IMG/VR virus record: IMGVR_UViG_3300036799_000108
Coordinates: 2,543 to 66,542 of that record
DNA length: 64,000 nt
Origin: a virus
Direction: 5' to 3' (one strand)
Shown: one piece after another, positions 1-64,000 of the stretch
Layout of the letters: each line of letters begins with the position of its first letter
Position numbering within the stretch: the stretch's first letter is position 1
The notes under the pieces: model-generated
What the model saw: the letters and a program-made list of their open reading frames with translations, nothing else
Told to the model about the DNA's origin: nothing
Database searches by the model: none
Position numbers and translations under genes: made by a program

Positions 1-3
1 GAT

Positions 4-408
4 ATGCATAAGATCGTCATCACGGACCCGGTGCGGCTTCGAGCCGCCATCGAGTTTGCGCAGGATCAGGGATGCCTCGAACAGTTTGGCGCTGATCTGT
101 GCCATCTGCTGCAAGTGCTGACCGCCGACATGATCCGCTATCCCGAGAGGGGTGGCGAGATCACTGCGGCCGTGGGTAGTTACACCGCCGAGATCCATGC
201 CGACTGGGCGCCATACTCGTTCGGCTTCGCTATCTGGAACATGACGGGGGAAAGCGAGAAAAGCCGGTCGAACCTCGTGCTGCATGGCGGTTGGATTTAT
301 TCCGGCCCTGACGTGCCGAGCGACGGCAGCTTCGCTTCGCTGACGGTCAATCTGCCAGATGTCATGGGGCAGTCGCGGCCAACGCACACATGGCGGTGTC
401 ACACGTAA
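4..408 (+). CDS. DUF4120-like protein (ICE/plasmid-associated family)
   Basis: Motifs DWAPYSFGF, GGWIYSGP and C-terminal WRCHT resemble the family pattern DFAPYSF..GGL.YHG..WSIHT. Confidence 0.6.
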   Translation: MHKIVITDPVRLRAAIEFAQDQGCLEQFGADLCHLLQVLTADMIRYPERGGEITAAVGSYTAEIHADWAPYSFGFAIWNMTGESEKSRSNLVLHGGWIYSGPDVPSDGSFASLTVNLPDVMGQSRPTHTWRCHT

Positions 409-671
409 TGGCCAAGCCACTGACGATCACAGGCTTGGCGCCAGTTCGCAGGACGGCGCCGGGTCTGTCTCGACATGAGCAGATCGTCCTCGAGGTTGTC
501 TGCCGGTTTCCGAACCGGCGGGCGATCACCGATCGGATCGATGGCGAACGGCAGATGACGCGGGCGGATTGGAGTGCTGCCCGCGCGTCGCTGATCGGCA
601 AACGGCTTTTGAACGCGGCGGGCGAGATCACCCTCGCCGGTCGCGTGATCGTGGGAGACACCACATGCTGA
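408..671 (+). CDS. Hypothetical protein, possible winged-helix
   Basis: TAATG overlap with the upstream stop; ends SLIGKRLLNAAGEITLAG. Confidence 0.6.
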   Translation: MAKPLTITGLAPVRRTAPGLSRHEQIVLEVVCRFPNRRAITDRIDGERQMTRADWSAARASLIGKRLLNAAGEITLAGRVIVGDTTC

Positions 672-1057
672 AACCGGGCGCACTCGAACTCGGGCTGGCA
701 CAGTTCACCGGCACCGAGCAATGGACCCGTCATGCTTTGGCATCGAACATGCTGATGACAGACGGCGTCCTGTATCTACGTGAGAATGCGGATTGCTACT
801 GGCTGGTCGATGCCATCGCATCCTACGTCGCCCACTCCCCCGAGCTGAAAGGGGAGCACTTCCAGGCATGGACGTTTGAGCGCGTTCATGAGGTGACGAA
901 ACCGCACCTGCTCTACGTCACGGACGGCAACGGCGACAAGCGGCTTATCACGCAGGAGATCGACTACAGCGACTTCCCGTTGCCGAAGATCACGCTCTGG
1001 GCGGTCTACGACGGAGGCTTCAAAGCCTTCGTCTTAATGCTGCCGAGCGAATACTAG
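665..1057 (+). CDS. DUF6876-like protein
   Basis: LAQFTGTEQW..TDGVLYL...YWLVDAIAS and C-terminal MLPSEY; ATG at 665. Confidence 0.75.
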   Translation: MLKPGALELGLAQFTGTEQWTRHALASNMLMTDGVLYLRENADCYWLVDAIASYVAHSPELKGEHFQAWTFERVHEVTKPHLLYVTDGNGDKRLITQEIDYSDFPLPKITLWAVYDGGFKAFVLMLPSEY

Positions 1058-1121
1058 AGAGGAGCTGACGACCAGCAGCGCAATCCCGCGCCGCTGTCTC
1101 CAACCCTGGAGTGCTATCGAC

Positions 1122-1541
1122 ATGAGACGGAAAGGTACGCTGACGAACGTCCAAACCGGGCGTCCGTTCTCGGTGACCGTTCATCACAGCGACGACGGCT
1201 GGCAGGCCAAAGCCATCCGTGCAACCGCGGGCACGCGCTTCGGCATGATGCTGCTGTCCGCGTTGGGCCTCGAGCCAGACCACCCTCCGAGCTGCGGCAG
1301 GCCGTGTGTGACGTCGGACGGCTTCCTGATCGGCCACTACGTCGGCCGTGATGGCGAAAGCCACATGGGCGCGATGCTGGGCGATGTGTCCGACCTGGAG
1401 GCCAACATCATGGGCTTCCCGAAGCACATCCACATGACGCCGGCGGAGAGGAAGGACTTCTACGCCATGTGGCGCAAGTGGATCGCGGATGACTGTCGCT
1501 CGCCACCCGGTCTGCGGCTAGACGATGGGAGGACGCGATGA
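1122..1541 (+). CDS. Hypothetical protein
   Basis: ORF track; ATGA-coupled to the next gene. Confidence 0.7.
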   Translation: MRRKGTLTNVQTGRPFSVTVHHSDDGWQAKAIRATAGTRFGMMLLSALGLEPDHPPSCGRPCVTSDGFLIGHYVGRDGESHMGAMLGDVSDLEANIMGFPKHIHMTPAERKDFYAMWRKWIADDCRSPPGLRLDDGRTR

Positions 1542-1900
1542 AGCGCACCCTCATCATCACCATCGAGACAACCGGCGAGGACACCTACCGCACGATGGAG
1601 GCCGCCGAGGAGGCGGTGCTGGATAACTGCGACGCCATCGCCAACAGCTATCAGGGCTGCTCAGTGAACGCCGAGATCTGCGTTGAGGCTATGGCGGACG
1701 CGCTGATCTCCGAGCTTTGCAACACAGGCAATGGGAGGACAATCCAAGACGCCCTCGAGCGCGCATGGTCGCATGTTCACCGATCCCTGGAGATTGCTGA
1801 AGGGGACGAGGACCCGCCCGAGGACATTGATGGTATGCGCTCTGACCTGGAGGCAATCGAGACGGCACAGAAACTCCTCATCGAGGAGCAAACGCCATGA
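1538..1900 (+). CDS. Acidic hypothetical protein
   Basis: ATGA overlaps at both ends; GGGAGG RBS. Confidence 0.75.
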   Translation: MKRTLIITIETTGEDTYRTMEAAEEAVLDNCDAIANSYQGCSVNAEICVEAMADALISELCNTGNGRTIQDALERAWSHVHRSLEIAEGDEDPPEDIDGMRSDLEAIETAQKLLIEEQTP

Positions 1901-2085
1901 GCGATGATTGGTGGCAATGCCGGTGTGGCTCTGGTCAATCCAAGCGCGCCCTCTACGACGCCAGGGGCATCTTCTGCACATACATCTGTGACGACTGCGA
2001 GCAGGAGAAGCGTAAGGAGTTCCGCGCCGAGATCTTCACGGACGGCAATTACGACCACGACGAGCCAATCGAGGAGGATGAGTGA
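1897..2085 (+). CDS. Small Cys-rich (Zn-binding) hypothetical protein
   Basis: CRCGSG...YDARGIFCTYICDDC; coupled overlaps. Confidence 0.75.
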   Translation: MSDDWWQCRCGSGQSKRALYDARGIFCTYICDDCEQEKRKEFRAEIFTDGNYDHDEPIEEDE

Positions 2086-2291
2086 TGGCCAGGAGAGACA
2101 TCGCCAAGGGCGTCGCTGACACGGACAGGAGGCTCCTGTTCCTGCGCAACGAGGTCACGAAGTTCCTTTGCGACAAGTTCAAGTTTGAGGACGTTGGGGG
2201 CGGCTTTGGTTTAGGCCAAGCCGATGTTGATCTGGAGACCCCGGACGGCTTCACCGTGAATGTGTCGATCTGCATTCTGGAGGACGAGTGA
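2085..2291 (+). CDS. Hypothetical protein
   Basis: TGATG overlap, GAGGAGG RBS. Confidence 0.65.
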   Translation: MARRDIAKGVADTDRRLLFLRNEVTKFLCDKFKFEDVGGGFGLGQADVDLETPDGFTVNVSICILEDE

Positions 2292-2461
2292 TGGACGATG
2301 ATGACGAACTGGTCGCCATGATCCCGATCACGGAGACGGAAGCGAAGGTGCTGTGGCAACTGCTGTTCAACGCCAGCAGCGACACAGTGGTCGAGCTGAC
2401 CGCAGACGTGGCCGAAAGCTTACTGGGTAAGCTTCGCCATGCACACTTCGAGGAACGCTGA
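2291..2461 (+). CDS. 56-aa hypothetical protein (below the ORF-track cutoff)
   Basis: Translated by hand: MDDDDELVAMIPITETEAKVLWQLL...HFEER; TGATG overlap upstream, next ATG at 2463. Confidence 0.6.
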   Translation: MDDDDELVAMIPITETEAKVLWQLLFNASSDTVVELTADVAESLLGKLRHAHFEER

Positions 2462-2462
2462 G

Positions 2463-2906
2463 ATGGCCACATGGCACCAGATGCAGGCGCGCAAGCGTCC
2501 TGGGTTCAAGCTCTACCACGAGACGATGTGGTCAGTGCTGTATGATCCGCCGAATGAGATGGCGAGCATCATGCTGTTCGCCACATACAGGGAAGCGCAG
2601 GCGTATCGCAGCAGGTTTTCGCCTGATCGCTCGGATCACACCATGATCCTGCGGCCGGCGAAGCTGATCTGGGTTGAAGTCGATGAAGCTCGCTATGACG
2701 AAATGCTCAACATCCTGCCGCCAGCGATCTGGATCGAATACGGCTTCATGGTGGGTGAGCCGTGGGACCACGGCCCCGACGGTCGGCCAAGGTTCCCGAC
2801 ATTCGTCAAGCTGCGCGGCCACTACTACGAGGCCACGCTGCCGATGACCGTCGGTGAGTTTAAGGCACTCGATCTAAGCACCGTCGGAAGGAAGGAGGAG
2901 CTATGA
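2463..2906 (+). CDS. DUF1419-like protein
   Basis: EVDEARYDEMLNILPP..W...GFMVGEP.DH motif. Confidence 0.7.
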   Translation: MATWHQMQARKRPGFKLYHETMWSVLYDPPNEMASIMLFATYREAQAYRSRFSPDRSDHTMILRPAKLIWVEVDEARYDEMLNILPPAIWIEYGFMVGEPWDHGPDGRPRFPTFVKLRGHYYEATLPMTVGEFKALDLSTVGRKEEL

Positions 2907-3205
2907 CAGAGCAGGAGCTTGGGCCCGAACCGTGCGTGCCGAACAATGGCATCTCGACCCTGAGTTGGAGGTATCGCGCTGCACTCGCTGCCTGGACGTT
3001 ATGGTGTGCGAAATGCGCTGTCCTTCGCTTCTCAGCACTGACGGACTCAGTCGAGATATGGGCCTTCCATGTCGCTGCCGAGGAGGTGCGCACCCAAGCC
3101 GGCGACGATGCAGCTACCGAGTTCTTCATGGCGGCCTTCCCGCCCAACTCTGAAGCGAGGGCAGCAGCAATGCGACCGCTCTCGCCAAGACACGAAGATC
3201 CCTGA
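2903..3205 (+). CDS. Hypothetical protein
   Basis: GGAGGAG RBS, ATGA overlap. Confidence 0.55.
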   Translation: MTEQELGPEPCVPNNGISTLSWRYRAALAAWTLWCAKCAVLRFSALTDSVEIWAFHVAAEEVRTQAGDDAATEFFMAAFPPNSEARAAAMRPLSPRHEDP

Positions 3206-3255
3206 CCCATACGCCGGGAGCCTGCATCACGCAGGCTCCTTGGTATGCGTCCAGG
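3201..3255. promoter_or_regulatory. Extended intergenic hairpin
   Basis: GGAGCCTGC(3217-25)/GCAGGCTCC(3231-39), with outer CATAC/GTATG and CCTG/CAGG pairings. Confidence 0.55.
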
Positions 3256-3306
3256 CGCAGAACGTTCGCCAATCCCGGTCGGACGTAGCTCACTTAGGAG
3301 CCTCTT

Positions 3307-4398
3307 ATGGCAACCCAAAAGCGCAAACGAGCGCAAGCACTGAATGCTGTCGTGCCTGCGAAGCAGCAGGCTAACGGCGGCGGCGATAAGCCTGAACCCA
3401 AGGTCGAACTGATGGCCATCCCTGCCGCTCTGTTGCTCGCGGCTGAGACCATCACGGCCAAGGCGCCGAAGGATCGGACTGACCTGCAAGGCGTCCTGCT
3501 GCACCAGAAAGACACTGGTGTCGCCAGGATCGTGGCGGCTGATGGCTTCCGCTACTTCATCGGTTCGTTCGAGGCAAAGCCTGCACCCTCGTGGCTCAAG
3601 GGCGGCATCATGGTGTCGCGTGAAGCCCTGAAGGCGCGCGTCAACATGCTGGTGAAGGTGGCAGAGACGCAGATCGTTGTGCTGGCCTACGCCAAGGGCG
3701 CAAGCACCCTGACCATGATGGACGTGGGCAGGACGATGGAGTTCAAAGTCCCGGCCGCGGAGGTGAAGGAGCTGCCCGACTACGAGCAGAACATCCAGGT
3801 CAAGACCTTCGCTGACATGAACGACGAAGCTGGCGGGATAGCAGCCCGCCCTGAGTGGGAGCCGGTCGGTTTCAACTCGCGACACATGAAGGATGTGGGC
3901 GACATCGCCAGGATCCTCGAGGGTGGCATGGACAAGCGGCTTCGCGAGAAGAACGGCATGACCATCCGGGTGTTCGACCAGGGCAACGTGAATGCGCCGC
4001 GCATCTTCGACTTCCAGGGCTGGGATGGCGCGATCCTGATTGTCGGCGCGATGGCTCTCCCAACGTCACAGTTGCCGCTGCTGACGGCCAAGGTGCTCGC
4101 GCCGGCGGTCAGAGGCACGGTGGCTGCGCTGAGAGCCCATGCCACGCGCTGGATCGATGCGGCGGCGGAAGCCACGACGGAAGACCAGAAGGTCGCCTGT
4201 CTCGCCAAGGCCGAGGACTTCCAGCGGCGCGTGGCGGCTGTCCTCGAACGGGCACCGGAGAAGACGGCGATCGCCGGCCCCATCGCGGGCACGGACAAGC
4301 TGGAAGCCCCGGATGAGCCACTGACAACGGGCGAGAAGTCGGCTGCGACGAAGCGGAAGCGTGCGGCCGCCAGGGCGGCGGCGGTGGTGCTGCACTGA
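3307..4398 (+). CDS. DNA polymerase III beta-clamp-like protein with C-terminal extension
   Basis: DRTDLQGVLL..RIVAADGFRY matches beta-clamp DVRYYLNG..TVATDGHRL; LPDYE and VGFNSRHM match FPDYR and IGFN; TTAGGAG RBS. Confidence 0.65.
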   Translation: MATQKRKRAQALNAVVPAKQQANGGGDKPEPKVELMAIPAALLLAAETITAKAPKDRTDLQGVLLHQKDTGVARIVAADGFRYFIGSFEAKPAPSWLKGGIMVSREALKARVNMLVKVAETQIVVLAYAKGASTLTMMDVGRTMEFKVPAAEVKELPDYEQNIQVKTFADMNDEAGGIAARPEWEPVGFNSRHMKDVGDIARILEGGMDKRLREKNGMTIRVFDQGNVNAPRIFDFQGWDGAILIVGAMALPTSQLPLLTAKVLAPAVRGTVAALRAHATRWIDAAAEATTEDQKVACLAKAEDFQRRVAAVLERAPEKTAIAGPIAGTDKLEAPDEPLTTGEKSAATKRKRAAARAAAVVLH

Positions 4399-4403
4399 GC
4401 GGA

Positions 4404-4447
4404 GCGGCCTGGCGTGGTCTGGGGAGTAGCCAGACCACGCCTGCCGC
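4404..4447. terminator. GC-rich hairpin with GGAGTAG loop (terminator or regulatory)
   Basis: Perfect 12-bp stem GGCGTGGTCTGG(4411-22)/CCAGACCACGCC(4430-41); no U-tract. Confidence 0.5.
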
Positions 4448-4532
4448 CAGCTTGCGCCAGCGCGTCACGGTGCAAAGCGCGACGGTCCTACACGGACAGT
4501 GCATTATAGGGCGTAAAGCCCGAGAGGGGACC

Positions 4533-5417
4533 ATGACCGTTATCGGAACGGGTATCTCGTGGACGAACAGCACCTGGGGCCTGGCGGTTGGCTGCCACAA
4601 GGTCTCGGACGGATGTAAAAACTGCTACGCCGAGGGACTGGTTAACCGTCTCAGCAGCTTCGGCCAGCGGTTCGATGAGGTGAAGCTGAAGCTCGATCGG
4701 CTTGATCACGTCAGGAAGTTTCGACCTATCGTCGGGCCTGACGGACTGTTACCGCACATGGTCTTCGTGAATTCCATGTCCGATTTCTGGCACGATGCGA
4801 TACCGGAAGAAGCCATCTCGCAGATCCTGGACGTGATGGAGGCTCATCCCTTCGTTGTGTTCCAGATCCTCACGAAACGCCCAATCCGGGCACGGCGCAT
4901 CCTGACCGCGCGCTACGGTGGCAAGGGCATACCGCGTCACATCTGGATCGGCGTCAGCACAGAGGACAACCGGGTCGCGAAGCGGCTCGACATCATGCGG
5001 ACGATCAAGGAGCGGTGCGGCGGCGGGACGTTCTTCGTGTCGGTGGAACCCATCATCGGACCAACGAACGAACTGGACTTTGCCGGGATGGATTGGGTGA
5101 TCACTGGCGGCGAGAGCGGTCCCGGTGCACGACGAATGGAACGGCAATGGCTGATAGATGCCGTCCACAGGTCGCAATGGCATCGCGCGGCGCTGTGGCA
5201 CAAGCAATCCGGCACAGTGCCGAGCCATCCCAACATCGACCGGGCGCCCACTCGGCTCAAGCCCGGCGACAGGTTCCGCTGGCTCCGCGACAACGGCTGG
5301 GAAGTGCTGCCGCACGAGAAAGGCGGCGCCACGATCGATCGGCAGACCTACCGCGAACTGCCTCGCGCCTACCACGAGATCAAGGAGGCGATGAACGCAA
5401 ACCTGTTAAGTGCCTAA
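4533..5417 (+). CDS. DUF5131 / phage Gp37Gp68 family three-Cys-motif protein
   Basis: ISWTNSTW..GCHKVSDGCKNCYAE (CX6CX2C), VFVNSMSDFWH, FQILTKRP, DWVITGGESG, KQ; ATG after GAGGGG. Confidence 0.92.
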   Translation: MTVIGTGISWTNSTWGLAVGCHKVSDGCKNCYAEGLVNRLSSFGQRFDEVKLKLDRLDHVRKFRPIVGPDGLLPHMVFVNSMSDFWHDAIPEEAISQILDVMEAHPFVVFQILTKRPIRARRILTARYGGKGIPRHIWIGVSTEDNRVAKRLDIMRTIKERCGGGTFFVSVEPIIGPTNELDFAGMDWVITGGESGPGARRMERQWLIDAVHRSQWHRAALWHKQSGTVPSHPNIDRAPTRLKPGDRFRWLRDNGWEVLPHEKGGATIDRQTYRELPRAYHEIKEAMNANLLSA

Positions 5418-5425
5418 TCGACTGA

Positions 5426-5440
5426 ATGTGCAAAGGAGTA
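5426..5440 (+). repeat. ATGTGCAAAGGAGTA RBS-containing repeat, copy 1
   Basis: Identical 15-mer at 6402-6416. Confidence 0.85.
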
Positions 5441-5447
5441 ACCGGAT

Positions 5448-5792
5448 ATGACTACGCCACGTTTGCTTATGGCCGCTGTGGCCATGAGCGTTGCCCTCAC
5501 GGCATGCGGGAGATCATCCTCGCAGTATCAGACAACAACCTACAGCCCGTCATTGCCACCACGACCGGCTGGATGCCCTGACGCGGCTTACGAGGAACAA
5601 CTGCTGCGCACGACCGGCCATCTGTGCCCCGAAACCGAGCGGCTGAACCAAGCGATACAGAGCAATCAGCAAGAGATCTACGACCTCGATGTCCAGCAGT
5701 ATGGCCGGAAGGCTGTCCTCGAGTGTCGTTCGCGCATGTCGTGGCGCGCGCCGACCTACCCCTACTGCCTCGAAGCTAACCGGGGGCGATGA
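5448..5792 (+). CDS. Predicted lipoprotein
   Basis: Signal peptide with lipobox VALTA-C. Confidence 0.75.
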   Translation: MTTPRLLMAAVAMSVALTACGRSSSQYQTTTYSPSLPPRPAGCPDAAYEEQLLRTTGHLCPETERLNQAIQSNQQEIYDLDVQQYGRKAVLECRSRMSWRAPTYPYCLEANRGR

Positions 5793-6055
5793 AAATGGCA
5801 GACGTCCCGGAATGGGAGCCGCGCGTGCGAGTGCTCGAGGAGATCGCGGCGGCAACCAAGGACGCACTTAATCGCATCGATGCGCGGTTCGAGCACCTGG
5901 ATGGCAAGATGACGGCCGGGTTCGATCGCCTGGACGGCAAGATCACACGCCTGGATGAGAAGCGCGAGCGAGACTTCCGAGTGCTGTTCGGCGCCATCAT
6001 CGTGACCACGATTGGACTGGCCGCCCTGATCGCCCGCACGCAACACTGGATCTGA
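5789..6055 (+). CDS. Coiled-coil protein with C-terminal TM helix (DUF1640/CCDC90-like)
   Basis: Heptads RFEHLDGKMTAGFDRLDGKI, then DFRVLFGAIIVTTIGLAALIA. Confidence 0.65.
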   Translation: MKMADVPEWEPRVRVLEEIAAATKDALNRIDARFEHLDGKMTAGFDRLDGKITRLDEKRERDFRVLFGAIIVTTIGLAALIARTQHWI

Positions 6056-6069
6056 CGAGGGAGTGACAG

Positions 6070-6372
6070 GTGGACGAAGAATTAGAACGCAGGTTCGACG
6101 CGATGATGCGTCGGATCAACGACAACCACGAGAGGTTGCTACTCAGATTGCGCGATAGGCAACCTGATGTGCGCTCAGTGTTGGACTGGGACTGTCTCCA
6201 CTTCGCTGCGAGGTGGAACGACGTCGCGCGCCAACAGGGATGGGACCATGCCCAGCAAGTGATGGCGCTGCTGTCCATCATCTGCGCGAGGACCGCGGAA
6301 GGGGACGAAAACCTCATGCTCCACGTGGTCGCGATAGGTGAGCTGATGACGCCCCCTGATCTGGGGGCTTAA
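6070..6372 (+). CDS. Hypothetical protein
   Basis: GAGGGAG RBS, GTG start. Confidence 0.55.
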   Translation: MDEELERRFDAMMRRINDNHERLLLRLRDRQPDVRSVLDWDCLHFAARWNDVARQQGWDHAQQVMALLSIICARTAEGDENLMLHVVAIGELMTPPDLGA

Positions 6373-6401
6373 AGCACGACCGCGCCGGGCGGTTTCCCGG
6401 T

Positions 6402-6416
6402 ATGTGCAAAGGAGTA
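6402..6416 (+). repeat. ATGTGCAAAGGAGTA RBS-containing repeat, copy 2
   Basis: Identical to 5426-5440. Confidence 0.85.
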
Positions 6417-6420
6417 GACG

Positions 6421-7194
6421 ATGAGAAAGACGACAAGACGGAAAGGGATCGGTGGTCCCTTCAAGGGACGCGCGCCCAAGGTCGTTGAGACCAAGGCGGT
6501 CGAGACGCCAGATGAGCCGCTGCCGGAGACCAAGGAAGCGGTGATCGAGGCAATGGCCAAGCTGTGCGACGAGGTTGACGTGCAGATGGCCGCTGAAGTC
6601 ACCGGCGAGAAGCGCATCGAGCGCAGCTTCAAGCGCTTCTGGCAGCAGACACAACCCTGGCGCGGCTACCACGACCGGCGCGACAAGCTGACCGACAGGC
6701 TCCGCGATCTGCTGGACGATGAGACCAATCTGGACGACTACCTCCGCAACCAGCTCGCAGACCAGAGGATCGTGCCGAGCTTCGCGCGGCCAAGCTTCTT
6801 CGTGATCTGGATCGACTTCATCCCGGTCGGCTGTTCGTGGGAAGGCTTCATCGCGCCCGATGCCAAGGTGTGGGCCATTGATCCCGACAGGCCGTGGATC
6901 AACCCGGAGGGTATGCGCTGGGTGGACGACCAGATCGGTGATCGGGACCTGAACGTCGAAGATGTGTTCAGGAACGAGATCACCGGCTGGACGACCCACC
7001 TCAGCTACGCGACGAGAGGCAAGAAGCCGGCTACGCCATCATTCCAGCCGGTCAGCTTGACGCCACAAGGCAGACAGCAGGCTGGAGCGATGCTTGAGGG
7101 GATGCCGTGGTTGCGGCCGATCCTGCAGCGTGGACCGGTTAATGCTATCCGCATGCCACCACACATCAAGTCAGTGCAGTTGGCGCTGGCCTGA
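6421..7194 (+). CDS. Hypothetical protein (possible remote plasmid leading-region family)
   Basis: Strong RBS; AIDPDRPWINPEGMR weakly recalls the AVD.DKPFLSETGYR motif of rhizobial plasmid proteins. Confidence 0.75.
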   Translation: MRKTTRRKGIGGPFKGRAPKVVETKAVETPDEPLPETKEAVIEAMAKLCDEVDVQMAAEVTGEKRIERSFKRFWQQTQPWRGYHDRRDKLTDRLRDLLDDETNLDDYLRNQLADQRIVPSFARPSFFVIWIDFIPVGCSWEGFIAPDAKVWAIDPDRPWINPEGMRWVDDQIGDRDLNVEDVFRNEITGWTTHLSYATRGKKPATPSFQPVSLTPQGRQQAGAMLEGMPWLRPILQRGPVNAIRMPPHIKSVQLALA

Positions 7195-7200
7195 TCGTTC

Positions 7201-7246
7201 CGCTGGACCTGTCTAAACCGACTTAGACAGGTCCAGCGTCTTTCTC
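7201..7246 (+). terminator. Intrinsic terminator
   Basis: Perfect 16-bp inverted repeat CGCTGGACCTGTCTAA/TTAGACAGGTCCAGCG followed by TCTTTCT. Confidence 0.8.
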
Positions 7247-7267
7247 GTGCAAGGAGTGAGCAAAACC

Positions 7268-7580
7268 ATGCGTAAGATCATCGAAGGCAAGACCTACAAT
7301 ACCGAGACCGCCGACTATGTGTGCGACGTATCCGGCCCCGATAAGGACCGGAGCCACTGGGGCTAACGACACTGGGCTTTACCGCTCTGCCAAGGGACAG
7401 TTCTTCATCTCCGGCCACGGCGGCCCGCGATCAACGTGGGGGGTATCGACGGGGCAAAATAGCTGGAGCGGCGGCGAGGGGCTCAGAGTGGTTGAGACTG
7501 ACGAGGCGCGCGCGATGTGCGAGCGGCACGCCAAGCCCGAGACTTACCGGAAGTTCTTTGGCGAGCCAGAGGAAGGCTGA
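7268..7580 (+). pseudogene. Frameshifted conserved phage hypothetical gene (MRKIIEGKTYNTETA...GLYRS..GQFFISGHGG)
   Basis: The ATG 7268 frame stops at TAA 7364; the +1 frame continues the family motif; one extra G in TGGGGC (7358-63). Confidence 0.7.
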
Positions 7581-7590
7581 CCTAGCGCGA

Positions 7591-8232
7591 CTACCCCTCG
7601 TCCTGCTTCGGCACCGTTTCGCCCAGCAGGACGAGGCCCATGTAGGTCACGCGCGATCCCTTATCGCCATCGGCCTGCCAGCGGCGTTCGATGCTGGCAT
7701 GCATGATCTCGCAGATCCGGCGCAATGCGCGCTCGATGATGTCGTTGCGCGCCGCACCCATGCCCGGCATGTGGTGTTTGATGCGCGCCAGCTTCGCCAG
7801 CGCCTTGCTGGTGCCGCCCATGTTCATCTTCAGCCCTGTGCCCTCGGTGATCACGAGGCCCATCCGATCGCCCGGGGCGAGTGGCCGCCGCACGGCGATG
7901 AGGTAGAGCTGTTCCCACGGGCTGCCCCAGTGATCGCAGTCGAAGATGGTGAACTGACTGAGATCGATCGCGCGCAGCACTCGTCGGTTGTCGGCAACGT
8001 AGGCTGCGCGATCATCGTGCGGATAGAACTGCTTGTCGCAGCCAATGTAGCCGGCGGCCTGGTGCCACACGGCACGATACATCGCGCCCTCACCCGCGAA
8101 GCAATCGAACACCCGAGCATTCTCGGCGCCGATCGCGCCCAGCACCATCTCGCGGATGCGGGCTTTCGCGTTCTCCGCGGCCTTGCTGTTATCGCGCTTG
8201 CCGTAGCGCAGGAGATCCTGGCTGATGTCCAC
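7591..8232 (-). CDS. SAM-dependent methyltransferase-like protein (TcmP-like partner of DUF5131)
   Basis: VFDCFAGEG (motif I), DNRRVL, FDCDHWGSPW. Confidence 0.7.
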   Translation of the reverse strand: MDISQDLLRYGKRDNSKAAENAKARIREMVLGAIGAENARVFDCFAGEGAMYRAVWHQAAGYIGCDKQFYPHDDRAAYVADNRRVLRAIDLSQFTIFDCDHWGSPWEQLYLIAVRRPLAPGDRMGLVITEGTGLKMNMGGTSKALAKLARIKHHMPGMGAARNDIIERALRRICEIMHASIERRWQADGDKGSRVTYMGLVLLGETVPKQDEG

Positions 8233-8233
8233 G

Positions 8234-8647
8234 TCAGTCCCTCGCCCTGGCGTTCCAGGGCTTGAACGCGCGCATCGCTTCTGGCGTCAGCAACGGGTTG
8301 TCCCAGCTTCCATCGAACCGGACACAGCGATCGTCGATGGTCAACCATGCGGCAGGCTTCTTGTCGGCGAAGCTGAACGTCAGCGGCTCGGTCGGATGGC
8401 GCTGGCCACCGCCCTTGATCCAGGCATTGCGTTGCTCATGCAGCCAGAGCGTCATCGCGACGATGCCGGCTTCGTCTTTCGAGCGCGACGAATAGATCAC
8501 CAGTTCAAAATCGTGGCGCACGCGCTCGACCCACTCGAAGAAGCCCCGCACCACATCGCCGTAAATGGTGCCGTCCTGCCAGCCCTTTTCGTATGAGTGG
8601 ATAACCCCATCGAAGTCGATGCAGATGGTGGGTTTGAACTCAGCCAT
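8234..8647 (-). CDS. HAD-superfamily phosphatase
   Basis: DFDGVIH (motif I), YSSR (II), K (III), IDDR (IV). Confidence 0.85.
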
Positions 8648-9236
8648 CGCTCATCCCTGCGGCGTTGAGGATTGCTTGCGCCGCGATGCGTTCTGCCATA
8701 CTCGGCGCCTGCTTGGGCAGCACCTCGACCACCGCACCGCCAACAACATCCCAGCCGCCATGGTCGTCGCGGTATGGCTTCAGCCCCGACGGCTTTCCAT
8801 CAGCGCGACGATCGATCTCCTTGGTGTCGGAAATGATCTGCCGCTCGCCGGCATCGTCGTAATAAGCGATGTGGACGGACACCACCTCGCGGCGATCCTC
8901 CGCATCTCTCGGCCGCACGGCGTCCACCCTGGCGTGGAATTCGGCTTGGCTCTCGCTGCTGGCTTGCATGACATGCCGGACCCAGGCCTCGCCAACGTAG
9001 ACCACCGCGATTGCCTCGTGCGCGACGGCATAGACGCGCACCATGTCGAGGTAGGCGGCCTTTTCCGCGTCATCACTCCAGGGCGTCGGGATAGCGTGTA
9101 TCGCGTCCTTGGTGTGCACGATGTACATCGCGTTGACGCTGCCCTGCTTGACCAGCGTCTTTTCCGCGAATTGCATGTCGAACCTGAGTTGCTTGGCCCA
9201 GTCGCCGCCGGCCGTCTTCGGTCTGGCTACCATCAC
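8640..9236 (-). CDS. Hypothetical protein
   Basis: Coupled overlaps; EAW..REVV pattern. Confidence 0.8.
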
Positions 9237-9829
9237 GTATCCTCCACGGTGCCAACCTCGATCGTCACACTAGGGAACTCTCCCAGCAATGTCTTCATCC
9301 GCTGCAGCGCCTCGGCCTGCATCGAGAGCGGCCCGCGCACCCCGATCCAGAAGTCATCGGTCACGGTCGAAGTCTCGATCTCATACACGTCGAGGTCTTT
9401 GATCTCGGAAGCATCCAGCAGCTTGTTCGCTTCCTCGACCGAGTAGCCGGTCGCCAGCCAGTCGCCTTCCTGGATGTCGCTGAGCAGATCGGCAACCCGT
9501 CGGTGATCCAACTCCGACAGTGCGGCGAGCCGGTCGTCGGACAGCATGATCCGGTCGGCATCCTTCTGATCGATGTCGAGGAACACCACCCCGATTTCCG
9601 ACCAGCCAAGCCGCCGCGCAGCGGTGTGCACGCCATGCCCGGCGATCAGCATGGAATTCGCCTTGCGTGCCAGCAGCGGCCGCGTCTGACCGTCGCGGCG
9701 CAGTGCGGCCATCAGCCGGTTGATCTGGTCCTCGCTGTGCTTGTTCGGGTTGCGCGGGTTGGGCCGCAGTTCGAGGATCGGGATAACCTCGACCTGTGGC
9801 GGCGGACGCTCGGTCGGTTTACGCGCCAT
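9233..9829 (-). CDS. ParB/Srx N-terminal domain protein
   Basis: LRPNPRNPNKH...GQTRPLL...LIAGHG..AARRLG. Confidence 0.88.
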   Translation of the reverse strand: MARKPTERPPPQVEVIPILELRPNPRNPNKHSEDQINRLMAALRRDGQTRPLLARKANSMLIAGHGVHTAARRLGWSEIGVVFLDIDQKDADRIMLSDDRLAALSELDHRRVADLLSDIQEGDWLATGYSVEEANKLLDASEIKDLDVYEIETSTVTDDFWIGVRGPLSMQAEALQRMKTLLGEFPSVTIEVGTVEDT

Positions 9830-10007
9830 CGGCGACCTCCGTTGCCCGCCCAGCTACCCACACAATGCCCTCGCGATATTCGCCATTGCTCTGACGGACG
9901 AAGTATCGCGAACCCCAGTTTATGACCTCGGCTGGTGGGCTGAACGGCGGCACCATGACCTTGACCACGAACTCGCCGGTGCGCGTCAGCAACCTGGTTG
10001 GCGTCAT
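9819..10007 (-). CDS. Small hypothetical protein
   Basis: GGGAG RBS, overlaps with neighbours. Confidence 0.65.
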   Translation of the reverse strand: MTPTRLLTRTGEFVVKVMVPPFSPPAEVINWGSRYFVRQSNGEYREGIVWVAGRATEVADGA

Positions 10008-10882
10008 GCAGCACTCCCGTAGAAATGGTCAGCCAGCCGCGCCATGCCGCTGGAGATCAGCTCGGAGGCTGTGTGGGTGCCGACGCGCCACTGGTCGCTG
10101 TAGCCACGCACGGTGCCGCCCAGGCAGACCCACAGCACCGGAGGCCACCATTGCGCACCGAGGATCGCTGACGCCTCACGCACCTTGCGGCAGGCCCGGA
10201 TGTGCTGATCGGTGATCGGCTGGATCAGGAACCCGGAGACGGCGACGCTGCCCACTCGTCCGGCCCCGAGCGGCGGCGCGACCTGCTCGAGGTGGCGGCG
10301 CAGCTCGCCGGCGGCATCGACCTCCCGTGCACCGATGGATCCGGCGCGCTTGAGCACGTCGACCGGATCGACCCGGTAGGCCCGCCGCAGGCGGCGGTTC
10401 GGATTGCGCGGATCGACCGCCCGGTCGTCCACCTCAACGTCGAGATCGCGCAGCAGACGGCCGTGCTTGTCGCGGCTGGCTCGGCGCCGCAGACCAGGTC
10501 CGAGGTCGGCAACTGTCTTTTCCTCGACCCCCCTCGTGCGGGCGCTAGGACGAGGCTGGATGGCCTTGGGCGGTCCGGCCGCTGTCTGACACCGGGGAGG
10601 CGCCTCGATGGCACCCTGCCCTAGGCCGGGCGGCGGCGTGTGGCCGTAGCGCCAGGGATGGATCGTGGCATCCGCCGGAACCTGGCAGGCCGTCAGGCGG
10701 CCACAGTCGAGCCTGAAGCGGTCCGCCCTCGGGTCGCCGGCCGTCCGCAGCGTGACCACACCGAGGATCCGATAGACCGTCTTGCCGCTGGCCGACGCCA
10801 TCAGCTCGCCGGTCCGCGGCGGATCGCCGGTCAGGCGCCGGGCCCGGAGCGTTACGACGGTTCGGATGGTCGTGGATGCCAT
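10004..10882 (-). CDS. DUF6456-like protein, putative late-transcription (Q-like) regulator
   Basis: C-terminal DPVDVL....EVDAAGELR...VLWVCL...GMARLADHF; position after the replication genes. Confidence 0.55.
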   Translation of the reverse strand: MASTTIRTVVTLRARRLTGDPPRTGELMASASGKTVYRILGVVTLRTAGDPRADRFRLDCGRLTACQVPADATIHPWRYGHTPPPGLGQGAIEAPPRCQTAAGPPKAIQPRPSARTRGVEEKTVADLGPGLRRRASRDKHGRLLRDLDVEVDDRAVDPRNPNRRLRRAYRVDPVDVLKRAGSIGAREVDAAGELRRHLEQVAPPLGAGRVGSVAVSGFLIQPITDQHIRACRKVREASAILGAQWWPPVLWVCLGGTVRGYSDQWRVGTHTASELISSGMARLADHFYGSAA

Positions 10883-11058
10883 AGCGCCTTCGCCTCGTTG
10901 ACCACCAACAGGAGCGAACGCATCGCCTCCTGCGCCGCTTGCTTGGCCTGCTCATCGCGGATGTCTTCCGGCTTGGGAAGCAACCGGGCGAACGAATTCA
11001 TCAGGGCGTCGCATCCCACGATCAGCTTGCGCACCATCTCCCGCTCGGCGTCTGTCAT
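10852..11058 (-). CDS. Hypothetical protein
   Basis: ATGA overlap with upstream gene. Confidence 0.6.
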   Translation of the reverse strand: MTDAEREMVRKLIVGCDALMNSFARLLPKPEDIRDEQAKQAAQEAMRSLLLVVNEAKALWHPRPSEPS

Positions 11059-11249
11059 GGCCGCAGCGTCTCAGTGCCGACGCGCACGCACTCGACCAGC
11101 ACCATCGGTGGGTTGTGCAGCGACAGCACCTCGGCCCGCGCGTCGCGATGTCGCACGAAGTCGAGCACGCGGGCATACAAGAATTCCTGCTCGTCCCAGA
11201 TCAGCAGGGTCGCGAAGGTCGATGCTTCACCGCGAATGTCCTCGGTCAT
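11055..11249 (-). CDS. Hypothetical protein
   Basis: Coupled overlaps. Confidence 0.6.
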   Translation of the reverse strand: MTEDIRGEASTFATLLIWDEQEFLYARVLDFVRHRDARAEVLSLHNPPMVLVECVRVGTETLRP

Positions 11250-11512
11250 CTCTCATCCTCCGCGAGCGACGACAGCGGCGGCAGCGTCGATGTGCCTCGG
11301 TGCAATCGCTTCGCGGCTGGCTCGCGCGGCTCTGCTGGAGGGATCGGCGACGGCCTGTTGGGCAATCCGCAGTGTCGTCGCTGACGGCTGATCGTCTCCT
11401 CCGAGCAACCCAGACGCCGCCCCATCTCCTTGAGCGACAGCCCTTGCGCATCGAGATCGCGAAGCCGAGCCAGCTTGTCCGCTGGCCAATGTGAGCCAGG
11501 TTTTCCTGTCAT
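11246..11512 (-). CDS. GcrA-like HTH regulator (N-terminal domain only)
   Basis: W..DKLARLRDL.AQGLS.KEMGRRLG.S...I......GLPNRPSPI. Confidence 0.7.
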   Translation of the reverse strand: MTGKPGSHWPADKLARLRDLDAQGLSLKEMGRRLGCSEETISRQRRHCGLPNRPSPIPPAEPREPAAKRLHRGTSTLPPLSSLAEDER

Positions 11513-11757
11513 GGATCGAGCCCCTTGCTAGCAATGCGCGTTGTCTCGAGCTCGGCACGGAGCCGTTTGAGCGCGTCGGAATATCGCTCGCCGGGCGCCA
11601 TGTCGAAGCTCTGATGCTTCGCGTTAGGGTGTGTGTATTGGTGCAACAGGCCGCCCTGTGGCGGCTGCTCGACGAAGCCGAGCTTGATCATCTCCGCCTC
11701 GAACTCGAGGAACGCCATGCCGCCACGGCGATGCGCGCGGTCGCTGCTGCTCATCAC
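11509..11757 (-). CDS. Hypothetical protein
   Basis: Coupled overlaps. Confidence 0.6.
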   Translation of the reverse strand: MMSSSDRAHRRGGMAFLEFEAEMIKLGFVEQPPQGGLLHQYTHPNAKHQSFDMAPGERYSDALKRLRAELETTRIASKGLDP

Positions 11758-11945
11758 CAGAATGCTCCTTCCCGCCTGATCTCTCGCTCCAGGCGGCGCA
11801 CGTATTCCAGCAGCTCGCGCGTCCAGGCCCGGCTGATCATCATCAACGCTGGCGTATCGCTCGCCATGACAACGCCCTCGAACTCAGAGAGCCCGTCGGG
11901 GCCGGCAGACGGACTGTCGATCGATGTCAGGTGCAGGATCATCAT
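11754..11945 (-). CDS. Hypothetical protein
   Basis: Coupled overlaps. Confidence 0.55.
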   Translation of the reverse strand: MMILHLTSIDSPSAGPDGLSEFEGVVMASDTPALMMISRAWTRELLEYVRRLEREIRREGAFW

Positions 11946-12445
11946 TTCACCAGTTGCAGCACGCGTTTCACGCCATTCGGCAGCGGATTGACGATGTCGA
12001 GTTGCCCCGGCGAGAGATAGGCGGCGCGAGGTCTCGCCTGATCATCGCGCCGCTCGCTGAACGGGCTGTGCATGTTGGCGACGATCTCCTGCACGCAGGC
12101 ACGGACATGCGCGATCTCTTCCTCGGACGGCGGCACGCGCGGTTCGAGCGGCGGCGCCTCCCTAGGCTTCTCCAGCAACGGCGGCAGTGGGCGATGCTCG
12201 CGCCACCAGTCGGACAGCCACGCCGCGAGTTCGCCGTAGGTCGGGAAGCCTTTCACCGCCTTGGCGGCGACGTGCTCCAGGCTGGCGGTCGTGAAGGCGC
12301 CATCGGGGAAGCGATCGAACAGCAGCGGCACGTAGGCCGCGAGCTTCATCTCGGCTTCCTGGCGCGAGATGCTAACCGCTGACAGCACGCCGAGGGATTG
12401 GCACCACTGTCGCACCACCGGGATGTGTGTCTTTTGGTTCGGCAT
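11942..12445 (-). CDS. Putative replisome partner / helicase-loader-like protein
   Basis: Directly follows the YdaU initiator; KGFPTYGEL motif; function inferred from synteny. Confidence 0.5.
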   Translation of the reverse strand: MPNQKTHIPVVRQWCQSLGVLSAVSISRQEAEMKLAAYVPLLFDRFPDGAFTTASLEHVAAKAVKGFPTYGELAAWLSDWWREHRPLPPLLEKPREAPPLEPRVPPSEEEIAHVRACVQEIVANMHSPFSERRDDQARPRAAYLSPGQLDIVNPLPNGVKRVLQLVK

Positions 12446-13013
12446 CGATCGTCTCCTGCAGGTCGGCGAAAGTGCTACCGACGAACCCGTTCCGAGGTTC
12501 CTTCACCCTTCCACCATCATAACGAGCCGCCCGCGTTTCCCCCCGATCGGGGGGAATTAAAGGGGGGGCTTTCTGTGTTCTTGGTTGTGGATCTGGAGTC
12601 GCGCGCACGCGGCCGTGATCGCGCGAGTCATCGCTATTTTCTGGATGGCATATGCCATCTTCTCCGTTGGCATGTGCCATTTTCCATCGGCGGCTAGCGC
12701 CTTGTTTTCCAGCAGCTTGCTTGACTTCGCTCACATTCCTGGCGCGCTCCCGTTCAGTGTCGATCCTCCGATGCACCCAGCATCCGTCCTGGCAACTGAA
12801 AAGCGCCATCGCGGGAGCCGCTTGGCGACGCCATTGCGGCACGCTGATCTTGGCGATCCTGGCCAGCGCTGCCTCGTCGGTCGGCAGCTCGCCGCGCTTG
12901 AAGTAATGCATGATCAGCAAGAGGTAGATGCCGTGCTGAAACGTGGTCAGATGCATCGTGTCGGCGAGGTAATCGCCCACGTTGAATCGCATCCAATGGT
13001 CGGTCGAGGCCAT
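12372..13013 (-). CDS. YdaU/DUF1376 family replication initiator
   Basis: WMRFNVGDYLADTMHLTTFQHGIYLLLIMHYF..GELP.DE..LARIA; ATG at 13013. Confidence 0.9.
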   Translation of the reverse strand: MASTDHWMRFNVGDYLADTMHLTTFQHGIYLLLIMHYFKRGELPTDEAALARIAKISVPQWRRQAAPAMALFSCQDGCWVHRRIDTERERARNVSEVKQAAGKQGASRRWKMAHANGEDGICHPENSDDSRDHGRVRATPDPQPRTQKAPPLIPPDRGETRAARYDGGRVKEPRNGFVGSTFADLQETIDAEPKDTHPGGATVVPIPRRAVSG

Positions 13014-13014
13014 C

Positions 13015-13239
13015 TCAGAGCAGACCAAGCACACGGTAATGACGCTCAACCTTGGCCAGCGACATGCCGAACATTTTTGCGACCTCCTCTGGGCTCGGCA
13101 GCAGCCCGGTCGCGGCTAGCTGGCGATCGGCAAATGCCTTGATGCTGGCGGTGCGCGGCGTAGCGTCTGGATGATCACCGCGGTAGCGCTGATAGAGCGC
13201 GGTCTTCTGCCCGCCGCCATGTCGGTATGCGTGGGCCAT
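13015..13239 (-). CDS. Small HTH-like hypothetical protein
   Basis: PSPEEVAKMFGMSLAKVERHYRVL. Confidence 0.6.
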   Translation of the reverse strand: MAHAYRHGGGQKTALYQRYRGDHPDATPRTASIKAFADRQLAATGLLPSPEEVAKMFGMSLAKVERHYRVLGLL

Positions 13240-13274
13240 CACGGCCAGAACTCATCGGGGTGCGGCCAGCCAGA

Positions 13275-13317
13275 AGGGCAGGAGCTAGCCCGGCGAACCG
13301 GACTAGCCCCCTGCCCT
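13275..13317 (-). terminator. Long hairpin with UUCG loop directly after the 26-aa ORF
   Basis: About 19-bp stem; the two imperfect pairs are G-U only in minus-strand RNA. Confidence 0.65.
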
Positions 13318-13396
13318 ACCGCCGACGTATGCTGATCTTGACCTTCACGGCCACGACCACCACTATCCACGGCAGGAACTTGCGATGTTCTAGCAT
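13316..13396 (-). CDS. 26-aa cationic hydrophobic peptide MLEHRKFLPWIVVVVAVKVKISIRRR, putative type I toxin
   Basis: Translated by hand; RBS GAGGGAG 6 nt upstream; flanked by hairpins. Confidence 0.6.
   Translation of the reverse strand: MLEHRKFLPWIVVVVAVKVKISIRRR
13338..13366 (+). promoter_or_regulatory. Sigma70-like antisense promoter inside the peptide ORF
   Basis: TTGACC(13338-43)-N17-CACTAT(13361-66). Confidence 0.5.
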
Positions 13397-13450
13397 CACA
13401 TGCTCCCTCTGAACGCCCGTCAGGCCCATCCTGGCGGGCGTTGCCGTTTT
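13373..13450 (+). ncRNA. Predicted ~75-80 nt antisense RNA covering the peptide start codon and RBS
   Basis: Promoter above; ends in a 13-bp hairpin (13412-13442; G-U pair only in + RNA) followed by GCCGTTTT. Confidence 0.45.
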
Positions 13451-13477
13451 GAGGCCGACGAGGTGCGCGACGCAAGG

Positions 13478-13759
13478 TCATGCTGCCTGCTCCGGTAGCT
13501 CGAGCGGACAATCAACCGTCCGGTAGGTGACGCCAGTCGAGCGCACGCGAATGATGTAGTGGCCGCGCCTGTGACCGACATCGATCATTCCCTGCTTCGC
13601 GAGCCATGCGATCGAATGCGAGAGCCGGTATGGATCGATCGTTTCGGACAGCATCACGCTGATCTCGTGAAGAGGTGGCAGCTCCTCGTCCTTGCGCACG
13701 ACCAGCCACTCGTAGAACAGCATTGCAGCGCGGTGGGTCCATGAGCGGGAAGAGGTCAT
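13478..13759 (-). CDS. Winged-helix-like hypothetical protein
   Basis: LPPLHEISVML...SHSIAWLAKQGMIDV; ATGA overlaps. Confidence 0.6.
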   Translation of the reverse strand: MTSSRSWTHRAAMLFYEWLVVRKDEELPPLHEISVMLSETIDPYRLSHSIAWLAKQGMIDVGHRRGHYIIRVRSTGVTYRTVDCPLELPEQAA

Positions 13760-14019
13760 GATACTCGGTCCGGAGATGCTGAGACGATTTGGTCCCACCG
13801 TCTGTCGTAGAGATGCATGCCCCAGACACTTCGATCGTCGCAAAGCGCAAACAACCGCACCCCGCCATCATTGGCGCAGGCGGAGATCTGAACGATCTGC
13901 ACTCCTGATGGCGGACCAACGGGCAACGAAGGGCGTAGCTGGGGTGTGCCGTCCGAGATGCTCAAGCCACTTCTTAGAGCCTTGGCAGCGCGCGTGGTCC
14001 ATGAGCGGGCGGAGGTCAT
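13756..14019 (-). CDS. Hypothetical protein
   Basis: LFALCDDRSVW; coupled at both ends. Confidence 0.55.
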   Translation of the reverse strand: MTSARSWTTRAAKALRSGLSISDGTPQLRPSLPVGPPSGVQIVQISACANDGGVRLFALCDDRSVWGMHLYDRRWDQIVSASPDRVS

Positions 14020-14642
14020 TGGGTAACCTCGCTGAGAAAGGTCGAGCGATCATTTGGCGATGCGCGCTTCCAGGCGCGACGGAGCACGGTAAGCTGGGAA
14101 GTCTCCGTGATGATGCCGGCAGCGAGCGCAGCGGCACGGGCTGATCGGAACTCACCAGCGGCGAGGCGTTTGGCGAACTCCGGAGCGTCACGCTTGAGGC
14201 GGCCGATCAGATAGGCGGAACCACGGCCGATAAAACCAGTAGTGTTACTATCGGTTTTATGTCCACGCCCTGGGCCTGCATGAATCGCCGGTCCTGCGGC
14301 GGGCACCGCGTCGACCACGTCCCGCAGGAGCTTGCGATCGTCCTCCTCGACCATGATCGCGCGTACAACCTCGACACGCATCCCGAGACCGAACGGCTCC
14401 GGGTATTGGACGAAGTCCTCCCAGGTCGAGAATGTCGATCCATCACGATCGGTCAGTTTGGTGAAGTGCTGATCCTTCGCGAACGAGAGCAACCGATACT
14501 TGAGGCTGGACACCGCGCTCTGTGATTGGCGCTTCAGTTCTCGGATCCGTTCTAGGGCGGCCTTGCACCACGCGGCCGATCCGGAGGGCGCGTTCGGATC
14601 GCCGACGTCGAATAGCTGCGAAGTTCGCGTGATCGCGTTCAT
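14016..14642 (-). CDS. Conserved phage hypothetical protein
   Basis: C-terminal GSAYLIGRLKRD.PE.A.RLAAGEFRSARAAALAAGI motif; ATGA-coupled to the helicase. Confidence 0.7.
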   Translation of the reverse strand: MNAITRTSQLFDVGDPNAPSGSAAWCKAALERIRELKRQSQSAVSSLKYRLLSFAKDQHFTKLTDRDGSTFSTWEDFVQYPEPFGLGMRVEVVRAIMVEEDDRKLLRDVVDAVPAAGPAIHAGPGRGHKTDSNTTGFIGRGSAYLIGRLKRDAPEFAKRLAAGEFRSARAAALAAGIITETSQLTVLRRAWKRASPNDRSTFLSEVTQ

Positions 14643-16357
14643 AACGGATACCAGCGCGGCAGATCGACATACCAAAGCTGGCGCAGCTCGTTCTCCGTCA
14701 TGACTTCGCGGTTCTTGCCGCAACGGCGGATTATCTCGCTGTTGATGGCATGCGCGCGTTCGCCGGCCTGCTCGCCCTCGCGCTCAGCGACGGCGTGCAC
14801 ATGGGCATCACACCATTTCTTCAATTGGTCGGTCCGCTGTGTCGGCGTCAGTGGTGACGCGGCGTCGCCATCGTCATCATCTTCATCCTCACGGCCAGTC
14901 GCTTCCAGCACGTCATCGATGAACCGCTTGAGCGCCAGTGGTGACGCCGACACGCCGTTACGCTCCGCCGCCGCACAAATGTCCCGGTATTCCTTGTCGC
15001 TGGTCGCAAACCCGGTTTCGAACTCGCTGGCGCGAATTGCACCGATCGAGCCGTTCATAGGCACGATGCCACCCGATCGGTCACCGCCGTTGCCGCCGCC
15101 CGTCGCGCTGCGCTCACGCATGAACGGCTGTTGCTGCGCACGGATTGTGGTGATGATCGAGTTCATAAGCGGATCATCAGGGCACCAGATATGCGCGGCC
15201 TGCGTTGACCATGCCCCCGCTTTGTCATCGAATCGCGTAGCCCGTGCGAGGGCTTGGTAAATCCAAGGCATCGACCGGATATGCGTGAGCAACGCAACGT
15301 GAGTGATTGAGGGGCAATCCATCCCCTCATAGGCCATCGCCACCGTGACCAGTGCATCGAGGTGCGGTCGTTCATTGCCCTTTAGTCGCTCGATATTCCG
15401 CAGAGCGTCGGCGGTGTCATCACTGGTGGCGATGCCGCAATGCGGAAGGCCGAGGCGTTGGATATGCTTTTGAAACCGCTGTGCCAGCTTCTTCCGTGGA
15501 GCGATGCAGAGGAATTTAGCGTGTGGATGCCTCTGTCTATACGAATTGAAGTGAGCGACCGCCTCGCTCAATAGCTCAAGCGCGTATGTTTCCTGTAGCA
15601 CTGTGAAGATTGCCGACCGCGCGTCGTCATCATCCGCTGCACTAATCCTGTCGACAAGTCGTTCGTTGTTGCCGTTGTCGCGCCACTGTGCGCTGCCATC
15701 GACATGATGGAACACAAGCGGGATGATCGCTTCCTCGTTCAAGGCATTGCGCCAGTCATAGCGGAATACCTGTTGCGCGGCGGTGTTTTCTAGGTTCGCC
15801 TGTGACTTGCCATGCGCGAGTGGGCCATAATCGAGGAACGCAACCTGCTGCTCATCGTGCCGCTGGAACGTTCCCGACGCCAGCAAGGTGACCGGAGCCA
15901 GTTTGACCAGTTCTGCAAGTTTCCGGTGACGGGTGGAACCATCAACAATGTGATGCCCCTCATCGATGATCAGGCCGGTCCGCTTCCGGCGGAAATAGTC
16001 AATATGCAGATCGATGCGGTCATCTGCCGCGTCGAAGGTCGTGGCATACCCAAACGTGCCACCGTCAGCATTCAGAGGATTGCCTGGCGCGGCCTTAATT
16101 TCAAGCTGGTGACCGATCAGATGACGCAGCCAGGGCGCGACGAACACATGCTCGGCCTGTGAGCACAGTGCGACGCGAGGGCAGAGCCACACCAGGCCAT
16201 CGATGATGCCGCGTGTATGCAGCCGGTGCGCCATGATGGGTCCAAGGCTAGACTTCCCTCCGCCTGGGCAAACGTCGCCGAGTAGCAACCGAATGTCAGT
16301 GCCGCATTCCTGTGCACGCACGAATTGATCGAACTCATACTGAAACCGCCGGAACAT
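14639..16357 (-). CDS. SF2 DEAD/DEAH-box (ResIII-like) helicase
   Basis: PGGGKS (Walker A), IIDEGHH (II), SGT (III), MAYEGMDCP (V), QALARATR (VI). Confidence 0.92.
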   Translation of the reverse strand: MFRRFQYEFDQFVRAQECGTDIRLLLGDVCPGGGKSSLGPIMAHRLHTRGIIDGLVWLCPRVALCSQAEHVFVAPWLRHLIGHQLEIKAAPGNPLNADGGTFGYATTFDAADDRIDLHIDYFRRKRTGLIIDEGHHIVDGSTRHRKLAELVKLAPVTLLASGTFQRHDEQQVAFLDYGPLAHGKSQANLENTAAQQVFRYDWRNALNEEAIIPLVFHHVDGSAQWRDNGNNERLVDRISAADDDDARSAIFTVLQETYALELLSEAVAHFNSYRQRHPHAKFLCIAPRKKLAQRFQKHIQRLGLPHCGIATSDDTADALRNIERLKGNERPHLDALVTVAMAYEGMDCPSITHVALLTHIRSMPWIYQALARATRFDDKAGAWSTQAAHIWCPDDPLMNSIITTIRAQQQPFMRERSATGGGNGGDRSGGIVPMNGSIGAIRASEFETGFATSDKEYRDICAAAERNGVSASPLALKRFIDDVLEATGREDEDDDDGDAASPLTPTQRTDQLKKWCDAHVHAVAEREGEQAGERAHAINSEIIRRCGKNREVMTENELRQLWYVDLPRWYPL

Positions 16358-16553
16358 CCTTCCCCCCCTTAGTCAGATTGCAGCGCTGACAAAGTGCCTG
16401 CATGTCGTGCACGTTGGTGTCGTGCGTGATGCGGAATGGCGTGATGTGGTCGGCGTGAAAGCTGCGATCGAGCGGCTTGCCGCATTCGCGGCACTGACCG
16501 TTTGCAGCGAGCCAGAGGTCGATCCGCTGATTTTTGGTGGCGCGCCGTCTCAT
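16335..16553 (-). CDS. HNH endonuclease (72 aa)
   Basis: CRECG...HADHITPF...MQALCQRCNLTKG. Confidence 0.88.
   Translation of the reverse strand: MRRRATKNQRIDLWLAANGQCRECGKPLDRSFHADHITPFRITHDTNVHDMQALCQRCNLTKGGKDVPAVSV
16362..16368 (-). repeat. G7 homopolymer at the HNH/helicase junction
   Basis: Minus strand ACT AAG GGG GGG AAG GAT GTT; the helicase ATG is in the +1 frame. Confidence 0.9.
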
Positions 16554-16783
16554 GCCGCCCTCTCACTGCCGAGCAGCCCCGCATGGAAGCTGCATAAATT
16601 CCGATCTGGTTGGGCACGTTGCAGCAGGATGCCTGCCTCGCGGACCGCGACCTGGCCGACGATGACAACGGTTACTGGCTTGCCGCAGACGCGGCACCGA
16701 CGCTTGTCGTAGAGCGCGCGCAACTCGGCGCGGAACTCCTCGATCGCCTGCTTGTCGCTGGGTGTGACTGTGCGGCGTTTCAT
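16550..16783 (-). CDS. Small CxxC-containing hypothetical protein
   Basis: CRVCG..LCSFH; ATGA overlaps. Confidence 0.6.
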   Translation of the reverse strand: MKRRTVTPSDKQAIEEFRAELRALYDKRRCRVCGKPVTVVIVGQVAVREAGILLQRAQPDRNLCSFHAGLLGSERAA

Positions 16784-17214
16784 GGTGCCATCACCTCATG
16801 CGGAATCATGAGGCCCCAGCGGTTGGCGGTGTCGTGAACCTGCCAAATGGTCCAGCAGATTTTAATCGGCACCTGGGCCTTCTTCAGCCCCAGCATGAAC
16901 TCGACCTGGTCGTCGCTAGGATGTTCGGCTTCGTACGCGTTGCGTTTCAGCTCGATGGCGAAGCCGCGACCGCGATGCCAGAACAGATAATCGCAGATTC
17001 CCGGTTTGACGCCGCGAGCCTTTCGCTTCTGCGCCTGGAGGAAACCTATCGGCCTGCCGTTGCGGCCGATGGTGGGGTCAAGCGTGTGCGCGTGATCTAC
17101 GGCGGTCCACTGGACTGTGGACAGCAGAAGCCGCGTGAGCATGTTGGTGCAGTCGATCTGCAGCTCATGTTCAAGCCGCTCTGGCGCCTCGAGGATGAAT
17201 GCTGTGCGGCCCAC
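16780..17214 (-). CDS. VRR-NUC-like PD-(D/E)xK nuclease
   Basis: EHELQ...GVKPGICDYL...AIELK...SDDQVEF. Confidence 0.8.
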   Translation of the reverse strand: MGRTAFILEAPERLEHELQIDCTNMLTRLLLSTVQWTAVDHAHTLDPTIGRNGRPIGFLQAQKRKARGVKPGICDYLFWHRGRGFAIELKRNAYEAEHPSDDQVEFMLGLKKAQVPIKICWTIWQVHDTANRWGLMIPHEVMAP

Positions 17215-17226
17215 TACATGGGCCGA

Positions 17227-17829
17227 TCACATCATGGCCGCTTGATCTCCGTTGGCCTTGGGGCGGCCGCGCTTGCGGGCTGGCGTGGCGCCATTGGTGC
17301 TTTTCTTGGCTCCCTTTGGTCCCATCTCGCTGGCGATCTTCTTCTGCGCCGACAGCCAGACCTTGTGACCTCGCGCCCAGCCCTTGTCCCAGGCGACATG
17401 CTCGGCTGATCCGGCCTCGTGCGGATTGGTATCGCGCTCGTGGCCAGCCTCGCCGGCCTTGTAGCCGTCGCCGCCAGCGGCCCATTCGCGCTGCTCCTCC
17501 GCTGCTTGGGCGTCGACGGTGGCGGGCTCGGGCTTGCCCCACATGTCGAGCTGCATACCGATCGGCAGCTCGATCCATTTGGCGTAGAGCTGGAGATGCT
17601 TGAGCTGCAACTCGGCCTCGTCGGTGTCGAGCCCGGCGAGCTTCTCCAGCCACTTCAGCGCATCGAGGTCGATACCGACGTTCTTCGCCGCCTTCTTGGC
17701 CCTGGCGACCGCGGCAGCGGCATCCGCCTGGGCGTCCTTGCAGTCGCGGATCTCGCGGTAGTGCTTCAGGAAAACGTCGGGCGGCACGTTGTGCGACCGA
17801 GCTTCGGCTAGCGAGGCGGTTTTCGCCAT
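17227..17829 (-). CDS. GapR/DUF2312-like domain fused to an RMF-like motif
   Basis: AKNVGIDLDALK..D.DE...L.LY matches GapR AKGNGFDVKVLK..LDLY; GYKAG..G..RDTNPH..W.KGW resembles ribosome modulation factor. Confidence 0.65.
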   Translation of the reverse strand: MAKTASLAEARSHNVPPDVFLKHYREIRDCKDAQADAAAAVARAKKAAKNVGIDLDALKWLEKLAGLDTDEAELQLKHLQLYAKWIELPIGMQLDMWGKPEPATVDAQAAEEQREWAAGGDGYKAGEAGHERDTNPHEAGSAEHVAWDKGWARGHKVWLSAQKKIASEMGPKGAKKSTNGATPARKRGRPKANGDQAAMM

Positions 17830-17847
17830 TGAGCTTTCCCCCTGGGT

Positions 17848-18078
17848 TCAGGCCGCTTTTCTCCTCCGTGCCGGCGGATCCCAGATGTCGGGCCGCAGCA
17901 CATGCAGAGGCAGGCCGAACACCTGATTCAGTGCCTTCGCCTGGGCTGGTGGGATCTGATTTCGCTCCCGCCGCCAGAAGTTGACGCACTGATAGGTGAC
18001 CCCCAACACCGCCGCTGCCTGCCTGCTGGTCAGGCGGCATCGGATGAACGCGAGGTCGATGTCGGACCTGGGCCGCAC
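17848..18078 (-). CDS. Cro/YdaS-like HTH regulator
   Basis: SRQAAAVLGVTYQCVNFW...IPP...LPLHVLRPDIW; divergent from the repressor; start uncertain (GTG 18078). Confidence 0.82.
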   Translation of the reverse strand: MRPRSDIDLAFIRCRLTSRQAAAVLGVTYQCVNFWRRERNQIPPAQAKALNQVFGLPLHVLRPDIWDPPARRRKAA

Positions 18079-18228
18079 CCAGCTATAAAATAACTTCCCG
18101 TGATCTTTGGCAAGGCCTCGGTTTAGACTTGATCCGACTCTATACACGGTGTTATCGAATAGTTAAGACTCCGCAACCGAATTGAGGAAGGATTTCTGGC
18201 TATCCAAGAGCATCTTTCCAACCTGCGG
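18079..18228. promoter_or_regulatory. Divergent immunity-switch region (cI/cro intergenic)
   Basis: AT-richer spacer between divergent HTH genes; operators not resolved by eye. Confidence 0.6.
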
Positions 18229-18804
18229 TTGTTCGCTGCTCGGCTGAAGCAGTTGCGGCTCAACTATGGCACGCAAATCGAGAAACCGGGTCTATCGGCG
18301 CGTCAGTTCGCGAACATCCTCGGTATCGCGGCGCAGCGCTATCGCCGCTACGAGCGGGCCGAGATCGAGCCGCCGCTGGAAGTGCTGGCGCTGCTGCGGC
18401 GTTTGACCGGGGTCTCCCTGGATCGGCTGGTGGCTGGCATGCGGCCGGGCGATGCGGATATGGTCGCGCAGCACGGGGAGCGTGATGAGACGTCTCTGGT
18501 GACGGCTGATCGGCTGCGCATGTCCCGCGAGGCGGCGAACCTTTCGATCAAGGATGTCGCCGAGCTAATGAAGCTCGAGATCGACGACTGGCTCCGCTGG
18601 GAAGCCGATCTGGATACGCCGCCAATTGATAAGCTTGTAGAATACGCCGCGAGATTTTCGGTCACGATCCAGTTTCTGACGGACGGCGAGCTGACAGGGT
18701 TACGACCCGAGATCCGGCAGATGTTGGTCGCGAGGTTTCCCGAGTTGGAGGGACCGTTGCCTCACAACACAGAGGCCGCTGACCAGGAAAAACACACGGC
18801 ATAG
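18229..18804 (+). CDS. CI-like repressor with two tandem XRE HTH domains, no S24 peptidase
   Basis: ARLKQLR..LSARQFANILGI..YRRYER and DRLRMSRE..LSIKDVAELM..WLRWE; start TTG 18229 or CTG 18196 (after GAGGAAGG). Confidence 0.85.
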   Translation: MFAARLKQLRLNYGTQIEKPGLSARQFANILGIAAQRYRRYERAEIEPPLEVLALLRRLTGVSLDRLVAGMRPGDADMVAQHGERDETSLVTADRLRMSREAANLSIKDVAELMKLEIDDWLRWEADLDTPPIDKLVEYAARFSVTIQFLTDGELTGLRPEIRQMLVARFPELEGPLPHNTEAADQEKHTA

Positions 18805-19075
18805 GTGTGCAGCGGCACACTGGCCATGGGGTGACGCCGCCGCTTGGCGACAGGCGGGCCAAGCCCCGGACTACCTGACGGACGACATCTTCCAACTCAT
18901 CATCGTCCTCGACCCAGCATTCCCAACTCGCCTCCCTTATGTCACCGACAACCGAATAATTGACGTTCTTATTTGTGTCGAACGGCACGTCCACCTCCTT
19001 GGCGCGAAGGGATACGGTGGTTGTAAAACCGTCGGGTGCAATAGCAATCCTGCTGCCAATCTCATAATGTGACAA
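18662..19075 (-). CDS. Hypothetical protein; 3' end overlaps the repressor in antisense
   Basis: AT-richer 5' part, ATGA-coupled to a 14-aa upstream ORF with AGGAG RBS; 143-nt antisense overlap makes the end doubtful. Confidence 0.4.
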   Translation of the reverse strand: MSHYEIGSRIAIAPDGFTTTVSLRAKEVDVPFDTNKNVNYSVVGDIREASWECWVEDDDELEDVVRQVVRGLARLSPSGGVTPWPVCRCTPMPCVFPGQRPLCCEATVPPTRETSRPTSAGSRVVTLSARRPSETGS

Positions 19076-19136
19076 GCATGTAATTACTCACGTATTTGGT
19101 ATACATCGTCTCCTGGATACGTTCCGCCAACGCGCA

Positions 19137-19165
19137 TTGACGTGATAACGCCACGTTGCCATGCT
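19137..19165 (+). promoter_or_regulatory. Sigma70-like promoter for the recombination operon
   Basis: TTGACG-N17-CATGCT with TG extension. Confidence 0.6.
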
Positions 19166-19192
19166 GGCGGTCGGCCAGCCATGGGGACTGCC

Positions 19193-19345
19193 ATGTGGTG
19201 GAACGTTTACGTGCGTTGGAGCAACGGGCGCCGCGAGACGATCCGAACGCAAACGCCCTCACAATTGCCCTCCGGTGGTGGCGGCCGCCTCTGGGTGCTG
19301 GCCTGCCTGCCGGTGCCGACGGTCAGCGTGCGGCTGGGCCGATGA
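19193..19345 (+). CDS. 50-aa hypothetical protein
   Basis: GGGGA RBS; ATGA overlap with the next ORF. Confidence 0.45.
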   Translation: MWWNVYVRWSNGRRETIRTQTPSQLPSGGGGRLWVLACLPVPTVSVRLGR

Positions 19346-19449
19346 TGGGATGGCGGTCCGCTCTGATCGGCGCGACCTGCGGCCTGCTGGTCTGGGCGGC
19401 GATGACGCTCCTGGTCGTGGTCGCAATCTTCACGATCGCCGGTAACTGA
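19342..19449 (+). CDS. 35-aa single-TM membrane peptide
   Basis: MMGWRSALIGATCGLLVWAAMTLLVVVAIFTIAGN. Confidence 0.55.
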   Translation: MMGWRSALIGATCGLLVWAAMTLLVVVAIFTIAGN

Positions 19450-19469
19450 ACACCACAAGGGACTGGAAG

Positions 19470-19652
19470 ATGGAGGAGAAACTGCTCGCATGGCTCACAC
19501 CACATCAGGGCCTGATCGAGGGAGCGTTCGTCGCTATGGGCACCGAGCGAGAACCGGCCCGCCGCGTGTGCGGCAGTGAGCGCGAGGCGCGCTGCTGGAT
19601 CGAGCATGAGGCCGCGGCGCTCGGTGCTGCCGTTGCCTGGGTAGCTGGGTGA
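19470..19652 (+). CDS. Hypothetical protein
   Basis: AAGGGA RBS; GTGA overlap with the next gene. Confidence 0.6.
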   Translation: MEEKLLAWLTPHQGLIEGAFVAMGTEREPARRVCGSEREARCWIEHEAAALGAAVAWVAG

Positions 19653-20599
19653 GCGGCGAAGCGCCTCGCCTGCGCATCACGGAGCCCGGCATCTATGATG
19701 GGATGTCGGAACTGGACTATCACGCCGATCCAGTAGCGGCTGTTTCGATCTCGCGATCGGAGATGAAGATCCTCATCGAAGCCTCGCCTGCGCACCTATA
19801 CGCCAGGCATCCGAGACTGGGCGGCACGGCGCCGACCGGGCCAGCATCCGGCGACGATGATATGGACATCGGGACGGCAGTCCACTCGGCCTTCCTGCAG
19901 GGTATCGATAAGGTCGCGCACGTTCCGTTCGACAGCTTCCGAACCAATGCAGCCAAGGAATTCCGCGATGAGGCGCGAGCGGAGGGGAAGATCCCGCTCA
20001 AGACCAAGCTGTACGACAGCGTGATGCGTGTCACTGATAGCCTGGAAACTAACCGGCGGACGACCGGCATGTTCACGCACGGCAAACCTGAGCAGACCCT
20101 GATTTGGGACGAAGGCCAGCTCTGGTGCAGGGCGAGGATCGACTGGCTACCTGATGATTCAGCGGCGCCGTTACTCGACCTAAAGACCACTGGCAGCTTG
20201 GCGACAACGGCAGGTTGGGGACGCACGGCTTTCCAATTCGGCGCAGACCTCCAGGCCTCACTCTATCCCCGTGGATGCGAGTTCCTACGCGGCGAGCCAC
20301 CCGATGGGATGCTTTTCGTAGTGGTCGAGACGGATCCACCATATGCGGTCCGAGTGTTCGGCCTCGATCCCATTGCTGTCGAGGTCGGCGCAGCAAAGGC
20401 CGCTGCAGCGCGTGCATTGTGGGTGCAATGCCGTCGCGCCGGCCATTGGCCGAGTTATCCCCTCGATACCGAATGGATATTGCCGCCGCCATGGATCGTG
20501 CGGCAATGGGAAGAGACAAAGATCGGCGGCTTCGGTCGCGCGGTCGAAGACACCGCCTTCATCGAACGGTTGATCGCAGCGGGACAATTTGGCGGATGA
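19649..20599 (+). CDS. Exonuclease VIII/RecE-like PD-(D/E)xK nuclease (DUF3799)
   Basis: PGIYDGMS..DYHAD..ISRS..SPAH, GTAVH, CRARIDWL, LLDLKTT. Confidence 0.9.
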   Translation: MSGEAPRLRITEPGIYDGMSELDYHADPVAAVSISRSEMKILIEASPAHLYARHPRLGGTAPTGPASGDDDMDIGTAVHSAFLQGIDKVAHVPFDSFRTNAAKEFRDEARAEGKIPLKTKLYDSVMRVTDSLETNRRTTGMFTHGKPEQTLIWDEGQLWCRARIDWLPDDSAAPLLDLKTTGSLATTAGWGRTAFQFGADLQASLYPRGCEFLRGEPPDGMLFVVVETDPPYAVRVFGLDPIAVEVGAAKAAAARALWVQCRRAGHWPSYPLDTEWILPPPWIVRQWEETKIGGFGRAVEDTAFIERLIAAGQFGG

Positions 20600-21390
20600 G
20601 CCTGAGACATTTCATCCTCCGTGACCTAACCGAACCCGTCGCGAAACGCCGATGGCACGATCCAGAACGCATAGGCGCCAAGATACGTGACTCCCACCCT
20701 TTCGAACTATCCGCAGTCGCTCCAGCCTTGTTCGATCTGAGTGAATCATTGTTGGATCACTGGAACCCAGGTCGCCTTGCTTTCTTACCATTCGAATTGA
20801 CTTGGGTAGAATGGAAGAACCCAGTTGGGTGGAGGATAGCATTCCTGTTGGAACGGCGAGACGACGGTAGATCTGAGTTTCACTTCGTAAGTGAACGCCA
20901 GTCCTCTCACTGCGGCGACTTCCCCTTGGCAGCGGCGATTAAAGAAATCGGCGTTGATGATCAGTTCATTCAGCTAACCCAGGCGTGGATGAAAGATCAG
21001 AAGGACCAAGACCATGCGCACGCAATGGTCGCTATGATCTATGGGGCTCTCCTGCTGATAAACCACCCAAAGTCCGTCGGCCGCATCGAGCATCCGCCGC
21101 ATGCTGGATTGCAGCGCAAGATCGCCGCGGCGGAAGGACAGACCGGCAAGGCATACCTATTGGGTGAGACCGAGATCATTCTGCGTGTCACACCACAGCC
21201 AGACGAGAGAGAACCGGGAGACCCATCCGTCCTCGTAGGGAAGCGAGCCCTGCACTGGGTGCGCTCTTACATTCGGCGCAATGCACGGTTGCCAGTGATC
21301 GAGCATATGCGCGGCGATCCCCGACTCGGTATCAAGAAAGGCCGTTACCGCTTCGGACCTTCCGACGAGCCGCCCAAGCTCAATGCCTGA
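20596..21390 (+). CDS. Hypothetical protein
   Basis: ATGA overlap; C-terminal RALHWVR...HMRGDPRLG motif; visibly AT-richer. Confidence 0.7.
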   Translation: MSLRHFILRDLTEPVAKRRWHDPERIGAKIRDSHPFELSAVAPALFDLSESLLDHWNPGRLAFLPFELTWVEWKNPVGWRIAFLLERRDDGRSEFHFVSERQSSHCGDFPLAAAIKEIGVDDQFIQLTQAWMKDQKDQDHAHAMVAMIYGALLLINHPKSVGRIEHPPHAGLQRKIAAAEGQTGKAYLLGETEIILRVTPQPDEREPGDPSVLVGKRALHWVRSYIRRNARLPVIEHMRGDPRLGIKKGRYRFGPSDEPPKLNA

Positions 21391-22600
21391 CGGAACACCA
21401 GACCTCACCTATCGACGCGCAGTCAGAGGCCGTTTCGCGCCGCTGCTTATGATCTCGGGCCCGAGCGGCACCGGCAAAACGTACTCGGCCCTGCGACTGG
21501 CTCGAGGCATGGCCGGGCCGGATGGCCAGATATTCGTTGCTGACACGGACAATGCACGAGCCAGGCTTTACGCGAGCGCCTTCGACTTCATGCATCTCGA
21601 TTTGCGTGAGCCATTCCGCCCGATGTTGTTCGAGCAAGCCGCCATCGCCGCACAGAAGCAGAAGGCTGCCGTGCTGATCATCGACAATTTTGCGGCCGAG
21701 TGGGTTGGACCGGGCGGTGTGCTGGAATGGGCCGACGAAGAGTTGAACCGCATGGCTGGCGACAATCTCTCGCGCCGAGAGTCGCTGAAGATGGTCGTAT
21801 GGGCAAAGGTAAAGCCGCCGCACAAGCACATGTTCCAGCGGCTTTATCAATTAAACATGGCAATAATACTTTGTTGCGCTGCCGAGAAGAAGATCGCGAT
21901 GATCAAGCAGACTGAGGGCAAGGACAAGGGTAAGGTGATCCCGGTCGATCAGGGCTTCCAGCCGATCGGCGACAAAGATGCCGCTTACGCTATGACCGCC
22001 AGCCTACTGCTCGATGACGTGAACCGGCCAGGAACACCGAAGCCGATCAAAGCATTGTTGCCGGATCTGCAGCCGATCATCCGCCTCGATCGCCCGCTCG
22101 ATGAGGAAACCGGCCGGCGTATTGCTGCCTGGGCACGCGGCGAAAAGGAGCCCGCCGCTCCGGGGGGGATACAGGCGGGCTTGAAGGATGAGGAGGTAAA
22201 GTCTCGACCGGCACCGTCGCATGCCCCCCCCGATTCGGAGAAGCAGCGGGATGAACCGCCGCCGCCGGCGGACGACATCCCGCCCGCAGATGACATACCG
22301 CCACCGCCCGAGGACCAGCGACAAGATGATGCTCCCTCTCCCTCGCCTCCTCCCTCGAACAAGGAAGCGGACATCGAGGAAGGCGCGAAGGTGATCGGGG
22401 CCAAGTTCCTCAACACCGCAGACCGGCGCGCGCACCTCGCCCTGGTCGATGACCCCGAGCTGCGCAAGCAGATCGAGTGGCTGCGGCGCCACCGGAAGGC
22501 GCTGTATGACCGCGAGGTCGGATCCGCCATCAAGGCGTCCTGGCAGCGCACGGAGCCTCCAAAGCCGGGCGAGGCCAAACAGGGAGACCTGATCCAATGA
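21383..22600 (+). CDS. AAA_24 / Sak4-like ATPase recombinase with Pro-rich linker
   Basis: ISGPSGTGKTYSALRLA, VADTD, LIIDN. Confidence 0.85.
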   Translation: MPDGTPDLTYRRAVRGRFAPLLMISGPSGTGKTYSALRLARGMAGPDGQIFVADTDNARARLYASAFDFMHLDLREPFRPMLFEQAAIAAQKQKAAVLIIDNFAAEWVGPGGVLEWADEELNRMAGDNLSRRESLKMVVWAKVKPPHKHMFQRLYQLNMAIILCCAAEKKIAMIKQTEGKDKGKVIPVDQGFQPIGDKDAAYAMTASLLLDDVNRPGTPKPIKALLPDLQPIIRLDRPLDEETGRRIAAWARGEKEPAAPGGIQAGLKDEEVKSRPAPSHAPPDSEKQRDEPPPPADDIPPADDIPPPPEDQRQDDAPSPSPPPSNKEADIEEGAKVIGAKFLNTADRRAHLALVDDPELRKQIEWLRRHRKALYDREVGSAIKASWQRTEPPKPGEAKQGDLIQ

Positions 22601-22842
22601 CCAAGCTGATCTCGCTGCGGGTGACCATGGCGTGCGACGACGCGGTGGACCTCAAGGACGTCAAGCCGCGGCTGTCGGCCATGATCTCGGCCGCAGGCAC
22701 GGAGACCGTCGGCGAGAACGGGGGCGGCCGCGTGCACTGGGGCACCGTGGAGGTTCTGCAGGGGCCAGAGCGGATGGTGCGCAGGGGAGGCAAGAAGGGC
22801 GTCGTCGGAGTGGTGGCACAGACGGACATGCTGGCGTCGTAA
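22597..22842 (+). CDS. Hypothetical protein
   Basis: ATGA overlap. Confidence 0.6.
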   Translation: MTKLISLRVTMACDDAVDLKDVKPRLSAMISAAGTETVGENGGGRVHWGTVEVLQGPERMVRRGGKKGVVGVVAQTDMLAS

Positions 22843-22854
22843 GGAGGAACAAAC

Positions 22855-23139
22855 ATGAGCTTCGATGAAGAAGCGGCGACCCAGGCATCAACTCAGTTCC
22901 GCCGCGAGGTAGCGAAGATGGTCGCCGAGCGACCGGGTGAAGTTGACGAGATCAACAGCGGTCTCGCCGAGGCGTTTGGAGGCCACCCGCAAGCCCTTTG
23001 CTTGGCCGCGATGGCCGACGCCCTCTCGCATGTCCTCTCGGAGTTTCCGGCGCAGCAGCGTGCCGTGATGGTCATGGCGTTCGCTGACATGACCCTCCAG
23101 ATGGCGACGATCCGTGACGAGATAGGCTCGGATGGATGA
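22855..23139 (+). CDS. Hypothetical protein
   Basis: TAAGGAGG RBS. Confidence 0.75.
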   Translation: MSFDEEAATQASTQFRREVAKMVAERPGEVDEINSGLAEAFGGHPQALCLAAMADALSHVLSEFPAQQRAVMVMAFADMTLQMATIRDEIGSDG

Positions 23140-23336
23140 AGCTCGGGTTCCGGCGCGACTTCGACCCGACCCTGCTCTCCTGGGGCGGCCCTGATGAAGC
23201 GCCGACAGAGACATGCTCGATCTGCGATGCGGTCCTCGAGGAGGATGATGTGCCGCTGATCATGTGGCGTGAGGACGGCTGGTGCGTGCGCCTCTGCGAC
23301 GCCTGTGTCGCGCGTTGGATCGAGGTGAAGCGGTGA
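23136..23336 (+). CDS. Small Zn-finger protein
   Basis: CSICD...LCDAC. Confidence 0.7.
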   Translation: MKLGFRRDFDPTLLSWGGPDEAPTETCSICDAVLEEDDVPLIMWREDGWCVRLCDACVARWIEVKR

Positions 23337-23347
23337 AGCGGTGAAGC
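23324..23347 (+). repeat. (GGTGAAGC)x3 tandem repeat at a gene junction
   Basis: Three exact 8-mers spanning a stop and a GTG start. Confidence 0.9.
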
Positions 23348-23544
23348 CATTCACCTACGGGCAGCGGGTGAACGTGGTGGGCGAGATGCCCTCGTTTTCC
23401 TGCATTGTGCTGTGGGAGCAAGGTACATGCGAGGAGTGCGGCGTCCCGATGTATCGATGCCTCATGGAGAAGTGGAACCTCAGAGGCGACTTCTGCTCGT
23501 CTGTGATGCGCCTGTCGAACGACCAACCGGAGGCATTGCAATGA
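23341..23544 (+). CDS. Small Cys-containing hypothetical protein
   Basis: CEECG; ATGA overlap. Confidence 0.6.
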   Translation: MKPFTYGQRVNVVGEMPSFSCIVLWEQGTCEECGVPMYRCLMEKWNLRGDFCSSVMRLSNDQPEALQ

Positions 23545-23633
23545 GCGTCTGGTATTGTCCGGCCTGCCGAATCGCCTACGCGCCACAGCCCCATTGTCCG
23601 AGGTGCGGTGAGGTTGGGGTCCGTCAGCCATGA
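23541..23633 (+). CDS. 30-aa Zn-ribbon microprotein, copy A (MSVWYCPACRIAYAPQPHCPRCGEVGVRQP)
   Basis: Translated by hand; GGAGG RBS; ATGA overlaps; paralogue at 25673. Confidence 0.75.
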   Translation: MSVWYCPACRIAYAPQPHCPRCGEVGVRQP

Positions 23634-23851
23634 CCGACAACCGCGCCAAGATCGAGTTCGTCAGCATCGAGCAGGCCGAGGAGGCCGACGTGATGGTGTG
23701 CATGCCGTGGACGAGCCCGCTGATCCTGCCCGACAACCACCGGGCCAAGTGCGGCGTGTGCGGCCACATCGTCCAGCACCGTCCGGATGTGCCCAAGCGG
23801 CCGATGAAGGTGTGCCTGGACTGCGCGCCATCTGTGATCAGGCCGCAATGA
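23630..23851 (+). CDS. Small Zn-finger protein
   Basis: CGVCG...CLDC. Confidence 0.7.
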   Translation: MTDNRAKIEFVSIEQAEEADVMVCMPWTSPLILPDNHRAKCGVCGHIVQHRPDVPKRPMKVCLDCAPSVIRPQ

Positions 23852-24060
23852 CGGACGACCGGGCCGGGATTGAGATGACGCAGGCTATCCTCCGGGCCGT
23901 CGCGCCGATCGTGGACGGCCAGCCGAGTGAACTGGTGATGGAGGCGTTTGCGGCGGCGCTGGCGGCGGCGCTGGCAGGCAGCGGTTCGGACAAAAAGGGG
24001 GCTCGATTGGTGCTGCACCGCTATGCCGAGCGCATCCTCGATTTCGCGGAGATGATCTGA
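23848..24060 (+). CDS. Hypothetical protein
   Basis: ATGA overlap; MTDDRAG start. Confidence 0.6.
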   Translation: MTDDRAGIEMTQAILRAVAPIVDGQPSELVMEAFAAALAAALAGSGSDKKGARLVLHRYAERILDFAEMI

Positions 24061-24075
24061 CAAGGGAGAGAGCCC

Positions 24076-24486
24076 ATGACGATGAACGACCGACCGATTG
24101 AAAATCCGAACCTCCAGGCCGGCCTCGATGAGATCAAGGAGATCATGCTGCGCCGAGGGCTGGCTGGCTGCGCAATGCTGGTTGCGCCCGAGGAAGCGGC
24201 GTTCACCTACGGCATGCACGCGCCCTGGTCGGCGCTGCGGCCGGATCCGACCCTGCCACTCGGCTTCCGGTTCCGGGCCGTATCCGCCGAGACCGGCAAG
24301 GAGGAAACCAAGCGGCGTGTCGAAGGCGCCATGCACACGATCTGCCAAATATGCGACTTCGGCTACCAGACGGCGGCATGGATGGACGACCTGAAGGACA
24401 TGCTGCGCAAGGCCGGGATCGACTTCGATCACACGCCGTATGGCGGGAGGCCGTTGCCTCACCTGTTGAGTGATCGCCCCAGTTAG
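24076..24486 (+). CDS. Hypothetical protein
   Basis: AAGGGAG RBS. Confidence 0.75.
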   Translation: MTMNDRPIENPNLQAGLDEIKEIMLRRGLAGCAMLVAPEEAAFTYGMHAPWSALRPDPTLPLGFRFRAVSAETGKEETKRRVEGAMHTICQICDFGYQTAAWMDDLKDMLRKAGIDFDHTPYGGRPLPHLLSDRPS

Positions 24487-24570
24487 ATGTGTTGCGTCGG
24501 CGCCACAGCAAAACCGGTATCGTCACAAACGCATAACACCGAGTTGCATGCTCACCGGGACCGATGCTGG

Positions 24571-24586
24571 GATTACCTCGGTAATC
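24571..24586. promoter_or_regulatory. Palindromic operator candidate GATTACC-TC-GGTAATC
   Basis: Perfect 7-bp inverted repeat 23 nt upstream of the RHH gene start. Confidence 0.5.
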
Positions 24587-24609
24587 TAACCCCGAGGAGA
24601 GCCGAAAAT

Positions 24610-25029
24610 ATGCCTAACGATGACAGCCCAGACTTCAAGCCGTGGAACGTCAAAGACTTGCCGGTCGCCATCCGCAGCCAGATCACCGACTTGGCCGCGC
24701 GCCAGGGCGTCACGGTGGCCGAGTGGCTCACCGAGTACTTCACGCTGCATGGCCTCGACGGCCAGGATTTACCAGCTATTCCACGGAGAGATCGCCCGGC
24801 TAATCGCGACACCGATACCCTCGACCGGGTCATAGACCGCGCCTGCAGGCTCGCCCAGCACACGGCCTCAATGCCGAAGGCGGTGGCTGATCTGGCCTAC
24901 GGGCTGGTGAAGGCAGAGCTGCGGGATCTGCGAGCCGAGGCGCCGGTTTTACCGCGGTTACCGTCGGGAAAGTTCGCCCGATTAGAACCATCGGAGACAC
25001 GAACTGAAACCGCCGAGATCGGAGCGTAA
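24610..25029 (+). CDS. Ribbon-helix-helix DNA-binding protein (plasmid-type)
   Basis: KPWNVKDLPVAIRSQITDLAARQGVTVAEWL; GAGGAG RBS. Confidence 0.7.
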   Translation: MPNDDSPDFKPWNVKDLPVAIRSQITDLAARQGVTVAEWLTEYFTLHGLDGQDLPAIPRRDRPANRDTDTLDRVIDRACRLAQHTASMPKAVADLAYGLVKAELRDLRAEAPVLPRLPSGKFARLEPSETRTETAEIGA

Positions 25030-25038
25030 TAGGATATT

Positions 25039-25326
25039 ATGGCAGCAGAAACAGGGCCCAAGCTGATCCACTCCGAGCCTACGCCAGGGCAGATCATCAC
25101 CGAGCTGCACTGCTGGATTGCGACCTACCAGGACGGCTCCGAGGGGATCATCGCTGGCGGGGTTCCGGACATGGGCATGACGCCGCTGCTCACGTCGCGC
25201 CTGCATGTCGCCAAAGGCATGGAGAGTATGGCGCGACAGGTGATGCGTCTGTCGCACCAGACCAAGCACCCGGTCGTCAGCGTGCGGCTGGTGACCTTCA
25301 CCTCGACCGAGGGAACCCGGTCATGA
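25039..25326 (+). CDS. Hypothetical protein
   Basis: TAGGA RBS; coupled. Confidence 0.7.
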   Translation: MAAETGPKLIHSEPTPGQIITELHCWIATYQDGSEGIIAGGVPDMGMTPLLTSRLHVAKGMESMARQVMRLSHQTKHPVVSVRLVTFTSTEGTRS

Positions 25327-25676
25327 CCATCGGTCCTGACTTCGACGCCATCTTTTGCGTGGTCGGCGGCAGGGATAACCTGAGCGACAGCACGCGCGCC
25401 GACGTCGTCAGGCACCTCAACGGGACAGTGCGCACCAGCACGACCGGCGGGACGGTTCACCTCGCCGTCGATGGGTTCGACGATGACCCACGCGAGCTGT
25501 GGGAAATCCCAGAGGTGCGAGAATACGTCAGGCGCCTGGTCCTCGACCTGGATACGGAGGTGGCACTCCGCCTCGATGAGCTGTCGAGGATCCTCGGGGC
25601 GGTCTGCTGCGGGCTGCTGCGGCCGGTGGGGCGTGACCCGGTGACCGGCAACACCCGATTCGAGAGGACGACATGA
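25323..25676 (+). CDS. Hypothetical protein
   Basis: DDDPRELWEIPEVR; coupled. Confidence 0.7.
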   Translation: MTIGPDFDAIFCVVGGRDNLSDSTRADVVRHLNGTVRTSTTGGTVHLAVDGFDDDPRELWEIPEVREYVRRLVLDLDTEVALRLDELSRILGAVCCGLLRPVGRDPVTGNTRFERTT

Positions 25677-25765
25677 GCGTCTGGTATTGTTCGGCCTGCA
25701 AGATCGCCTACGCCTCGGTGCCCTACTGCCCGCGTTGCGGCGCGGTCGGAGTTCGCCAGCCATGA
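25673..25765 (+). CDS. 30-aa Zn-ribbon microprotein, copy B (MSVWYCSACKIAYASVPYCPRCGAVGVRQP)
   Basis: Translated by hand; GAGAGGA RBS; paralogue of 23541. Confidence 0.75.
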   Translation: MSVWYCSACKIAYASVPYCPRCGAVGVRQP

Positions 25766-25941
25766 ACGACCGCGAGATGGCGCTGCAGGAGGCTGGCGAC
25801 GCCGCTGCCGACTGTGTGCAGCGCCTGGAGCGCATCAAAGGGTGGTTGGACGACCTGACACCCGAGGAGGCCCAGCTCTGGTTCCTGGCGCGACAGGCGT
25901 GCGACCGGCTCTATTTGGCCGTCAATAAGCGCCAGCCATGA
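25762..25941 (+). CDS. 59-aa hypothetical protein ending KRQP
   Basis: ATGA overlaps at both ends. Confidence 0.65.
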   Translation: MNDREMALQEAGDAAADCVQRLERIKGWLDDLTPEEAQLWFLARQACDRLYLAVNKRQP

Positions 25942-26234
25942 GCGAGACGGTGCAATTCTGCCCGAGGTGCCTAACCAAGACCTGGTTCGTGGGTGGTGTG
26001 TGCGAATGGTCGGACGGTCATCGCTGGCGCCAGGGCGACCGCGTGATGATCGCCATCGGACCGGACAGCACGCCTGGGGTGGTGATCCTAGCGTCGGGCA
26101 ACGGCAAGTCACTGATGCTGGAGTTTGAGGCAATCCTGCATGGCCATGTCGGGACGATGCCGGTGCTGCTCGAGGACGACGGCTGCTTTCGCTCTGTCGT
26201 CACAGGAGAGGTCGTAACTCTTCTTGGAGAGTAG
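25938..26234 (+). CDS. Hypothetical protein with N-terminal CxxC
   Basis: FCPRC; ATGA overlap. Confidence 0.65.
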   Translation: MSETVQFCPRCLTKTWFVGGVCEWSDGHRWRQGDRVMIAIGPDSTPGVVILASGNGKSLMLEFEAILHGHVGTMPVLLEDDGCFRSVVTGEVVTLLGE

Positions 26235-26236
26235 CC

Positions 26237-26488
26237 TTACGGCCTCTCGATCACCTCAACGTCGTCCAGCTTCAGGACGCACGCGAAACCGATGTCGTGC
26301 AGCATCCATCCCGTCGCGAATGGCGCTCCTTGGTGCCAGTGCGCAAGCACGAGGTCGCCAGCGCGCTTCACCGGCTTCCTGTTCGCGCCAGTGACATCCG
26401 TCCGAAGGCGCAGGACGGCATAGCCGTTGTGAGATCGCCAGGGGCGGAAGAATGGTTCGGTCGTGCGTGCCATGCGCCTCCTACTCAT
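26237..26488 (-). CDS. Hypothetical protein
   Basis: TAGGAGG RBS; convergent with the + operon. Confidence 0.65.
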   Translation of the reverse strand: MSRRRMARTTEPFFRPWRSHNGYAVLRLRTDVTGANRKPVKRAGDLVLAHWHQGAPFATGWMLHDIGFACVLKLDDVEVIERP

Positions 26489-26491
26489 GGG

Positions 26492-26884
26492 CTAATCCGC
26501 CGGCGGCACGATCGACAAACAGGGGGGAGAGCCGGGGGGGTCGCGTGGGGCTGCACCATAGGCGTCATAGAGTTGCTGCGACGGAAGGAGGTATCGGCCG
26601 CGGCGGATCGACGTCGCCTCGCTGCCCCAACGGCGGTGATGTTCCTCGGAAATCTCGTCTTCGGCAAAGGCTTTGGAGATCGCACCGTCGATCGAGAATA
26701 TGTTGCACCCGAGCACCTCCGCCAGCGCTCGGCGCGTGGGCAACGACCTCTGTTGCTCGTAGAGCGCGCAGATGATCCCCAGCAGGGGCGCTGCCAGGGG
26801 ATCCAGCACGTTGCGATGGTCGGCCAGCCACTCCTCGATCGCTCTGATGCGGTGGGCGGGGATTTCGGGCACCGAGTTGTCCAT
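26492..26884 (-). CDS. Winged-HTH-like protein
   Basis: LPTRRALAEVLGCNIFSIDGAISKA. Confidence 0.6.
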   Translation of the reverse strand: MDNSVPEIPAHRIRAIEEWLADHRNVLDPLAAPLLGIICALYEQQRSLPTRRALAEVLGCNIFSIDGAISKAFAEDEISEEHHRRWGSEATSIRRGRYLLPSQQLYDAYGAAPRDPPGSPPCLSIVPPAD

Positions 26885-26947
26885 CACGGGTTTTGTCCCT
26901 CCAATTTGCGATGCCGGGGCAAACTGCCAGTCGCCGCAACTGAGCAC

Positions 26948-26980
26948 AAAAAAAGCCCGGCCTCACACGGGAGGACCGGG
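26948..26980 (-). terminator. Intrinsic terminator (minus strand)
   Basis: CCCGGTCCTC-loop-GAGGCCGGGC followed by T7. Confidence 0.75.
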
Positions 26981-27022
26981 ACCGGGAGAGTATGTTCAGT
27001 TATCGCGCGCAACGCTACGGGC

Positions 27023-27303
27023 TTGCGGCGCCTCGCGCAACGGTAGCAGAATAAGGCGGGACGCAGCCGGGCTCTGACCCCCGACTACGTCCCTAACCAT
27101 AGGACGAGCTCGAGGACTGCCCCATGGCTGCGATTAAATTGCACGGTTTGCTGTGCGTCGCGAAGCGGCCTTGTGCCGCTGGGGCGGGCTGGGCGCGTGA
27201 TCGCGCCGTTAAAAATCAGTCTCGCCAATCAGTTAGGGTTCCGGCAGGCTGGTTACAGGCCCGACTCGGTGTCGGGTCGCCGCTGGAGCAACACATGACC
27301 TAA
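27023..27303 (+). promoter_or_regulatory. Structured leader upstream of rep: promoter, hairpin and 59-aa leader ORF
   Basis: TTGCGG-N18-CAGAAT; hairpin 27058-27093; ORF 27124-27303 with GAGGA RBS. Confidence 0.45.
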
Positions 27304-27455
27304 AACGCCGAAAGCCGCCACAAGGGCGGCCCTCCGCAGTCGATGATTAGGTACCTGGCAGTCCTGATCATCGTACAAGCAGCGCCCGAAATCAAGCCCG
27401 TCTTGGCTACGGAGGTGCGCGTCCAAATGGATGGCCTCGGCATGGGGGGAACACC

Positions 27456-28052
27456 ATGACGAAGCGCAGACCAAGTTCTGATCGTATCCGCCCCTGGCAC
27501 CGCGGCTCGGTGTTCGGTGACGGCCGACGCCGGCCTATGAACCGCGATGAAAAGGGCATCTGGCGGCGCCTCGTGCATCGCCACGTCAGGGCCGGCGGGA
27601 TCGGCCCCAAGGGCGCCTGGGCGCTGGAGGTGCTACCGGACTACCTCGCGCGGGACGGCCGCTGTGACCCGTCACACGCCCGTCTGGCGGCTGATGCCGG
27701 AGTGGGGGAGAGCACGGTCGCGCGGGCCCTGGCGGACGCCAAGGCCGTTGGGCTGCTGGATTGGGATCGCCGGCTCGTGCGCACCGGCTGGCGGGCCGAG
27801 CAGACCAGCAACGCCTATGTGCTGATCGTGCCGGGCAGCAGGGCAGGGGAGGGAGCACCGCCGCCTCAGCCTGCACCGCCTATCAAGAGCTTAAAGCTTG
27901 AATCTGGTTACACTGTCGCCGTGAATGTCGCAGCACTGCCGGTGATGGATCCCGCCGCCCAACAGGCCAGGATCGCGGCTAAATGGGCAGAGGAACGGCG
28001 GCTGCGGCTCGCCCGACTCGGTGCGAATCGAGGGGTGAATCGCATGGGCTAG
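27456..28052 (+). CDS. Plasmid-type HTH replication initiator (HTH_36-like)
   Basis: DGRCDPSHARLAADAGVGESTVARAL..GLLDWDRRLVRTGWRAEQTSNAYVL, the pattern of Acetobacteraceae-type plasmid HTH Rep proteins. Confidence 0.7.
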   Translation: MTKRRPSSDRIRPWHRGSVFGDGRRRPMNRDEKGIWRRLVHRHVRAGGIGPKGAWALEVLPDYLARDGRCDPSHARLAADAGVGESTVARALADAKAVGLLDWDRRLVRTGWRAEQTSNAYVLIVPGSRAGEGAPPPQPAPPIKSLKLESGYTVAVNVAALPVMDPAAQQARIAAKWAEERRLRLARLGANRGVNRMG

Positions 28053-28081
28053 TTTTGTTCTGACGGCCCGACGGCCCACGG

Positions 28082-29077
28082 TCAGAAGATCGTGGTGATC
28101 ATCGGGCCGATGCTGGGGATCGTGGCCACGCCGGCGGCGGCCCAGTGCTCAATGGCGGCCTGGGTGACCCAGACGGGCGGCGGGGCCACGCCAGCCCAGT
28201 GCTCCAGCGCGGCCTGCGTCACCGCGATCTGAACGAAGCCGCTGGTCGTGGTGGCCCAATGCTCGAAGGCGACCTGGGTGACCCAGAGCGGCGAGGCATC
28301 CGTGCCGCCCCACTCTTCCAGCGCGATCTGGGTGACCTGTGCCGCCGGGCTGCCGGCACCCCACTCCTCGATGGCGATCTGGGTGACCTGCGCATCGGGG
28401 AACAGAACTTGCCACTGCTCGACCGCCGCCTGGGTGAGCCACATCTGTGGCACCGGGAGGTACCACTCCTCGACCGCGGCCTGGGTGACGAGCGCGTTGG
28501 TATTGATCGTGGCGCCTGCGGTGAAGCCGCTGGTGAAGCCGCTCGGGACTGTGCCGCTGAACGCGCTGTCACCGAAGTTTGCGACGATATTGCCTGCGCC
28601 GTTGAAATACGCCCAGGGGTACAGCGGTAAGCCCAAACCGCCTGTGATACCGATGCCCCCAACGCCGGTCCCCGGTGAGGCTGCGGCGCTATTGTTCCAG
28701 TTCCCCGATGGCGCTACACGAAACCAGATCAGACGATTGGAAAGATCAACCGCAACGCCATACACATCTCCGGACGATCTGACGCCAAGTTGTATCCCGG
28801 TAGAGACGTTATCGACAGAAATGGTTCCGTTTATATTCACGACTGCGGAAGGGGCTACCGTGGTCGATATTCCAAGCGTGGTGTTGATACCCACCAAACC
28901 TATATAGGTGGCTGAATTGGTAGTGTTCATGGTAAATTCTAAATAGAACTTCCCGCTGGCTTGCCGGTCTGCGGCGCGAAGTCCTTGAGCGACAGTAATC
29001 GTTGTCGCCGTCAGATTGCCATTCGACAACGTGACGCTGGCGGTTTTGTCGGTGGTGCTCCATGTGGTGCCAGCCAT
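28082..29077 (-). CDS. Tail-associated SPRY/ConA-like protein with 7 C-terminal (V/L)TQxAxExW repeats
   Basis: TLSNGNLTAT, SGKFYLEF, GDVYGVAVDL, NFG..F.GTVPSGF. Confidence 0.8.
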   Translation of the reverse strand: MAGTTWSTTDKTASVTLSNGNLTATTITVAQGLRAADRQASGKFYLEFTMNTTNSATYIGLVGINTTLGISTTVAPSAVVNINGTISVDNVSTGIQLGVRSSGDVYGVAVDLSNRLIWFRVAPSGNWNNSAAASPGTGVGGIGITGGLGLPLYPWAYFNGAGNIVANFGDSAFSGTVPSGFTSGFTAGATINTNALVTQAAVEEWYLPVPQMWLTQAAVEQWQVLFPDAQVTQIAIEEWGAGSPAAQVTQIALEEWGGTDASPLWVTQVAFEHWATTTSGFVQIAVTQAALEHWAGVAPPPVWVTQAAIEHWAAAGVATIPSIGPMITTIF

Positions 29078-29095
29078 CGCTTAGCTCACAACTCG

Positions 29096-29110
29096 TGCTA
29101 CATTATCGGC
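29096..29110 (+). promoter_or_regulatory. Extended -10 (TG-C-TACATT) 6 nt before the HNH ATG; leaderless promoter candidate
   Basis: Same geometry at 31201-31215. Confidence 0.55.
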
Positions 29111-29701
29111 ATGAGACATGCGAGCATCACAGCCGACTGTGTGGTCTGTGGAACCGCCTTTCATCCGTGGCGGCACGCGATCGGACGCGCGCGCTTCTGT
29201 AGCCGAGCCTGCTATAAGAACAGATTGGGCAGCAACACCGAGGAAAAGTTCTGGACAAACGTCGTGAAAGGCGATGACTGCTGGATCTACAAGCGTGTAG
29301 GCCGGCGTGGTTACGGAAAGATGCTGGCGGATGGTAGGCATAAGCGGGCTCACCGGATCGCCTGGGAACTGAACAAGGGGGAAATACCCGCAGGACTGTT
29401 CGTTTGCCACACTTGCGATAACCCGTCCTGCGTTCGACCTGACCATCTGTTCCTCGGTACAGCCGCCGACAACACTGCCGATATGCTGGCGAAGGGGAGG
29501 CGTGTCGCACCAAGCACCGCCAACAGACCGCGCGGTGAACGTCACCACAATAGCAAGATCACTGCCACCGAAGCTCGTCGCATCAAAGCGCTTTGGGCAA
29601 AAGGCGGCAGAAGACAGGCAGACATCGGTGCTATGTTCGGTGTCAGCCAGACTGCCGTGTATCATATCGTTCATGGGCACAGTTGGGCACATATCAGCTA
29701 A
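29111..29701 (+). CDS. HNH homing endonuclease 1 (antisense to the tail operon)
   Basis: CW..GYG..AHR.AW..VCHTCDNPSCVRPDHLFLGT..DN..DM; C-terminal HTH ending WAHI. Confidence 0.93.
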   Translation: MRHASITADCVVCGTAFHPWRHAIGRARFCSRACYKNRLGSNTEEKFWTNVVKGDDCWIYKRVGRRGYGKMLADGRHKRAHRIAWELNKGEIPAGLFVCHTCDNPSCVRPDHLFLGTAADNTADMLAKGRRVAPSTANRPRGERHHNSKITATEARRIKALWAKGGRRQADIGAMFGVSQTAVYHIVHGHSWAHIS

Positions 29702-31178
29702 TTACGACCGGGCCGATTTGGCAATTATCCGCATTGGCCGCCGTCCAGGCCGAGCCGGTGTTCGGATCGGTGAGATCCATGCGCCATGCCCACTGCCAGC
29801 CGCTGTTGGTCAGCGTGAGTGTCGGCGAGGCGACAGTCGTGGAGCCAGACTTGATCCGCATCGAAGCGGTGCGCGAACCAGCATCGGACTTCTGCATATA
29901 CCCGCGTGTAGTCATCGCGATGATGGCGCCAGGGGTAGGCGTTGGCGTGATGGTGCCGAAGGCGTAGAAGTCCGCGTCGTTCACCGTGCTGTCGTAGACA
30001 TAGGTTGCTGTGCCGTCCTGCTGGGCTTCACTGACCACATCGCAATTCGCGCTGATCGTAAAAGTTATCGAACAGAGTGCCGCGTTGCTGGTGGTCATAG
30101 CGGGCGAGGCCGCAGGGAAACTCGCATACGAGGTCGTGCTGGTACCTCCTGATGTCACGGTTCCGCCAAAGCTAAAAGTGCCGGACGACGTATCGCTGAC
30201 AAAACCGAACCAATACTGTGTTCCTTTAGCCACCGTGACTGGTGTTCCAAAGGTAAACGTATTGATCCCCGTTACGGGGTTTGTGATGGCGGTAGCCGAG
30301 CCCAGCACCGTCGTCGGTGCACTTCCTGAAGACGCGAAGATCGAGCACTTCATATTGCCCGTGTAGCCAGCGCCCAGGGTGACAGTTGCCGTGCCAATCG
30401 TGCCGTCCCAGGCGGCCACAAAGGACGAGTATCGCGGCTGCCCTGCTGTGATGCCGGCGTTCGATATGATCGTGTAGGGCGTTTGGATGGCCGTCGTCGG
30501 CGACCGCGAGAACTGCACACTCGCATCGCTCGCTGGCATCCGGGTGTAGCACCGAATGTCGCCTATCCACGCCACGCTCGATGCGTCGGAGCGCCAGAAC
30601 AGATCATCGACCTGTTGGTTAACACTCGCGTTCACTCCGAATGTCAGTCGGTTGGCGTAAGCATTTACAGAGTTCTGCGTATCCAGGCTGCCCAGCGCGT
30701 GGTCGTTGCTAGTGTTGCCGTTCTTGCGCACCACCCAACTGCCGGTCGTGTTGTTGATCACCACTTCGATCTCGAACGCATACCATGTGGCGCTTGCTGT
30801 CACCGCGCCGGTATAGGTGTCCAGCGTCGTTCCTGCTGGACCGCCGGAAGTCAGCAGGATCGCGCCGTCGCTACGGAACACTACAGAGCATTGCGCTGTA
30901 GCTCCGTCTCCCAAGGAAAAGTAGGTAACACTTGACGTTCCTGATAGAGCTGCGGTCTGATAAAACGCGCAGACGATGTGGTGAACAGCATCGTTTTGCC
31001 CACTGTTCTTGATGAGGTTCATGCCAAGGGTGGCACACTGCAAGGCACGACTGCCCGCAAATCGGCCGGCTACTAGGGTGTAGTTGACGGAGCTGCCTGT
31101 GATGGCGTCCCAATACCCGTTGATGGCATCGGCGGCCGCCGTATACAGATCGAACCCGTCACCAAAGGACCATGCCAT
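29694..31178 (-). CDS. Tail-associated lectin-like (ConA/LamG-like) protein, paralogue 3
   Basis: FGDGFDLY N-terminus; C-terminal TTRGYMQKSDAG..DPNTGSAWT shared with two paralogues. Confidence 0.8.
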   Translation of the reverse strand: MAWSFGDGFDLYTAAADAINGYWDAITGSSVNYTLVAGRFAGSRALQCATLGMNLIKNSGQNDAVHHIVCAFYQTAALSGTSSVTYFSLGDGATAQCSVVFRSDGAILLTSGGPAGTTLDTYTGAVTASATWYAFEIEVVINNTTGSWVVRKNGNTSNDHALGSLDTQNSVNAYANRLTFGVNASVNQQVDDLFWRSDASSVAWIGDIRCYTRMPASDASVQFSRSPTTAIQTPYTIISNAGITAGQPRYSSFVAAWDGTIGTATVTLGAGYTGNMKCSIFASSGSAPTTVLGSATAITNPVTGINTFTFGTPVTVAKGTQYWFGFVSDTSSGTFSFGGTVTSGGTSTTSYASFPAASPAMTTSNAALCSITFTISANCDVVSEAQQDGTATYVYDSTVNDADFYAFGTITPTPTPGAIIAMTTRGYMQKSDAGSRTASMRIKSGSTTVASPTLTLTNSGWQWAWRMDLTDPNTGSAWTAANADNCQIGPVVIS

Positions 31179-31200
31179 CTCACGTCACCATGCCGAGTTG

Positions 31201-31215
31201 TGCTATGTTCGCTCG
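31201..31215 (+). promoter_or_regulatory. Extended -10 (TG-C-TATGTT) 6 nt before the HNH ATG
   Basis: Same geometry as 29096-29110. Confidence 0.55.
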
Positions 31216-31821
31216 ATGAGCCAGCCAAGCCTCACGGTCAATTGCATCAACTGCAACAAGGTCTATCACCCCAGGCCGTCTCAGTTCAGGCGGAGCACAC
31301 GTCACTTTTGCAGCCGCGCATGTGCGGACGGTCGTAGAATGGGAACCGTGGAGGAGCGGTTCTGGCGAAACGTCGTCCACGGGCGGGGATGTTGGACCTA
31401 CGAGAATGTGGGAGGAAATGGATACGGGAAGTTGCTCGTCAATGGAAAACACACACGCGCGCATCGTCTTGCATGGAAACTGACCAACGGGGTCATCCCG
31501 ACCGATATGCTTGTCTGCCATTCCTGCGACAACCCGTCCTGCGTGAGACCCGACCACCTGTTCCTTGGCACCAACGCTGATAATAGTGCGGACATGAACG
31601 CCAAAGGACGGACTGCCAGAGGAGAAAGATGCGCCCCCAGGAATCCTGCACGAGGCGAGCGTGATGCCAACGCGGTCTTGACCGCAGCCAAAGTCAGACG
31701 CATCCGGCTGCTTTACGCCACTGGACGAATTAGCCAGCAGAAGATCGCCGACAGTTTTGGGGTTAATCAAACTTGCATCTCCGCAGTCGTGCGACGGTTT
31801 ACCTGGGCACATGTCAGGTGA
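31216..31821 (+). CDS. HNH homing endonuclease 2 (antisense to the tail operon)
   Basis: CWT..GYG..AHRLAW..VCHSCDNPSCVRPDHLFLGT..DN..DM; ends WAHVR; paralogue of HNH 1. Confidence 0.93.
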   Translation: MSQPSLTVNCINCNKVYHPRPSQFRRSTRHFCSRACADGRRMGTVEERFWRNVVHGRGCWTYENVGGNGYGKLLVNGKHTRAHRLAWKLTNGVIPTDMLVCHSCDNPSCVRPDHLFLGTNADNSADMNAKGRTARGERCAPRNPARGERDANAVLTAAKVRRIRLLYATGRISQQKIADSFGVNQTCISAVVRRFTWAHVR

Positions 31822-33313
31822 CTATCGCCGGACCGATATTGACAGCATCCACCGCCGCGGCCGTCCACGCCAAGCCGGTGTTGGGATCGACGAGGTCGGT
31901 GCGCGATACCCACTGAAAGCTCTGAGCTGCCAGGGCCAGCGGCGACGAGGCCACGGTTGTGCCGCCCGATTTGATCTGCACCGCGGCGCTGCGGTTACCG
32001 GCATCGCTCTTCTGTATATACCCGCGTGTAGTGACGCCGACGATGGTCGTGGGCGTGCTGGCGATGGTGCCGATGCTGTAGAGATCGGCGTGGCCGACGG
32101 CGTTGTCGGAGACGTAGCTGGCGGTGCCGTCCTGCTGCTGCTCGTTGACAAACTGAGCGTTGGCAATTGTCGTTGGGGTGATGCTTGCCGTAAAGACACG
32201 CGGGGAGGCGCCGGACGTGACTACTGGATTGCTAGTCGGGAAAGAGGCATAGGTGTCGCTGGACCGAAAGTAGGCTGTCGTTGTATTGCTTGTCACGTAT
32301 TGCCCCGAGCCTGCATCGGCATTGAAGGCAATGAAGTATAAGGTTCCTGCGACGACGGACGGCGGTGATGAAAAAGTAAACGTATTGTTTCCCACCCCTG
32401 GTGCGCTGATCGGTGTGGCCGAACCTAAAGCCGTCGCCGGCAAGCCTCCAGAACTTGAATAGAGAGAGCATTTGAAGTTTGCAGTTGAGGCGACAGCGAT
32501 GGCTATCGTCAACGAAGTGAGCGTGCCAGAGGCAATCGGTGTGAATGGAATGTATTGGCCTTGGTTGGCGAGGACCGCTGTAGATGACTGGTTCGGATAT
32601 GGTGTCATCGGCACCACGCTACCGGAGCGGGTGAACTGCACCGATTGATCGGCCAGGGGCATCCGGGTGAAGCACCGCACGTCGCCGGTCCACGCGACGC
32701 TCGATGCGTCGCTGCGCCAGAGGAAGTCGTCGATGGTCTGTCCAAGACTGGTAGCAAAGTTCGAGCCGACTGCAATCTTATTCGCATAATTGTTGGCTGA
32801 AGCGCGGGTGTTCAGCGAGCCGAGCGTGAAGTCGTTGCTGGAATTGCCGTTCTTGCGCACACTGATCGACCCGGTCGTATTGTTGATCACCACCTCGATC
32901 TCGAACGAGTACCAAGTGTTAATCGCCGCTATTGCCCCGGTATAAGTCGCCAGCGTCGTTCCACCCAACGCACCTGATTGCAACAAAATCGCTCCGTCGC
33001 TGCGGAAGACGATCGTGCATTGCGCCGTAGCGCCATCAGATAGCGTGAAGAATGTTCCATTGGTCGTTCCAGTAAGAGGGGGCACCTGTAGAATGGCCAC
33101 TGTAATATGATGCACGGCATCATTGATGCCGGAAGTTTTGCTTATGTAGGGTGTAATGCTGCTGGTGGGAGACAACAGGCCGCGACTGCCGGCGAACCGA
33201 CCGCTTGCAGACAACGCCAGCGATGCTGTGCTGCCAAACGTCGCATCCCAATAGGTGCCGCAGTCGGTGAGTGTCGCGTAGAGATCGAACCCGTCGCCGA
33301 AGAAGAATGCCAT
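31814..33313 (-). CDS. Tail-associated lectin-like protein, paralogue 2
   Basis: MAFFFGDGFDLY; same architecture. Confidence 0.8.
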   Translation of the reverse strand: MAFFFGDGFDLYATLTDCGTYWDATFGSTASLALSASGRFAGSRGLLSPTSSITPYISKTSGINDAVHHITVAILQVPPLTGTTNGTFFTLSDGATAQCTIVFRSDGAILLQSGALGGTTLATYTGAIAAINTWYSFEIEVVINNTTGSISVRKNGNSSNDFTLGSLNTRASANNYANKIAVGSNFATSLGQTIDDFLWRSDASSVAWTGDVRCFTRMPLADQSVQFTRSGSVVPMTPYPNQSSTAVLANQGQYIPFTPIASGTLTSLTIAIAVASTANFKCSLYSSSGGLPATALGSATPISAPGVGNNTFTFSSPPSVVAGTLYFIAFNADAGSGQYVTSNTTTAYFRSSDTYASFPTSNPVVTSGASPRVFTASITPTTIANAQFVNEQQQDGTASYVSDNAVGHADLYSIGTIASTPTTIVGVTTRGYIQKSDAGNRSAAVQIKSGGTTVASSPLALAAQSFQWVSRTDLVDPNTGLAWTAAAVDAVNIGPAIVT

Positions 33314-33326
33314 CCCACCCTCGCTG

Positions 33327-34811
33327 CTAGCTGACGATGATCGGCCCGATCTGGGCGCTGTTCACCGCGGTTGCGGTCCAGGCCGCGCCTGTGTTCGGGT
33401 CCGTGACGTCGGTGCGGTAGAGCCACGTCCAGACGCCCGCAGACAGGCTGCCAGCCGGTGTCGACTGGACCGTGGTCGAGCCAGACTTGAGCTGCATGGC
33501 AGTCGAGCGCGGCCCGGTGTCGCTCTTCTGGACGAACCCTCGTGTGGTCACCGCGATCGTCCCAGCCGGCGTGCTGCCGATCCCGGCGACGTTGTAGAAG
33601 TCCGCGTGGCTGACCGTGCTGTCGATGACATAGGATGTGGTGCCGTCCTGCTGCGCTTCGGCAACCACACTGCTGTTGGTGCCCACCGAGATCGTCAGCG
33701 AACAGACCACCGCTGCGGCGGCGCTGGTGGTCGGTGATGCGGCCGGGAAGCTCGCATAGGCAGTCGTGCTCTGGAGGCCGGTCGTGCCGCTGGCCACGCT
33801 CCAAGTGCCGGAAGCCGTGTCGCTGTCAAAGCCAATCCAATATTGCGTCCCCTTGGCCACGGCAACCGGCGTGCCAAAGGTGAGCGCATTGGAGCCACTG
33901 GCCGGGTTCGTGACGACGGTCGCAGATCCAAGCACGGTCGTTGGTGCGGTGCCGGAAGAAGCGAAGATGGAGCACTTGAGGTTGCCGGTATAGCCAGTGC
34001 CGAGCGAGACCGTCGCGGCGCCGATTGTGCCGTCATACGCCGCCGTGAATGCAGTGTAGCGGGCGGTGCCATTCGCGACGGCTGCGGTCGTCGATGCTGT
34101 GACTGGCGTCTGCGTGTTGACGGTTGGCGTCCGCGAGAACTGCACGCTGGCATCGGAGGCTGGCATGCGCGTGTAGCAGCGGATGTCGCCCATCCAGGCC
34201 ACGCTGCTCGCGTCGCTGCGCCAGAAGAGGTCGTCGATTGGCTGACCTGTCACCAAGGTGTTCAACCCAACCAACAGCTTATTAGCGTAGGCATTCGCCG
34301 AGTTCTGCGTGTCTATGCTTCCACTCGCAAAGTCATTGCTGGTGTTGCCGTTCTTTCTGACGTTGAACGCGCCGGTCGTGTTGTTGATAACGATCTCGAA
34401 TTCGAACGCATACCATGTATTGATCGTCGGGAAGGCTCCTGTGTAAGTCGCAAGGACCGTTCCGGCAGGCCCACCGGAGGTCAGCAGAATGGCACCATCG
34501 CTACGGAACACGATGGAGCATTGCGCTGTCGCCCCATCAAACAGTCCCAAATACAAACCCAAATTAGAGCCGGTGATCGTCGCAGTTTGCCTGAATGCAC
34601 ACACGATGTGGTGCACGGCATCGTTGACGCCAGACGTTTTGGTTAGAGAAACACTAAGGGAATTTCCGAGCTGCCACGCCTGACTGCCGGCGAAGCGTCC
34701 TGCGACCAGCGTGGTGAGCGAGCCAACCGTTGCGGCTGAGTCCCAATAGCCTTGGATCGCGTCAGCCGCCGCCGCATACAGGTCGAATCCGTCGCCAAAG
34801 TTGAACGCCAT
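33327..34811 (-). CDS. Tail-associated lectin-like protein, paralogue 1
   Basis: MAFNFGDGFDLY; same architecture. Confidence 0.8.
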   Translation of the reverse strand: MAFNFGDGFDLYAAAADAIQGYWDSAATVGSLTTLVAGRFAGSQAWQLGNSLSVSLTKTSGVNDAVHHIVCAFRQTATITGSNLGLYLGLFDGATAQCSIVFRSDGAILLTSGGPAGTVLATYTGAFPTINTWYAFEFEIVINNTTGAFNVRKNGNTSNDFASGSIDTQNSANAYANKLLVGLNTLVTGQPIDDLFWRSDASSVAWMGDIRCYTRMPASDASVQFSRTPTVNTQTPVTASTTAAVANGTARYTAFTAAYDGTIGAATVSLGTGYTGNLKCSIFASSGTAPTTVLGSATVVTNPASGSNALTFGTPVAVAKGTQYWIGFDSDTASGTWSVASGTTGLQSTTAYASFPAASPTTSAAAAVVCSLTISVGTNSSVVAEAQQDGTTSYVIDSTVSHADFYNVAGIGSTPAGTIAVTTRGFVQKSDTGPRSTAMQLKSGSTTVQSTPAGSLSAGVWTWLYRTDVTDPNTGAAWTATAVNSAQIGPIIVS

Positions 34812-34814
34812 GGC

Positions 34815-36260
34815 TCAGCTCCACGTCACGTTGAGGCTCAGCAGCGCATCGGTCGGTGAGCTGGTGACGCCCGAGATGACGGCGGTGATGTGCTGACCGG
34901 CGGTGAAGGTGTTCGCGGCGGTGGCCGTCGCCGTGGCCGCGGTCGTGTTGTTGACGGTGACCGCGCCAAGTCCCGTCACGTTCGTGCCGGCTATCTTCAC
35001 CGCAACGACGAACGAGCCGACCTCGGTGAAATAGGTGAGCGAGTTGATCGTGCCGTTGTAGGGCGGGTCGTAGGCGAAGAAGATCGTATCATTTTGAACG
35101 ATCGCCCCTGACACCCATTGGGCTTGCATGCGGGCAGCGCTGCGGGCTGATCCCGCCGGTCCGGTTGGACCGATGAGGTTCGCGACGACGGTGTAGGCAC
35201 CCGAGATCTTCTGGGAGACGTCGCCGGTCGTGTCGTTGAGGTAGAAGTCGCCATTGACGCCAAGGCCACTCGACGGTGCTCCTGTGCCGTTGCGCCAGAC
35301 GCTTCCTGCTGCCCCAGCAGCTCCCGTCGTGCCAGTCGCGCCGGCAGGCCCTCGCAGGTTCGCGACGACTGAATAGAGGCCAGAGGCCTTCAGGTAGACA
35401 TCGCCAAATGTGTGCTCGAGGTAGTAGTCGCCCTCGATGCCGAGAGTGCTGGCTGGCGGACCGGTGCCATCGCGCCAGGTCGTGCCATGGTCGCCTGTGC
35501 GGGTGAAGGTGAAGCCGAGATCGTCCAGACTGGAGAATGGGCTGGCGCTGGATTGCCCGATCGCGACAACGGCAAGCTCGGCATAGCCGGTGTGGGAGAT
35601 GTAGTCCGTGACGGAGAAGACCAGGAACTTTGTGCTGTCGAGGACATTGTAGAGGCGCACGGTGCCTTTCTCGGTGCTCGTGCCGGTATCGATGCTGGCC
35701 AGCACGCTGGTCCAGTCCGAACCGCTGAGATCGATGTTATCGAGGTAGATCCCGGTGGAGGCATTCTGCGTCGTGGCACTCAGCCGCAGCCGTCCCGCCC
35801 CCGGATCGGCATTCGTGGTCGTGGCGTCGAACTGATAGACCATCGAAACACCGCCACCAGCCGCCCCAGACACGCCAGGAGGGCCGGGGCCGCCAGTGCC
35901 GTAGCCGATGGTGTCGAAGCCGGTGCACTGGATCACAGCCCCGTTGCCGGCCGGTAGCGCGAAGGTCGCGCCCGTGAGCCCTCCCACGGTCACGGCAGCC
36001 GTGCCGGTGTTGCGCACCACGAACACGCGCTTGGTCAGGGGGATGATCAGCGAACGGGTGGTGCTGACGTTGGTGCAGACGAAGACCTGAAATCGCGTGA
36101 ACTGCGTCGTGGTGAGCGTGATGTTGCCGGCCGAGAAGTCCAGCACCAGTTGATCCTGCAGCGCTCCCTCGAGCTGCACGATCCCGTCGTTCATGGTGGT
36201 GGTTTTGTCGGTCTGCGTTGGCGCAGTCAGCGGGATCGACAGGATCGGTGAGACTGCCAT
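34815..36260 (-). CDS. Tail fibre protein with DUF2793-like N-terminus and collagen-like segments
   Basis: SPILSIP..QTDK..MND..LE; GPAGATGTTGAAGAAG; two WRxGTGxP..G..GDxYL repeats. Confidence 0.78.
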   Translation of the reverse strand: MAVSPILSIPLTAPTQTDKTTTMNDGIVQLEGALQDQLVLDFSAGNITLTTTQFTRFQVFVCTNVSTTRSLIIPLTKRVFVVRNTGTAAVTVGGLTGATFALPAGNGAVIQCTGFDTIGYGTGGPGPPGVSGAAGGGVSMVYQFDATTTNADPGAGRLRLSATTQNASTGIYLDNIDLSGSDWTSVLASIDTGTSTEKGTVRLYNVLDSTKFLVFSVTDYISHTGYAELAVVAIGQSSASPFSSLDDLGFTFTRTGDHGTTWRDGTGPPASTLGIEGDYYLEHTFGDVYLKASGLYSVVANLRGPAGATGTTGAAGAAGSVWRNGTGAPSSGLGVNGDFYLNDTTGDVSQKISGAYTVVANLIGPTGPAGSARSAARMQAQWVSGAIVQNDTIFFAYDPPYNGTINSLTYFTEVGSFVVAVKIAGTNVTGLGAVTVNNTTAATATATAANTFTAGQHITAVISGVTSSPTDALLSLNVTWS

Positions 36261-37427
36261 TTACCGCATCCTTCTCGCGCCGATGAAGCCAGTACAGCTC
36301 AGAGTGCCGCCAGCGAAGGTCACCATCGCAGACAGGTAGACGGTCGCCGTCGCTGCGAGAGAGAGCCGCATTCTGCCTGTCGTCAGGACGATCACATCGC
36401 CACCTTGCGTGGTTAACCCGTTGGTCCGCTGGAGTCCTCCCTGCAGCGTCGCCGGGTAGGCTGCGGATGTCGTGGACGGCCAGACAGAGATGTCGCTGAT
36501 CTTTGTTCCAGATGCTGGGATGGTCCCGACCTGCCCCTGCACATCCCAATCGCCAGCCGTCAGGCTGATGGTCGTCACATTGAGAGCCACCGCGTTGCTT
36601 GTGGTCACCCCTGGGCTCGCGACCGAGGCTGATATGAATTCGCCAATCTGTCCTGCTGCAGCATTGTCGTTGGTGGTGGTGCCAGCGCGGACTTGGGCTT
36701 GTGTCTGATACCCGGCCGGGTTGTTGGCGGCATACCTGCTTGTATCTACGGGATGTACATGATCGGCCCGGGCCCATGTCGTGCCGGTGCCGACCGCAAC
36801 AGTCCCGTCCATGGCTGGCGGCGTGCTGGAGGCGACAGGCACAACAGCGGTGACCTGGGCCGCGGTCTGGAAGCCACTCGGGTTGCTCGCCGCATAGCGC
36901 GACGTATCGACAGGATGGGTATGATCGCCGCGGGCGAAGCGCTGCGAAACACCGGCTGTTGGCGTACCGTTCATGAGCGGCGGCTGGGTCGATCCCTGGT
37001 TCTGCACGTATTCGGTCGTCGCAACGAGTTCGGAATTGTCGTCTATTGCCGGCGTATCGGTGCGGAGCGTGCCGGATCGGGCGAGGTCATGGACGAATTT
37101 CGTGGTCGCTATCGCATCCGAACTATCGGACGGCAGCATGCTGGGCGCTGTCGGTGAGCCTGTGAACTGCGGTGAGTTAATTGGTGCCCGCGAGGCGTCG
37201 GTGGGATGAATGTGGTCGGCGCGAGCGTACTGCTCCATCTTGCCCGCGCTTGGTGGCTGGTCCGACATCTCTGGTGGATGCGAACTGGCGAGCACAGTGA
37301 CGTATGTCGCGAAGACGTCTAGCGACGCATTCAAAGGCGCGTCGATACCGACCCGTGCGATCGGCACCACGTCATTGGCGAACAACTCCACGACAGGCGT
37401 CGCATCACTGATTTTGACGTCAGGCAT
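36261..37427 (-). CDS. Tail fibre protein with three RxDHxHP repeats
   Basis: ARADHIHP, ARGDHTHP, ARADHVHP; C-terminal NAAAGQIGE..LTAGDWDV. Confidence 0.8.
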   Translation of the reverse strand: MPDVKISDATPVVELFANDVVPIARVGIDAPLNASLDVFATYVTVLASSHPPEMSDQPPSAGKMEQYARADHIHPTDASRAPINSPQFTGSPTAPSMLPSDSSDAIATTKFVHDLARSGTLRTDTPAIDDNSELVATTEYVQNQGSTQPPLMNGTPTAGVSQRFARGDHTHPVDTSRYAASNPSGFQTAAQVTAVVPVASSTPPAMDGTVAVGTGTTWARADHVHPVDTSRYAANNPAGYQTQAQVRAGTTTNDNAAAGQIGEFISASVASPGVTTSNAVALNVTTISLTAGDWDVQGQVGTIPASGTKISDISVWPSTTSAAYPATLQGGLQRTNGLTTQGGDVIVLTTGRMRLSLAATATVYLSAMVTFAGGTLSCTGFIGARRMR

Positions 37428-37433
37428 CGCGTG

Positions 37434-40400
37434 TCATCCCCAAATGAAGCCAGACCAACTGCCGGTGCCGTCCTCGAGCCCTATCGTCAACGAGCCACCA
37501 GGCGGCTCCAGAACATGCAGCCCTGGGAAGCCCCGGCCGACGACAGCACTGATCTGATAGATCACGGCGTAGAGGATGCTGGTAGTGATGTCGAAGCCGT
37601 CCGTGGTCATTTGGGTCGCGGTGTAGGTCAGTGTCGCGCTGGTGAGGCCGAGGAAGGCACGGGTGTAGGTTGCTGGCACTGTCGGATCAAAGAGGGAAAC
37701 GTCGGCGCTCGGCATCAGATAGACCTCGTAGGCCTCGCTCTCCTCGCCGAGTGGCGCGGTGTCGGTGCCGTCCACCAGGAGGCCGCCGAGACGGGTGCGG
37801 CGGACCCAGGTCAGCACGAGGTTGCTGCCGCTGATGCCGCGCTTGGCGTTGACCGGTGCATACGGCATCAGGTCGAACGCGCGATAGGCGAAGCTATCCG
37901 CCGTTGTGCTATCGAGGAAGCGTCCGCTCGGCACCAGCTTCCAGAGCGTGGTCACGCCGCGCTGGGCCAGCGACAGCCTGCCGGGCTGTATCTTGGTCAC
38001 CTCAAGCATGACAACCAACTCACCGAGGACATGCTCGCCGCACGCCCATTCGGTGCCGCGGCGTCCGCGCAGCAGGATGCTCAGTGTGTAGGAGCCATCG
38101 GCGTTCCGCGTCGCCGTCTGGAACTGGATGATCTCGCGCCCTACCAGGACCGGGTTCACGCCGTTCATCATGTCCAGATACGTGCAGCTCGTCGGCGTCG
38201 CCGAACCGGCTGTCGGGGCATAGGAGACGGTATTCAGATAGTCGGTGGCGAAGGCGGCGACCGTGTCGCCAAGTACGGTGGTGGCGCTGCCCCAGTCAGC
38301 AAAGTTCGCGAACGTGCTGAACACCGGCCACGCGTTGCCATCGGTGCTCTGGTAGAGGGTCGCGGTGGTTGACGTCGAGATCGAGCCGCTTCCGCCGCCA
38401 GCGTAGTAGATACGCATCTCGGTGCCGCCGGTATCGTCGCTGTCCTGCAGCAGCGGCACGTTGAACTGCATCAGCTCCATCGGGCTGGACTGCGTGATGG
38501 TCTGCGGGAGGAATGAGACAAGTGCCCCGCGCGCGTTCGATGCCACGAATGTCTCGACATCCTCGGAGGCGAGGTCGAGCTTCATGGTGTAGTCGTCGCC
38601 CATCTCCGTGGTCTGGATGCGAAGGGTGACCTGGTCACCGGACTCGAATACGACGGTGATGTTGTCGCAGGGATCGAGCCACATGTACTTCTGGCCCATC
38701 ATCGTCTTGAACGTGTCGCGTTCGGCCCACATCGTATAGAGCCAGGTCTCTGCGATGTTCTGTGCACCTGGATTATGCGCGACGACCGGCAGGTCCAATG
38801 TCTTCACGCGTTGGCTGAACACCGTCGGCACCGGCAGCGCAATGCGCTTGGCGTAGGAAGCGCCGGGCTGGAAGTCGAGATCGATGTCGGTATATCGCAC
38901 GTTGATCTGGAGCGGCATCTCCTGCTCGACCGTGCGCTTCTGCTCCCAGTATTTCGATGGGTCGTTTGGGTCGCTCGATGAGAGATCGGATTGCGGGATG
39001 GTGACGATCGGGCCGGCGCCGCGCTGCACAAACTTCAGCTTATAGTCACTCTCCGTCATGTCGATCTGGTACGTGTGGCAGAGGTCCATGATGGCGCTGC
39101 CGTAGCTCTTCTCCGCGGTGATCGCGTAGCCGACGGTGCTGGCCGAGACGTTTGTCACATCGATTGAGGCATCATCAATCCCGGCGCGCAGGCAGAGATC
39201 GCGGAGGATGTCGGCAACCGGCACCTCGTTCGCTGCGGCACGCTGCAGGTAGATGACCCACATATCATGGGACTGGTTGTACTCGTCGATGACCATCGCG
39301 TTGAGGGCGCTGGAGTAGCCCCACATGAAATCCGCGTGAACCTGCGGGCCGCTGGTGTGGTATTTGACCGACTGCCCACCGTCGATGCTCTGAGTGACCC
39401 AGTAGTCGTTGCCTCCGCCTTGCGTTGCCCCCAGACGGCCGGCATCGAGCATTGTGTAGGCAGAGGCCGTGTAGCTCTGCCACGCGCCCGCAATTTTTCC
39501 TGGCGTGATCCAGATGAAGCGGCCATCTCGCCATTTGAAGGTAACGTTACCGACGAGATCTGCTGTGATGATGAGCGAGTCATCCGATGGGTCATAATTG
39601 ACCTGTACCCCCCACCAGAAGCCGAAGACCGCCTCAAGAGAAGGGAGGCCAAGATCAGCCGGCAGAATGGCGGCGACTTCTTCGCATCTAACTCCAGCTG
39701 GGTCTTGGCTATTGGCGACGACTTTATGGATGTAAAGGAAGTCAACGTCTGCTGGTGGGCCAAGAATTCCCGGCGACGCCTGCACGATCCAAAGCTCGGT
39801 GAAGCCGCTGATTGTGTCCTGGTTGCCAATGCACGCAGCGGAGAAGTAGCCGCCCGGATAACCGCCGTTGTAATGCGTTGGCAGAATGCCTGAGAGCGTC
39901 CCGAACTTGGGATTGACGACGTACCAGAGTTCCCAGTTGTAGGTGGCAACCAAAATCATGCAGAAGGGATCGACGCCATATGCCTGGATCTGGAAGGGGA
40001 TGAGTGTCCAGGGCCAATCGTTGTTCCAAATGGACGCCGAACGCCACAACGGGAATGAATAGGTCATCCGCATCGTATCAGCATCGACCGCAATAAGATG
40101 CGGGCCGTCAGCAGCTACGGTCGTGACATAGAGATCGCTCTCACCTTGGCACACAGCGACGCCGCCACCCAGCATAAAAAGCGGAGCAGGAACTGCGGTT
40201 GGGTTGACGGATAGTATCTCCGCAATGGTCGCGTGCTTGACCTCCGCGCCAGACAGCATGTCGAACACGGTCAGCACCGTGTTGGACTGATCAGGTAACG
40301 ACAGCGGGTTCGCCAACTGGTAGACGCGATTGCTCGTCCAATCGACCGCAACGCTCTGGATGTCGACCAAACTGCCAACATCCGAAATGGCGTTGCCGGC

Positions 40401-41054
40401 GCTCCGGACCAGTTTCTTGGTGATGATCCTGTCATCCCAATCCGTCGCCCACGCCGCGGTGACGTTGGGCATCCGGTTGCCGTAGTGCGCGAGGTCGATG
40501 TTGTCGAAGACCAAATAGCAAAGGCCGCGATAGGCTGGACAGGACTCTGGCGGGATGACGAACTGCGACACCCAGTTGGCGATCTGCGGATCGGGAAGCT
40601 GGTCTTCCGCGCCTTCATAGAGGCGAATGGCGAACGTGTTCTTGCTCAGCTCGTGCGGGTCGGTCGACGTGTTGTCGTAGAAGAGGTTCCCGTCGAGCCA
40701 TAGCTTGAGTGGCCGGGCGACACCCTGACAGAACGCGAAAGCCGCTGACTGATGGTAGCTGTAGGTGGTGTTGCCGAACCCCTTGCCGATGCCGTGCTTC
40801 TTAGTGGAGATGTCGGTCTCCCAGATCACCGTCGCGGGAAACCGGCCCTGGCCGTAGAGGATCGGGATGAAATGCCCATAGGAGCTTGATGCGAATTGGG
40901 CATCGGCGATCAGCGGTTTGGCCGCGCGATTGAATATCAGCGAGCCGATCAGGCCGCCGGCGAGGCCGCCGATCGCGCCGCCCACCGGGCCGAAGAATGA
41001 TCCAATGAGTGTGCCGCCCACCGAGAAGGCGGTCATGCCTGCTTGCTGGCCCAT
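37434..41054 (-). CDS. GTA-type host-specificity / central tail tip protein (RcGTA g15 / lambda J-like)
   Basis: SSYGHFIPILYG, PAYRGLCYLVF, EIIQF..A..LLRGRRGTE, WVRRTR, PLGEESEAY. Confidence 0.9.
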   Translation of the reverse strand: MGQQAGMTAFSVGGTLIGSFFGPVGGAIGGLAGGLIGSLIFNRAAKPLIADAQFASSSYGHFIPILYGQGRFPATVIWETDISTKKHGIGKGFGNTTYSYHQSAAFAFCQGVARPLKLWLDGNLFYDNTSTDPHELSKNTFAIRLYEGAEDQLPDPQIANWVSQFVIPPESCPAYRGLCYLVFDNIDLAHYGNRMPNVTAAWATDWDDRIITKKLVRSAGNAISDVGSLVDIQSVAVDWTSNRVYQLANPLSLPDQSNTVLTVFDMLSGAEVKHATIAEILSVNPTAVPAPLFMLGGGVAVCQGESDLYVTTVAADGPHLIAVDADTMRMTYSFPLWRSASIWNNDWPWTLIPFQIQAYGVDPFCMILVATYNWELWYVVNPKFGTLSGILPTHYNGGYPGGYFSAACIGNQDTISGFTELWIVQASPGILGPPADVDFLYIHKVVANSQDPAGVRCEEVAAILPADLGLPSLEAVFGFWWGVQVNYDPSDDSLIITADLVGNVTFKWRDGRFIWITPGKIAGAWQSYTASAYTMLDAGRLGATQGGGNDYWVTQSIDGGQSVKYHTSGPQVHADFMWGYSSALNAMVIDEYNQSHDMWVIYLQRAAANEVPVADILRDLCLRAGIDDASIDVTNVSASTVGYAITAEKSYGSAIMDLCHTYQIDMTESDYKLKFVQRGAGPIVTIPQSDLSSSDPNDPSKYWEQKRTVEQEMPLQINVRYTDIDLDFQPGASYAKRIALPVPTVFSQRVKTLDLPVVAHNPGAQNIAETWLYTMWAERDTFKTMMGQKYMWLDPCDNITVVFESGDQVTLRIQTTEMGDDYTMKLDLASEDVETFVASNARGALVSFLPQTITQSSPMELMQFNVPLLQDSDDTGGTEMRIYYAGGGSGSISTSTTATLYQSTDGNAWPVFSTFANFADWGSATTVLGDTVAAFATDYLNTVSYAPTAGSATPTSCTYLDMMNGVNPVLVGREIIQFQTATRNADGSYTLSILLRGRRGTEWACGEHVLGELVVMLEVTKIQPGRLSLAQRGVTTLWKLVPSGRFLDSTTADSFAYRAFDLMPYAPVNAKRGISGSNLVLTWVRRTRLGGLLVDGTDTAPLGEESEAYEVYLMPSADVSLFDPTVPATYTRAFLGLTSATLTYTATQMTTDGFDITTSILYAVIYQISAVVGRGFPGLHVLEPPGGSLTIGLEDGTGSWSGFIWG

Positions 41055-41485
41055 TAGAGGTCGAGCCCCGGAAAGCCGAACAAGCCGATAAGACGCAGAT
41101 GGTTACGCGGCATGTGCTGCCACGCCTCCTCGAGCACGCAGCCAGGGCTGATGCGGGCGTGGATGAGATGCACGGCGTTATGCTTCTCGCTGAAGATGCC
41201 GACGTGCCCTGGCAGACGGCGCTCGGCGAACACGCCGATGGTGCCGGGCAAGGCGGTCGAGGGTGGAATGGCGTCGAGAAAGCGGCCGAGCTTCTTCAGG
41301 ATCATCAAGTCCTGCCGCGGCCACAGGGAATAGTCGTGCTCGTCCTCATGTGGGATGTCGAAGGCGCGTCCCACCACGATCAGGAAGCCGATGCAGTCCA
41401 GGCCATCAGCCGTGCGCCCACGGTGAAGGTAAGGCACCCGCAGCCACTTCCGAGCCTCGGCCTGGACCTCTCCGCGCGTCATCAT
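41054..41485 (-). CDS. NlpC/P60 tail peptidase (GTA g14-like)
   Basis: ARKWLRVPYLHRGR..GLDCIG..HVGI..IHA. Confidence 0.9.
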   Translation of the reverse strand: MMTRGEVQAEARKWLRVPYLHRGRTADGLDCIGFLIVVGRAFDIPHEDEHDYSLWPRQDLMILKKLGRFLDAIPPSTALPGTIGVFAERRLPGHVGIFSEKHNAVHLIHARISPGCVLEEAWQHMPRNHLRLIGLFGFPGLDL

Positions 41486-42822
41486 CAGGCATCCGGGTAG
41501 CTCAGCAGCTTGTCCAACATCGGCATGTCCGGCTCGGCGCGGAAGTTGATGATGTTGTTGAACGTGCTGAAGCAGGTATCGCGCCGCTTGTCGCAGCCAG
41601 GATAGGCGAAGAACTTGTCGCCGACCTGGATCGGGAAGTTCATCTGGAGCCACAGATGGATCGTCCCGGTCGAGGTATCGTAGGTCTTGATCTCCATCGA
41701 CCGGCCAGCATTCAGTCCGTCGATCCAGGTGACGGTGCCGCCATCGAACGGTGCGGCCTGGAAGTTCTGGACCACGATGCCACGCAAGCTGTCGCCGATC
41801 TTGATGATGCTGCCTGGAAGGCCGGACGAATTGTTAAAGAAGACGGTGTCGGTGGTCTGCGTGACTGCTATGGCCCAGTCGGTGTGGTCGATCATGAATG
41901 CGTAGAAGGCAGCCTTCGCGTCGGTGCGCTTTTGGTCGTAGGGCCAGAAGTATGCGTGACTGATCGCGCCATCCGAGACGGTGATCTGAGTGCCCGTGCT
42001 GACGTTGTCGCGGAAGGAGATCGACGCGCTGTTGGAGGTGACACCCGGCGCTGCGGGAACCTGGAGGATGGACACGAACTGCCGCTGGTTGATCGCCGTG
42101 TCGACGGCGAAGATGCCGCGCCAGAACGGCATCGAGATCCATGAGATGGTGTTGTCCGCAGTCGTAGAGTCGATGGACGTATTCCACGACGGCTCTGTGG
42201 CTCCCGTGGTGCCTGCGCCCTGGGCCCGGAAGATAGCCACCTTCAGGTCGTCCGATGTCTGTGTCGCTGCCTGCACATAGAAGTCCTGGGCAACGGACAG
42301 GTGTGGTGACCATTGCCGCGGCTTGATCGGCACCTTGCATTTGGCGTCGCCGAGATCGGCCCGGCAGAGCGGCATGTAGTCGCTGCCGAACTCCTGCACG
42401 AGCGCTTGCGTCATGCCCCTCAGTTCCGCCGTGAAGATCCCGGCCGGAGACAGCGTGCATTCCCCCAGCCAGCCACGACGCAACCGGCAAATGCCCTGGC
42501 TCAAGTTGGCCCAGTTCACCGCGAACACGTAGATGGTGGCGTAGTCGAACAGGCCGTTCTTCAGGTCTTGCTCGGTGATGGCGTCGGGCTGGAAGAAGCC
42601 GATCACATCCACATTGTCGACCTCGCCGGTCGAGTTGGTCTGGATCGCGCTGCGCGTGAACCCCGCGGTCGATGAGTAGGTGATGCCGCCGACCACCAGG
42701 TCATCGTCGAACGAGGTGAAGGCGAACTGCACGCCATCGGTCCGCACAATTTGCCAGCAGATCGCAATGGTGGTGACCGGCTGCGCCAAGTGCGTGCGCA
42801 GGGTCGGGGAGATCGTCTTCAC
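41485..42822 (-). CDS. DUF2163 tail hub protein (GTA g13-like) with internal insertion
   Basis: R.DG..F.FTSFD, CRADLGDAKC, GCDKRRDTC..FNNIINFRAEP. Confidence 0.9.
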   Translation of the reverse strand: MKTISPTLRTHLAQPVTTIAICWQIVRTDGVQFAFTSFDDDLVVGGITYSSTAGFTRSAIQTNSTGEVDNVDVIGFFQPDAITEQDLKNGLFDYATIYVFAVNWANLSQGICRLRRGWLGECTLSPAGIFTAELRGMTQALVQEFGSDYMPLCRADLGDAKCKVPIKPRQWSPHLSVAQDFYVQAATQTSDDLKVAIFRAQGAGTTGATEPSWNTSIDSTTADNTISWISMPFWRGIFAVDTAINQRQFVSILQVPAAPGVTSNSASISFRDNVSTGTQITVSDGAISHAYFWPYDQKRTDAKAAFYAFMIDHTDWAIAVTQTTDTVFFNNSSGLPGSIIKIGDSLRGIVVQNFQAAPFDGGTVTWIDGLNAGRSMEIKTYDTSTGTIHLWLQMNFPIQVGDKFFAYPGCDKRRDTCFSTFNNIINFRAEPDMPMLDKLLSYPDA

Positions 42823-43472
42823 TTGATCTCCCTCGTTTCGACAATTGGAATTGGCTGCCAGGAGAAGTTGTCGACCATGGTGGTGGTGAGCTTCATGTCG
42901 TCCGTGTCGAACCGGCACGGCACATCGAACTCGCACACCACAGCGATCTGGTGACCGGTGGTGGTGTAGATGGACGAATTGAGGGTGATGATGCCTGTCG
43001 TGAGATCAACGGTGAAGGCGAATGTCTGCACGCCGTTGTTCAGCATCTGCACGGTGCCGGCGACGGGCTTGGCAATGGTTCGCACATACGATCCCGCCGT
43101 ATCGCCATAGACCTTCACGATCTGAAAGGTCCGGGTTGTGCCATCGGTGGTGAACTGCACCTGGATGGGCGCGAGATCGCCGGGGACGTCGACCCAGCGC
43201 GGCAGGCGATAGTCCGCCCAGTCCTTGAAGCGAAAGCCGTAGGCCTTGCCGTTCCGCGCATGGAAGAACGCCAGGAGCTGCTCGACCTGCGCGTCGGTCT
43301 TCAGGCCGTGGCTGACGTCCCACTCGCCGCGCGACTTCGCCCAGTTGATGTTGCGCTGCTCCGTGCCGCCCGAGAGCGTCGTGACGGTGGTCGAGAAGCG
43401 CGGACCGCCGACGGCGCCCATCGAGATCGATGGTGGGAACTGGATCTCGTGAAACGCCGGCACGCGGCTCAC
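42819..43472 (-). CDS. DUF2460 distal tail protein (GTA g12-like)
   Basis: FHEIQFP..GGPRFST..FF.AR.G..GFRFKDWAD..EFDVPCRFDTD. Confidence 0.93.
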   Translation of the reverse strand: MSRVPAFHEIQFPPSISMGAVGGPRFSTTVTTLSGGTEQRNINWAKSRGEWDVSHGLKTDAQVEQLLAFFHARNGKAYGFRFKDWADYRLPRWVDVPGDLAPIQVQFTTDGTTRTFQIVKVYGDTAGSYVRTIAKPVAGTVQMLNNGVQTFAFTVDLTTGIITLNSSIYTTTGHQIAVVCEFDVPCRFDTDDMKLTTTMVDNFSWQPIPIVETREIK

Positions 43473-46400
43473 ATCCGATTGCGCTGCACGGTGCGGCTTA
43501 TCCCGGCCGCCGCCCTGGCGGTGATCTGAGGCTGCGACGAGCGGAAGCTGTTCGCGTCAGGCGTCGAGATGTTGAACACCACATTGCCGGCAGGCGCTCC
43601 ACCGCCGTGGCCCTCGCGATCGCCGCTGGCGACGTGGCCGAGGACGCCCTCGAGGCGACTGTTCTGGTTGGCGGTGAGCACGCGCTCGGAGCGGTGCAGG
43701 ATGGCCGCGAATTCATCGTTGGCGAAGCCGTGCTGGAAGTGCGGCGCGAGGTCGAAGGCGCTCGCTGCCGTCGAGCGATAAGGCACCGTGTCGGTGCCGA
43801 CCAAGCCGCCCGTGTGGTAGAGGCCGGGAAGGTCAGTCGACAAAGGCGCAGGCAGTGCATCTGCCAGGGTCTGGGAGCTTTGCGCGAGACTGTCGAGGCT
43901 CGGCATACCGCTCGGCAGGGCACCCGCACCGCTGCCGCCCGTGAGGCCGAGGTAGCCGGGGCCGAGGAAGCCACCGGCCTTGTAGAAGCCTTCGCCGAAG
44001 ATCTGGTCTGGTATCCAGCCGAACAGGCCGCCGGCATGACCCGCGATCTGGCTCAGGAGGTCGCCGCCGCCTGATGATCCGGCCTTGGGACTCCCCGCAC
44101 CTCTTCCTCCGCCAAACAAGCTGCTCAATAAGCCGCCCAAGCCTCCCCCAGAGCTGCCGCCGCCAAGGCTGGCAGTCGCGCCAGCGCCAGCGCCCCCGCC
44201 GCCACCGAGCCCCAGCAGCCCGCCAAGCCACGACAAGATGCCGCCACCACCAAGGCCGGAAACAGCCGGCGCCACCTTCAGGGCGCCTGTCGCCACGTCG
44301 ACCGGCAATTTGGCGAGGCTATCGTCCGCCGCACTGGTGTTGTTGATCGTTATGTCCGTCGGCGGGATTGGCGGGATTGGTAGCGGAAGGCCATCGCTGC
44401 CGAGACCTGGAGGGACTGGTGGGATCGGCAGTGGAAGACCGTCACTTCCCATTCCAGGGACGCCAGCCCCGTTGCCGATGCCGGGGAGGCCGAGGCCGCC
44501 GCCGCCCACGCTTATCACGCGCATGGCGTTCATTGCTGCATCGATTGGCAGGCCGCCTGTGGTGCCGGTGAGGGCCTTCAGCGCGTCTGAGGCGACGTTG
44601 TCGTTGGCGGCGGTCTTGTCACCACCACCCAGCTTCGACAGGGCGCCTCCGACGTCGCCAAGCTCCGGGCGACCGCCGCCGAACAGCGCGTTGAGCAGCG
44701 GGTTGACGATGGCCAGTTTGCTGAATTCCTTGATGACGTCGTTGACGATGCTGCCGAGCGCGTCGCTCCAGACCTTCGCGGCGTCAGCGCCCTTCTGGAA
44801 GCTCGCCACCATGGCATCGCCGATCGTGTTCGCAGCGGTGGTGCCAAAGTCCTGCAGCTCCTGGAACCCGGCCTTCTGCTTGTCGACCTGGGTCTTGAGA
44901 TCGGCGGTCTGTTTCGCGGCATCAAGCGCGCGCTGCTGCTCGGCGTTGGGTGTCTCGCCAGGCTTCAGGTTCATGGCTTGACGCGCCTGCAGCGCAGCAG
45001 TCTGACGGTTGATCTCCTCCGTCGTGGCGCCGATCAACCTCGCCTCAAGCTGGAGCTGCTCGTTCTGCTTGCTGAGTTCTTGGATCATGCTGGCGGCAGC
45101 GTTCGTGCGCTTCGCCTCCGAGTTCCGATCGTAGGCTTCGGTCAGCGCGGTGACAGCGGTGGCATATTCCTTCGTGCCTTGTGCGCCATACTTCAGCGCG
45201 TCAACGGTCGCCCTCTCGAAATTGGCCGAGTGCTCCAAAAACTTGCCGCCAATTTCGGTCGCGGTGGTCAGGGCATTCTGGGCATTGGTCTCGCGATCGA
45301 GTGCGTCGACGGTATCCTTCAGTTCGCTGAGATGTCTCGCCTTCACCGCGTTGAGCCCAGCCGTCAGGGCCGTCTGGTCGACAATGCCGCCATTGGCGGC
45401 ACGAGCCGCCTCCCTATACCGTTCTTCCTCCATGGCCAGATCGCGCGCCGCGCCTGCGGTCGCCGCCAACGGGCGGTTGGCGTCCTCGAGGGAGCGCGTC
45501 ATCTTCTGCTGCTCGGTGATCAGGTCGGTGGCGTCGCCACGCAGCTTGTTGAGGATTTCAGAATAACGGATTGCCTCAGCCGAGGCCGTTTTGAAGGCCT
45601 CCTCTCCACCAGGAGTGGCAAGCGCCTGTTTAGCCCGCACGAGCGCGGCATCGATGTTTCGCTGCATGTCCTGTTGAGCAGCTTGGTTATCTCTGATCCG
45701 CACAGAGAGTGCGTCCTTGGACGCCTGAGTTGCCTTGTTGATGTCTTCTTGGCTGACACCACCGAGGTTCGTGGACGGCGTGCCGGCGAACGCCTGATCG
45801 AGGCCCTTGGAGATGATCTCAGGCGCAACCTTATGGCCGGTCTCGCGATTGGCTATCGCCTGGATGACCTGCCGCGCCACTTCCTTGTCATGCACATTGA
45901 GCGGCGCGTTCGGATCGATGCCAGTCTCGGCGACAACGGCCTTGATGTAGGCCGCGGTGTCGTTCTCGTTCGGGGGCGCCCATTTCGTGATCTGCTGCGC
46001 GAGCGTCGTGATCTTGTGCTGATCCATATTGATCTGCAACTGCCGCACGCCCGCGGCGATGCTCTCTTCCGGTGTGCCGAAGGTCTGGAAGCCCTTGGTG
46101 GCACCGGTCGGACGCAGACCGACCAAATTTTGCCCTGCTTCTGCTCCACCGCCCAATCCGACCTTGCGATCGATCGCGGCCAGAGCCGGCACATGGCGGT
46201 CAACCCAATCGCCGAATTCGCGGACCTTGTCGAGCGTCTCGAGAATTTTTCTTACGATGTCGAGCAAGGTCGCCAGCATATTCCCCAGGAACGTGCCGAT
46301 ACCACCGATGGCACCGTGTGTGCTGGTTAGTTCCTCAACGAATTTGTGCCATGCCGTTGCGAGCTTAGTGGTTTCGTCACCGGCACCGCTCGCTGTTTGC

Positions 46401-48781
46401 CGGATGATCTGTTGCAGCTTTTGGTAGGCCGCAGCGGTGCCATCGGTCTGCTGGGTGAGACGAAGCTGGTCGATCGCCGCCTGAGTAAGGCCGGGGAACC
46501 GAGACCCCACCTGATCGCGGAGCTTCTGGGCTGCTCCCGCGGCATCATCGATGCCATCAGCCAGGATCTTCGTGGCCGTTGGCAGGTCGCTGCCCAGCAC
46601 CTTGGAGAGGTCGTAGGCCAGCTTAATCATCTGCTGCAGGGCGTCGCGCGATCCCTCAAACCCGGCTGTCACCAACGTGCTCCCAGCCGTGAATGCGTCA
46701 GCTCTGGCGATCGGTGTCGTCGCAGCCAACTGGCGCGACGCCGCTTCGACATCCGCTGCCCTGGCAGACCTGGTGGCGAAATCCCCGCCAACAGCCCGCA
46801 GCCTGTTCCCCAGGTCGGAGAGGCGCTGGGCCGCCTGCTCGGCGCGGACAGTTATCAGGGCCAGGGATGCCGCGATGGCGACGATGCCAGCCACGATCAG
46901 GACAAACGGGTTCTTCGTGATCCAACCCATGATGGCGTTGAACGTGTTCGCAATCGCCGTTCCTAGCGCTTTGACCGAGACGCCAGCAGACAACATGACG
47001 TCGATTATCTGATGCCCCTGCTGGATCAGGGTCATGAAGATAGGCTGGCCGGTCGCAAAGCCCTGGAACGTCTGCACCGCCTGCACGCCCAACTGGCGCA
47101 TGGCGAACTGCGTCTGGCCGGTCGTGCCGGTGAGTTGGCTGAGCGTCGTCCCATGGGCTTTCAATGCCGGATTGGACGCGGCGTATCCTGCGGTCACACG
47201 CTCCAGCGCCGCCTGGGTCTGCTTGTGCGTGAAGCCCAGCTTCGCTGCAGCCGCTTCTACGAAACGCAACTCGGTTTCGTATTCCTTCGAGGCACGATAA
47301 ACGGGGTCGATCGCGGCGCGCAGCTCATTCATTCCAGAGACAGCGGCGGCCTCGGCCCGCATCATTGATACAGCCGCACGGTTTCGTGCCTCAGCGGCCT
47401 CGGTTGCCGAGATCGCGGCGAGCTTCTCTGCTTCGGCCACGCCTTCCATTGTCTTCTTGTAGGAGAGCGCCGCAGCCGCCAGCGGGCTGTACTTCGCCGC
47501 CAACGCATCCAAAGCTGCAGCCTGCTTCGCGACATCCTCGGGACTTATCGGGCCGAACTGCACGGTGCCCATTCGAGTATTCGCGGCCTGCGCTTGCGCC
47601 TGGGTGATTGGGCCGAATTGCTCCGACCCGTAGCGGGCGTTGGCGGCCTGCGACTGTGCCTGCGTAATTGGGCCGAACTGCTCGGTCCCATAGCGGACGT
47701 TGGCGGCATTGGCTGCCCTTCGTGCGGCCTCCACTTGTGCCATCGTGATTGGGCCGAACTGCTCCGACCCATAACGCATATTCTCGGCCTGCGACTGTGC
47801 CAGCGTGATTGGGCCGAATTGATCAGTCCCGCGACGAACATTGGCGGCATTGGCGGCCGCTCTAGCGACCTGCACCTCCTGCTCCATCACAGAAGCAAAG
47901 ACGCCCTCAAGCTCTTGCTGTCTCGCCGCACGGTTCACGTAGCTCGGCCCCTGGACGCCGAACTGGCTGGGGGACGGTATGGCTTGCTGCTGGCGCTGCT
48001 GGAACGCCTGGAATGAGCGAGCAAGCTGCTCGCCATACAGTTCTGCGCCTGCCGTGCCTGGTGGCGGCGTGACGCCGGCCAACCCGTAGGCCGTCCCGCC
48101 GGTCAACTGCATGGCACCGAAGCGACCGCCGATACGCGACTGAGCGAGAAGGCCCTGTGCGCGAAGGTCGCGAATGGCCGCCGAAGCACCCTGGCCACCG
48201 AGAGTTCGGTCATAGCCCAGTGTGGCGAGGCCCTGAATGTCCACGCGGCCTGTGGCAATCGCTTGCAGGATGTCCCGCTGCTGCTGTGTGACTCTCGGCT
48301 GCGGAGTGGGCGGCGGCGGCGCTCCCCTGACGTCGGCCACCATCTCGGCCTGCCCTCGTCGCACGGCCTGCATGACTTGCACGAGCTGCTGCAGCGCTCG
48401 CACTCGCTGCTCGGCGGTCGTGCCCACTGCCCCCATCGTCTCGGCAAATTGCTTCGCCGCGGTGCCGGCCGTGCCGAAGCCCTTCTCGACGGCCTCCATC
48501 ACGGTTTTGTACATTCCCAGATCGCGGCCGTTGGCGAAGGCCTTCTGCAACGTCTGGATCGTCTGCGCATACTTCTGCGCTTCGGCATAGCCATCGATAA
48601 ACTTGCGGGCGATCACATCGAACCCACGAGACGCATCCAGCAACTGCCGCCCCATGGCAGAGCTGGTCTGCGTGATCTGTTGCATCGTTTTCGTCGCCTC
48701 GGTGGCAATCTCGCGTAAGCCCTGTTTCATGGGCTCCGCGTTCATGCCGGCGACGATGGTGGTCCGCTTCTCAACGTCCAT
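43469..48781 (-). CDS. Tape measure protein with internal repeats and a lysozyme-like domain
   Basis: 1770 aa, Ala-rich; QQGHQI (lambda TMP motif); FGTPEESIAA..KWAPPNENDTAAYI domain; C-terminal FRSSQPQI. Confidence 0.95.
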   Translation of the reverse strand: MDVEKRTTIVAGMNAEPMKQGLREIATEATKTMQQITQTSSAMGRQLLDASRGFDVIARKFIDGYAEAQKYAQTIQTLQKAFANGRDLGMYKTVMEAVEKGFGTAGTAAKQFAETMGAVGTTAEQRVRALQQLVQVMQAVRRGQAEMVADVRGAPPPPTPQPRVTQQQRDILQAIATGRVDIQGLATLGYDRTLGGQGASAAIRDLRAQGLLAQSRIGGRFGAMQLTGGTAYGLAGVTPPPGTAGAELYGEQLARSFQAFQQRQQQAIPSPSQFGVQGPSYVNRAARQQELEGVFASVMEQEVQVARAAANAANVRRGTDQFGPITLAQSQAENMRYGSEQFGPITMAQVEAARRAANAANVRYGTEQFGPITQAQSQAANARYGSEQFGPITQAQAQAANTRMGTVQFGPISPEDVAKQAAALDALAAKYSPLAAAALSYKKTMEGVAEAEKLAAISATEAAEARNRAAVSMMRAEAAAVSGMNELRAAIDPVYRASKEYETELRFVEAAAAKLGFTHKQTQAALERVTAGYAASNPALKAHGTTLSQLTGTTGQTQFAMRQLGVQAVQTFQGFATGQPIFMTLIQQGHQIIDVMLSAGVSVKALGTAIANTFNAIMGWITKNPFVLIVAGIVAIAASLALITVRAEQAAQRLSDLGNRLRAVGGDFATRSARAADVEAASRQLAATTPIARADAFTAGSTLVTAGFEGSRDALQQMIKLAYDLSKVLGSDLPTATKILADGIDDAAGAAQKLRDQVGSRFPGLTQAAIDQLRLTQQTDGTAAAYQKLQQIIRQTASGAGDETTKLATAWHKFVEELTSTHGAIGGIGTFLGNMLATLLDIVRKILETLDKVREFGDWVDRHVPALAAIDRKVGLGGGAEAGQNLVGLRPTGATKGFQTFGTPEESIAAGVRQLQINMDQHKITTLAQQITKWAPPNENDTAAYIKAVVAETGIDPNAPLNVHDKEVARQVIQAIANRETGHKVAPEIISKGLDQAFAGTPSTNLGGVSQEDINKATQASKDALSVRIRDNQAAQQDMQRNIDAALVRAKQALATPGGEEAFKTASAEAIRYSEILNKLRGDATDLITEQQKMTRSLEDANRPLAATAGAARDLAMEEERYREAARAANGGIVDQTALTAGLNAVKARHLSELKDTVDALDRETNAQNALTTATEIGGKFLEHSANFERATVDALKYGAQGTKEYATAVTALTEAYDRNSEAKRTNAAASMIQELSKQNEQLQLEARLIGATTEEINRQTAALQARQAMNLKPGETPNAEQQRALDAAKQTADLKTQVDKQKAGFQELQDFGTTAANTIGDAMVASFQKGADAAKVWSDALGSIVNDVIKEFSKLAIVNPLLNALFGGGRPELGDVGGALSKLGGGDKTAANDNVASDALKALTGTTGGLPIDAAMNAMRVISVGGGGLGLPGIGNGAGVPGMGSDGLPLPIPPVPPGLGSDGLPLPIPPIPPTDITINNTSAADDSLAKLPVDVATGALKVAPAVSGLGGGGILSWLGGLLGLGGGGGAGAGATASLGGGSSGGGLGGLLSSLFGGGRGAGSPKAGSSGGGDLLSQIAGHAGGLFGWIPDQIFGEGFYKAGGFLGPGYLGLTGGSGAGALPSGMPSLDSLAQSSQTLADALPAPLSTDLPGLYHTGGLVGTDTVPYRSTAASAFDLAPHFQHGFANDEFAAILHRSERVLTANQNSRLEGVLGHVASGDREGHGGGAPAGNVVFNISTPDANSFRSSQPQITARAAAGISRTVQRNRM
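47550..47850 (-). repeat. Five QFGPI(T/S)xAQ repeats in the TMP
   Basis: DNA repeats of the form GATTGGGCCGAA(C/T)TG. Confidence 0.85.
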
Positions 48782-49196
48782 GTGACTGCCTGCGCTGACT
48801 TTGCTGTTCTCGCCACGCCTGATGGTCTTTGCGGCTTTCCGCCTGCGCGACCAGCCACAAGCGGTCGAGGATCAGAATGGTCTTCACCTCGGACGCACGA
48901 ATATCGGTGCCGGTGAGACCGGCCCATGCGGCGATGTCACTATAGGAGAAGGGATTCGGTCCCCAGCCATTGCCACCGCGTGCGATGTGCAATTCCTGGA
49001 ACCAGTCCCAGAGGTACGACAGTTCCAACGGCATGTCGGGACCGTCGAGGTCGGGAGGTCGGCGGCCTGTCTGACGTTCGACGCTCTCGAGAATCTCCCG
49101 CGCTGTTGCCTGGCCATCGGCAGTTACGCGGCTGAGTCTGAATTCATGCTCAGCGAAATCGAGGAGTTCTCCGAGGGCGTCGGGCGGAAGTTTCCC
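48771..49196 (-). CDS. Tail assembly chaperone T segment (gpGT via -1 frameshift)
   Basis: The -1 frame is open from the slippery site to 48771: KLPPDALG...YLWDWFQEL..AW..L. Confidence 0.85.
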   Translation of the reverse strand, partial: GKLPPDALGELLDFAEHEFRLSRVTADGQATAREILESVERQTGRRPPDLDGPDMPLELSYLWDWFQELHIARGGNGWGPNPFSYSDIAAWAGLTGTDIRASEVKTILILDRLWLVAQAESRKDHQAWREQQSQRRQSHGR

Positions 49197-49585
49197 AGGT
49201 CATTGACGAAGTTCGAGACCTGATCACGCAACCACTGAACGTCATGATAGAGCGCGAGGGCATTTTCCGGCGTGCATGGCTCGTTGATCGGCGTGCCATC
49301 CGGCATCGCAAGGCACCATGCCTTGGTCAGGTGCGCCAGCTTCTCGATGACGTTTTCCTCGATGTCTTTGGCCGCGGCCCGCTGCGCGCGCCGGCGCAGG
49401 GTCTTGTCCAGCAGCCTGCGATCGATCCGACGACCAATGTCGCTTTGAGACGGATGCAGCTCGATCCAACATTCCTCGCCCGTGTCGCTGCGCACGATGG
49501 GTTCGGGCTCCCACGGGTTCATCAGTGTCATCCTCGCGGGCGCCTCCGAGATTTGGAGCCCAGCGAACTTGCTATTCAACGCCAT
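49124..49585 (-). CDS. Tail assembly chaperone G
   Basis: Between tube and TMP; ends QVSNFVNDLGNF, typical of the family. Confidence 0.88.
   Translation of the reverse strand: MALNSKFAGLQISEAPARMTLMNPWEPEPIVRSDTGEECWIELHPSQSDIGRRIDRRLLDKTLRRRAQRAAAKDIEENVIEKLAHLTKAWCLAMPDGTPINEPCTPENALALYHDVQWLRDQVSNFVNDLGNFRPTPSENSSISLSMNSDSAA
49190..49196 (-). other. Programmed -1 ribosomal frameshift site G GGA AAC
   Basis: X XXY YYZ heptamer in the G frame that joins the T frame; frames checked by hand. Confidence 0.88.
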
Positions 49586-49689
49586 AATGTCTCCCCCTGC
49601 CGGTGGGTGATGGGACGGCCCCGGCAGGTGCCGCCCCACCCCTCGAACGCGCGCGCCGAAGCGCTATCCCGCTGCCGATCGGGATCCGT

Positions 49690-51036
49690 TTATTCCGCTG
49701 CCATCGCCATTCGGGATGCGCGTGATGGCATGGCCGCCCCACTACCGAGGTCGACGCCGGCTGGAGCGACGAGGGTGCTGCGACCCAAACTGGCCGGCGC
49801 CTCCGTGTCGCTGATGACGATGGTGGTCTGCGGCATGCCTGCCGCGGATCCTACATACTTCAGCGCCTGGAAGCCGAAGCTGACCGACTGGCCGCCCTCG
49901 CCCGTGAGATTGATCGCCGCGGTGCTGAACTTCAGCCGAGGCATGAAGATCGACATGGCCGGACTGTTGGCGGCGGACGACGAGGTCATCGTCAGCAGGA
50001 AGCTCACCTCGGCCTCGTTGATGAAGTCGTCGATGAGATCCTGGCTATCGAGGAACGCGGTGATCGTGCCGGTGAGGTTGGCGCGGCCAAGGAAGATCTC
50101 GGCCGAGAAGTTCTGGCCGATGACCTCTGCCGGGGTCGGCGTGAGGTTCATCGTCATGTCGGCCGAGGTTGCCACCCCGACTTTCTCAGTGCCGAAGTAG
50201 AGCGATCCGTTGACGGCCGTCAGCACGGGCGTGTTCGTCTCGGCTGCGGGGTCCGTGAAGTAAGGCCCGGTCGCCGGGTCAAACTGCGCACGACCCAGCA
50301 CGTTGAATTCGACCGTGCCCATACCGGTTGCCGGGAGCGCCAAGTGGTAGCTGCCGATGCGGCACTCACGATAGAGCCGCGCGATATTCAGATCCTCGTG
50401 GAATACCTCGACCCCGAACTTACGCTTCACGAAGTTCGAACTGGGCACCATTGTCGTCGCGCCAGGCGCCGCCGCCGTGAAGGTGGTAACCGGCACGGTC
50501 ACATCGGCGGTCGGCGCTGGTGTCACAGCCACCACCCGATTGGTGGTGCCGCTGAAGCCGAGGACGGTGAAGTTGGTGTTGTCGACCACGCTACCGGAAC
50601 CGGTCACCCTGATGACCGATCCGACGCCGAAGCCCGCAGCCACAGGATCGCCGCCACCGAAGGTGATCGTGCTGGCCGACTTGCTTGCGGCAATGCTGGT
50701 GAGCGTCGTCTGATCAGCCGTGGCGCCGGCAGTGCGTGTGTCGCGGTGCACGGCCTCGAAGAAGTCCATGTAGGTGCCGAGGCTGATCTCGCCCGCGATG
50801 TTTCCTTCAGCCCGCTGGACGCCATGTCTGAAGTCCACGATCTGTCGGTCATTGCGAATTTCCGCCGACTGATACGTGTTCTTCGCCAATGACAGCGTGC
50901 TGCTGACGCGACGCAGGATCTGGCCACCGGTCGGTCCGGGCGCAGTGGTCGGATCATCGAGTTCGTTCGCGGTGATGTCGCCCGTTGCGTAGGCGGCATA
51001 AGCTATTCTAGCTGAAACTCCTTCTGAGAGCGGCAC
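49690..51036 (-). CDS. Major tail tube protein
   Basis: AAGGAGG RBS + GTG; LSLAKNTYQSAEIRNDRQ..DFRHG; internal extra domain. Confidence 0.88.
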   Translation of the reverse strand: MPLSEGVSARIAYAAYATGDITANELDDPTTAPGPTGGQILRRVSSTLSLAKNTYQSAEIRNDRQIVDFRHGVQRAEGNIAGEISLGTYMDFFEAVHRDTRTAGATADQTTLTSIAASKSASTITFGGGDPVAAGFGVGSVIRVTGSGSVVDNTNFTVLGFSGTTNRVVAVTPAPTADVTVPVTTFTAAAPGATTMVPSSNFVKRKFGVEVFHEDLNIARLYRECRIGSYHLALPATGMGTVEFNVLGRAQFDPATGPYFTDPAAETNTPVLTAVNGSLYFGTEKVGVATSADMTMNLTPTPAEVIGQNFSAEIFLGRANLTGTITAFLDSQDLIDDFINEAEVSFLLTMTSSSAANSPAMSIFMPRLKFSTAAINLTGEGGQSVSFGFQALKYVGSAAGMPQTTIVISDTEAPASLGRSTLVAPAGVDLGSGAAMPSRASRMAMAAE

Positions 51037-51114
51037 GGTCACCTCCTTGACTAAACAGGGAATGCGGCGCCTCTCGACGTCGCTGGACGTCTTGCCCAAG
51101 GACGGCTTAGGGCC

Positions 51115-51894
51115 TTACCGAACTCTCAATCCGGTAATAGGTTTGTCTGTAGGTTTTCTTCCGGCCATGCTGGTCAGCATCCGTGCGCGATATTCTGGAT
51201 CGCGCCATCTGGCCGCCTGATCGCTGCTTTGCTTTGCTCGGTGGGGCTCCATGGCGAGACGTTTCTTTTCCGCGTGGTCAGCACTCTGCTTTTTGCCGCG
51301 CCATGCCTTGCCAGCTAGGGCCGCCCGCTCTGGCGACATCTTCTTGCCCTTAGTCCGAGCTATGGATGCCTGAATGGTGGCATCGCTTGGCCTACGCCCT
51401 TTTGCCACCTCGGAACGTCTCGTCCGCTCCTCCGCGCTCTGCTTGCGTCCTCTGTTCTTGTTCGCAGCCTGCTTTATGGCTGCCGCCCACTTAGGACTTT
51501 TCCGCCTGCCGTCTGCTGCCTTTCGTTGCGCATCAAGTGAAAGGGCGGCGGCGCATATGGCATCGCCTCCATCCGTGATGTTGCCGAGCGGCCCCAGCAT
51601 TCTGTAGTAGGCGATCCACCAACGCTCTACGGCCTGCCATTCAGAGGATTCGACGGTCTCCAAAACCATCAAACCTGGGCGACCTCCGTCAGCAATTATC
51701 TCCCGTATAGTCGGCCCTGATCCGCACTGGCGCCCGGCTATAGCGTCGCAGATATGAGCGCGAAGTCTTTGCGCCGGCCGATTTATCGTCTTGCCGACGT
51801 AGAATACGCGCCCATCGCGTGGATCAGTCAGCACATAGATCGTGACAGGTCTCGCCGCACGCGCCGTACGCGCGGTAGCCTCATCATCAGCCAT
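51115..51894 (-). CDS. GIY-YIG homing endonuclease with NUMOD3-like C-terminal repeats
   Basis: IYVLTDPRDG..FYVGKT..RL..H; E..WI; basic GRKQS.E repeats. Confidence 0.88.
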   Translation of the reverse strand: MADDEATARTARAARPVTIYVLTDPRDGRVFYVGKTINRPAQRLRAHICDAIAGRQCGSGPTIREIIADGGRPGLMVLETVESSEWQAVERWWIAYYRMLGPLGNITDGGDAICAAALSLDAQRKAADGRRKSPKWAAAIKQAANKNRGRKQSAEERTRRSEVAKGRRPSDATIQASIARTKGKKMSPERAALAGKAWRGKKQSADHAEKKRLAMEPHRAKQSSDQAARWRDPEYRARMLTSMAGRKPTDKPITGLRVR

Positions 51895-51910
51895 CGTGTA
51901 GCTCCAAGAT

Positions 51911-51983
51911 ACTCGGTGGTCAGGAGCCCATTCGCTGTTTCCGCAGCGATGGGCTCCGCACATTTCAGCAGTTCACTCCGAGT
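51911..51983 (-). promoter_or_regulatory. Structured leader of the GIY-YIG gene
   Basis: 14-bp stem 51923-51957 with one bulge, enclosed by an outer ACTCGG/CCGAGT pairing. Confidence 0.6.
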
Positions 51984-51989
51984 CGGGCC

Positions 51990-52463
51990 TCAGCCCGGAA
52001 AGCGGAACGCGAAGACTTCGAGGTAGCCGCGCGTAAACCAGACGCCATTCTCGGTCGGGCCCCAGTCGAAGCCGCTGCCGGAACCGATGAACGACAGATC
52101 CCATTCGTCCTGTTGCACACGATACGAACGGAAGATCGCGGTCGCGGCGCTGATCAGTCGCAGCGCCTCGTCCTCATCACCAATGGTCACCGAAGCGAAG
52201 TTGCGCAGGATGACCGAGCCATACTGGACGCGGAGATTACGAAAGCGCCCGCCGCCGAAGCCGATGATCTCCTCGCGTCCGAAGTCGATCTCGTTCCTGA
52301 AGAAGTAGGGCAGTCCCATTCCGTTGCTGCTGTGGCCGCTGATCGGATCGATCAGTGGCAGCGGCTCGTTCTCGCGCCAGAGCACCGGCACGTCGGTTCG
52401 CGTCCAACTGGCAGTCCAGGCCGCCATCACGGCCTGCTTTATGACCAGATAGAGGTCGTCCAC
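51990..52463 (-). CDS. Putative tail terminator / completion protein
   Basis: Synteny; FGGG..R..YG.V..F..G.E..AL. Confidence 0.7.
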   Translation of the reverse strand: MDDLYLVIKQAVMAAWTASWTRTDVPVLWRENEPLPLIDPISGHSSNGMGLPYFFRNEIDFGREEIIGFGGGRFRNLRVQYGSVILRNFASVTIGDEDEALRLISAATAIFRSYRVQQDEWDLSFIGSGSGFDWGPTENGVWFTRGYLEVFAFRFPG

Positions 52464-52466
52464 CTG

Positions 52467-53258
52467 TCACTCGCGGTTGGTGATCAGGATCGATGGGTAG
52501 CGGACCTGGGTCTCCAGCATGCCGTGCCGGGTCCGCGGCGAGTGGCTGTGACGCCAGCCTCCCTTCTCGAAGTGGCGCGGGATCATGCCCTTCGCACTCA
52601 GCGTCCAAGACCCGGAGAGATCGGCATAGCTGTAGGTGAGGTTGGCCAGATTGCCGAACTTGCTTTTGGCGACGATGGCCGTCTCCTCGACAATGTGCGG
52701 CGCAACTTGCCTCACGAACGCTCGGCCGGATTCCGTCTTGCCAACCTCCAGGCGCCGCGCATACGGCACGCTCGCGACGAAGCGGACCTCACTGGTGTCC
52801 ATGTCTATGTCGGCAAGCTCGCCGGGCGAGCCGTCGATGAAGATCAGCAACCCCTCAATGTAGCGGCCAGTCAGACGCGGCGACCGCTGCACCAGCGCCT
52901 CATAGGTGCGCGTCGCGATCTCCGGCATGTAGTTCCACAGCAGGACGATGGTGCTGTCGGGCGTGATCGCGCTCAGCGGGGCGTCAGCGACCCCATCAAT
53001 GACCTGTCGCCCGAGTGGAGCTATCCCGCCCGACCGTGCGCTCTCCTTAGCTACGACCTCCTGGCGGGCGGCAATCGTCTGTTGTTGCAAGGCCTCGATG
53101 GCGGCTTCTTCCGCCAGATCCTTGATGCCGGTGACGATGTTACGCTGCCACGCGTCGAGCTGGTCGGCGCTGAACATCACCGGCAGGGCGGCGCCGGGGA
53201 CCGGACGACCCTCCTTGCGCCAGGAGACGACCTCGCGGCCGGACCAGGACGCGGCCAT
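52467..53258 (-). CDS. HK97 gp10-like neck/tail completion protein
   Basis: SPRLTGRY and VPYARRLEVG motifs. Confidence 0.7.
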   Translation of the reverse strand: MAASWSGREVVSWRKEGRPVPGAALPVMFSADQLDAWQRNIVTGIKDLAEEAAIEALQQQTIAARQEVVAKESARSGGIAPLGRQVIDGVADAPLSAITPDSTIVLLWNYMPEIATRTYEALVQRSPRLTGRYIEGLLIFIDGSPGELADIDMDTSEVRFVASVPYARRLEVGKTESGRAFVRQVAPHIVEETAIVAKSKFGNLANLTYSYADLSGSWTLSAKGMIPRHFEKGGWRHSHSPRTRHGMLETQVRYPSILITNRE

Positions 53259-53611
53259 CAGCCGCTGCCTCGCAGCGTCAGGTCGTGACGGACATCCATG
53301 CCGAGCAGGTCACGGCTGGCACAGCCGAGGATCATGGCGGAATAGCGCTCGTCGATGATGTAGAGCAGATCGCCGCGGCGGGGCGGCCCAGGCCACTGCT
53401 TCGCCTCGATCTCGGTGTTACTGATGATGCAGAGGCGATCGATCTGTGCGACGCCGCCCGCCCGCTCGATCTCGTAACGCATCTCGGGTGTGGCCACAGT
53501 CACCCGCGCCATGCACTGCACATCGAGGCGCATGCCGACGGCGGTCATCCGCCGCAGGATCACCGGCTTATCCGAGCCAGACAGGAAGCTGAAGGTCGCG
53601 CTGAGCTGCAT
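53258..53611 (-). CDS. Putative head-closure / stopper protein
   Basis: Synteny; PRRGDLL; coupled. Confidence 0.65.
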   Translation of the reverse strand: MQLSATFSFLSGSDKPVILRRMTAVGMRLDVQCMARVTVATPEMRYEIERAGGVAQIDRLCIISNTEIEAKQWPGPPRRGDLLYIIDERYSAMILGCASRDLLGMDVRHDLTLRGSG

Positions 53612-53838
53612 CAGGCGATGGGTTGAAAGAAGCGGACCGTAGGCAGGCCAATCAGCAACGCTATGACCATGTAGAGCGCGATCAAGGCCACCACGAGGAG
53701 GTAGAGCCGCTGCACGCTCCACTCGATTGGCCATTGGAACCAGTTGGCGACCATGACGATGATCGCGCCGATCAGCACCAGCACCGCTACCACGATGGCG
53801 ATGTTGATGATGCCGAGCAACAGACCGACGAGCGTCAT
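53611..53838 (-). CDS. Two-TM membrane protein
   Basis: Two hydrophobic stretches; GGGAGG RBS. Confidence 0.8.
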   Translation of the reverse strand: MTLVGLLLGIINIAIVVAVLVLIGAIIVMVANWFQWPIEWSVQRLYLLVVALIALYMVIALLIGLPTVRFFQPIA

Positions 53839-53857
53839 GATTAGCCTCCCACGATCG

Positions 53858-54277
53858 TCATCGCACCACGACCCGGCCACCGAGGAAGGTGTTCACCCAG
53901 GTTCCGGTGGTGACGAGCTTCAGCCGAAGCCGGTTACCGAGAATGCCGCCCAGGACGGTGTCGTCGGACAAAGCCGCATCGGTCGCGTCGAACGTTGTCG
54001 AAGTCATATCAGCGGCGATGTTGAAGACGCGCCGCTCGCTGCCGCTGAACAGGCAACAGGCGAGATCGATCGGCGTGTTGCCGTCGTCGAGAGACGTCTG
54101 GAGGAAGGCGCGAACATCAGCCTCGCCACCTGTCCCGGCGCGGAAGTCCACCATGACCGATGCCGAACTCATGCCGTCGAGGTCCGTCAGCCAGTCGCCC
54201 ACATACGTGCCGGCGTTGGTGATGGTGAAGTCGGTGCCGCCGATCAGCAGGAAGTAGGAGCCTGGACTGTCCATCAC
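53858..54277 (-). CDS. Hypothetical beta-rich virion protein
   Basis: ATGA-coupled to the adaptor gene; QTSLDDG..DLA. Confidence 0.7.
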   Translation of the reverse strand: MMDSPGSYFLLIGGTDFTITNAGTYVGDWLTDLDGMSSASVMVDFRAGTGGEADVRAFLQTSLDDGNTPIDLACCLFSGSERRVFNIAADMTSTTFDATDAALSDDTVLGGILGNRLRLKLVTTGTWVNTFLGGRVVVR

Positions 54278-54951
54278 ATCCTCATATCGATATGCTTTTC
54301 CAACAGTCCGACCGCCTCGGGCGGCAGCGCCGACTGATCGGGGCCCGCCCAGTAGCTCTCTTCCTGCACACCGGGGACGTTGATCGACCGCAGATACGGA
54401 TCGCGGCCATGGCTGAAGTAGCGCACCCTGATTGCCGTCATTGCGGCCTGCTGCACGTCGGGCGGCACGTCAGCGAGGCTGTAGCCAGCCACGTAGGTGA
54501 CTGCGACCGTGTTCGCACAATGGGTCCAAGGCATGATCGTCGCGCCGTCCCACTGGTAGAGCAGCCCTTTGTCCTTATCGACGAAGTAACCCGCGGGATC
54601 GAGCAGATCTGCCCCCGACCACACGGACGTAATGGACGAGACCGGGTAGCGTGCCAGCACAAGCGGTTTCGGCTTGCCATCATGACGATGGGAATGCTGC
54701 CAGCCCCAACCCCAACCCCAACCGTAGCCGTAGCCGCCGAAGTAGGACGAGTAGAAGGTCTCGATGACCGTTTCCTCGCGCCAGACACGGCGCGTATGGG
54801 TGGCGATGATCGAGGAGGCTGAAGTAATATAGCGCTTCAGGCGCGTATCCTGGCCGCGCGCGGCGCCCAACTCATCACGCACATCGGCCAGCGTCACCAG
54901 ATCCTGGTTCGGCGCCGGCGTCACGACCTCGAGGAGACGAACGTCCTCCAT
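54274..54951 (-). CDS. Head-tail adaptor (gp6 / phiE125 gp8-like) with aromatic Gly-rich insertion
   Basis: LVTLADVRDEL, YVAGY..VPPDVQQA; insertion YFGGYGYGWGWGWGW. Confidence 0.85.
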   Translation of the reverse strand: MEDVRLLEVVTPAPNQDLVTLADVRDELGAARGQDTRLKRYITSASSIIATHTRRVWREETVIETFYSSYFGGYGYGWGWGWGWQHSHRHDGKPKPLVLARYPVSSITSVWSGADLLDPAGYFVDKDKGLLYQWDGATIMPWTHCANTVAVTYVAGYSLADVPPDVQQAAMTAIRVRYFSHGRDPYLRSINVPGVQEESYWAGPDQSALPPEAVGLLEKHIDMRM

Positions 54952-55638
54952 TCATGACCCTTCGCGATGGAAGGCGAAGCTGGCGATGCTCTCGCGGCCG
55001 AGCACGCTCTCGGTCCAGTTTTCTTCGACGCAGTCCCAGCCGAGATCGCGCATCACCTTGATGAACCCATCGGCCGTGAAGTACCAGTAGTGCTCATCCG
55101 TGCGGAAATGCCGCGAGGCGAGGACATCAGCCTCGCAGGCAAAGACCGGCAGCGAGACGAACGCCCATTCCAGCACATTGGCCAACAGCTCTTGGAAATA
55201 CGAGATGTGTTCGAGCGAGTCCCACATCGTGACGGCTCGGCAGGGGTCGATGTAAGGGTTCCAGTAGCGCTCGACGGCGTGCAGCCAGCACACGGCCGAG
55301 GGATTGATGTCGTAGCCCCAGGTCAGCGGGCGTCCCTTGATGAACGACCCAGAGCCTATGCCGATGTCCACGACAGAACCGTCGGTATGCCGCGACACCA
55401 GACCGTAGCGAGCGGCTTCAAGCGCGGCTCCCATCGGCGTCTGGGCGTAGCCGACATACTTGGCGAAATACGCGGCGTCGTATGGCGCATGCACCGGATC
55501 AACCGGGTAGTAGCCGAAGCCGGGATCCTCGAACCAGATCAGTCTGCGGCGGATTGGTGGCGGCTCGTTCTCAAAGTGGGCAAGCGCCGCCTCCAGCGCT
55601 GCCACTGCGCGTCCAGGTTCGGAATCTCCTTTCTGCAT
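54952..55638 (-). CDS. Class I SAM-dependent methyltransferase
   Basis: VVDIGIGSG, GYDINP, WDSLEH, HYWYFT; start uncertain. Confidence 0.85.
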   Translation of the reverse strand: MQKGDSEPGRAVAALEAALAHFENEPPPIRRRLIWFEDPGFGYYPVDPVHAPYDAAYFAKYVGYAQTPMGAALEAARYGLVSRHTDGSVVDIGIGSGSFIKGRPLTWGYDINPSAVCWLHAVERYWNPYIDPCRAVTMWDSLEHISYFQELLANVLEWAFVSLPVFACEADVLASRHFRTDEHYWYFTADGFIKVMRDLGWDCVEENWTESVLGRESIASFAFHREGS

Positions 55639-56471
55639 TGGTGCCTCATGTCCATGCATTGGCAAAACTCCTTGGGCACCGCGAAGCCGATATGCGCCGC
55701 GTCCATCGCCGGATGCAGCAGACGCTGCGGGGCATTCATGCCGCCGTTGCCACCCAGCACCACGAAGGTCGGCGTGCCGAGTGCCGCGGCCGCGGGAACG
55801 ATCCAACCCACCGGACCGACCACCACGGCTGCATCGCGCACCACAGCGAGTAGTTGGCGAGGGCCCAGTTCGCCCTTGGTCAGTGCAAGGTTGCACGGTG
55901 GCATCACACCGCCGGCCAGCACCTCGCGATCCACCTGGATGTCGCAGATCACGATGGTCGCAAAGCCACGCGATTTCAGATCGGCAGCGACATGCGAGAC
56001 ATACTCGGGCAGCGGATTGCGTGCCTCGTTGTCCCACTCGGTTCGCCGCAGCACCGGGCGGATCAGCGCCAATGGTGCGCTACCAGAGTCCACGGGACAT
56101 TCACCGAGGTCTGGCAAATCCCACACCGGCTTCGTCACCATCGCCATCGGCATCTTGCACGCCATCGCGGTGAAGACGTCGCCGGTTGCCAGTTCGATCG
56201 GGCCGTAACCGAGTGCCACTCTGGGAATGCCAGGAGGCGGCTTGACCCAGAGTGCGTCCGACTGGCTCAGCACATTCCGCATCTGCAGCCGCAGGCCCTT
56301 TTCGCCGCGGACGAAGTGCACCGGAAGATCGGCGTAGAGTTCCGGCCAGGGCGTCTCGAGGAAGACCTCGCGCTGCAGGGCAGCGTCGCGAATCAAAGGA
56401 CGCGAGTACAGGCTATCTCCTAATCCCCACGGACCATGAATCAAGAGAGGTTGGGCGCGGACCCCTATCAC
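55539..56471 (-). CDS. GT-B glycosyltransferase (GT9-like)
   Basis: GLGDSL.SRP; DAAVVVG.VGW..AAAALGTPT. Confidence 0.75.
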   Translation of the reverse strand: MIGVRAQPLLIHGPWGLGDSLYSRPLIRDAALQREVFLETPWPELYADLPVHFVRGEKGLRLQMRNVLSQSDALWVKPPPGIPRVALGYGPIELATGDVFTAMACKMPMAMVTKPVWDLPDLGECPVDSGSAPLALIRPVLRRTEWDNEARNPLPEYVSHVAADLKSRGFATIVICDIQVDREVLAGGVMPPCNLALTKGELGPRQLLAVVRDAAVVVGPVGWIVPAAAALGTPTFVVLGGNGGMNAPQRLLHPAMDAAHIGFAVPKEFCQCMDMRHQCRKEIPNLDAQWQRWRRRLPTLRTSRHQSAAD

Positions 56472-56653
56472 GAGGGGCGCTTCGCTCGCTTGCCCCTGGC
56501 CTCGTCCAGCACCTGCTCCTGCTCGCGCAGCACATCAGCTTCCAGTTCAGCACGTGCCTGACGCCAATATTCATCCGCTTGCCCATCTGGGCGCCCGGCC
56601 TGCTCCCACAGCTCGTAAGCGCGCTCGCGCACGCGCTCCTCGGCATCGCTCAT
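56468..56653 (-). CDS. DUF2934 domain protein
   Basis: EERVRERAYELWEQAGRPDGQADEYWRQA. Confidence 0.9.
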   Translation of the reverse strand: MSDAEERVRERAYELWEQAGRPDGQADEYWRQARAELEADVLREQEQVLDEARGKRAKRPS

Positions 56654-56666
56654 CGGGCGTTCTCCT

Positions 56667-56933
56667 TCATGTGTCAGCGTCCGGTGGCGGTGGCGGCCCG
56701 TTGCCGTTCCGGGCGGCCAGCAGCAGCGCAAGAACGGCTGCCAGTGCCTCCGCCCACACTTCGCGCACTTGTGTGGAGACGTTTTCGCACGCGCCGATCC
56801 GGTATTCGCCGCGCATTATCATCATAAAACAGCCAACGCCCGCAAAGATCGTTACGCCAACTTCGGCGAGCACGATGATCGTGAGCAACCAAAATGCAGC
56901 CCGCAACATGGAGAAGGGAGGACGCGCCATCAC
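56667..56933 (-). CDS. Putative holin (two TM segments)
   Basis: Hydrophobic; directly downstream of the amidase. Confidence 0.55.
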   Translation of the reverse strand: MMARPPFSMLRAAFWLLTIIVLAEVGVTIFAGVGCFMMIMRGEYRIGACENVSTQVREVWAEALAAVLALLLAARNGNGPPPPPDADT

Positions 56934-56953
56934 GCCTCTCCCCCGATAAAGGC

Positions 56954-57343
56954 TCAGGCTTCAGGCGACGCGGTCTCTATGACGGCGAAGGCGTCCGCAT
57001 CGTCACACGGCGGTCCCTTGCCACCCTTGGCTCGGATCACGCGCCGCGCGACCGGATGGTTGATCCACTGGTCCAGCACAGTGATGCCGCCTTTCTCGTC
57101 CGCATCGAGGAAGATCGCGGCATGGGAACTACCATCGGTCTGGTTTTTGTAACGACCATCAGGCCCGAACGTAGCAATGGCGGTGCCGGATGCGAGCCAG
57201 CCCGCCTGCCACACCCTGCGCCCCTCGAACCACTCATTGGTGGGCGGCAGTCCGTTCATCGCTGTGCGCACGAAATCAACGCACTGACCTGACCCTACGA
57301 TCTGGCCAAAGTATTGCTCCGGGCACACAGCGACGAACGGCAT
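56954..57343 (-). CDS. BPSL0067 / Tae-like Cys-His peptidoglycan amidase, probable endolysin
   Basis: GQCVDFVR...GTAIATF..GRY...SHAAIF...VLDQW. Confidence 0.8.
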   Translation of the reverse strand: MPFVAVCPEQYFGQIVGSGQCVDFVRTAMNGLPPTNEWFEGRRVWQAGWLASGTAIATFGPDGRYKNQTDGSSHAAIFLDADEKGGITVLDQWINHPVARRVIRAKGGKGPPCDDADAFAVIETASPEA

Positions 57344-57355
57344 TGTGGTTAAACC

Positions 57356-58051
57356 TTAGCCGTGCGGCGTCGGCTTCAGCGTCGGATCGATACTGACATA
57401 CCGCCAGCCAACGCCGGGAATGCCGCATACCACCCAGTATGTCTGCGGCTTTGGCAGGCCCTGGTCAGGTCCAGGCTGCGATCCAGGTAGCCCCTGGTCA
57501 GGATGCGGCTGGCCACCTGGAAGACCCTGATCCGGTCCCGGCGGCAGGCCCTGGTCTGGCGCTCCAGGCTGCCCCGGTAAGCTTTGATCAGGCGCACCCG
57601 GCTGCCCAGGAAGGCCCTGGTCAGGACGACCGGGCGATCCACCCGGCAGCCCCTGGTCGGGACGTCCCGGCCCACTAACCGGCGGCCAGATTACGCCCGG
57701 TGGCGTGTTCGGCGGTGCCGGCTGAATTGGATGCGATGGCGTGAGCGGCGGCCATACGCCGGGCGGGCTTGGCGGCAAACCCTGATCCGGATGGTTGCCA
57801 CCGAGCGGTGGTAGACCGGGCAACCCCTGATCCGGACGCTCGATGCCAATGCCCCAGCCTGGATCGACCGGACGACCACCAGGCGCAATGGGATGCCCAG
57901 GGCGCGGCGGGCGTCCTGGTAGCCCCTGATCCGGATAGCCGCCGCCACCGGGCAGTCCTTGATCGGGGAATGGCGGCAGACCTTGGTCAGGATACCCGCC
58001 GCCAGCCGCCTCGACCTGAAGGTAACCTCCAGTCACTCTCACTGTCGTCAT
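57356..58051 (-). CDS. Pro/Gly-rich protein with 12 PDQ(G/S)LP repeats
   Basis: Counted 11 PDQGLP + 1 PDQSLP; CAGGAG RBS; C-terminal YWVVCGIPGVGWRYV. Confidence 0.85.
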   Translation of the reverse strand: MTTVRVTGGYLQVEAAGGGYPDQGLPPFPDQGLPGGGGYPDQGLPGRPPRPGHPIAPGGRPVDPGWGIGIERPDQGLPGLPPLGGNHPDQGLPPSPPGVWPPLTPSHPIQPAPPNTPPGVIWPPVSGPGRPDQGLPGGSPGRPDQGLPGQPGAPDQSLPGQPGAPDQGLPPGPDQGLPGGQPHPDQGLPGSQPGPDQGLPKPQTYWVVCGIPGVGWRYVSIDPTLKPTPHG

Positions 58052-58134
58052 TGTGTATATACTCCTGTGGTTATAGTGACGCGCGTATCCATACGCTCAC
58101 CCGATCATGCGCCGTGTGACAGTATGGGATCGTT

Positions 58135-58326
58135 TCAGCCACGCTTGCGTCGCGCTGGCGGATCGGCGGGAACCTTGATCTTCTTCTTCTCGTTGATCGC
58201 CACCATGGCCAAGCCGAGGCGGATCAGTTCCCGAGAGCGATACTCACTCGCCTCGAAAACATGACCCGGCTCGACCTGGCCTTCATGGTCTGGGTTGTAC
58301 CAGGGCCTGAGAGCCCGCAGCAGCAT
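58135..58326 (-). CDS. Small capsid-adjacent protein
   Basis: TAATG overlap with MCP; G..FE..A..LI..GLA pattern. Confidence 0.7.
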   Translation of the reverse strand: MLLRALRPWYNPDHEGQVEPGHVFEASEYRSRELIRLGLAMVAINEKKKIKVPADPPARRKRG

Positions 58327-59537
58327 TAGGCAAGGGCGCCATAGATAAATGCCGCCGGGCGGTACACCGCGAGTGCGAGACGCTCTTCCGCCCGGATCGT
58401 GATCATGTTCCGAACGAAATTGTCCTGGTCCTCCGTGCTGATCAGGACTTCCATCGTCAGCCGGTCGAAGATCTGCGCACCAAGGCGGAAGGCGCCCGTC
58501 AAGAAGTGGGACACCGTCATTGCTGGCGTCTGCACCACCGGCAACGTCCAGAGCCGCGCAGCAATCTGATTCTGCGGGTCGCCGACGATGTATCTCGCCT
58601 GGGTGTCTTTGGTCAGTTCGATCTTCGCCCAGTCGGTCGGATGCAGCACGAAGCCGGTCGCCGGATACAGCGCCAAGGTCGCCTGCAGAGCCGCAAGCCG
58701 CAGCGTGTCGATGTTCTGCGCATTGGCCGGCGTGAAAGCGGCTGAGTAGGCGGTGGCCTGGGGCACGATTCCTAGCAGATGTTGGCCGGTCCCGTCGCCG
58801 TACAGCAGCTCGGTCTCCTCCACATACCCGAGGCCGAACCGCAGCCGTCCGTCGATGTAGCTTTGCAACTGAGGCACGTCGTCCATTATCTGACGCGAGG
58901 CTTTCATGAAGTGCGCGATGGTGCGAACCGGCGTGGACTTCAGATCGAACGTGATGTTTGACTGCGGTTTGCGCGCGCCTTCCGACACCACAGCCGCCCC
59001 GGTCACCAGCGGATCATCGGTCTCCACCGGATACTCTATGGCATTCGAGGTCGTGGATCCCGGCGTGATCAGATCACGCACGACTAAAGCGCGGAGCGGC
59101 ATCGGCACGATCGGCTGCCGATCGGCCACCACCAGCGAGGTGCTTGGCGAGACCCCAGCACCCAACGTGGGCGGCCCTGTCATGATGTCCTTGAGTTCGA
59201 TGGTGAGCCGCGCTTGGCCGTTCTTCTGCTCCAGCAACGCCTTCACAGCTTCGGACTCAACGACGTGCTGACCGAGGGACTTCCACTGCGGCTGTCCGTC
59301 ACCTGGGCTACGCCGCGCAACCTTCTGCTCGATCTCTGTCAGGCGCGCCGAGATGGTGTTCATCTCGGTCAGCGCCTTGTCGGCATTGGCCTTCGTCTCG
59401 GTCGTCGCAATACCGAGGTTCTTCATCTCGGTCTGGACCTTCTCGGCGAAGGTCTTCACCTCGTCGGTCGCTTTCTTCAGGTCGATCGTGAGGTTTTTCA
59501 GCTCCAGTTCCGTTGGAACGTCGCCACCATCTGGCAT
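58326..59537 (-). CDS. HK97-family major capsid protein
   Basis: EGARKPQS, TIAHFMKASRQIMDD, F.RNMITIRAEERLAL..RPAAF. Confidence 0.97.
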   Translation of the reverse strand: MPDGGDVPTELELKNLTIDLKKATDEVKTFAEKVQTEMKNLGIATTETKANADKALTEMNTISARLTEIEQKVARRSPGDGQPQWKSLGQHVVESEAVKALLEQKNGQARLTIELKDIMTGPPTLGAGVSPSTSLVVADRQPIVPMPLRALVVRDLITPGSTTSNAIEYPVETDDPLVTGAAVVSEGARKPQSNITFDLKSTPVRTIAHFMKASRQIMDDVPQLQSYIDGRLRFGLGYVEETELLYGDGTGQHLLGIVPQATAYSAAFTPANAQNIDTLRLAALQATLALYPATGFVLHPTDWAKIELTKDTQARYIVGDPQNQIAARLWTLPVVQTPAMTVSHFLTGAFRLGAQIFDRLTMEVLISTEDQDNFVRNMITIRAEERLALAVYRPAAFIYGALA

Positions 59538-59538
59538 G

Positions 59539-60456
59539 TCACTCTCCAAATTTGAGGGAAAAGCCGGAAAGGACGCGCCGGATCTCGCCGACCGCTTCCT
59601 TCCTGGCCGCGCTTGCTGCCGCGCTGTCTCCGCTCTCATCCCGAGGCAGTGACTTGAAGACGAGTTCGGCTACCTCGTCAGCCTGCTTGCTGCTGAAGCC
59701 CCGACCGCCCTGTTCCACAGGGAGGTGCAGCCACTTCTTCAGTTCACGCAGTTGTTCGAAGTGCGCCTTCATCACTACCGGCATCTCTGCGCCGGTCAGG
59801 TGACGATAGGCGTCCTTCAGATGTCCTGTGATCTGGTTGCGCTCGCCGGCTGTCGGCGCGTCGCCGCCGCCCATACAGTCGACGCACATCTGATGCGCCT
59901 GCTGGATCGCATCCGTCGCGGCCTGGTGGTTCGGCATAGTCATCATGGCCTTGACGCTGTCGACGCGGGCGTGAGGATTAGAGGGATCGGCCACGAGGTC
60001 TATGGAATGGAGATACTTGATCTCGTTGATCGTCCGTAAGGGATCGCCGGGGGTTTTGCCCTTGACGAAGCCATCCGGTTTCAGGTTGTAGGCTATCGAG
60101 ATGCCTCCAGTTAGGCCCTCTTTCGTCAGCCTATGAACCCTTGCGACATCAGGGTGATCCAGGGCGACGAAGCGACCTTTTACCCTCAATCCCCGCTCAT
60201 CAGGTTCAACCTCGTCCCAAACACCGATCGGATACGGGTCGCCTCCGATGAAGGCAAAACTGTGCTCACCAAACATCGGCATCTTACGGCCGGCGGCTTT
60301 CTGCTCGGCGAGCGTCTTATCGAATGCACCACGCATGATGACATCGCGATGCGAGTCGAGAATGCCATAAACCGTGGCATATCCGCTGACTTCGCCGGCA
60401 CCAGGATCGCCCACGAACTTCACTTCGGCAGCGGTCGAAAAATATTCTCGCAGCAT
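59539..60456 (-). CDS. HK97-family prohead protease (S78)
   Basis: SGYATVYG..D..RDVI..GAF, EH, GISIAY, SIDLV..P.N..A. Confidence 0.92.
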   Translation of the reverse strand: MLREYFSTAAEVKFVGDPGAGEVSGYATVYGILDSHRDVIMRGAFDKTLAEQKAAGRKMPMFGEHSFAFIGGDPYPIGVWDEVEPDERGLRVKGRFVALDHPDVARVHRLTKEGLTGGISIAYNLKPDGFVKGKTPGDPLRTINEIKYLHSIDLVADPSNPHARVDSVKAMMTMPNHQAATDAIQQAHQMCVDCMGGGDAPTAGERNQITGHLKDAYRHLTGAEMPVVMKAHFEQLRELKKWLHLPVEQGGRGFSSKQADEVAELVFKSLPRDESGDSAAASAARKEAVGEIRRVLSGFSLKFGE

Positions 60457-60467
60457 CGCAAGTTCCC

Positions 60468-61748
60468 CTATGTCGCCGCGGGCGGCGTGACCTGACCCTG
60501 CTGCCGGGCGGGATCATTCGGTTGCGGTGTTGGTGGTTGCTGCCCGAGCATTTCGAGCGGCATGCGGCCCGCCGCCATGGTGAGCTGATCGCCGCCATCG
60601 AGCGGTCCATCGTTGTTCTTGGCGCGCATTTCGTTCGGGGTGTTGATCCCGGCGTCCACCAGCGTCTTCATCATGATGGCGCGCTTCTCGCTGTCGGTGC
60701 GCAGCAGACCGTCCACGTTGAATTCGGCGTAGTAGAGGATGCGTTGGGCCGGCGTGAGAATGGATCGCGTGATTTCCTGCTCGATCGCCCGCAGCCACGG
60801 CCGCAGCCCATAGGTCAGGAACCACAGGTTCATCTGTTCCAACCCGGTGCCCCAGGCCGTCGACTTGTCCATGTGCCCGACCATCACCGGGCTCACGCCG
60901 TACCAGCGGCAAATCTGCTCCACCGAGTAAGCCCGCGTCGCCAGCAGCTCCGCATCTTCGGGCTTCATCGTTATCTGATCGAGCGACCATCCGCCCTCGA
61001 CCAGCGGCACGCGACCGGCGTTGATCGAGCCGGTGAACTTCTCCATCCACGAGTCGTTGTAGCGTTCTCTTTGGACGTCGGTGAGGAAGTTCGGCGCCTT
61101 CATCACCAAGCTCGGCCGCATGGCGTTGCGGAAGAAGCTCGCCGCGGACTTCTCGGCCGCCATCGCGATGCCGAGCGTTTCCCTGGCCTGCGAGATCGGC
61201 GATAGGCCGACGATGCCGTCCAGCGAGAACCCCTTGATGTGCAGGATCTGGTCTTCGGTATAGTCCTGCCGGACGTTCATGTAGGCGTAGTGGTAGAGTA
61301 GCGAGCCGTCAGTCTGCCGCGTAATGGTTAGCCGGTTCGGCATCAGCGGCGTCAACGCGATCACCGTGCCATCGCCGCGCCGCTCGATCGCCGCGTAGGC
61401 ATTCCCCCAGAGCAGCAGGCACGCCACCATGGCGGTCCAGAACGTGGTGGCCGTCATGTCGGCGTTGGGCTGGTCGTGCAGCAGCGAGTAGAGCGGGATG
61501 TCGCGGACAGGCACGCCACGACCGTCTGGCAGCTTCTGGAAGACTTGCAGCGCCATGGTCGAGATCGTCGTCGAGATCAGCCGCACGCAGGCCCACACGG
61601 TCTCCACGCGCAGCGCACTCTCCACACTGACTATCTCGCCGGCATAGGTCTCGCCGCCGCCGAAATACTGGTAGAGCCGAGGGTCGGTCAGCCCGATGCC
61701 ACGGGCGATGGTCGAGACGGCTTTCAGGTAGAGCCACCATCTCCGCAT
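60468..61748 (-). CDS. HK97-family portal protein
   Basis: TVWACVRLIS, LLWGNAYA, GLSPI, ICRWYGVSP, TPNEMR. Confidence 0.96.
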   Translation of the reverse strand: MRRWWLYLKAVSTIARGIGLTDPRLYQYFGGGETYAGEIVSVESALRVETVWACVRLISTTISTMALQVFQKLPDGRGVPVRDIPLYSLLHDQPNADMTATTFWTAMVACLLLWGNAYAAIERRGDGTVIALTPLMPNRLTITRQTDGSLLYHYAYMNVRQDYTEDQILHIKGFSLDGIVGLSPISQARETLGIAMAAEKSAASFFRNAMRPSLVMKAPNFLTDVQRERYNDSWMEKFTGSINAGRVPLVEGGWSLDQITMKPEDAELLATRAYSVEQICRWYGVSPVMVGHMDKSTAWGTGLEQMNLWFLTYGLRPWLRAIEQEITRSILTPAQRILYYAEFNVDGLLRTDSEKRAIMMKTLVDAGINTPNEMRAKNNDGPLDGGDQLTMAAGRMPLEMLGQQPPTPQPNDPARQQGQVTPPAAT

Positions 61749-61767
61749 GGACGCCCTCGCAGTTCAG

Positions 61768-61836
61768 TCAGTTGTGGAGATGATGGCGAGCGAGAAACCA
61801 GATGGCCGCGAACATCAGAACCAGCAGCAGGTTCAC
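61768..61836 (-). CDS. 22-aa hydrophobic peptide MNLLLVLMFAAIWFLARHHLHN
   Basis: GTG start overlaps the terL stop (ATGTGA). Confidence 0.35.
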   Translation of the reverse strand: MNLLLVLMFAAIWFLARHHLHN

Positions 61837-63569
61837 ATCACCGGCCGCGCCAGGAAGCCCTCAAGCCCAGCCTGATCGTCGGCCATTGAGCTGCCGATCG
61901 CCATGATCATCGCGGTCGCACCGTCGATCCTTCCAATGCTGACCTTCTTCGTCGGCATCTGGTTCTCATTCTTGTCGGTCTGCACGCGCATGTTCAGCGC
62001 CATCCAGCGCAGCACCGGATTACCGCCGTGGTCGATCTTGTTCGCCAACAGCCACGCCAGTAGTTCCTTCGTCGGCGCGGTGTAGGACCGGATGCCCTGA
62101 ATGAACTCCTTCATCGTCATGCCGCTGTTTTGCAGGCTGACGGCAAGCTGGATCGCGTTCCACGGGTCGAAGGCAATGCTGGCAATGTCGAAGAGGCGAG
62201 CGTCCTCGAGGATCGCACGCTCAACCTCCGTGTGGTCGATGATGTTGCCCTGTGTCGGCTCGATCAGACCCTCATCGATCCAGCGCCGATACTGCACCTG
62301 ATCGCGATCCGACTTCTGATCGACGGTATCGGCAGGCATCCAGAACCGCGGAACCACCCGCCAACGGTCACCGTGTTCGAGCGGCGGGAACAGCTTCACC
62401 CAGGCCGAGAGGTCGATCTTGCTCGACAGGTCGAGGCCTGCGAAGCAGCGCCGGCCGTGCATCTCCGCAGGGTCGAACGGACCCAGCGAATTGGTATCCC
62501 ATAGCGGCCCGGTGATGAGCTGCGACGCAGAGGCCGTCCGCATGTTCAACCGCAGTCGCTTGAACTCAATCTGCTTCGCCGGATTGTTCTTCGCCGCCCG
62601 GCACTGCCGCGTCAGGTCATCGAGCTTGACGCTGACGCCGAGGTTCGGGTTCGCTTTGCCCCAGACGCTTGGGTCATCCCAGCGGTCCTCGGCATCGAGT
62701 GTGGCAATGAACACAAACCACTCGTCGTCAACGAAGTTGCCCGCCACCACGTTGGCCGCATAGGCATGCTCTTGCGCGTAGACGCTCTCAGGGTTGTCGT
62801 CGCCGGCGGTGGTGATGATCCAGAGCAACGGTTGTCGTCTCGACCCCATCGCCGTGTCCAGCACATCCAGCACGGCGCGGTTGCGGTGCTTGTGCAATTC
62901 GTCGATGACGATGCAGTGCGGGTTCAGGCCATCCAACGTGCGATCATCGGACGAGAGGGGTTGGAAACTGGATAGCGTGCGGTCAACCGCAAGCGAGGCG
63001 CGGTAGACCGAAACGATCTTCTGCAGGTCTTCCGACCTCATCACCATGCGACGGGCCTCGTCGAACACGATGCGCGCCTGATCTTTCTTGGTAGCCGCCG
63101 AATAGACGTCAGCACCCGGCTCGTCGTCAGCGACCAAGCACTTCAGCGCCACAGTGGCCGCGCTGGTCGACTTGCCGTTCTTCCTGGCGACTTCCTCGTA
63201 GACCACCCGGTAGCGCCGCAGCCCATCATTGCGCAGCCACCCGAAGGCGGACCCTCGAACGAAGCATTGCCACGGCGAAAGCTTCAGCCGCCGGCCCGCC
63301 CACTCGCCCTTGGAGTGGCGGCAATACTCAGCGAATTCGATGGCATACTTCGCGATGTCGGGGCGCCAGACGAAGCCCTTCTTCTTCGCCTGCTCCAGAT
63401 CGCGGAAGTGTCGCTCGCACGCCGAGCGGACCAAGGCGCCTACGACGACCTTCCCCTTCAGAACGTCCCACGCATAGGCGCTGACCGGATCAGTGGATGG
63501 CTTGCGGTCGGGGAGCGTTGGCGAGGTATGTTTCGAGGCTCTGGCGCGGGGCGTCTTTGGCGCGGCCAT
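61833..63569 (-). CDS. terL: Terminase large subunit (Terminase_1, HK97-like)
   Basis: EVARKNGKST, IDELH, ITTAG, AGLDLS, RIDG. Confidence 0.97.
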   Translation of the reverse strand: MAAPKTPRARASKHTSPTLPDRKPSTDPVSAYAWDVLKGKVVVGALVRSACERHFRDLEQAKKKGFVWRPDIAKYAIEFAEYCRHSKGEWAGRRLKLSPWQCFVRGSAFGWLRNDGLRRYRVVYEEVARKNGKSTSAATVALKCLVADDEPGADVYSAATKKDQARIVFDEARRMVMRSEDLQKIVSVYRASLAVDRTLSSFQPLSSDDRTLDGLNPHCIVIDELHKHRNRAVLDVLDTAMGSRRQPLLWIITTAGDDNPESVYAQEHAYAANVVAGNFVDDEWFVFIATLDAEDRWDDPSVWGKANPNLGVSVKLDDLTRQCRAAKNNPAKQIEFKRLRLNMRTASASQLITGPLWDTNSLGPFDPAEMHGRRCFAGLDLSSKIDLSAWVKLFPPLEHGDRWRVVPRFWMPADTVDQKSDRDQVQYRRWIDEGLIEPTQGNIIDHTEVERAILEDARLFDIASIAFDPWNAIQLAVSLQNSGMTMKEFIQGIRSYTAPTKELLAWLLANKIDHGGNPVLRWMALNMRVQTDKNENQMPTKKVSIGRIDGATAMIMAIGSSMADDQAGLEGFLARPVM

Positions 63570-64000
63570 CCGTGGCTCTCAGCGTTTCGCCGGTCGCTGG
63601 ACCACCAGCAAAGATCCGTGGCCGTGAAACCGGTGTGAAGCCAAGCTCGCTCGCGGCCTTGAGCATTGCGGCGCCCTGACGGCTGATGATGCCGATGAAC
63701 GGTGACGGCACCATCTGAGGCCCCTGGCGGAACAGCAGCCCTTTGAAGGAGCGACCAGATGCCGCCAGGGCGTTCTGCTCGCGCGTGGCCGCGCGGTGAA
63801 GACAGTGCGCGACGACCCAGGCTTCCAACGCGGATCCATCGATCCGCTTGAGCAGGCCGGGCGGCGAGTGACGCAAGGCATATTCCCAAACCTCGCGCTG
63901 CTCTGCGTTGAAGTGTTCCGGACAGTCGCTCGGATTATCCACAAGATCGCCATCGGGGATCGGCTCGGCAGAATTACGCGGCTCTTCCGAGCCATGCAGG
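63490..64000 (-). CDS. terS: Terminase small subunit, P27 family (5' end outside the window)
   Basis: W..L...D..ALE.W..A..SP..ASELGFTPVSR; frame is open to the window edge (LHGSEEPRN..). Confidence 0.9.
   Translation of the reverse strand, partial: LHGSEEPRNSAEPIPDGDLVDNPSDCPEHFNAEQREVWEYALRHSPPGLLKRIDGSALEAWVVAHCLHRAATREQNALAASGRSFKGLLFRQGPQMVPSPFIGIISRQGAAMLKAASELGFTPVSRPRIFAGGPATGETLRATDGRAKDAPRQSLETYLANAPRPQAIH

Follow-up and report, generated by a model that had tools for sequence, protein, structure and literature searches.

In phage T7, the early region consists of small variable genes at the genome end that are transcribed inward by the host RNA polymerase. A different kind of early-region RNA has been described for HK022, in which put, one two-stem RNA of about 70 nt, is found per early promoter (PMC9378689). 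In this study, we examined a block of small genes in an uncultured virus (IMG/VR record IMGVR_UViG_3300036799_000108), using as the window the whole stretch of 64,000 nt between positions 2,543 and 66,542 of the record. We consider it likely that this block is a native early region at the genome end, punctuated by RNase III at a repeated RNA element. This reading is based on synteny in nine independent contigs, a core-like composition, aligned contig ends and the covariation of the element.

Between positions 4 and 7580 we counted 17 plus-strand ORFs, where a preliminary description had noted about 16, and these overlap or abut at nine of the 15 junctions from 4-408 through 6421-7194, which agrees with the translational coupling reported there. 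Likewise, the plus-strand run is convergent on an early operon, which is encoded on the minus strand and met at 7591, and it opposes the late genes. The first gene of this operon (7591..8232, minus strand) forms the conserved inner boundary of the block and is 67-87% identical at the same junction in relatives L020, L042, L045 and L046. The operon had been called Q-like; the gene at 10004-10882 is without Pfam or NCBIfam match, and this label was not borne out. Nor does the block start at position 4: it extends about 4 kb farther upstream, across the repeat ends of the contig, and the whole early block, at about 11.5 kb, is larger than the 4-7580 stretch. Its GC content is 62.2% versus 62.5% in the rest of the genome, GC3 is 0.78 in both and the RSCU values correlate with r 0.94; hence the atypical composition expected of a recent island or moron was not found by GC, GC3 or RSCU when block and core were compared.

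Nine independent related contigs share the order and orientation of the block, and four of them extend to the same convergent junction; the block is present and syntenic at the same site in G006, L034-L037, L039, L042, L043, L045 and L046. An absence from relatives at this site, as expected of a recent island or moron, was not the case. Accessory genes are swapped around a conserved backbone (e3, e6, i1, i2, i3, i6, i11, i12 and i16), and in the complete relative G001 the layout is retained, with nearly all genes being different ones. These data show that the block is an inherited region at a fixed place, in which a conserved backbone is combined with swapped accessory genes. It belongs to a family of uncultured soil siphophages whose hosts are probably Alphaproteobacteria; as pattern scans of GTDB genomes gave no match to either i1 or the RNA element, no prophage or host was found.

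The first plus-strand gene, i1 (4..408, 134 aa), had been described as DUF4120-like, but this match stays below the cut-off (15.6 bits vs 27, E 0.019) and i1 represents a lineage-specific family, with homologues that are 48-79% identical in L020, L034-L039 and L041-L043 and a best Atlas score of at most 0.76. It is followed by i2 (408..671, 87 aa), with a weak helix-turn-helix match, and by i3 (665..1057), for which the earlier assignment to DUF6876 is a true match (Pfam E 1.5e-35). The predicted i3 model (pLDDT 94) resembles E. faecalis 2R41 (VIA Z 8.8, rmsd 3.1, 96 aligned), the sole fold matched by the DUF6876 model and itself a protein of unknown function, presumably DUF960. Homologues that are 76-81% identical to i4 (1122..1541, 139 aa, unknown function) are present in L034 and L042, and the acidic i5 (1538..1900, 120 aa) has a partial homologue in L041. 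The i6 protein (1897..2085, 62 aa) is found in most relatives and, in the alignment, has an acidic tail and four conserved cysteines, which probably form a zinc finger. The next genes are i7 (68 aa) and i8 (56 aa), located at 2085..2461, with i8 homologues in L020 and L042, and i9 (147 aa) and i10 (100 aa), located at 2463..3205, with i9 66% identical in L045 and i10 58% in L037 and L041. A DUF1419-like gene had also been proposed; the i9 match reaches 18 bits over 25 residues against a cut-off of 23 (E 0.003), and the assignment falls.

The i11 protein (3307..4398, 363 aa) is a phage beta-clamp-like protein (Atlas features 0.90; phrog_3007 E 5e-8), and PF02767 is found on 45, 17 and 65% of the members of its top Atlas clusters. 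The i12 gene (4533..5417) encodes a DUF5131 protein of the Gp37/Gp68 type, which is radical-SAM-like (Pfam E 2e-56; phrog_2045 E 2e-59; TIGR04471 weak). Genes i13, i14 and i15 occupy 5448..6372; i13 has a lipoprotein-like signal as judged by eye, and i14, which matches phrog_20262, has a coiled coil and a C-terminal hydrophobic helix. The i16 protein (6421..7194, 257 aa) belongs to a family of 76 clusters without Pfam or PHROG match, and no clear structural match to it emerged from pdb_via_wide (best Z 5.6) or BFVD. Searches by sequence in the PDB returned nothing, and neither did IMG/VR pattern scans for i11 and i16. Finally, the i17 ORF (7268..7580) is interrupted near 7355-7362, where the frame shifts by one base, a change that is also present in the contig of the likely source run; the C-terminal part of i17 matches a Caudoviricetes record (E 1e-9).

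The strong hairpins previously noted at 3201-55, 4404-47 and 7201-38 were confirmed, with z values of -3.3, -4.1 and -5.2 and none of 200 shuffles as good. Two of them, a 12-bp hairpin after the i11 stop codon (4411..4441, plus strand) and a perfect, terminator-like 16-bp hairpin with a T-rich tail (7201..7238, plus strand), are replaced in G006 by hairpins of different sequence, at the same place and after i16, respectively. The remaining one is part of a repeated RNA element of the internal-loop class (3202..3286, plus strand), composed of P1 (3202-3255), P2 (3246-3259), a GA linker and P3 (3262-3286), with a predicted cut before 3244. This is one of four full copies in the genome, and a further element lies at genome 1889-2001; a partial copy ahead of i4 (1073..1096, plus strand), with the P3 hairpin only, was assigned by eye from its fold and its AAUCCC loop, which matches the other P3 loops. 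In the 439 kb searched, the element is confined to the early block, and it precedes the i11 homologue in L020, L035, L037, L042 and L045 too. Each copy sits about 35 nt before a start codon, is without a U-tract and always points into the gene start. Four positions of P2 are paired in each of 20 copies, with a swap between G-C and A-U in a ratio of 15 to 5, P3 shows compensatory changes at all five consensus pairs, and nearly all of 22 copies adopt the P2-GA-P3 fold in their 3' piece. Folding further indicates that the P1 foot and P2 are mutually exclusive, and the conserved G.U pairs are on the mRNA (sense, non-template) strand. An Rfam search gave no credible match and the internal-loop class was without match in IMG/VR pattern scans; we are dealing with an uncatalogued, covarying RNA element. 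Hammerhead, HDV-like and attC readings were considered by eye, and their core motifs and order do not fit.

The element looks like a site cut by host RNase III with a leader of two hairpins behind it. In 17 of 20 copies, P1 runs for 10-16 contiguous pairs above the predicted cut, and the stem is interrupted in the remaining three; the helix of about 11 bp or more that is expected around an RNase III cut is present. It has been reported that the proximal core of such sites follows the consensus CWUNNN^NAWG (PMC4357697). The fully paired copies mostly agree with it at five to six of six positions, on the 3' arm as on the 5' arm, and the internal-loop copies at four to five of six on the 3' arm, figures to be read with the register chosen post hoc, the two arms not independent and half of the 3'-arm core match being the motif by which the copies were collected. 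A six-of-six core site occurs at 0.12% of positions, which amounts to a chance of a few percent over the registers of one stem. In addition, the fully paired copies have the geometry of a 2-nt 3' overhang with a G-C pair between the cuts (PMC6212723). The distal box of E. coli (AG at -12/-11) is not matched in the element copies, and it has been pointed out that distal box sequences may differ across phyla (PMC1540722). We propose that host RNase III would cut P1 just 5' of the invariant UAUGC and that the cut would free the 3' arm to refold into P2-GA-P3, about 35 nt before the next start codon. The refolded leader would protect the new 5' end and set the expression of each gene group separately, and the repeated elements may also serve as recombination joints for gene swapping.

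The same features could be explained, with a smaller but real probability, if the early region is native and the element is a binding site rather than an RNase III site. P2-GA-P3 with its conserved six-base loop would then bind RNA polymerase or a phage protein and act in antitermination, like put or nut, or else as an operator of translation, and P1 would be the alternative fold that switches it off. The invariant GA joining two short stems, the invariant flanks and the R-A-Y-Y-type loop amount to more constraint than a cut site needs, and the mutual exclusion of P1 foot and P2, the terminator-like hairpins within the block and the existence of a two-stem early-region RNA in HK022 (PMC9378689) are all in line with this idea. 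However, put occurs once per early promoter, whereas the element occurs up to four times, each copy at its fixed distance before a start codon; moreover, as long as P1 is uncut, P2 would be masked by it in the nascent transcript, and Rfam holds no match for the element. Cleavage by RNase III remains our preferred reading.

The position of the block was deduced from the packaging genes. The HK97-type portal (TIGR01537 E 9e-85), large terminase and small terminase lie at 60468..64000 on the minus strand, the terminase having been assigned by motifs and position, and an HNH gene is located just beyond the window, beside terS-terL. The contigs of six relatives all begin at a single aligned point, which lies just upstream of HNH-terS-terL (genome 68,638, equal to window 66,096), and four of the six have a G4 run at exactly bases 17-20. 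This point is a probable cos end, a terminus deduced from assembly contig ends and not from read-end pile-ups. Because the aligned contig starts mark this probable end, the block would lie at the other end, the one packaged last, with transcription running inward. Terminase would cut at cos upstream of HNH-terS-terL and package towards the late genes, and the block would thus be packaged last and probably enter first, although for lambda the rule that the DNA packaged last is ejected first has been contested (PMC10287942). The host RNA polymerase would transcribe the block inward from the end as one long message. A candidate extended -10 was seen by eye at genome 702-712; it is seen in only one relative and was missed by consensus scanning, which found no promoter-like sites in 1-8000 and no sigma-70 consensus within the elements or next to them, and which may miss alphaproteobacterial promoters. 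The block probably serves as an early and variable region for interaction with the host, located at the end that is likely to enter first.

It seems improbable that the block is instead a dispensable, moron-like accessory region, expressed in a carrier or plasmid-prophage state and not on entry, in which the hairpins would be no more than terminators and barriers to decay. The genome has a repressor-like HTH gene and no tyrosine integrase was found in it, i17 is frameshifted and the hairpin at 7201-7238 is terminator-like, all of which would suit such a region. Against this, the nine-gene backbone is retained even where the identity of relatives falls to 27-50%, the element lacks a U-tract and points into gene starts, and the block is terminal and faces inward.

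The idea of a plasmid or ICE leading region, captured en bloc, inserted in reverse and expressed from ssDNA hairpin promoters, can be largely dismissed as very improbable: of the 17 genes, just one is clearly shared with plasmids, relatives carry the block in synteny and in the same orientation, it shows no compositional break, no relaxase (PF03432, PF03389, PF08751) was matched in this genome or the complete relatives G001 and G006, and the hairpins contain no -35/-10 and have their wobble pairs on the non-template strand. A Frpo-like promoter with -35 and -10 in the stem was likewise not found, the element stems being 10-16 bp above the motif and without Rfam match. What the proposal has in its favour is that no cultured-phage record contains DUF6876 and 89 plasmids do, including an Acetobacter conjugative plasmid in which it lies among genes for a helicase, ParB, a TOPRIM protein and a zincin-like metallopeptidase, which we read as ArdC-like, and that DUF3768, carried by relatives of this phage, occurs in 497 plasmids, 253 of them conjugative. 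A G001 block gene also has a full-length DarA_C match below the cut-off (24.5 bits vs 27, E 3.9e-5). However, the closest DUF6876 homologues lie in phage gene runs, four fetched plasmid loci matched no other block gene, i11 and i16 are without plasmid match, and i9 and i17 have one weak plasmid match each. The link of these families to conjugative elements had been called established; as our literature search found no paper naming DUF6876, DUF1419 or DUF4120, it cannot be cited, and in this block the sharing holds for DUF6876 and not for the other two, which lie below the cut-off. It is thus partly supported that the gene pool of the block overlaps with that of conjugative plasmids (DUF6876 here, DUF3768 and the weak DarA_C match in relatives). 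The earlier view of an early host-takeover island keeps its early and host-interacting character as probable, together with the plasmid-pool origin of some genes, and loses the capture; the origin is corrected to a native early region.

The small block proteins would most likely serve take-over and counter-defence. No named anti-defence family was found in the block of this genome by Pfam, PHROGs, NCBIfam or PADLOC, which such proteins often escape, the profile libraries named no SSB, methylase or toxin-antitoxin genes there, and no known anti-defence fold is listed among the structure matches, which does not exclude the presence of one. Restriction-site avoidance is too weak to be used as a sign of first entry. 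GANTC occurs once in 9.4 kb of block versus 51 times in 58.5 kb (p 0.004 before correction, with 32 patterns compared), a count that leaves out four more sites in the terminal 1.8 kb, and the gap does not stop with the block but reaches 12.6 kb. Among relatives with both parts, G006 gave p 0.012, and G001 (0.70) and L042 (0.64), two of the three, were without effect; in three of the four genomes, the block has somewhat fewer six-base palindromes. A more far-reaching proposal, which we offer tentatively and consider rather doubtful as a whole, is that the element represents an RNA switch of a new class, in which RNase III-triggered refolding into a protein- or polymerase-binding leader times the early gene groups, and that the cos-proximal block is the phage counterpart of a plasmid leading region, in which at least one of DUF6876, i1, i6 and i16 would be a new protein directed against restriction or other defences that conjugative plasmids also carry.

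The block is a positionally defined, fast-swapping set of small genes, with which a screen for counter-defence proteins in phages of soil Alphaproteobacteria could sensibly begin. The element in turn predicts one RNase III-dependent 5' end just before UAUGC. If this is true, T7-style message punctuation would extend to a cos-type siphophage, with a refolding leader added.

Like T7, the phage carries small variable genes on a conserved backbone at a genome end, with inward transcription by the host polymerase suggested here, and its intergenic stems fit the RNase III core as do R1.1 and its kin (PMC1540722), some being fully paired and some having an internal loop as in R1.1. In contrast to T7, it is HK97-type and probably a cos-ended siphophage, no phage RNA polymerase or Ocr-like gene was recognised, the invariant refolding P2-GA-P3 leader is added and the E. 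coli distal box is unmatched. Plasmid leading-region islands (PMC11541004) resemble the block as probably first-entering DNA with dense small genes of unknown function and some common families, but here there is no relaxase or Frpo-type promoter, delivery is of dsDNA from a virion, no named anti-defence, SSB or toxin-antitoxin genes were recognised in the block of this genome and the block is inherited as a phage region. The PeSL of T4-type phages (PMC4122927) are also repeated intergenic stem-loops in a variable region with different genes after them in each relative; they fuse an early promoter to the stem-loop, whereas no promoter hexamers were found in the element. With HK022 put (PMC9378689) the element shares two adjacent stems, a very short purine linker and a place in the early region, yet it is present in four copies, each before a gene start and overlapped by a long upstream stem, and its stems are much shorter.

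The run of small genes beginning upstream of the window and ending at window position 7580 is, we are confident, the native terminal early region of this phage. The record (69,648 bp, 93% complete, of soil metagenome origin, with the window at bases 2543-66542) carries one GC-rich simple repeat at both contig ends and thus represents a circle opened within an unresolved repeat. It encodes an HK97-type portal (TIGR01537, E 9e-85), a large terminase recognized by motifs and position (61833-63569, minus strand) and a small terminase and an HNH protein on the same strand at and just past the right window edge, while the distal tail protein of the Rcc01695 family (TIGR02217, E 2e-58) suggests an alphaproteobacterial host. 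No tyrosine integrase was found in the genome. A small HTH gene (window 11246-11512, minus strand) is GcrA-like by eye, NCBIfam giving just a weak sigma-70 region match.

As in the preliminary description, small plus-strand genes converge on a minus-strand operon: window 4-7580 holds 17 plus-strand ORFs, neighbours overlap or abut at 9 of 15 junctions, and the run meets the operon head-on at 7591. With further plus-strand ORFs called at genome 69083-69364 and 758-2538, the block begins well upstream of the window and measures about 11.5 kb in all. Among three families named earlier, DUF6876 (665-1057) passes the cut-off and DUF4120 and DUF1419 fall below it; the gene labelled Q-like has no profile match. 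The plus-strand gene at 3307-4398 encodes a phage beta-clamp-like protein, and that at 4533-5417 matches the profile of DUF5131, a family common in phages. The DUF5131 gene and the convergent methylase-like gene (7591-8232, minus strand; profile search without match) lie at most about 3 kb apart in G006, a complete relative, and in contigs L042 and L045, and possibly form a split functional pair. In the last ORF (7268-7580) the reading frame shifts by one base at a short run of G and so splits the ORF; the shift is also present in the likely source contig and marks either a decayed gene or a programmed slip. Some relatives carry an ATP-dependent DNA ligase inserted between the second and third ORFs (L036:3443-4345; L037, L041 and L043).

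The three strong hairpins noted earlier are real, folding far beyond shuffled sequences. Those at 4411-4441 and 7201-7238, the latter terminator-like, fall outside the repeated-element family, and G006 has hairpins of other sequence at both places. The hairpin at 3201-3255 belongs to an element that recurs in this genome as four full copies (genome 1309, 1889 and 2245; window 3202) and across nine phages as 20 distinct copies. Its DNA pattern matched seven metagenome stretches, every one an early block of this lineage, and a profile search of 439 kb found it in early blocks only, absent from late regions, plasmid loci and the second complete relative, G001; Rfam gave no match. A long stem P1, frequently beginning at the upstream stop codon and with an invariant UAUGC in its 3' foot, is followed by P2, a GA linker and P3, whose six-base loop is conserved; next come a ribosome site and a start codon about 35 nt away. 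P2 and the P1 foot are mutually exclusive, and compensatory changes maintain P2 and P3. The hairpin of the plasmid promoter Frpo forms on the template strand and contains its -35 and -10 (PMC11541004), whereas the G.U pairs of the element sit on the mRNA strand and no promoter hexamers were found in it, which argues against a promoter of the Frpo type.

Where the stem is fully paired, each of its arms agrees with the core of the published consensus for RNase III (PMC4357697). The register used places a G-C pair between the two cuts and leaves 2-nt 3' overhangs (PMC6212723), although it was picked post hoc and the two arms are not independent. The predicted 3' cut falls immediately 5' of UAUGC. 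T7 R1.1 is cut once, and the likeness to it lies in element copies with an internal loop at the predicted cut. Cleavage would release a 3' product that folds as P2-GA-P3 and might plausibly serve as a 5' stabiliser or binding site. We slightly favour RNase III processing as the predicted role; the distal box is unmatched in the element, and a put/nut-like or operator role is an appreciably less probable reading of the same conserved stems.

Six related-phage contigs, retrieved via the terminase or the first ORF, share one aligned start upstream of HNH-terS-terL, corresponding to genome 68,638 here, and in four of the six a G4 run occupies exactly bases 17-20. Such breaking of independent assemblies at one homologous base is best explained by a cos-type terminus. 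In virion orientation the late genes would begin at the terS-terL end, so that the block would lie at the other, last-packaged end and be transcribed inward. Under the last-in-first-out rule, generally accepted yet challenged for lambda (PMC10287942), the block would enter first, and we think it rather probable that it does so and is expressed immediately. A candidate extended -10 at genome 702-712 is unique in the genome and recurs in contig L043 only. Two GC-rich simple repeat tracts of opposite orientation (genome 68,880-68,980, and 69,420-69,648 plus 1-150; the L002 and L001 ends) bracket a lone 93-aa ORF that sits between the early block and the probable cos end; G001, G006 and L040 likewise break here in GC-rich repeats of other sequence, so a repeat tract at this place is conserved. 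A Cys-rich 243-aa gene adjoins HNH here (window coordinates 64626-65357, minus strand, beyond the window) whereas three relatives have it within their early block (L019:6328-6930, L035:8762-9313, L042:7385-7996), and the HTH gene adjoining cos has two homologues in the G001 early block; genes therefore move between the two sides. The CcrM-type site GANTC occurs once in about 14.6 kb (window -2080 to 12596, which covers the block and the convergent operon's distal end), and relatives are inconsistent.

The block matches core genes in GC, GC3 and codon use. In G006, whose terminase is 63% identical, eleven shared genes keep order, orientation and place and the same minus-strand genes follow; the convergent junction is common to G006, L042, L045 and L046. 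The backbone, with different accessory genes, recurs in eight other independent contigs or groups of contigs, and G001 keeps the layout (repeat, small plus-strand genes, convergent operon) with different genes. Since composition and synteny are those of the phage and none of three relaxase families searched was found in this genome, G001 or G006, the block is not an inserted island, and its capture as a whole from a plasmid or an ICE, as first proposed, is very improbable.

The block genuinely overlaps the gene pool of plasmids, but only to a small extent. DUF6876 occurs in 89 plasmids and zero cultured phage records; one conjugative Acetobacter plasmid has it among helicase, ParB, zincin-like metallopeptidase and TOPRIM genes, contexts in other plasmids differ, and the closest homologues lie within phage gene runs. 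In L030, a 102-kb contig from a phage that is more distantly related and has similar tail-fibre genes, DUF6876 and the Cys-rich gene stand in a small-gene run that converges on the tail genes and is without the RNA element. DUF3768, present in relatives as is the ATP-dependent ligase, is carried by 497 plasmids, 253 of them conjugative; the genes at 3307-4398 and 6421-7194 had no match among plasmids. Nearly 10% of leading-region families have phage-associated annotations (Samuel et al.; PMC11541004), so that sharing of individual genes is to be expected. Within the block of this genome, no gene matched a named anti-defence family, and the PADLOC candidate-system matches (1e-57) most likely come from the DUF5131 protein. 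G001 has a full-length, sub-threshold match to DarA_C, DarA being linked with counter-restriction (PMC5512222). Position and precedent make it plausible that the block encodes one or more counter-defence proteins.

Layouts of this kind are already known from the T7 early region and from PeSL-punctuated variable regions. What is new is its presence in a probably cos-type siphophage lineage of presumed alphaproteobacterial hosts, together with an uncatalogued three-stem RNA element.

Follow-up and report, generated by a model that had tools for sequence, protein, structure and literature searches.

An autonomous ~200-bp cassette of alphaproteobacterial phages as a candidate new type I toxin-antitoxin-like family

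In this study, we found that the window (the whole stretch of viral DNA that was analysed, 64,000 nucleotides) carries an autonomous cassette of ~200 bp at 13275-13452, consisting of a gene for a 26-aa peptide, the hairpins H1, H2 and H3, and a predicted antisense promoter. The sense strand of the cassette is the minus strand, and the predicted antisense strand is the plus strand. Sequence comparison revealed that the complete arrangement is kept in 14 loci, which shows that it is no chance pattern. The five features described in the original prediction, namely the peptide ORF, a hairpin after its stop codon, a promoter-like motif on the opposite strand, a second hairpin with a T-rich end and an overlapping 80-aa ORF, were all recovered at their positions. 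We suggest that the cassette likely represents a new type I toxin-antitoxin (TA)-like family, with a probability of about 0.5. A more specific version, that it is a type I TA family of alphaproteobacterial phages with the antitoxin promoter inside the toxin codons and with an operon-bridging ORF that is secondarily mok-like, is put forward more tentatively. In the following, W is the copy in the window and the L numbers are the other loci or phages that were compared.

Peptide gene and distribution of the cassette

The peptide gene (26 aa plus TAG) occupies 13316-13396 on the minus strand, and its Shine-Dalgarno (SD) sequence GAGGGAG lies at 13403-13409, 6 nt before the ATG, so that the ORF with its ribosome binding site, hydrophobic core and basic tail is as originally quoted. 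The encoded peptide has a basic N-terminus, a hydrophobic LPWIVVVV core, an alternating V/K (hydrophobic/basic) stretch and an RRR tail. At only 9-11 residues, its unbroken hydrophobic run is short for a membrane helix. The GC content at the three codon positions (0.59/0.31/0.77) is coding-like.

A homology search with the peptide, together with a conservation check, found it kept in 14 distinct intact loci, which share the ATG, the SD, the stop codon and the peptide pattern. A GGAG-type SD is located ~4-8 nt upstream of the ATG in 14/14 of them, the encoded length ranges from 24 to 28 aa, and the indels are whole codons. Variable columns numbered 8/3/11 at codon positions 1/2/3, the second position being the most conserved, and pN/pS was 0.52 in the 26-aa frame vs 2.1 in the overlapping 80-aa frame. 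Moreover, the Arg codons of the tail vary synonymously among the loci, and at residues 15 and 17 only V, L or I occur, encoded by 4 to 6 different codons. These patterns indicate that the small ORF is a real, conserved and selected peptide gene.

The peptide had been thought to belong to a family without recognised relatives, and our searches bore this out. No family matching the peptide was found in Pfam, PHROG, NCBIfam or PADLOC, where matches to PspG (E = 0.033) and P22_AR_N (E = 0.081) were judged to be noise. No neighbour of the peptide was returned from the ESM Atlas, and the literature search on its motif found no paper. The sole entry in the protein database was the 37-aa call of this contig itself, from ATG 13429, which was rejected; its start lies inside H2, lacks an SD and is not conserved. 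At the RNA level, an Rfam search of 12000-15000 on both strands with E up to 1 gave only a chance microRNA hit far below the gathering score.

In addition to the 14 distinct intact copies, one 5'-deleted copy was found. The copies are distributed over at least five unrelated gene contexts, among them phage replication modules, positions behind tail-fibre genes and two chromosomal sites. One chromosomal copy lies between crcB and rfbB, and the other is flanked by a GST gene in divergent and a glutamate synthase gene in convergent orientation. In the related phage L047 the junction is empty, and the stop of the gene upstream of the site (the wHTH gene, see below) overlaps the start of the DUF1376 gene. 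As in morons, the cassette is an autonomous insert between conserved phage genes that is absent from relatives, and such an autonomous and mobile unit suits a selfish toxin-antitoxin-like module. In the 5'-deleted copy, L004, a 39-nt deletion has taken away the SD and start codon together with the 3' arm of H2, a lesion of the kind expected for a harmful gene.

Among ~185,000 species genomes there was one match (G001), which was also the only real match among 401 alphaproteobacterial genomes, a pattern match in G383 being due to chance. The cassette was single-copy in both genomes searched, and tblastn and blastn searches of cultured phages and plasmids gave no match. An integron cassette with attC sites was considered and rejected; by eye, the flanks of H1 and H2 misfit the RYYYAAC ... 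GTTRRRY core sites, and the copies are single and form no arrays.

Frame X and the hairpins of the sense mRNA

The peptide gene is spanned by an out-of-frame ORF of 80 aa, here called frame X (13239-13481, minus strand), whose start overlaps the stop of the upstream gene (ATGA) and whose end overlaps the start of the downstream gene (TGATG). The upstream wHTH gene (13478-13759, minus strand) encodes 93 aa from ATG 13759, the longest ORF starting at 13843, and visual inspection alone suggests a putative winged-helix-like DNA-binding domain in its C-terminal half. It matched no Pfam family, and its sole PHROG hit, phrog_436, was weak (E 0.02) and of no known function; homologues are present in L003, L010, L012, L047 and L049. 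The downstream gene (13015-13239, minus strand) encodes a 74-aa HTH-like protein, has a weak or absent SD of its own and is followed by a DUF1376 primosomal (initiator) gene (13049-12372, minus strand).

Frame X is open and coupled in W, in L012 and, despite a 108-nt insert, in L010, and in L003 it forms a fusion with the upstream gene. The frame is interrupted by a stop in L015, and there is no coupling in the tail-fibre and chromosomal loci that were checked. Its GC content by codon position (0.73/0.68/0.51) is not coding-like. The original prediction had compared this ORF with mok. It was right that the ORF is present and coupled at both ends, but the L015 stop, the uncoupled loci and the pN/pS of 2.1 indicate that it is not a feature of the family. 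The data suggest that frame X is a context-specific bridging ORF that would restore translational coupling across the insertion, and that it encodes no conserved protein.

The openness of frame X and its coupling at both ends in W, L012 and L010, its fusion in L003 and the dense structure of the region would also fit the view that frame X is the real gene, or that the region acts as a structured RNA or DNA element without coding function and with an incidental 26-aa ORF. However, frame X as a gene is at odds with its pN/pS, its atypical GC profile, the stop in L015 and the uncoupled loci. A non-coding element would leave unexplained that the 26-aa frame keeps SD, ATG and stop in 14/14 loci, accepts whole-codon indels and preserves its hydrophobic positions through different codons, while no conserved structure was detected within the body of the ORF. 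A hairpin drawn across the ORF body was likewise rejected, as it showed no covariation and reached only -3.4 kcal/mol. We regard both forms of this view as very improbable.

Hairpin H3 (13374-13407, minus strand) was absent from the original prediction and is the best-supported regulatory element of the cassette; it sequesters the SD and the AUG region of the sense mRNA. In its outer helix the SD core (13407-13403) is paired with codons 7-8 (13378-13374), and in its inner helix 13399-13394, including the AUG, is paired with codons 4-5 (13387-13382). Compensatory changes were found in 4/11 pairs, and the H3 cells were paired in 90.9% of cases vs 37-50% with the partners slid. The covariation score was 0.364 vs 0.193 for shuffles, and 0/500 shuffles reached 0.364. 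In L040, the anti-SD is retained despite changed amino acids.

Hairpin H1 (13275-13317, minus strand) starts within the TAG stop codon of the peptide gene; it is formed by 19 pairs with a single bulge and is capped by a UUCG loop. The folding energy was -36.8 kcal/mol on the minus strand vs -30.7 on the plus strand (z = -5.1). The H1 cells were paired in 96.8% of cases vs 44-68% with the partners slid, compensatory changes were observed in four pairs, and G.U cells numbered 19 in the sense vs 3 in the antisense orientation. The proposal of a ~19-bp UUCG hairpin after the stop, with wobble pairs working on the mRNA strand, was thus confirmed by the G.U counts and the energies, and H1 is best read as a 3' structure of the sense RNA. 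It lacks a U tract, and in the tail-fibre loci the SD of the next gene directly follows it. A 5'-3' anti-SD pairing, between the pyrimidine-rich tail after H1 and the SD, appeared in single folds, was inconsistent across loci and was rejected.

The position of H1 also bears on a leader peptide or attenuator, in which ribosomes translating the short ORF as far as the base of H1 would set read-through into, or translation of, the replication genes downstream (the 74-aa HTH gene and DUF1376). This reading would fit the position of the peptide stop within the H1 stem, the cluster of rare Arg/Ile codons at the ORF's 3' end and, in the window, the placement of the unit directly upstream of the initiator genes. 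However, H1 is without a U tract, and the cassette is also found upstream of an Asp/Asn hydroxylase-like gene, of a 155-aa gene plus an AAA_25 primase-helicase, and of rfbB. In L013 the next gene is convergent, so that no gene follows on the cassette strand, and the upstream gene is divergent in both L015 and L013. Attenuation of the initiator gene just downstream, which the original prediction had listed among the functions, cannot be the general function, since the same cassette lies behind tail-fibre genes and in chromosomes, adjoining divergent or convergent genes. We consider an attenuator improbable and return to the TA-like reading.

Predicted antisense promoter and RNA

The motif TTGACC-N17-CACTAT is present inside the ORF on the opposite strand, as had been noted, and forms the predicted antisense promoter (13338-13366, plus strand), with the -35 at 13338-13343, a 17-nt spacer and the -10 at 13361-13366. 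The PWM score of the motif in the window was 10.0, just below the 95th percentile of shuffled sequences (10.6), and a consensus promoter scan of the region did not call it because the -10 matches at only 3/6 positions. Across the family, TTGAC-N17-CACTAT was the top sigma-70-like site on either strand in 13/13 loci scanned, and it is also present in L040.

The promoter motif was expected to be conserved in homologous loci and indeed keeps a fixed position in every locus, although this result is confounded with the peptide codons. The -35 falls within the V19-K20 codons and the -10 within the I11-V12 codons; since both codon pairs are invariant, conservation of the promoter is inseparable from constraint on the peptide. 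The hexamers are fixed around a hypervariable spacer (codons 14-18), R never replaces K20 although K and R are freely exchanged at position 18, the third base of codon 19 is always C, and all changes in peptide length fall outside the 29-nt promoter span. If the TA reading is true, a promoter written in the toxin codons would mean that peptide and promoter constrain each other.

From the position of the promoter and from H2 with its tail, we infer antisense transcription of the cassette, giving a predicted cis-antisense RNA of ~78 nt (13373-13450, plus strand) that would cover codons 1-8, the AUG, the SD and H2. Searches of sequencing runs with the window sequence matched soil DNA metagenomes only. 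In a leaf-litter metatranscriptome, one 215-nt contig of an L007-like copy was found, which carries no strand or end information.

Read on the plus strand, hairpin H2 (13412-13442) would serve the antisense RNA as terminator stem; on the minus strand it is located in the 5' leader of the peptide mRNA. On the plus strand it has 13 pairs including one G.U, and the same position is a C.A mismatch on the minus strand, in agreement with the described 13-bp hairpin with a T-rich end at 13412-13450 whose wobble pair works only on the plus strand. The stem is followed by GCCGTTTT at 13443-13450 (plus strand), and the T-rich tail as a whole, GCCGTTTTGA, occupies 13443-13452. H2 itself is present in 14/14 loci with differing stem sequences, and RNAalifold on sequences trimmed to the stems found compensatory changes in 6/10 consensus pairs. 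The G.U cells numbered 16 on the antisense vs 3 on the sense strand. Both hairpins of the original prediction, H1 and H2, covary, and their strand biases are opposite. In L035, H2 has 4 G.U pairs and folds as a hairpin only on the antisense strand, whereas L009 and L025 have a wobble pair favouring the sense strand. In the antisense orientation, a tail with the consensus ~GTT[TG]CC[GA]T[TA]T[TC]T follows the stem in 14/14 loci, while on the sense side only the purine-rich SD follows. A generic terminator scan did not call H2 because the T run is short and interrupted. These comparisons indicate that in most loci the antisense strand forms H2 better than the sense strand does.

The main competitor is a small-peptide moron without antisense RNA, in which a promoter upstream of H2 would drive the peptide mRNA, H2 would be its protective 5' stem-loop, H3 would limit translation and H1 would stabilise the 3' end. 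The peptide would then be a phage accessory factor, e.g., a membrane-active host-takeover or exclusion peptide, and the internal TTGAC...CACTAT a mere by-product of the V-K and I-V codons. An A-rich motif 5' of H2 is readable as a sense -10 that ends 5-8 nt before H2 in L013, L018 and L003, with the candidates TTGGCG-17-CAGAAT in L013 and TTGTTT-18-GAAAAT in L018, and the tail-fibre loci L005, L007, L014 and L025 carry an extended -10-like TGcTAGATA. L018 has a similar motif and hairpin before another gene, and there the peptide gene is missing. L049 has, at the same operon junction, a different 18-aa hydrophobic ORF that is simply coupled and without hairpins, indicating that tiny hydrophobic peptides occur at this junction without an antisense apparatus, and the vicinity of tail-fibre genes is a classical moron site.

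However, a sense promoter of its own is plausible only in some loci, and the operon-embedded copies W, L010, L012 and L035 have no usable sense -10, yet H2 and its A/T run (the T-rich tail) are retained in them. The G.U bias of H2 (16 vs 3) and the antisense-only folding in L035 also speak against a 5' stem-loop of the mRNA, and a by-product of codons would not account for the antisense site being the top promoter-like site in every locus or for K20 never being R. We therefore hold the moron without antisense RNA to be rather unlikely, and continue with the type I TA-like reading.

Proposed mechanism and relation to known type I systems

According to the proposed mechanism, the sense mRNA from the minus strand would encode the 26-aa peptide with H3 as the default translation block, the SD being locked by codons 7-8 and the AUG region by codons 4-5, and the stable 3' hairpin H1 would begin within the peptide stop codon. 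The ORF-internal plus-strand promoter (TTGACC-N17-CACTAT) would produce the ~78-nt RNA, whose 3' end would lie at H2 and the T-rich tail. With full complementarity to codons 1-8, the AUG and the SD, this RNA would block initiation, and the duplex would probably be cleaved whenever H3 opens. In the window phage, where the cassette sits within the replication operon, frame X may ferry ribosomes from the upstream gene to the next gene, and ribosomes crossing in this way would briefly melt H3. The peptide may be toxic or act on membranes, and its biological role may be maintenance, exclusion or host takeover.

There are known type I systems with an antisense RNA over the 5' part of the ORF and an SD sequestered by hairpins (PMC8594479, PMC5416894, PMC6733600), and the layout of the cassette, with its predicted antisense RNA, matches them. 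Type I toxins in general come from ORFs below 60 aa and are usually hydrophobic; the cassette encodes 24-28 aa with a core LPWIVV and a basic tail in 14 loci, and its SD is sequestered by an mRNA fold, H3. No similarity was found to known type I families (Hok/Sok, Ldr/Rdl, Ibs/Sib, TisB/IstR, ShoB/OhsC, Fst, AapA/IsoA and others).

The cassette resembles AapA/IsoA of Helicobacter and Campylobacter (PMC5416894, PMC6733600) in its toxin-sized peptide (AapA1 has 30 aa), in a cis-antisense RNA, here only predicted, extending over the 5' part of the ORF with the translation start, and in SD-sequestering hairpins, one of them embedded in the ORF. As both RNAs of the cassette would carry complementary hairpins, loop-loop pairing like that of AapA/IsoA may be possible. 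In contrast, the cassette has no sequence or Rfam similarity to AapA/IsoA and no sign of the 5'-3' long-distance interaction or the 3' processing. It belongs to soil alphaproteobacteria and their phages, measures only ~200 bp and can sit inside operons.

The placement of the predicted antisense promoter and RNA recalls SymE/SymR of E. coli. There, the antisense promoter lies inside the toxin coding region near its 5' end, and SymR is a short antisense RNA of roughly 75-80 nt covering the SD and start codon. SymE, however, is a 113-aa soluble protein of the AbrB fold under SOS control, whereas the cassette encodes a hydrophobic-basic peptide of 26 aa, for which no relation to SymE was detected.

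Ibs peptides are uniformly hydrophobic, and Ibs/Sib loci often occur as repeats. The peptide of the cassette has instead a short hydrophobic core, V/K alternation and a strongly basic tail, and the cassette is single-copy in the two genomes searched. Common to both are a very short peptide (18-30 aa) and an antisense RNA, predicted in the cassette, that overlaps within the mRNA; Sib covers the entire ibs ORF (PMC8594479).

With hok/sok/mok of plasmid R1 and prophage homologues such as hokW-sokW (PMC8621323), the cassette shares a small hydrophobic peptide, a mobile element and a structured mRNA. In the window, it also shares an overlapping frame whose translation would open the toxin start, as mok does for hok. 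It has no Hok/Gef family or Sok RNA match, and frame X is found in replication-module loci only, so that a mok-like ORF is not general to the cassette. The pairing site of Sok is at the mok start, 5' of the hok ORF (PMC8594479), whereas the predicted RNA of the cassette overlaps the ORF. Like phage morons and the prophage type I TA systems of C. difficile phiCD630 and B. subtilis SPbeta (PMC7699646, PMC5848175), the cassette is a small autonomous inter-gene unit that is present or absent among relatives, often beside tail-fibre genes. It differs from them in that its insertion also breaks into a translationally coupled operon, which appears to have adapted by retaining an open bridging frame.

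Type I TA systems are known from a few model lineages, and their narrow reported range of Proteobacteria, Firmicutes and Tenericutes has been blamed on the bias of homology searches (PMC12390103, PMC8594479). Our literature search found no report of a type I TA system from Alphaproteobacteria or their phages. If confirmed, the cassette would be a type I family discovered through its anatomy and not through homology, a very compact and portable regulatory device that combines an SD-locking hairpin with an overlapping antisense RNA, and a clear case of a promoter and a peptide sharing the same nucleotides. The empty site and the bridging ORF, set side by side, suggest how a phage operon tolerates an insertion between translationally coupled genes, and, if the TA reading is true, the out-of-frame bridging ORF would couple translation of the toxin to translation of the operon.

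The peptide gene and its family

The window makes up most of a 69.6-kb viral contig in IMG/VR (62% G+C, 93% complete), and every gene near the cassette lies on the - strand. The order begins with an SF2 helicase gene, followed by a 235-aa gene, the wHTH gene (93–121 aa; 13759/13843->13478), the 74-aa HTH-like gene (13239->13015), which has little SD of its own, and the DUF1376 primosomal gene. The C-terminal half of the wHTH product was read as winged-helix-like by eye, and the family-model search gave no confirming model. The cassette is held in the 236-nt gap between the wHTH and 74-aa genes. The 26-aa ORF of the original prediction was found there at 13396->13316 on the - strand, with GAGGGAG 6 nt upstream.

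Searches seeded with the neighbouring protein, degenerate DNA patterns and peptide alignments recovered 14 distinct loci with an intact cassette, together with a copy that has a 5' deletion (L004) and a duplicate (L011). All 14 intact homologues keep the SD, ATG, stop and peptide pattern: a GGAG-type SD stands about 4–8 nt ahead of the ATG, and the stop codon (TAG in 13, TAA in one) lies inside the hairpin H1. The peptide has 24–28 aa, its length changing always by whole codons, and over codons 6–21 of ten lineages the variable columns are distributed 8/3/11 by codon position, with a pN/pS of 0.52. The codons of the Arg tail differ synonymously among loci, and positions 15 and 17 are V, L or I without exception, encoded by 4–6 different codons. 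The N-terminus is basic, often HRK, and is followed by an invariant L-P-W-I-V-V, a variable stretch of hydrophobic residues alternating with polar or basic ones, an invariant (V/I)-K and a basic end. These conservation patterns show the 26-aa ORF to be a real gene. The peptide family had not been recognised when first described, and the family libraries searched here, protein and RNA, likewise gave no match to peptide or cassette.

Among public protein records, this contig has a 37-aa call (window 13429-13316) beginning at an ATG at 13429, within the hairpin H2. No SD precedes that ATG and relatives do not keep it; the start that they share is 13396. In 9 of 11 lineages Ile11 (13364-13366) is written ATA, a rare codon that this phage uses for 9% of its isoleucines, and Ile23/Leu23 and Leu2 likewise use rare A-ending codons; neither a -10 consensus nor a conserved RNA pair explained this usage.

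Conserved hairpins and a putative antisense promoter

All three hairpins of the cassette are conserved and covarying, including both for which covariation analysis had been proposed. H1 (13317-13275, UUCG loop) follows the stop and, as predicted, folds better in the mRNA strand (-36.8 kcal/mol on the - strand vs -30.7 on the + strand). Four of its 14 pairs are compensatory, 96.8% of cells are paired (44–68% when slid), covariation is 0.297 (shuffle 0.156; reached by 0/500), and G.U cells favour the sense strand by 19 to 3. H1 has no U tract, and the SD of the next gene comes straight after it in two tail-fibre loci (L005, L025), which makes it a weak terminator or a stabilising element and not a strong stop.

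H3 (13407-13374, sense strand), absent from the features first listed, sequesters the SD and the AUG region. In the outer helix the SD is paired to codons 7–8, and in the inner one codons 4–5 are paired to the AUG and the last bases of the UTR; in the 25-aa variants the inner helix uses codons 3–4 and the AUG is in the loop. Four of 11 pairs are compensatory, 90.9% of cells are paired (slid 37–50%), covariation is 0.364 (shuffle 0.193; reached by 0/500) and G.U cells number 16 (sense) vs 7. Changes of codon 3, 4 or 5 are matched by UTR changes in several loci, e.g. L018, L007 and L025 compared with L005, and the divergent locus L040 retains the anti-SD despite different amino acids. The ORF body showed no conserved RNA structure across loci.

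H2 (13412-13442), upstream of the SD, favours the antisense strand. In the window its + strand form has 13 pairs, one of them a G.U that becomes a C.A mismatch on the - strand, in agreement with the strand preference first proposed, and GCCGTTTT directly follows on the + strand. H2 occurs in all loci with differing stem sequences. Six of its 10 aligned pairs are compensatory, and G.U cells number 16 (antisense) vs 3, or 10 vs 3 once the outermost pair is left out; in L035, which has four G.U pairs, the hairpin forms on the antisense strand only. A T-rich tail close to GTT[TG]CC[GA]T[TA]T[TC]T follows H2 on that strand only. In two divergent members (L015:~870-905, L040:~655-690) one additional hairpin, small and G+C-rich, separates H2 from the SD.

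The opposite-strand motif TTGACC-N17-CACTAT was located inside the ORF at 13338-13366 (+ strand). Generic consensus scans called neither this motif as a promoter nor H2 as a terminator, and the motif has a PWM score of 10.0, just below the 95th percentile of shuffles; taken alone, the putative promoter and terminator are weak. Across the family, the top sigma-70-like site on either strand fell at the same place in 13/13 loci scanned (TTGAC[CGT] or TTGATC, 17-nt spacer, [CTG]AC[TG]AT), and L040 also carries such a motif. Variability within the gene peaks in the spacer (codons 14–18), while the hexamers are fixed; R never takes the place of K20, whereas position 18 exchanges K/R freely, codon 19 always ends in C, and all peptide indels lie outside the 29-nt promoter span. 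The hexamers coincide exactly with the invariant codons I11-V12 and (V/I)19-K20. The conservation is therefore consistent with an antisense promoter and is not proof of one.

An A-rich motif lies 5' of H2. Standalone loci have a divergent upstream neighbour or lack a co-oriented ORF extending to the cassette, so a sense promoter would have to sit just 5' of H2. Candidates are TTGGCG-17-CAGAAT (L013, chromosomal), TTGTTT-18-GAAAAT (L018, ahead of a primase-helicase) and, in tail-fibre loci, the extended -10-like TGcTAGATA. The operon-embedded W (the window's copy), L010, L012 and L035 have no usable -10, yet keep H2 and the A/T run, which favours a terminator role. The A/T-rich element may thus serve as a sense -10, as the tail of an antisense terminator, or in both roles. 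In L018 the motif recurs with a hairpin and no peptide gene behind: about 60 nt downstream of H1 (L018:~890-935), GTGCTAGAAAC...GAAC precedes a perfect 8-bp hairpin, resembling the GTGCTAGATATGGAAAC-plus-H2 leader of tail-fibre-type loci. This repeat could represent a recombination scar or a promoter module of the extended -10 type. The string TGCTAGA also makes the start codon and H3 loop in the window (13397-13388).

Insertion sites and the overlapping frame

The cassette occupies differing contexts. W, L012, L010 and L003 lie in the replication module between the wHTH and 74-aa genes; L018 and L035 are upstream of a 155–168-aa gene and an AAA_25 primase-helicase; L005, L004, L007, L014 and L025 are immediately behind a tail-fibre gene, L005 also preceding an Asp/Asn-hydroxylase-like gene. 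L009 lies between crcB and rfbB on a 693-kb contig of an alphaproteobacterial MAG. L013, on a chromosomal contig, has a divergent GST gene on one side and a convergent glutamate synthase gene on the other, and L015 and L040 come from two further contigs. In a related phage (L047, IMGVR_UViG_3300048909_000132) lacking both cassette and 74-aa gene, the junction is empty and the stop of the wHTH gene overlaps the DUF1376 gene start (L047:1818-1823). This empty site and the differing contexts show the cassette to be an independently mobile insertion. It is also a rare one, found in 1 of about 185,000 species genomes; the sole real match among 401 alphaproteobacterial genomes was that same genome. 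Cultured phages and plasmids gave no cassette match, and the cassette was single-copy in both genomes searched for further copies.

Several neighbouring observations concern individual relatives. By eye, the L047 DUF1376 gene seems to have an extra C-terminal HNH-like part. In L049 (IMGVR_UViG_3300045120_000303), the wHTH/DUF1376 junction carries another, almost purely hydrophobic 18-aa ORF (MKVWIVI...; L049:1800-1856), coupled through ATGA upstream and TGATG downstream, with flanking hairpins absent; very small hydrophobic peptide genes seem to have a hotspot at this junction. L004 (2216-2442, - strand) is identical to the L005 type except that 39 nt are missing, and with them the H2 3' arm, the SD and codons 1–2; it is probably an inactivated copy. 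In the close relative L010 (3158-4003) the 74-aa homologue continues in one frame into the DUF1376 gene, by either a frameshift or an assembly error.

Frame X, the 80-aa ORF at 13481->13239, overlaps its neighbours by ATGA and TGATG, as originally described. Its proposed mok-like role did not hold for the family as a whole. Frame X is open and coupled in all replication-module loci: ATGA and TGATG recur in W and L012, and in L010 despite 108 extra nt, and a 34-nt deletion in L003 joins it in frame to the upstream gene. It is not a family-wide feature, being broken by an internal stop in L015 and uncoupled in the tail-fibre and chromosomal loci checked, and its pN/pS of 2.1 indicates that its amino-acid sequence is not conserved. 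The empty L047 site shows direct coupling to be ancestral, and we infer from this and the open, coupled loci that frame X is a bridging ORF which would take ribosomes over the insertion to the 74-aa gene. Ribosomes translating it would also melt H3, a local and secondary mok-like effect.

Expression and proposed mechanism

Sequencing-run searches placed the window in soil DNA metagenomes only. A small leaf-litter metatranscriptome contained a 215-nt contig of an L007-like copy, spanning from within H2 across the ORF to about 80 nt beyond H1. It is unstranded and DNA carry-over is possible, so it gives a weak hint of sense transcription with read-through past H1.

In the mechanism that we propose, the sense mRNA, operon-borne or self-promoted, would be kept translationally closed by H3. 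Once H3 is opened, by ribosomes passing in frame X or spontaneously, a predicted constitutive cis-antisense RNA of about 78 nt would pair with the SD, AUG and codons 1–8, aided by complementary H3 loops, and block initiation. If the antisense RNA were lost or outpaced, the basic-hydrophobic peptide would be made and would harm the cell, probably at the membrane. We give this whole type I toxin-antitoxin-like mechanism a probability of about 0.5; a peptide moron without an antisense RNA is possible but rather doubtful, and the remaining readings are unlikely even when taken together.

The layout was set against known type I systems (PMC8594479, PMC5416894, PMC6733600). With its predicted antisense RNA, it is closest to AapA/IsoA and SymE/SymR and not to hok/sok. 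The family libraries and the literature searched yielded nothing similar. The cassette is a candidate for a new family within a known class.

What the first reader, a model, noticed from the sequence alone, without database searches (positions are those of the whole stretch)
27456..28052. Plasmid-type Rep where the integrase should be: possible phage-plasmid with two replicons
Seen: no tyrosine or serine recombinase anywhere in 64 kb, although repressor and Cro imply a temperate lifestyle. At the junction of the left early arm and the tail-fibre end (the lambdoid int/att position) sits an HTH Rep of plasmid type, in addition to the lytic YdaU initiator. No ParA or protelomerase is visible. Inference: extrachromosomal lysogeny, possibly stabilised by the type I TA-like unit rather than by partitioning.
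Basis: partly seen in the sequence, partly recalled or inferred. Interest (0 to 1): 0.62.

Follow-up and report, generated by a model that had tools for sequence, protein, structure and literature searches.

The report
Plasmid replication module in soil phage
A soil phage with no integrase carries, where lambda-like phages keep theirs, a replication-initiator gene of a type used by small alphaproteobacterial plasmids, together with that family's own folded RNA control leader, so it may persist as a plasmid; this is not proven.

Summary
ORF 27456-28052 is a real, conserved gene for a 198-aa protein with one winged helix. It converges on the last tail-fibre gene. The whole 69.6-kb virus record has no tyrosine or serine recombinase, rve transposase, protelomerase or true ParA.

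The protein belongs to an HTH_36-type family. In Acetobacteraceae and sphingomonads this family sits beside parA-parG, often on small contigs or complete plasmids. It is the only gene annotated as a replication protein on the complete plasmid pA46BH3.

New here: a leader of about 165 nt (27300-27462) travels with the gene in phages and plasmids. It has four hairpins, and all 26 base pairs covary across 28 distinct sequences. Its sequence also suggests a roughly 60-nt antisense RNA, with a promoter-like site and a terminator on the minus strand. Rfam has no match.

"Plasmid-type Rep" is therefore well supported by homology and context. "Phage-plasmid" stays plausible (about 45%) but unproven. 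No partition system or convincing iterons were found, and no lysogen was seen. Integrase absence is common among related soil phages. Two tools that could have tested the lifestyle were unavailable.

The parts
27456..28052 (+). rep-like gene of 198 aa. It has a conserved N-terminal motif (PWHRGSVFG), one winged helix (helices about 30-97, wing hairpin 101-123 ending in QTSNAY), a low-complexity Pro-rich linker and a C-terminal helix (166-195).
27300..27462 (+). Conserved structured leader of the rep mRNA. Hairpins: H1 27314-27330; H2 27341-27373 (conserved loop CTGGCAGT); H3 27395-27408; H4 27441-27458, which pairs the ATG start codon and leaves the Shine-Dalgarno sequence in its loop.
   Evidence: nhmmer. 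Covariance models R1 and R2. Pair counts.
27302..27395 (-). Candidate antisense (counter-transcript) unit. The -35-like TTGATT lies at 27395-27390 and the -10-like GATGAT at 27372-27367, 17 nt apart. The predicted start is near 27360. The H1 hairpin plus a U-rich tract would act as an intrinsic terminator ending near 27302. Predicted RNA is about 60 nt. This is inferred from sequence, not observed.
27023..27093 (+). Candidate rep promoter: TTGCGG (27023-27028), 18 nt, CAGAAT (27047-27052). The hexamers are conserved and the spacer varies in the four closest phages. A 14-bp hairpin follows at 27058-27093.
   Evidence: Alignment; hairpin; sequence. Inference only.
27124..27303 (+). 59-aa ORF ending at the conserved ATGACCTAA that opens the leader. 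The frame is kept in L003, L008 and L002 but not in L005, L006 or L007. Coding status is uncertain.
26492..26947 (-). Divergent neighbour with a second winged-helix (MarR/HTH_36-like) DNA-binding domain. The likely true start is residue 22 (26884). It may regulate the module.
   Evidence: features 0.92; structure TM 0.53-0.58. No Pfam or PHROG hit.
26237..26488 (-). 83-aa gene of unknown function, downstream of the winged-helix neighbour on the minus strand.
28082..29077 (-). Last gene of the minus-strand tail-fibre block. It converges on rep.
   Evidence: phrog_10080, E=1.4e-21.
17848..18804 (.). Divergent Cro/YdaS-like gene (17848-18147, -) and double XRE-HTH gene (18229-18804, +). This is the putative genetic switch.
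12372..16357 (-). The phage's other replication module: SF2 helicase (14639-16357) and DUF1376/YdaU-like protein (12372-13049).

Best explanation
The ORF encodes an HTH_36-type winged-helix replication initiator (RepA) of the kind that drives small and medium alphaproteobacterial plasmids. It arrived in this lambda-like siphophage family as a complete control module.

The module has three parts:
- a promoter region;
- a leader of about 165 nt with four hairpins, the last of which hides the start codon;
- probably a roughly 60-nt antisense RNA made from the opposite strand, which would pair with the H2 loop and stem and hold Rep synthesis down.

The module sits where lambdoid phages carry int-xis-attP. 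The phage has no recombinase but does have a separate DUF1376/helicase replication module. The most likely role is therefore to replicate the prophage as a copy-number-controlled plasmid, while the other module serves lytic growth.

Shown: family membership, plasmid neighbourhood, purifying selection, leader structure by covariation, and absence of integrase, ParA and protelomerase. Inferred: initiator activity, the antisense RNA, the (unknown) origin, and lysogeny itself.
For: Homology and context:
- 109 homologues of about 165-195 aa, many carrying PF13730. phrog_391 'replication initiation O-like' matches at E=1e-8.
- The family occurs in 48 of 401 Acetobacteraceae genomes, often near contig starts or on contigs of 5-40 kb.
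- Neighbours are ParA plus ParG/RHH and/or a TraA relaxase in L060, L064, L068, L070, L075 and L077.
- A Rhodopila contig has ParA divergent from a 53%-identical homologue, followed by a D5_N primase-helicase.
- A Lichenicola complete plasmid has ParA divergent from a homologue.
- On the complete plasmid pA46BH3 a 237-aa 'replication protein A' sharing the QTSNAY wing motif is the only gene annotated as a replication protein, and it follows parA-RHH-RHH.
- HTH_36 Reps are a recognised REP class of small alphaproteobacterial plasmids (PMC3832669, PMC6209633).

Leader:
- Model R2 finds it immediately upstream of the Rep homologue in nearly all of its 31 matches, the one exception noticed being the weakest (L065), with 28 distinct sequences from phages and plasmids.
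- 89.9% of cells are paired against 61.5% in shuffles. All 26 pairs show changes on both sides. Slid controls reach at most 46%.
- H1 has 0 G.U pairs on the plus strand and 8 on the minus strand. A minus-strand U-rich tract is present in all 28.
- TTGnnn-17/18-nAnnnT is found at a fixed place in 23 of 28.

Phage side:
- All five closest phage records keep the gene and lack an integrase; two are CheckV 100% complete.
- dN/dS is 0.29-0.50.
- The record ends in one tandem repeat with no host flanks.
Against: - No ParA or other partition system in this phage or its five relatives.
- No iteron array next to the gene, only two 12-nt repeats 28 bp apart.
- The AlphaFold model has a single winged helix. 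Foldseek and VIA-align give only generic winged-helix matches, mostly transcription factors (TFE Z 8.8, Fur/PerR); DnaD/DnaB-NTD and RctB score only 6-7.
- The window protein's own Pfam HTH_36 score (17 bits) is below the 25-bit cut-off.
- No close relative of the phage was found as a plasmid or prophage: the best TerL identity is 45% in 401 Acetobacteraceae genomes and 44% in PLSDB.
- Integrase absence is common in this soil phage pool.
- Initiator activity of this exact subfamily has not, to my knowledge, been shown experimentally.
Confidence: 0.5

Rival explanations
1. The gene is a working replication initiator, but it serves lytic or early theta replication, or acts as a back-up origin. 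The phage family is virulent or only pseudolysogenic. The leader merely times Rep translation.
For: The phage pool sharing its tail protein is largely integrase-free: 0 of 11 near-complete records have an integrase, and four of the 49 records have direct terminal repeats. No partition genes were found. phrog_391 is a lambda-O-like phage initiator family. No lysogen or plasmid copy was found.
Against: A separate DUF1376 plus helicase module already sits in the Cro-side operon. The closest cellular relatives are plasmid genes next to parA-parG, not prophage replication modules. Tight antisense-type control is typical of stable low-copy replicons rather than run-away lytic origins (established knowledge of R1, ColE2 and pMV158).
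Confidence: 0.27
2. The protein is a winged-helix transcription regulator, not an initiator. It could be an immunity, late-gene or par/rep-operon regulator. On plasmids it would only accompany an unrecognised replication function.
For: The fold and PDB sequence matches are dominated by transcription factors. There is a single small DNA-binding domain and no adjacent iterons. A second winged-helix protein is encoded divergently.
Against: On the complete plasmid pA46BH3 and on the 5-kb contig L075, no other candidate Rep was found among annotated or Pfam-scanned genes. Many plasmid records start their numbering at this gene and name it RepA. The published REP-module classification treats HTH_36 proteins as initiators (PMC3832669).
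Confidence: 0.15
3. The module is a weapon or a passenger. A captured plasmid rep/antisense cassette could let the phage displace or exploit resident plasmids of the same incompatibility type, or it could be a neutral moron.
For: The module is portable. Its neighbours differ between phages: L002, L003, L005 and L008 show different flanks. The same leader occurs on plasmids of the likely host family.
Against: The gene is kept in every member of the phage family examined and is under purifying selection, so it is not a sporadic moron. No direct evidence of interference exists.
Confidence: 0.08

Closest known systems
HTH_36-type REP modules of small alphaproteobacterial plasmids (Paracoccus pAES7, pMARC3, pMOS2; P. 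yeei pYEE7/8; 'replication protein A' of sphingomonad and Agrobacterium plasmids such as pA46BH3 and pAgK84)
   Same: A protein of about 190-250 aa with one HTH_36 winged helix and the QTSNAY-type wing. The control region lies upstream of rep. In cells it sits next to parA-parG (PMC3832669, PMC6209633).
   Different: Here it lies in a phage with no par genes. Identity to PLSDB plasmid proteins is only 28-48%, and only over the winged helix. The published modules have iteron-like repeats upstream; none convincing was found here. I could not fetch the Paracoccus sequences for direct comparison.
Phage-plasmids (P1, N15, SSU5 from my own knowledge; Zymomonas mobilis pZM36, PMC5930841)
   Same: A complete tailed-phage gene set plus a plasmid-type replication gene and no integrase. 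pZM36 is an alphaproteobacterial plasmid in which 27 of 47 genes are phage-related. It carries a 576-aa protein with a weakly similar HTH_36 winged helix.
   Different: Those elements have partition systems (ParA plus Arc/RHH in pZM36); this phage has none. pZM36 is P2-like and unrelated in its structural genes. Similarity of the winged helix is marginal (29% identity, E about 1e-3).
Cluster A mycobacteriophages that carry parABS in place of the integration cassette (my own knowledge: Dedrick et al. 2016; not checked here)
   Same: The integrase slot of a temperate-type genome is occupied by a plasmid-maintenance module.
   Different: They swap in partition genes and rely on phage replication. 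Here a Rep module is swapped in and partition is missing.
Antisense-RNA control of plasmid rep genes (R1 CopA/CopT, ColE2 RNAI, pMV158 RNAII, repABC ctRNA; my own knowledge)
   Same: A target stem-loop in the rep leader, a small counter-transcript ending in an intrinsic terminator, and a start codon sequestered in a hairpin.
   Different: There is no sequence or Rfam relationship. The only weak Rfam hit, RF00043 (17.8 bits against a gathering score of 55, E=1.8), lies elsewhere at 27057-27131. The antisense RNA here is predicted, not observed.

Membership tests
HTH_36-type plasmid Rep (alphaproteobacterial REP module) | PF13730 winged-helix domain in a protein of about 200 aa | tested here: met
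   The window protein scores 17 bits (cut-off 25). Homologues at 41-55% identity carry PF13730, and plasmid members score 24-43 bits. The AlphaFold model shows one winged helix.
HTH_36-type plasmid Rep (alphaproteobacterial REP module) | Family members are the replication gene of plasmids (next to par genes, sole Rep candidate) | tested here: met
   This holds for cellular homologues. It rests on context and annotation, not experiment.
HTH_36-type plasmid Rep (alphaproteobacterial REP module) | Iteron-like direct repeats (oriV) upstream of rep | tested here: inconclusive
   Only two 12-nt repeats at 27006-27017 and 27034-27045, and no array. A 17-bp array of about 10 copies exists 29 kb away at record 380-550.
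HTH_36-type plasmid Rep (alphaproteobacterial REP module) | Supports autonomous replication of a minimal replicon | not testable with these tools
   Needs cloning into a suicide vector and a permissive host.
Phage-plasmid | Full phage structural and packaging gene set together with a plasmid-type replication gene | tested here: met
   TerL at 61833-63569, the tail genes, and Rep family membership as above.
Phage-plasmid | No integration machinery | tested here: met
   for the whole record; for five relatives.
Phage-plasmid | Partition system | tested here: not met
   No ParA. PF01656 gives only a P-loop hit in the AAA_24 gene here and in four of the five relatives (none in the fifth, a 51%-complete fragment). 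The ParB_N protein at 9233-9829 lies in a DNA-modification-like cluster.
Phage-plasmid | Seen as an extrachromosomal replicon in a lysogen | not testable with these tools
No close relative was found in PLSDB or in 401 genomes.
Antisense-RNA-controlled rep leader | Conserved structured leader supported by covariation | tested here: met
   The alignments are fitted to the model, which favours the structure; the slid and shuffled controls are still far lower.
Antisense-RNA-controlled rep leader | Antisense promoter and terminator giving a small counter-transcript | tested here: inconclusive
   Sequence signatures only. The tool's own promoter scan found nothing at its threshold.
Iteron-type Rep_3 initiators (RepE, pi, pPS10 RepA) | Two winged-helix domains (WH1-WH2), PF01051 | tested here: not met
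   The model shows a single winged helix. No PF01051 hit at E up to 0.1.
Lambda O-type phage initiator | Full-length O-like protein with the origin inside the gene | tested here: not met
   phrog_391 matches only 78 of 298 profile positions, the winged helix. No repeat array lies inside the ORF.

The most novel reading that the evidence does not exclude
An uncultured family of integrase-less, partition-less siphophages of about 60-70 kb from soil, whose host is probably in the Acetobacteraceae, lives as plasmid prophages. It uses a captured HTH_36 Rep whose synthesis is set by an uncatalogued RNA module: a four-hairpin leader plus a roughly 60-nt counter-transcript. The same RNA module governs a large class of alphaproteobacterial plasmids and would be a new RNA family.
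Probability: 0.35. Interest if true: 0.68.

Novelty: new member of a known kind. Interest (0 to 1): 0.55.

Why it matters
Phage-plasmids are increasingly seen as bridges between phage and plasmid gene pools, but known groups come mostly from enterobacteria and Firmicutes and usually carry partition systems. This case would add a soil alphaproteobacterial lineage that relies on a Rep-only module.

It also gives a directly clonable candidate minimal replicon (about 26.9-28.1 kb of the window) for poorly tractable Acetobacteraceae.

Independently of the phage's lifestyle, the covarying leader and its predicted antisense RNA define a control element. It is shared by many plasmids of this Rep family, including a complete Lichenicola plasmid, and is absent from Rfam.

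Tried and rejected
- Iterons or other repeat arrays around the gene: none beyond short two-copy matches.
- tRNA or attP-like features and Rfam families: none in the window. An E-value scan of 26900-27520 gave only chance-level hits.
- NCBIfam: no hit for the protein.
- PDB by sequence profile: only generic GntR/Lrp winged helices, best E=0.002.
- Foldseek pdb and VIA-align wide: generic winged helices. Replication proteins (DnaB/DnaD N-terminal domain, RctB, ORC) score only Z 5.8-7.3 among many transcription factors, which does not discriminate.
- RNAalifold on plain MAFFT alignments missed H2 because the arms were misaligned. This was solved with covariance models.
- Search for close (pro)phage relatives by TerL: best 45% identity in 401 Acetobacteraceae genomes, 44% in PLSDB, 41% in GenBank phages.
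- Looking for relatives that carry an integrase in the same slot (a module swap): not found. Only 3 of 49 records with a related tail protein have an integrase, and all three are fragments.
- Unknown 306-378-aa genes next to rep in L005, L006 and L008 as hidden recombinases: no Pfam hit.
- Paracoccus pAES7 record for direct comparison: not in the collection.
- pA46BH3 literature: none in the library.

Full report
**The object.** The window is bases 2543-66542 of a 69,648-bp IMG/VR virus record, classed linear with CheckV completeness 93%. ORF 27456-28052(+) encodes 198 aa with coding-like codon-position GC. Its stop lies 29 bp from the stop of the convergent gene 28082-29077(-). That gene is the last of a minus-strand structural block running from the terminase (61833-63569) to the tail fibres (phrog_10080, E=1.4e-21). 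To the left lies a plus-strand early operon: a double XRE-HTH gene at 18229, a PDDEXK exonuclease at 19649, an AAA_24 gene at 21383, then small genes up to 26234. It runs toward this junction as lambda's pL operon runs toward int. Two minus-strand genes (26237-26947) and a 508-bp spacer separate that operon from the ORF.

**No integration or partition genes.** Six-frame searches of the whole record found no Phage_integrase, Resolvase, rve or ResT/TelK domain. CbiA/ParA gave only a 15.5-bit P-loop match inside the AAA_24 gene. Both record ends consist of the same 24-nt tandem repeat in the same orientation, and no host-like genes flank the record. The assembly probably closed on itself and broke in the repeat. 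The five closest IMG/VR relatives also lack an integrase, and four show the same P-loop-only ParA hit (none in the fifth, a 51%-complete fragment); two of the five are CheckV 100% complete.

**What the protein is.** Pfam gives only a sub-threshold HTH_36 hit (17 bits). PHROGs gives 'replication initiation O-like' at E=1e-8 over residues 52-130. The large protein database holds 109 homologues of about 165-195 aa, many with PF13730, and a few are named from Acetobacteraceae or Rhodopila MAGs. The alignment shows a conserved N-terminal motif (PWHRGSVFG), so the annotated start is right. It also shows a core ending in the wing motif QTSNAY. AlphaFold2 (pLDDT 82) gives one winged helix with a long wing hairpin, a disordered Pro-rich linker and a C-terminal helix. 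Structure and PDB sequence searches return only generic winged helices. TFE, Fur/PerR and MarR rank above DnaB/DnaD N-terminal domains and RctB. The fold neither supports nor excludes an initiator.

**Context in cells.** This is the strongest evidence for 'plasmid type'.
- A profile of the family hits 48 of 401 sampled Acetobacteraceae genomes, often near contig starts or on contigs of 5-40 kb.
- Around the hits I found ParA plus a small ParG/RHH gene just upstream, and/or a Ti-type TraA relaxase downstream, in L060, L064, L068, L070, L075 and L077.
- On a Rhodopila contig a 53%-identical homologue is divergent from ParA and is followed by a D5_N primase-helicase.
- On a complete Lichenicola plasmid the homologue is divergent from parA.
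- On the complete 19.8-kb plasmid pA46BH3, parA-RHH-RHH is followed by a 237-aa 'replication protein A'. It is the only gene annotated as a replication protein and shares the wing motif (36% identity).
- A 5-kb contig (L075) carries a phosphatase, ParA, a small gene, the homologue, a BrnT-type TA pair and a Dam methylase, with no other Rep candidate.
- Many PLSDB records begin their numbering at this gene or call it repA, including pAgK84.
- The literature treats HTH_36 proteins as a REP-module class of small alphaproteobacterial plasmids (PMC3832669, PMC6209633).

I found no experiment on this exact subfamily.

**A conserved RNA leader travels with the gene.** The spacer just upstream of the ORF is conserved even between phages whose Rep proteins are about 50% identical. 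An nhmmer profile of it also hit the regions upstream of plasmid homologues. By eye and by single-sequence folding, a hairpin with the conserved loop CTGGCAGT/CTGACAGT/CTCGCAAT has a different stem sequence in each genome.

I built a covariance model from the window sequence with four hand-assigned hairpins (R1). I rebuilt it from the 10 best matches (R2) and searched all fetched loci. There were 31 matches (28 distinct), nearly all immediately upstream of a Rep homologue on the same strand. The one exception noticed was the weakest match (L065:2515-2611, E=0.019), which lies about 1.4 kb from the homologue found in that contig. The matches include the Rhodopila contig (L011:3303-3480) and the complete Lichenicola plasmid (L016:5645-5823).

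| Measure on the 28-sequence alignment | Observed | Control |
|---|---|---|
| Cells forming a standard pair | 89.9% | 61.5% in shuffles |
| Pairs with changes on both sides | 26 of 26 | 18.4 in shuffles |
| Cells paired when partners are slid by 1-3 columns | - | at most 46% |

No shuffle out of 500 reached the observed value on any measure. The 13-sequence alignment gave the same picture. The alignments are fitted to the model, which inflates pairing somewhat, but the margin is large. H4 pairs 27441-27445 with 27454-27458 and so includes the ATG, leaving the Shine-Dalgarno sequence in the loop. Rfam has no such family.

**Signs of an antisense RNA (inference).**
- H1 is all G-C on the plus strand. 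Its non-Watson-Crick cells are 8 C.A and 0 G.U, so they pair only on the minus strand.
- The 14 nt before H1 on the plus strand are A-rich in all 28 sequences. On the minus strand this reads as a G+C hairpin followed by a U-rich tract, an intrinsic-terminator shape.
- Upstream on the minus strand, TTGATT-17 nt-GATGAT (or close variants with A2 and T6) stands at a fixed distance from the H2 loop in 23 of 28 sequences.

Together these predict a counter-transcript of about 60 nt, running from about 27360 to 27302. It would be complementary to the H2 loop, the 5' arm of H2 and H1. This resembles copy-number control in R1, ColE2 and pMV158 (my own knowledge). The tool's own promoter scan found nothing at its threshold, and no transcript data could be obtained.

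**Is the phage a phage-plasmid?**

In favour:
- The module is a core feature of the phage family. It is present in all relatives found and has dN/dS of 0.29-0.50.
- It occupies the int slot.
- A second replication module (DUF1376 plus SF2 helicase) sits in the Cro-side operon.
- Tight antisense-type control fits stable maintenance.
- There is an alphaproteobacterial precedent, pZM36 of Zymomonas. It is mostly phage genes, is kept as a plasmid, and carries ParA-Arc and a large protein with a weakly similar winged helix.

Against:
- There is no partition system and no adjacent iterons.
- Lysogeny is inferred only from an XRE/Cro-like pair.
- No close relative was found as a plasmid or prophage.
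- Among 49 soil phage records sharing a tail protein, only three fragments have an integrase, and none of the 11 near-complete records does. Only three records carry this Rep family. 'No integrase' is therefore the norm in this pool and may simply mean virulence.

My estimates are about 0.8 that the gene is a plasmid-family Rep with a structured, probably antisense-controlled leader, and about 0.45 that the phage actually persists as a plasmid.

**Comparison with the known.** It works like an HTH_36 plasmid REP module and is a member of that family by homology and context. It is not a Rep_3 (WH1-WH2) initiator or a full lambda O. As a phage-plasmid candidate it differs from P1, N15, SSU5 and pZM36 in lacking partition genes. 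It differs from Cluster A mycobacteriophages, which swap in parABS rather than rep. That is a parallel lead, not independent proof.

Noticed in passing
G000:C1:1-155 and 69424-69648 (record ends, outside the window): Both ends of the virus record consist of the same 24-nt tandem repeat (unit CAGCCCTGCCCTGCCAGCCCTGAC and variants) in the same orientation. The assembly probably closed on itself and broke in this array. The array could also be a protein-binding (centromere- or origin-like) site.
   Followed up: partly
G000:C1:380-550 (about 2 kb left of the window start): An iteron-like array of about 10 tandem 17-bp units (TCGACACC..GCGC type, starts at 380, 397, 414, 448, 465, 499, 516, 533) lies in a non-coding stretch. 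It is a candidate origin or binding array for one of the two replication proteins.
   Followed up: no
G000:C1:68883-68971 (outside the window, right): An (AGGC)n microsatellite of about 23 copies lies next to a 186-aa XRE-like gene (68174-68734, -).
   Followed up: no
window 27023-27303: A promoter-like TTGCGG-18 nt-CAGAAT has conserved hexamers and a variable spacer in four phages. A 14-bp hairpin (27058-27093) and a 59-aa ORF that ends at the start of the leader follow it. This may be the rep transcript's 5' end and a leader peptide, or it may be non-coding.
   Followed up: partly
L003:9825-9985: In one relative a small ORF of about 50 aa is inserted between the conserved leader (whose H4 hairpin then holds this ORF's ATG) and the rep gene. 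Its stop overlaps the rep start (ATGA), which suggests translational coupling.
   Followed up: no
window 26492-26947 (-): The divergent 151-aa neighbour (probable start at residue 22) is itself a MarR/HTH_36-like winged-helix protein by language-model and structure look-up. The module therefore has two winged-helix proteins facing each other.
   Followed up: partly
L080 (CP023680.1, Zymomonas mobilis pZM36, 20705-31085): pZM36 is filed in the 'phages' collection. It looks like a P2-type phage-plasmid: Ogr/Delta activator, portal, terminase, ParA plus Arc-RHH, and a 576-aa protein with an HTH_36 winged helix at residues about 258-322.
   Followed up: partly
49 IMG/VR records behind L087-L166: Soil phage records sharing the tail protein 36261-37427 almost never carry a tyrosine integrase. 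Only 3 of 49 do, all fragments, and none of the 11 records that are at least 90% complete does.
   Followed up: partly
window 21383-22600 (+) and orthologues in G002-G005: The AAA_24 protein of about 400 aa is the only P-loop gene that lights up with the ParA/CbiA profile (15-18 bits, Walker A only) in this phage and four relatives. Its C-terminal 230 aa have no family assignment.
   Followed up: no
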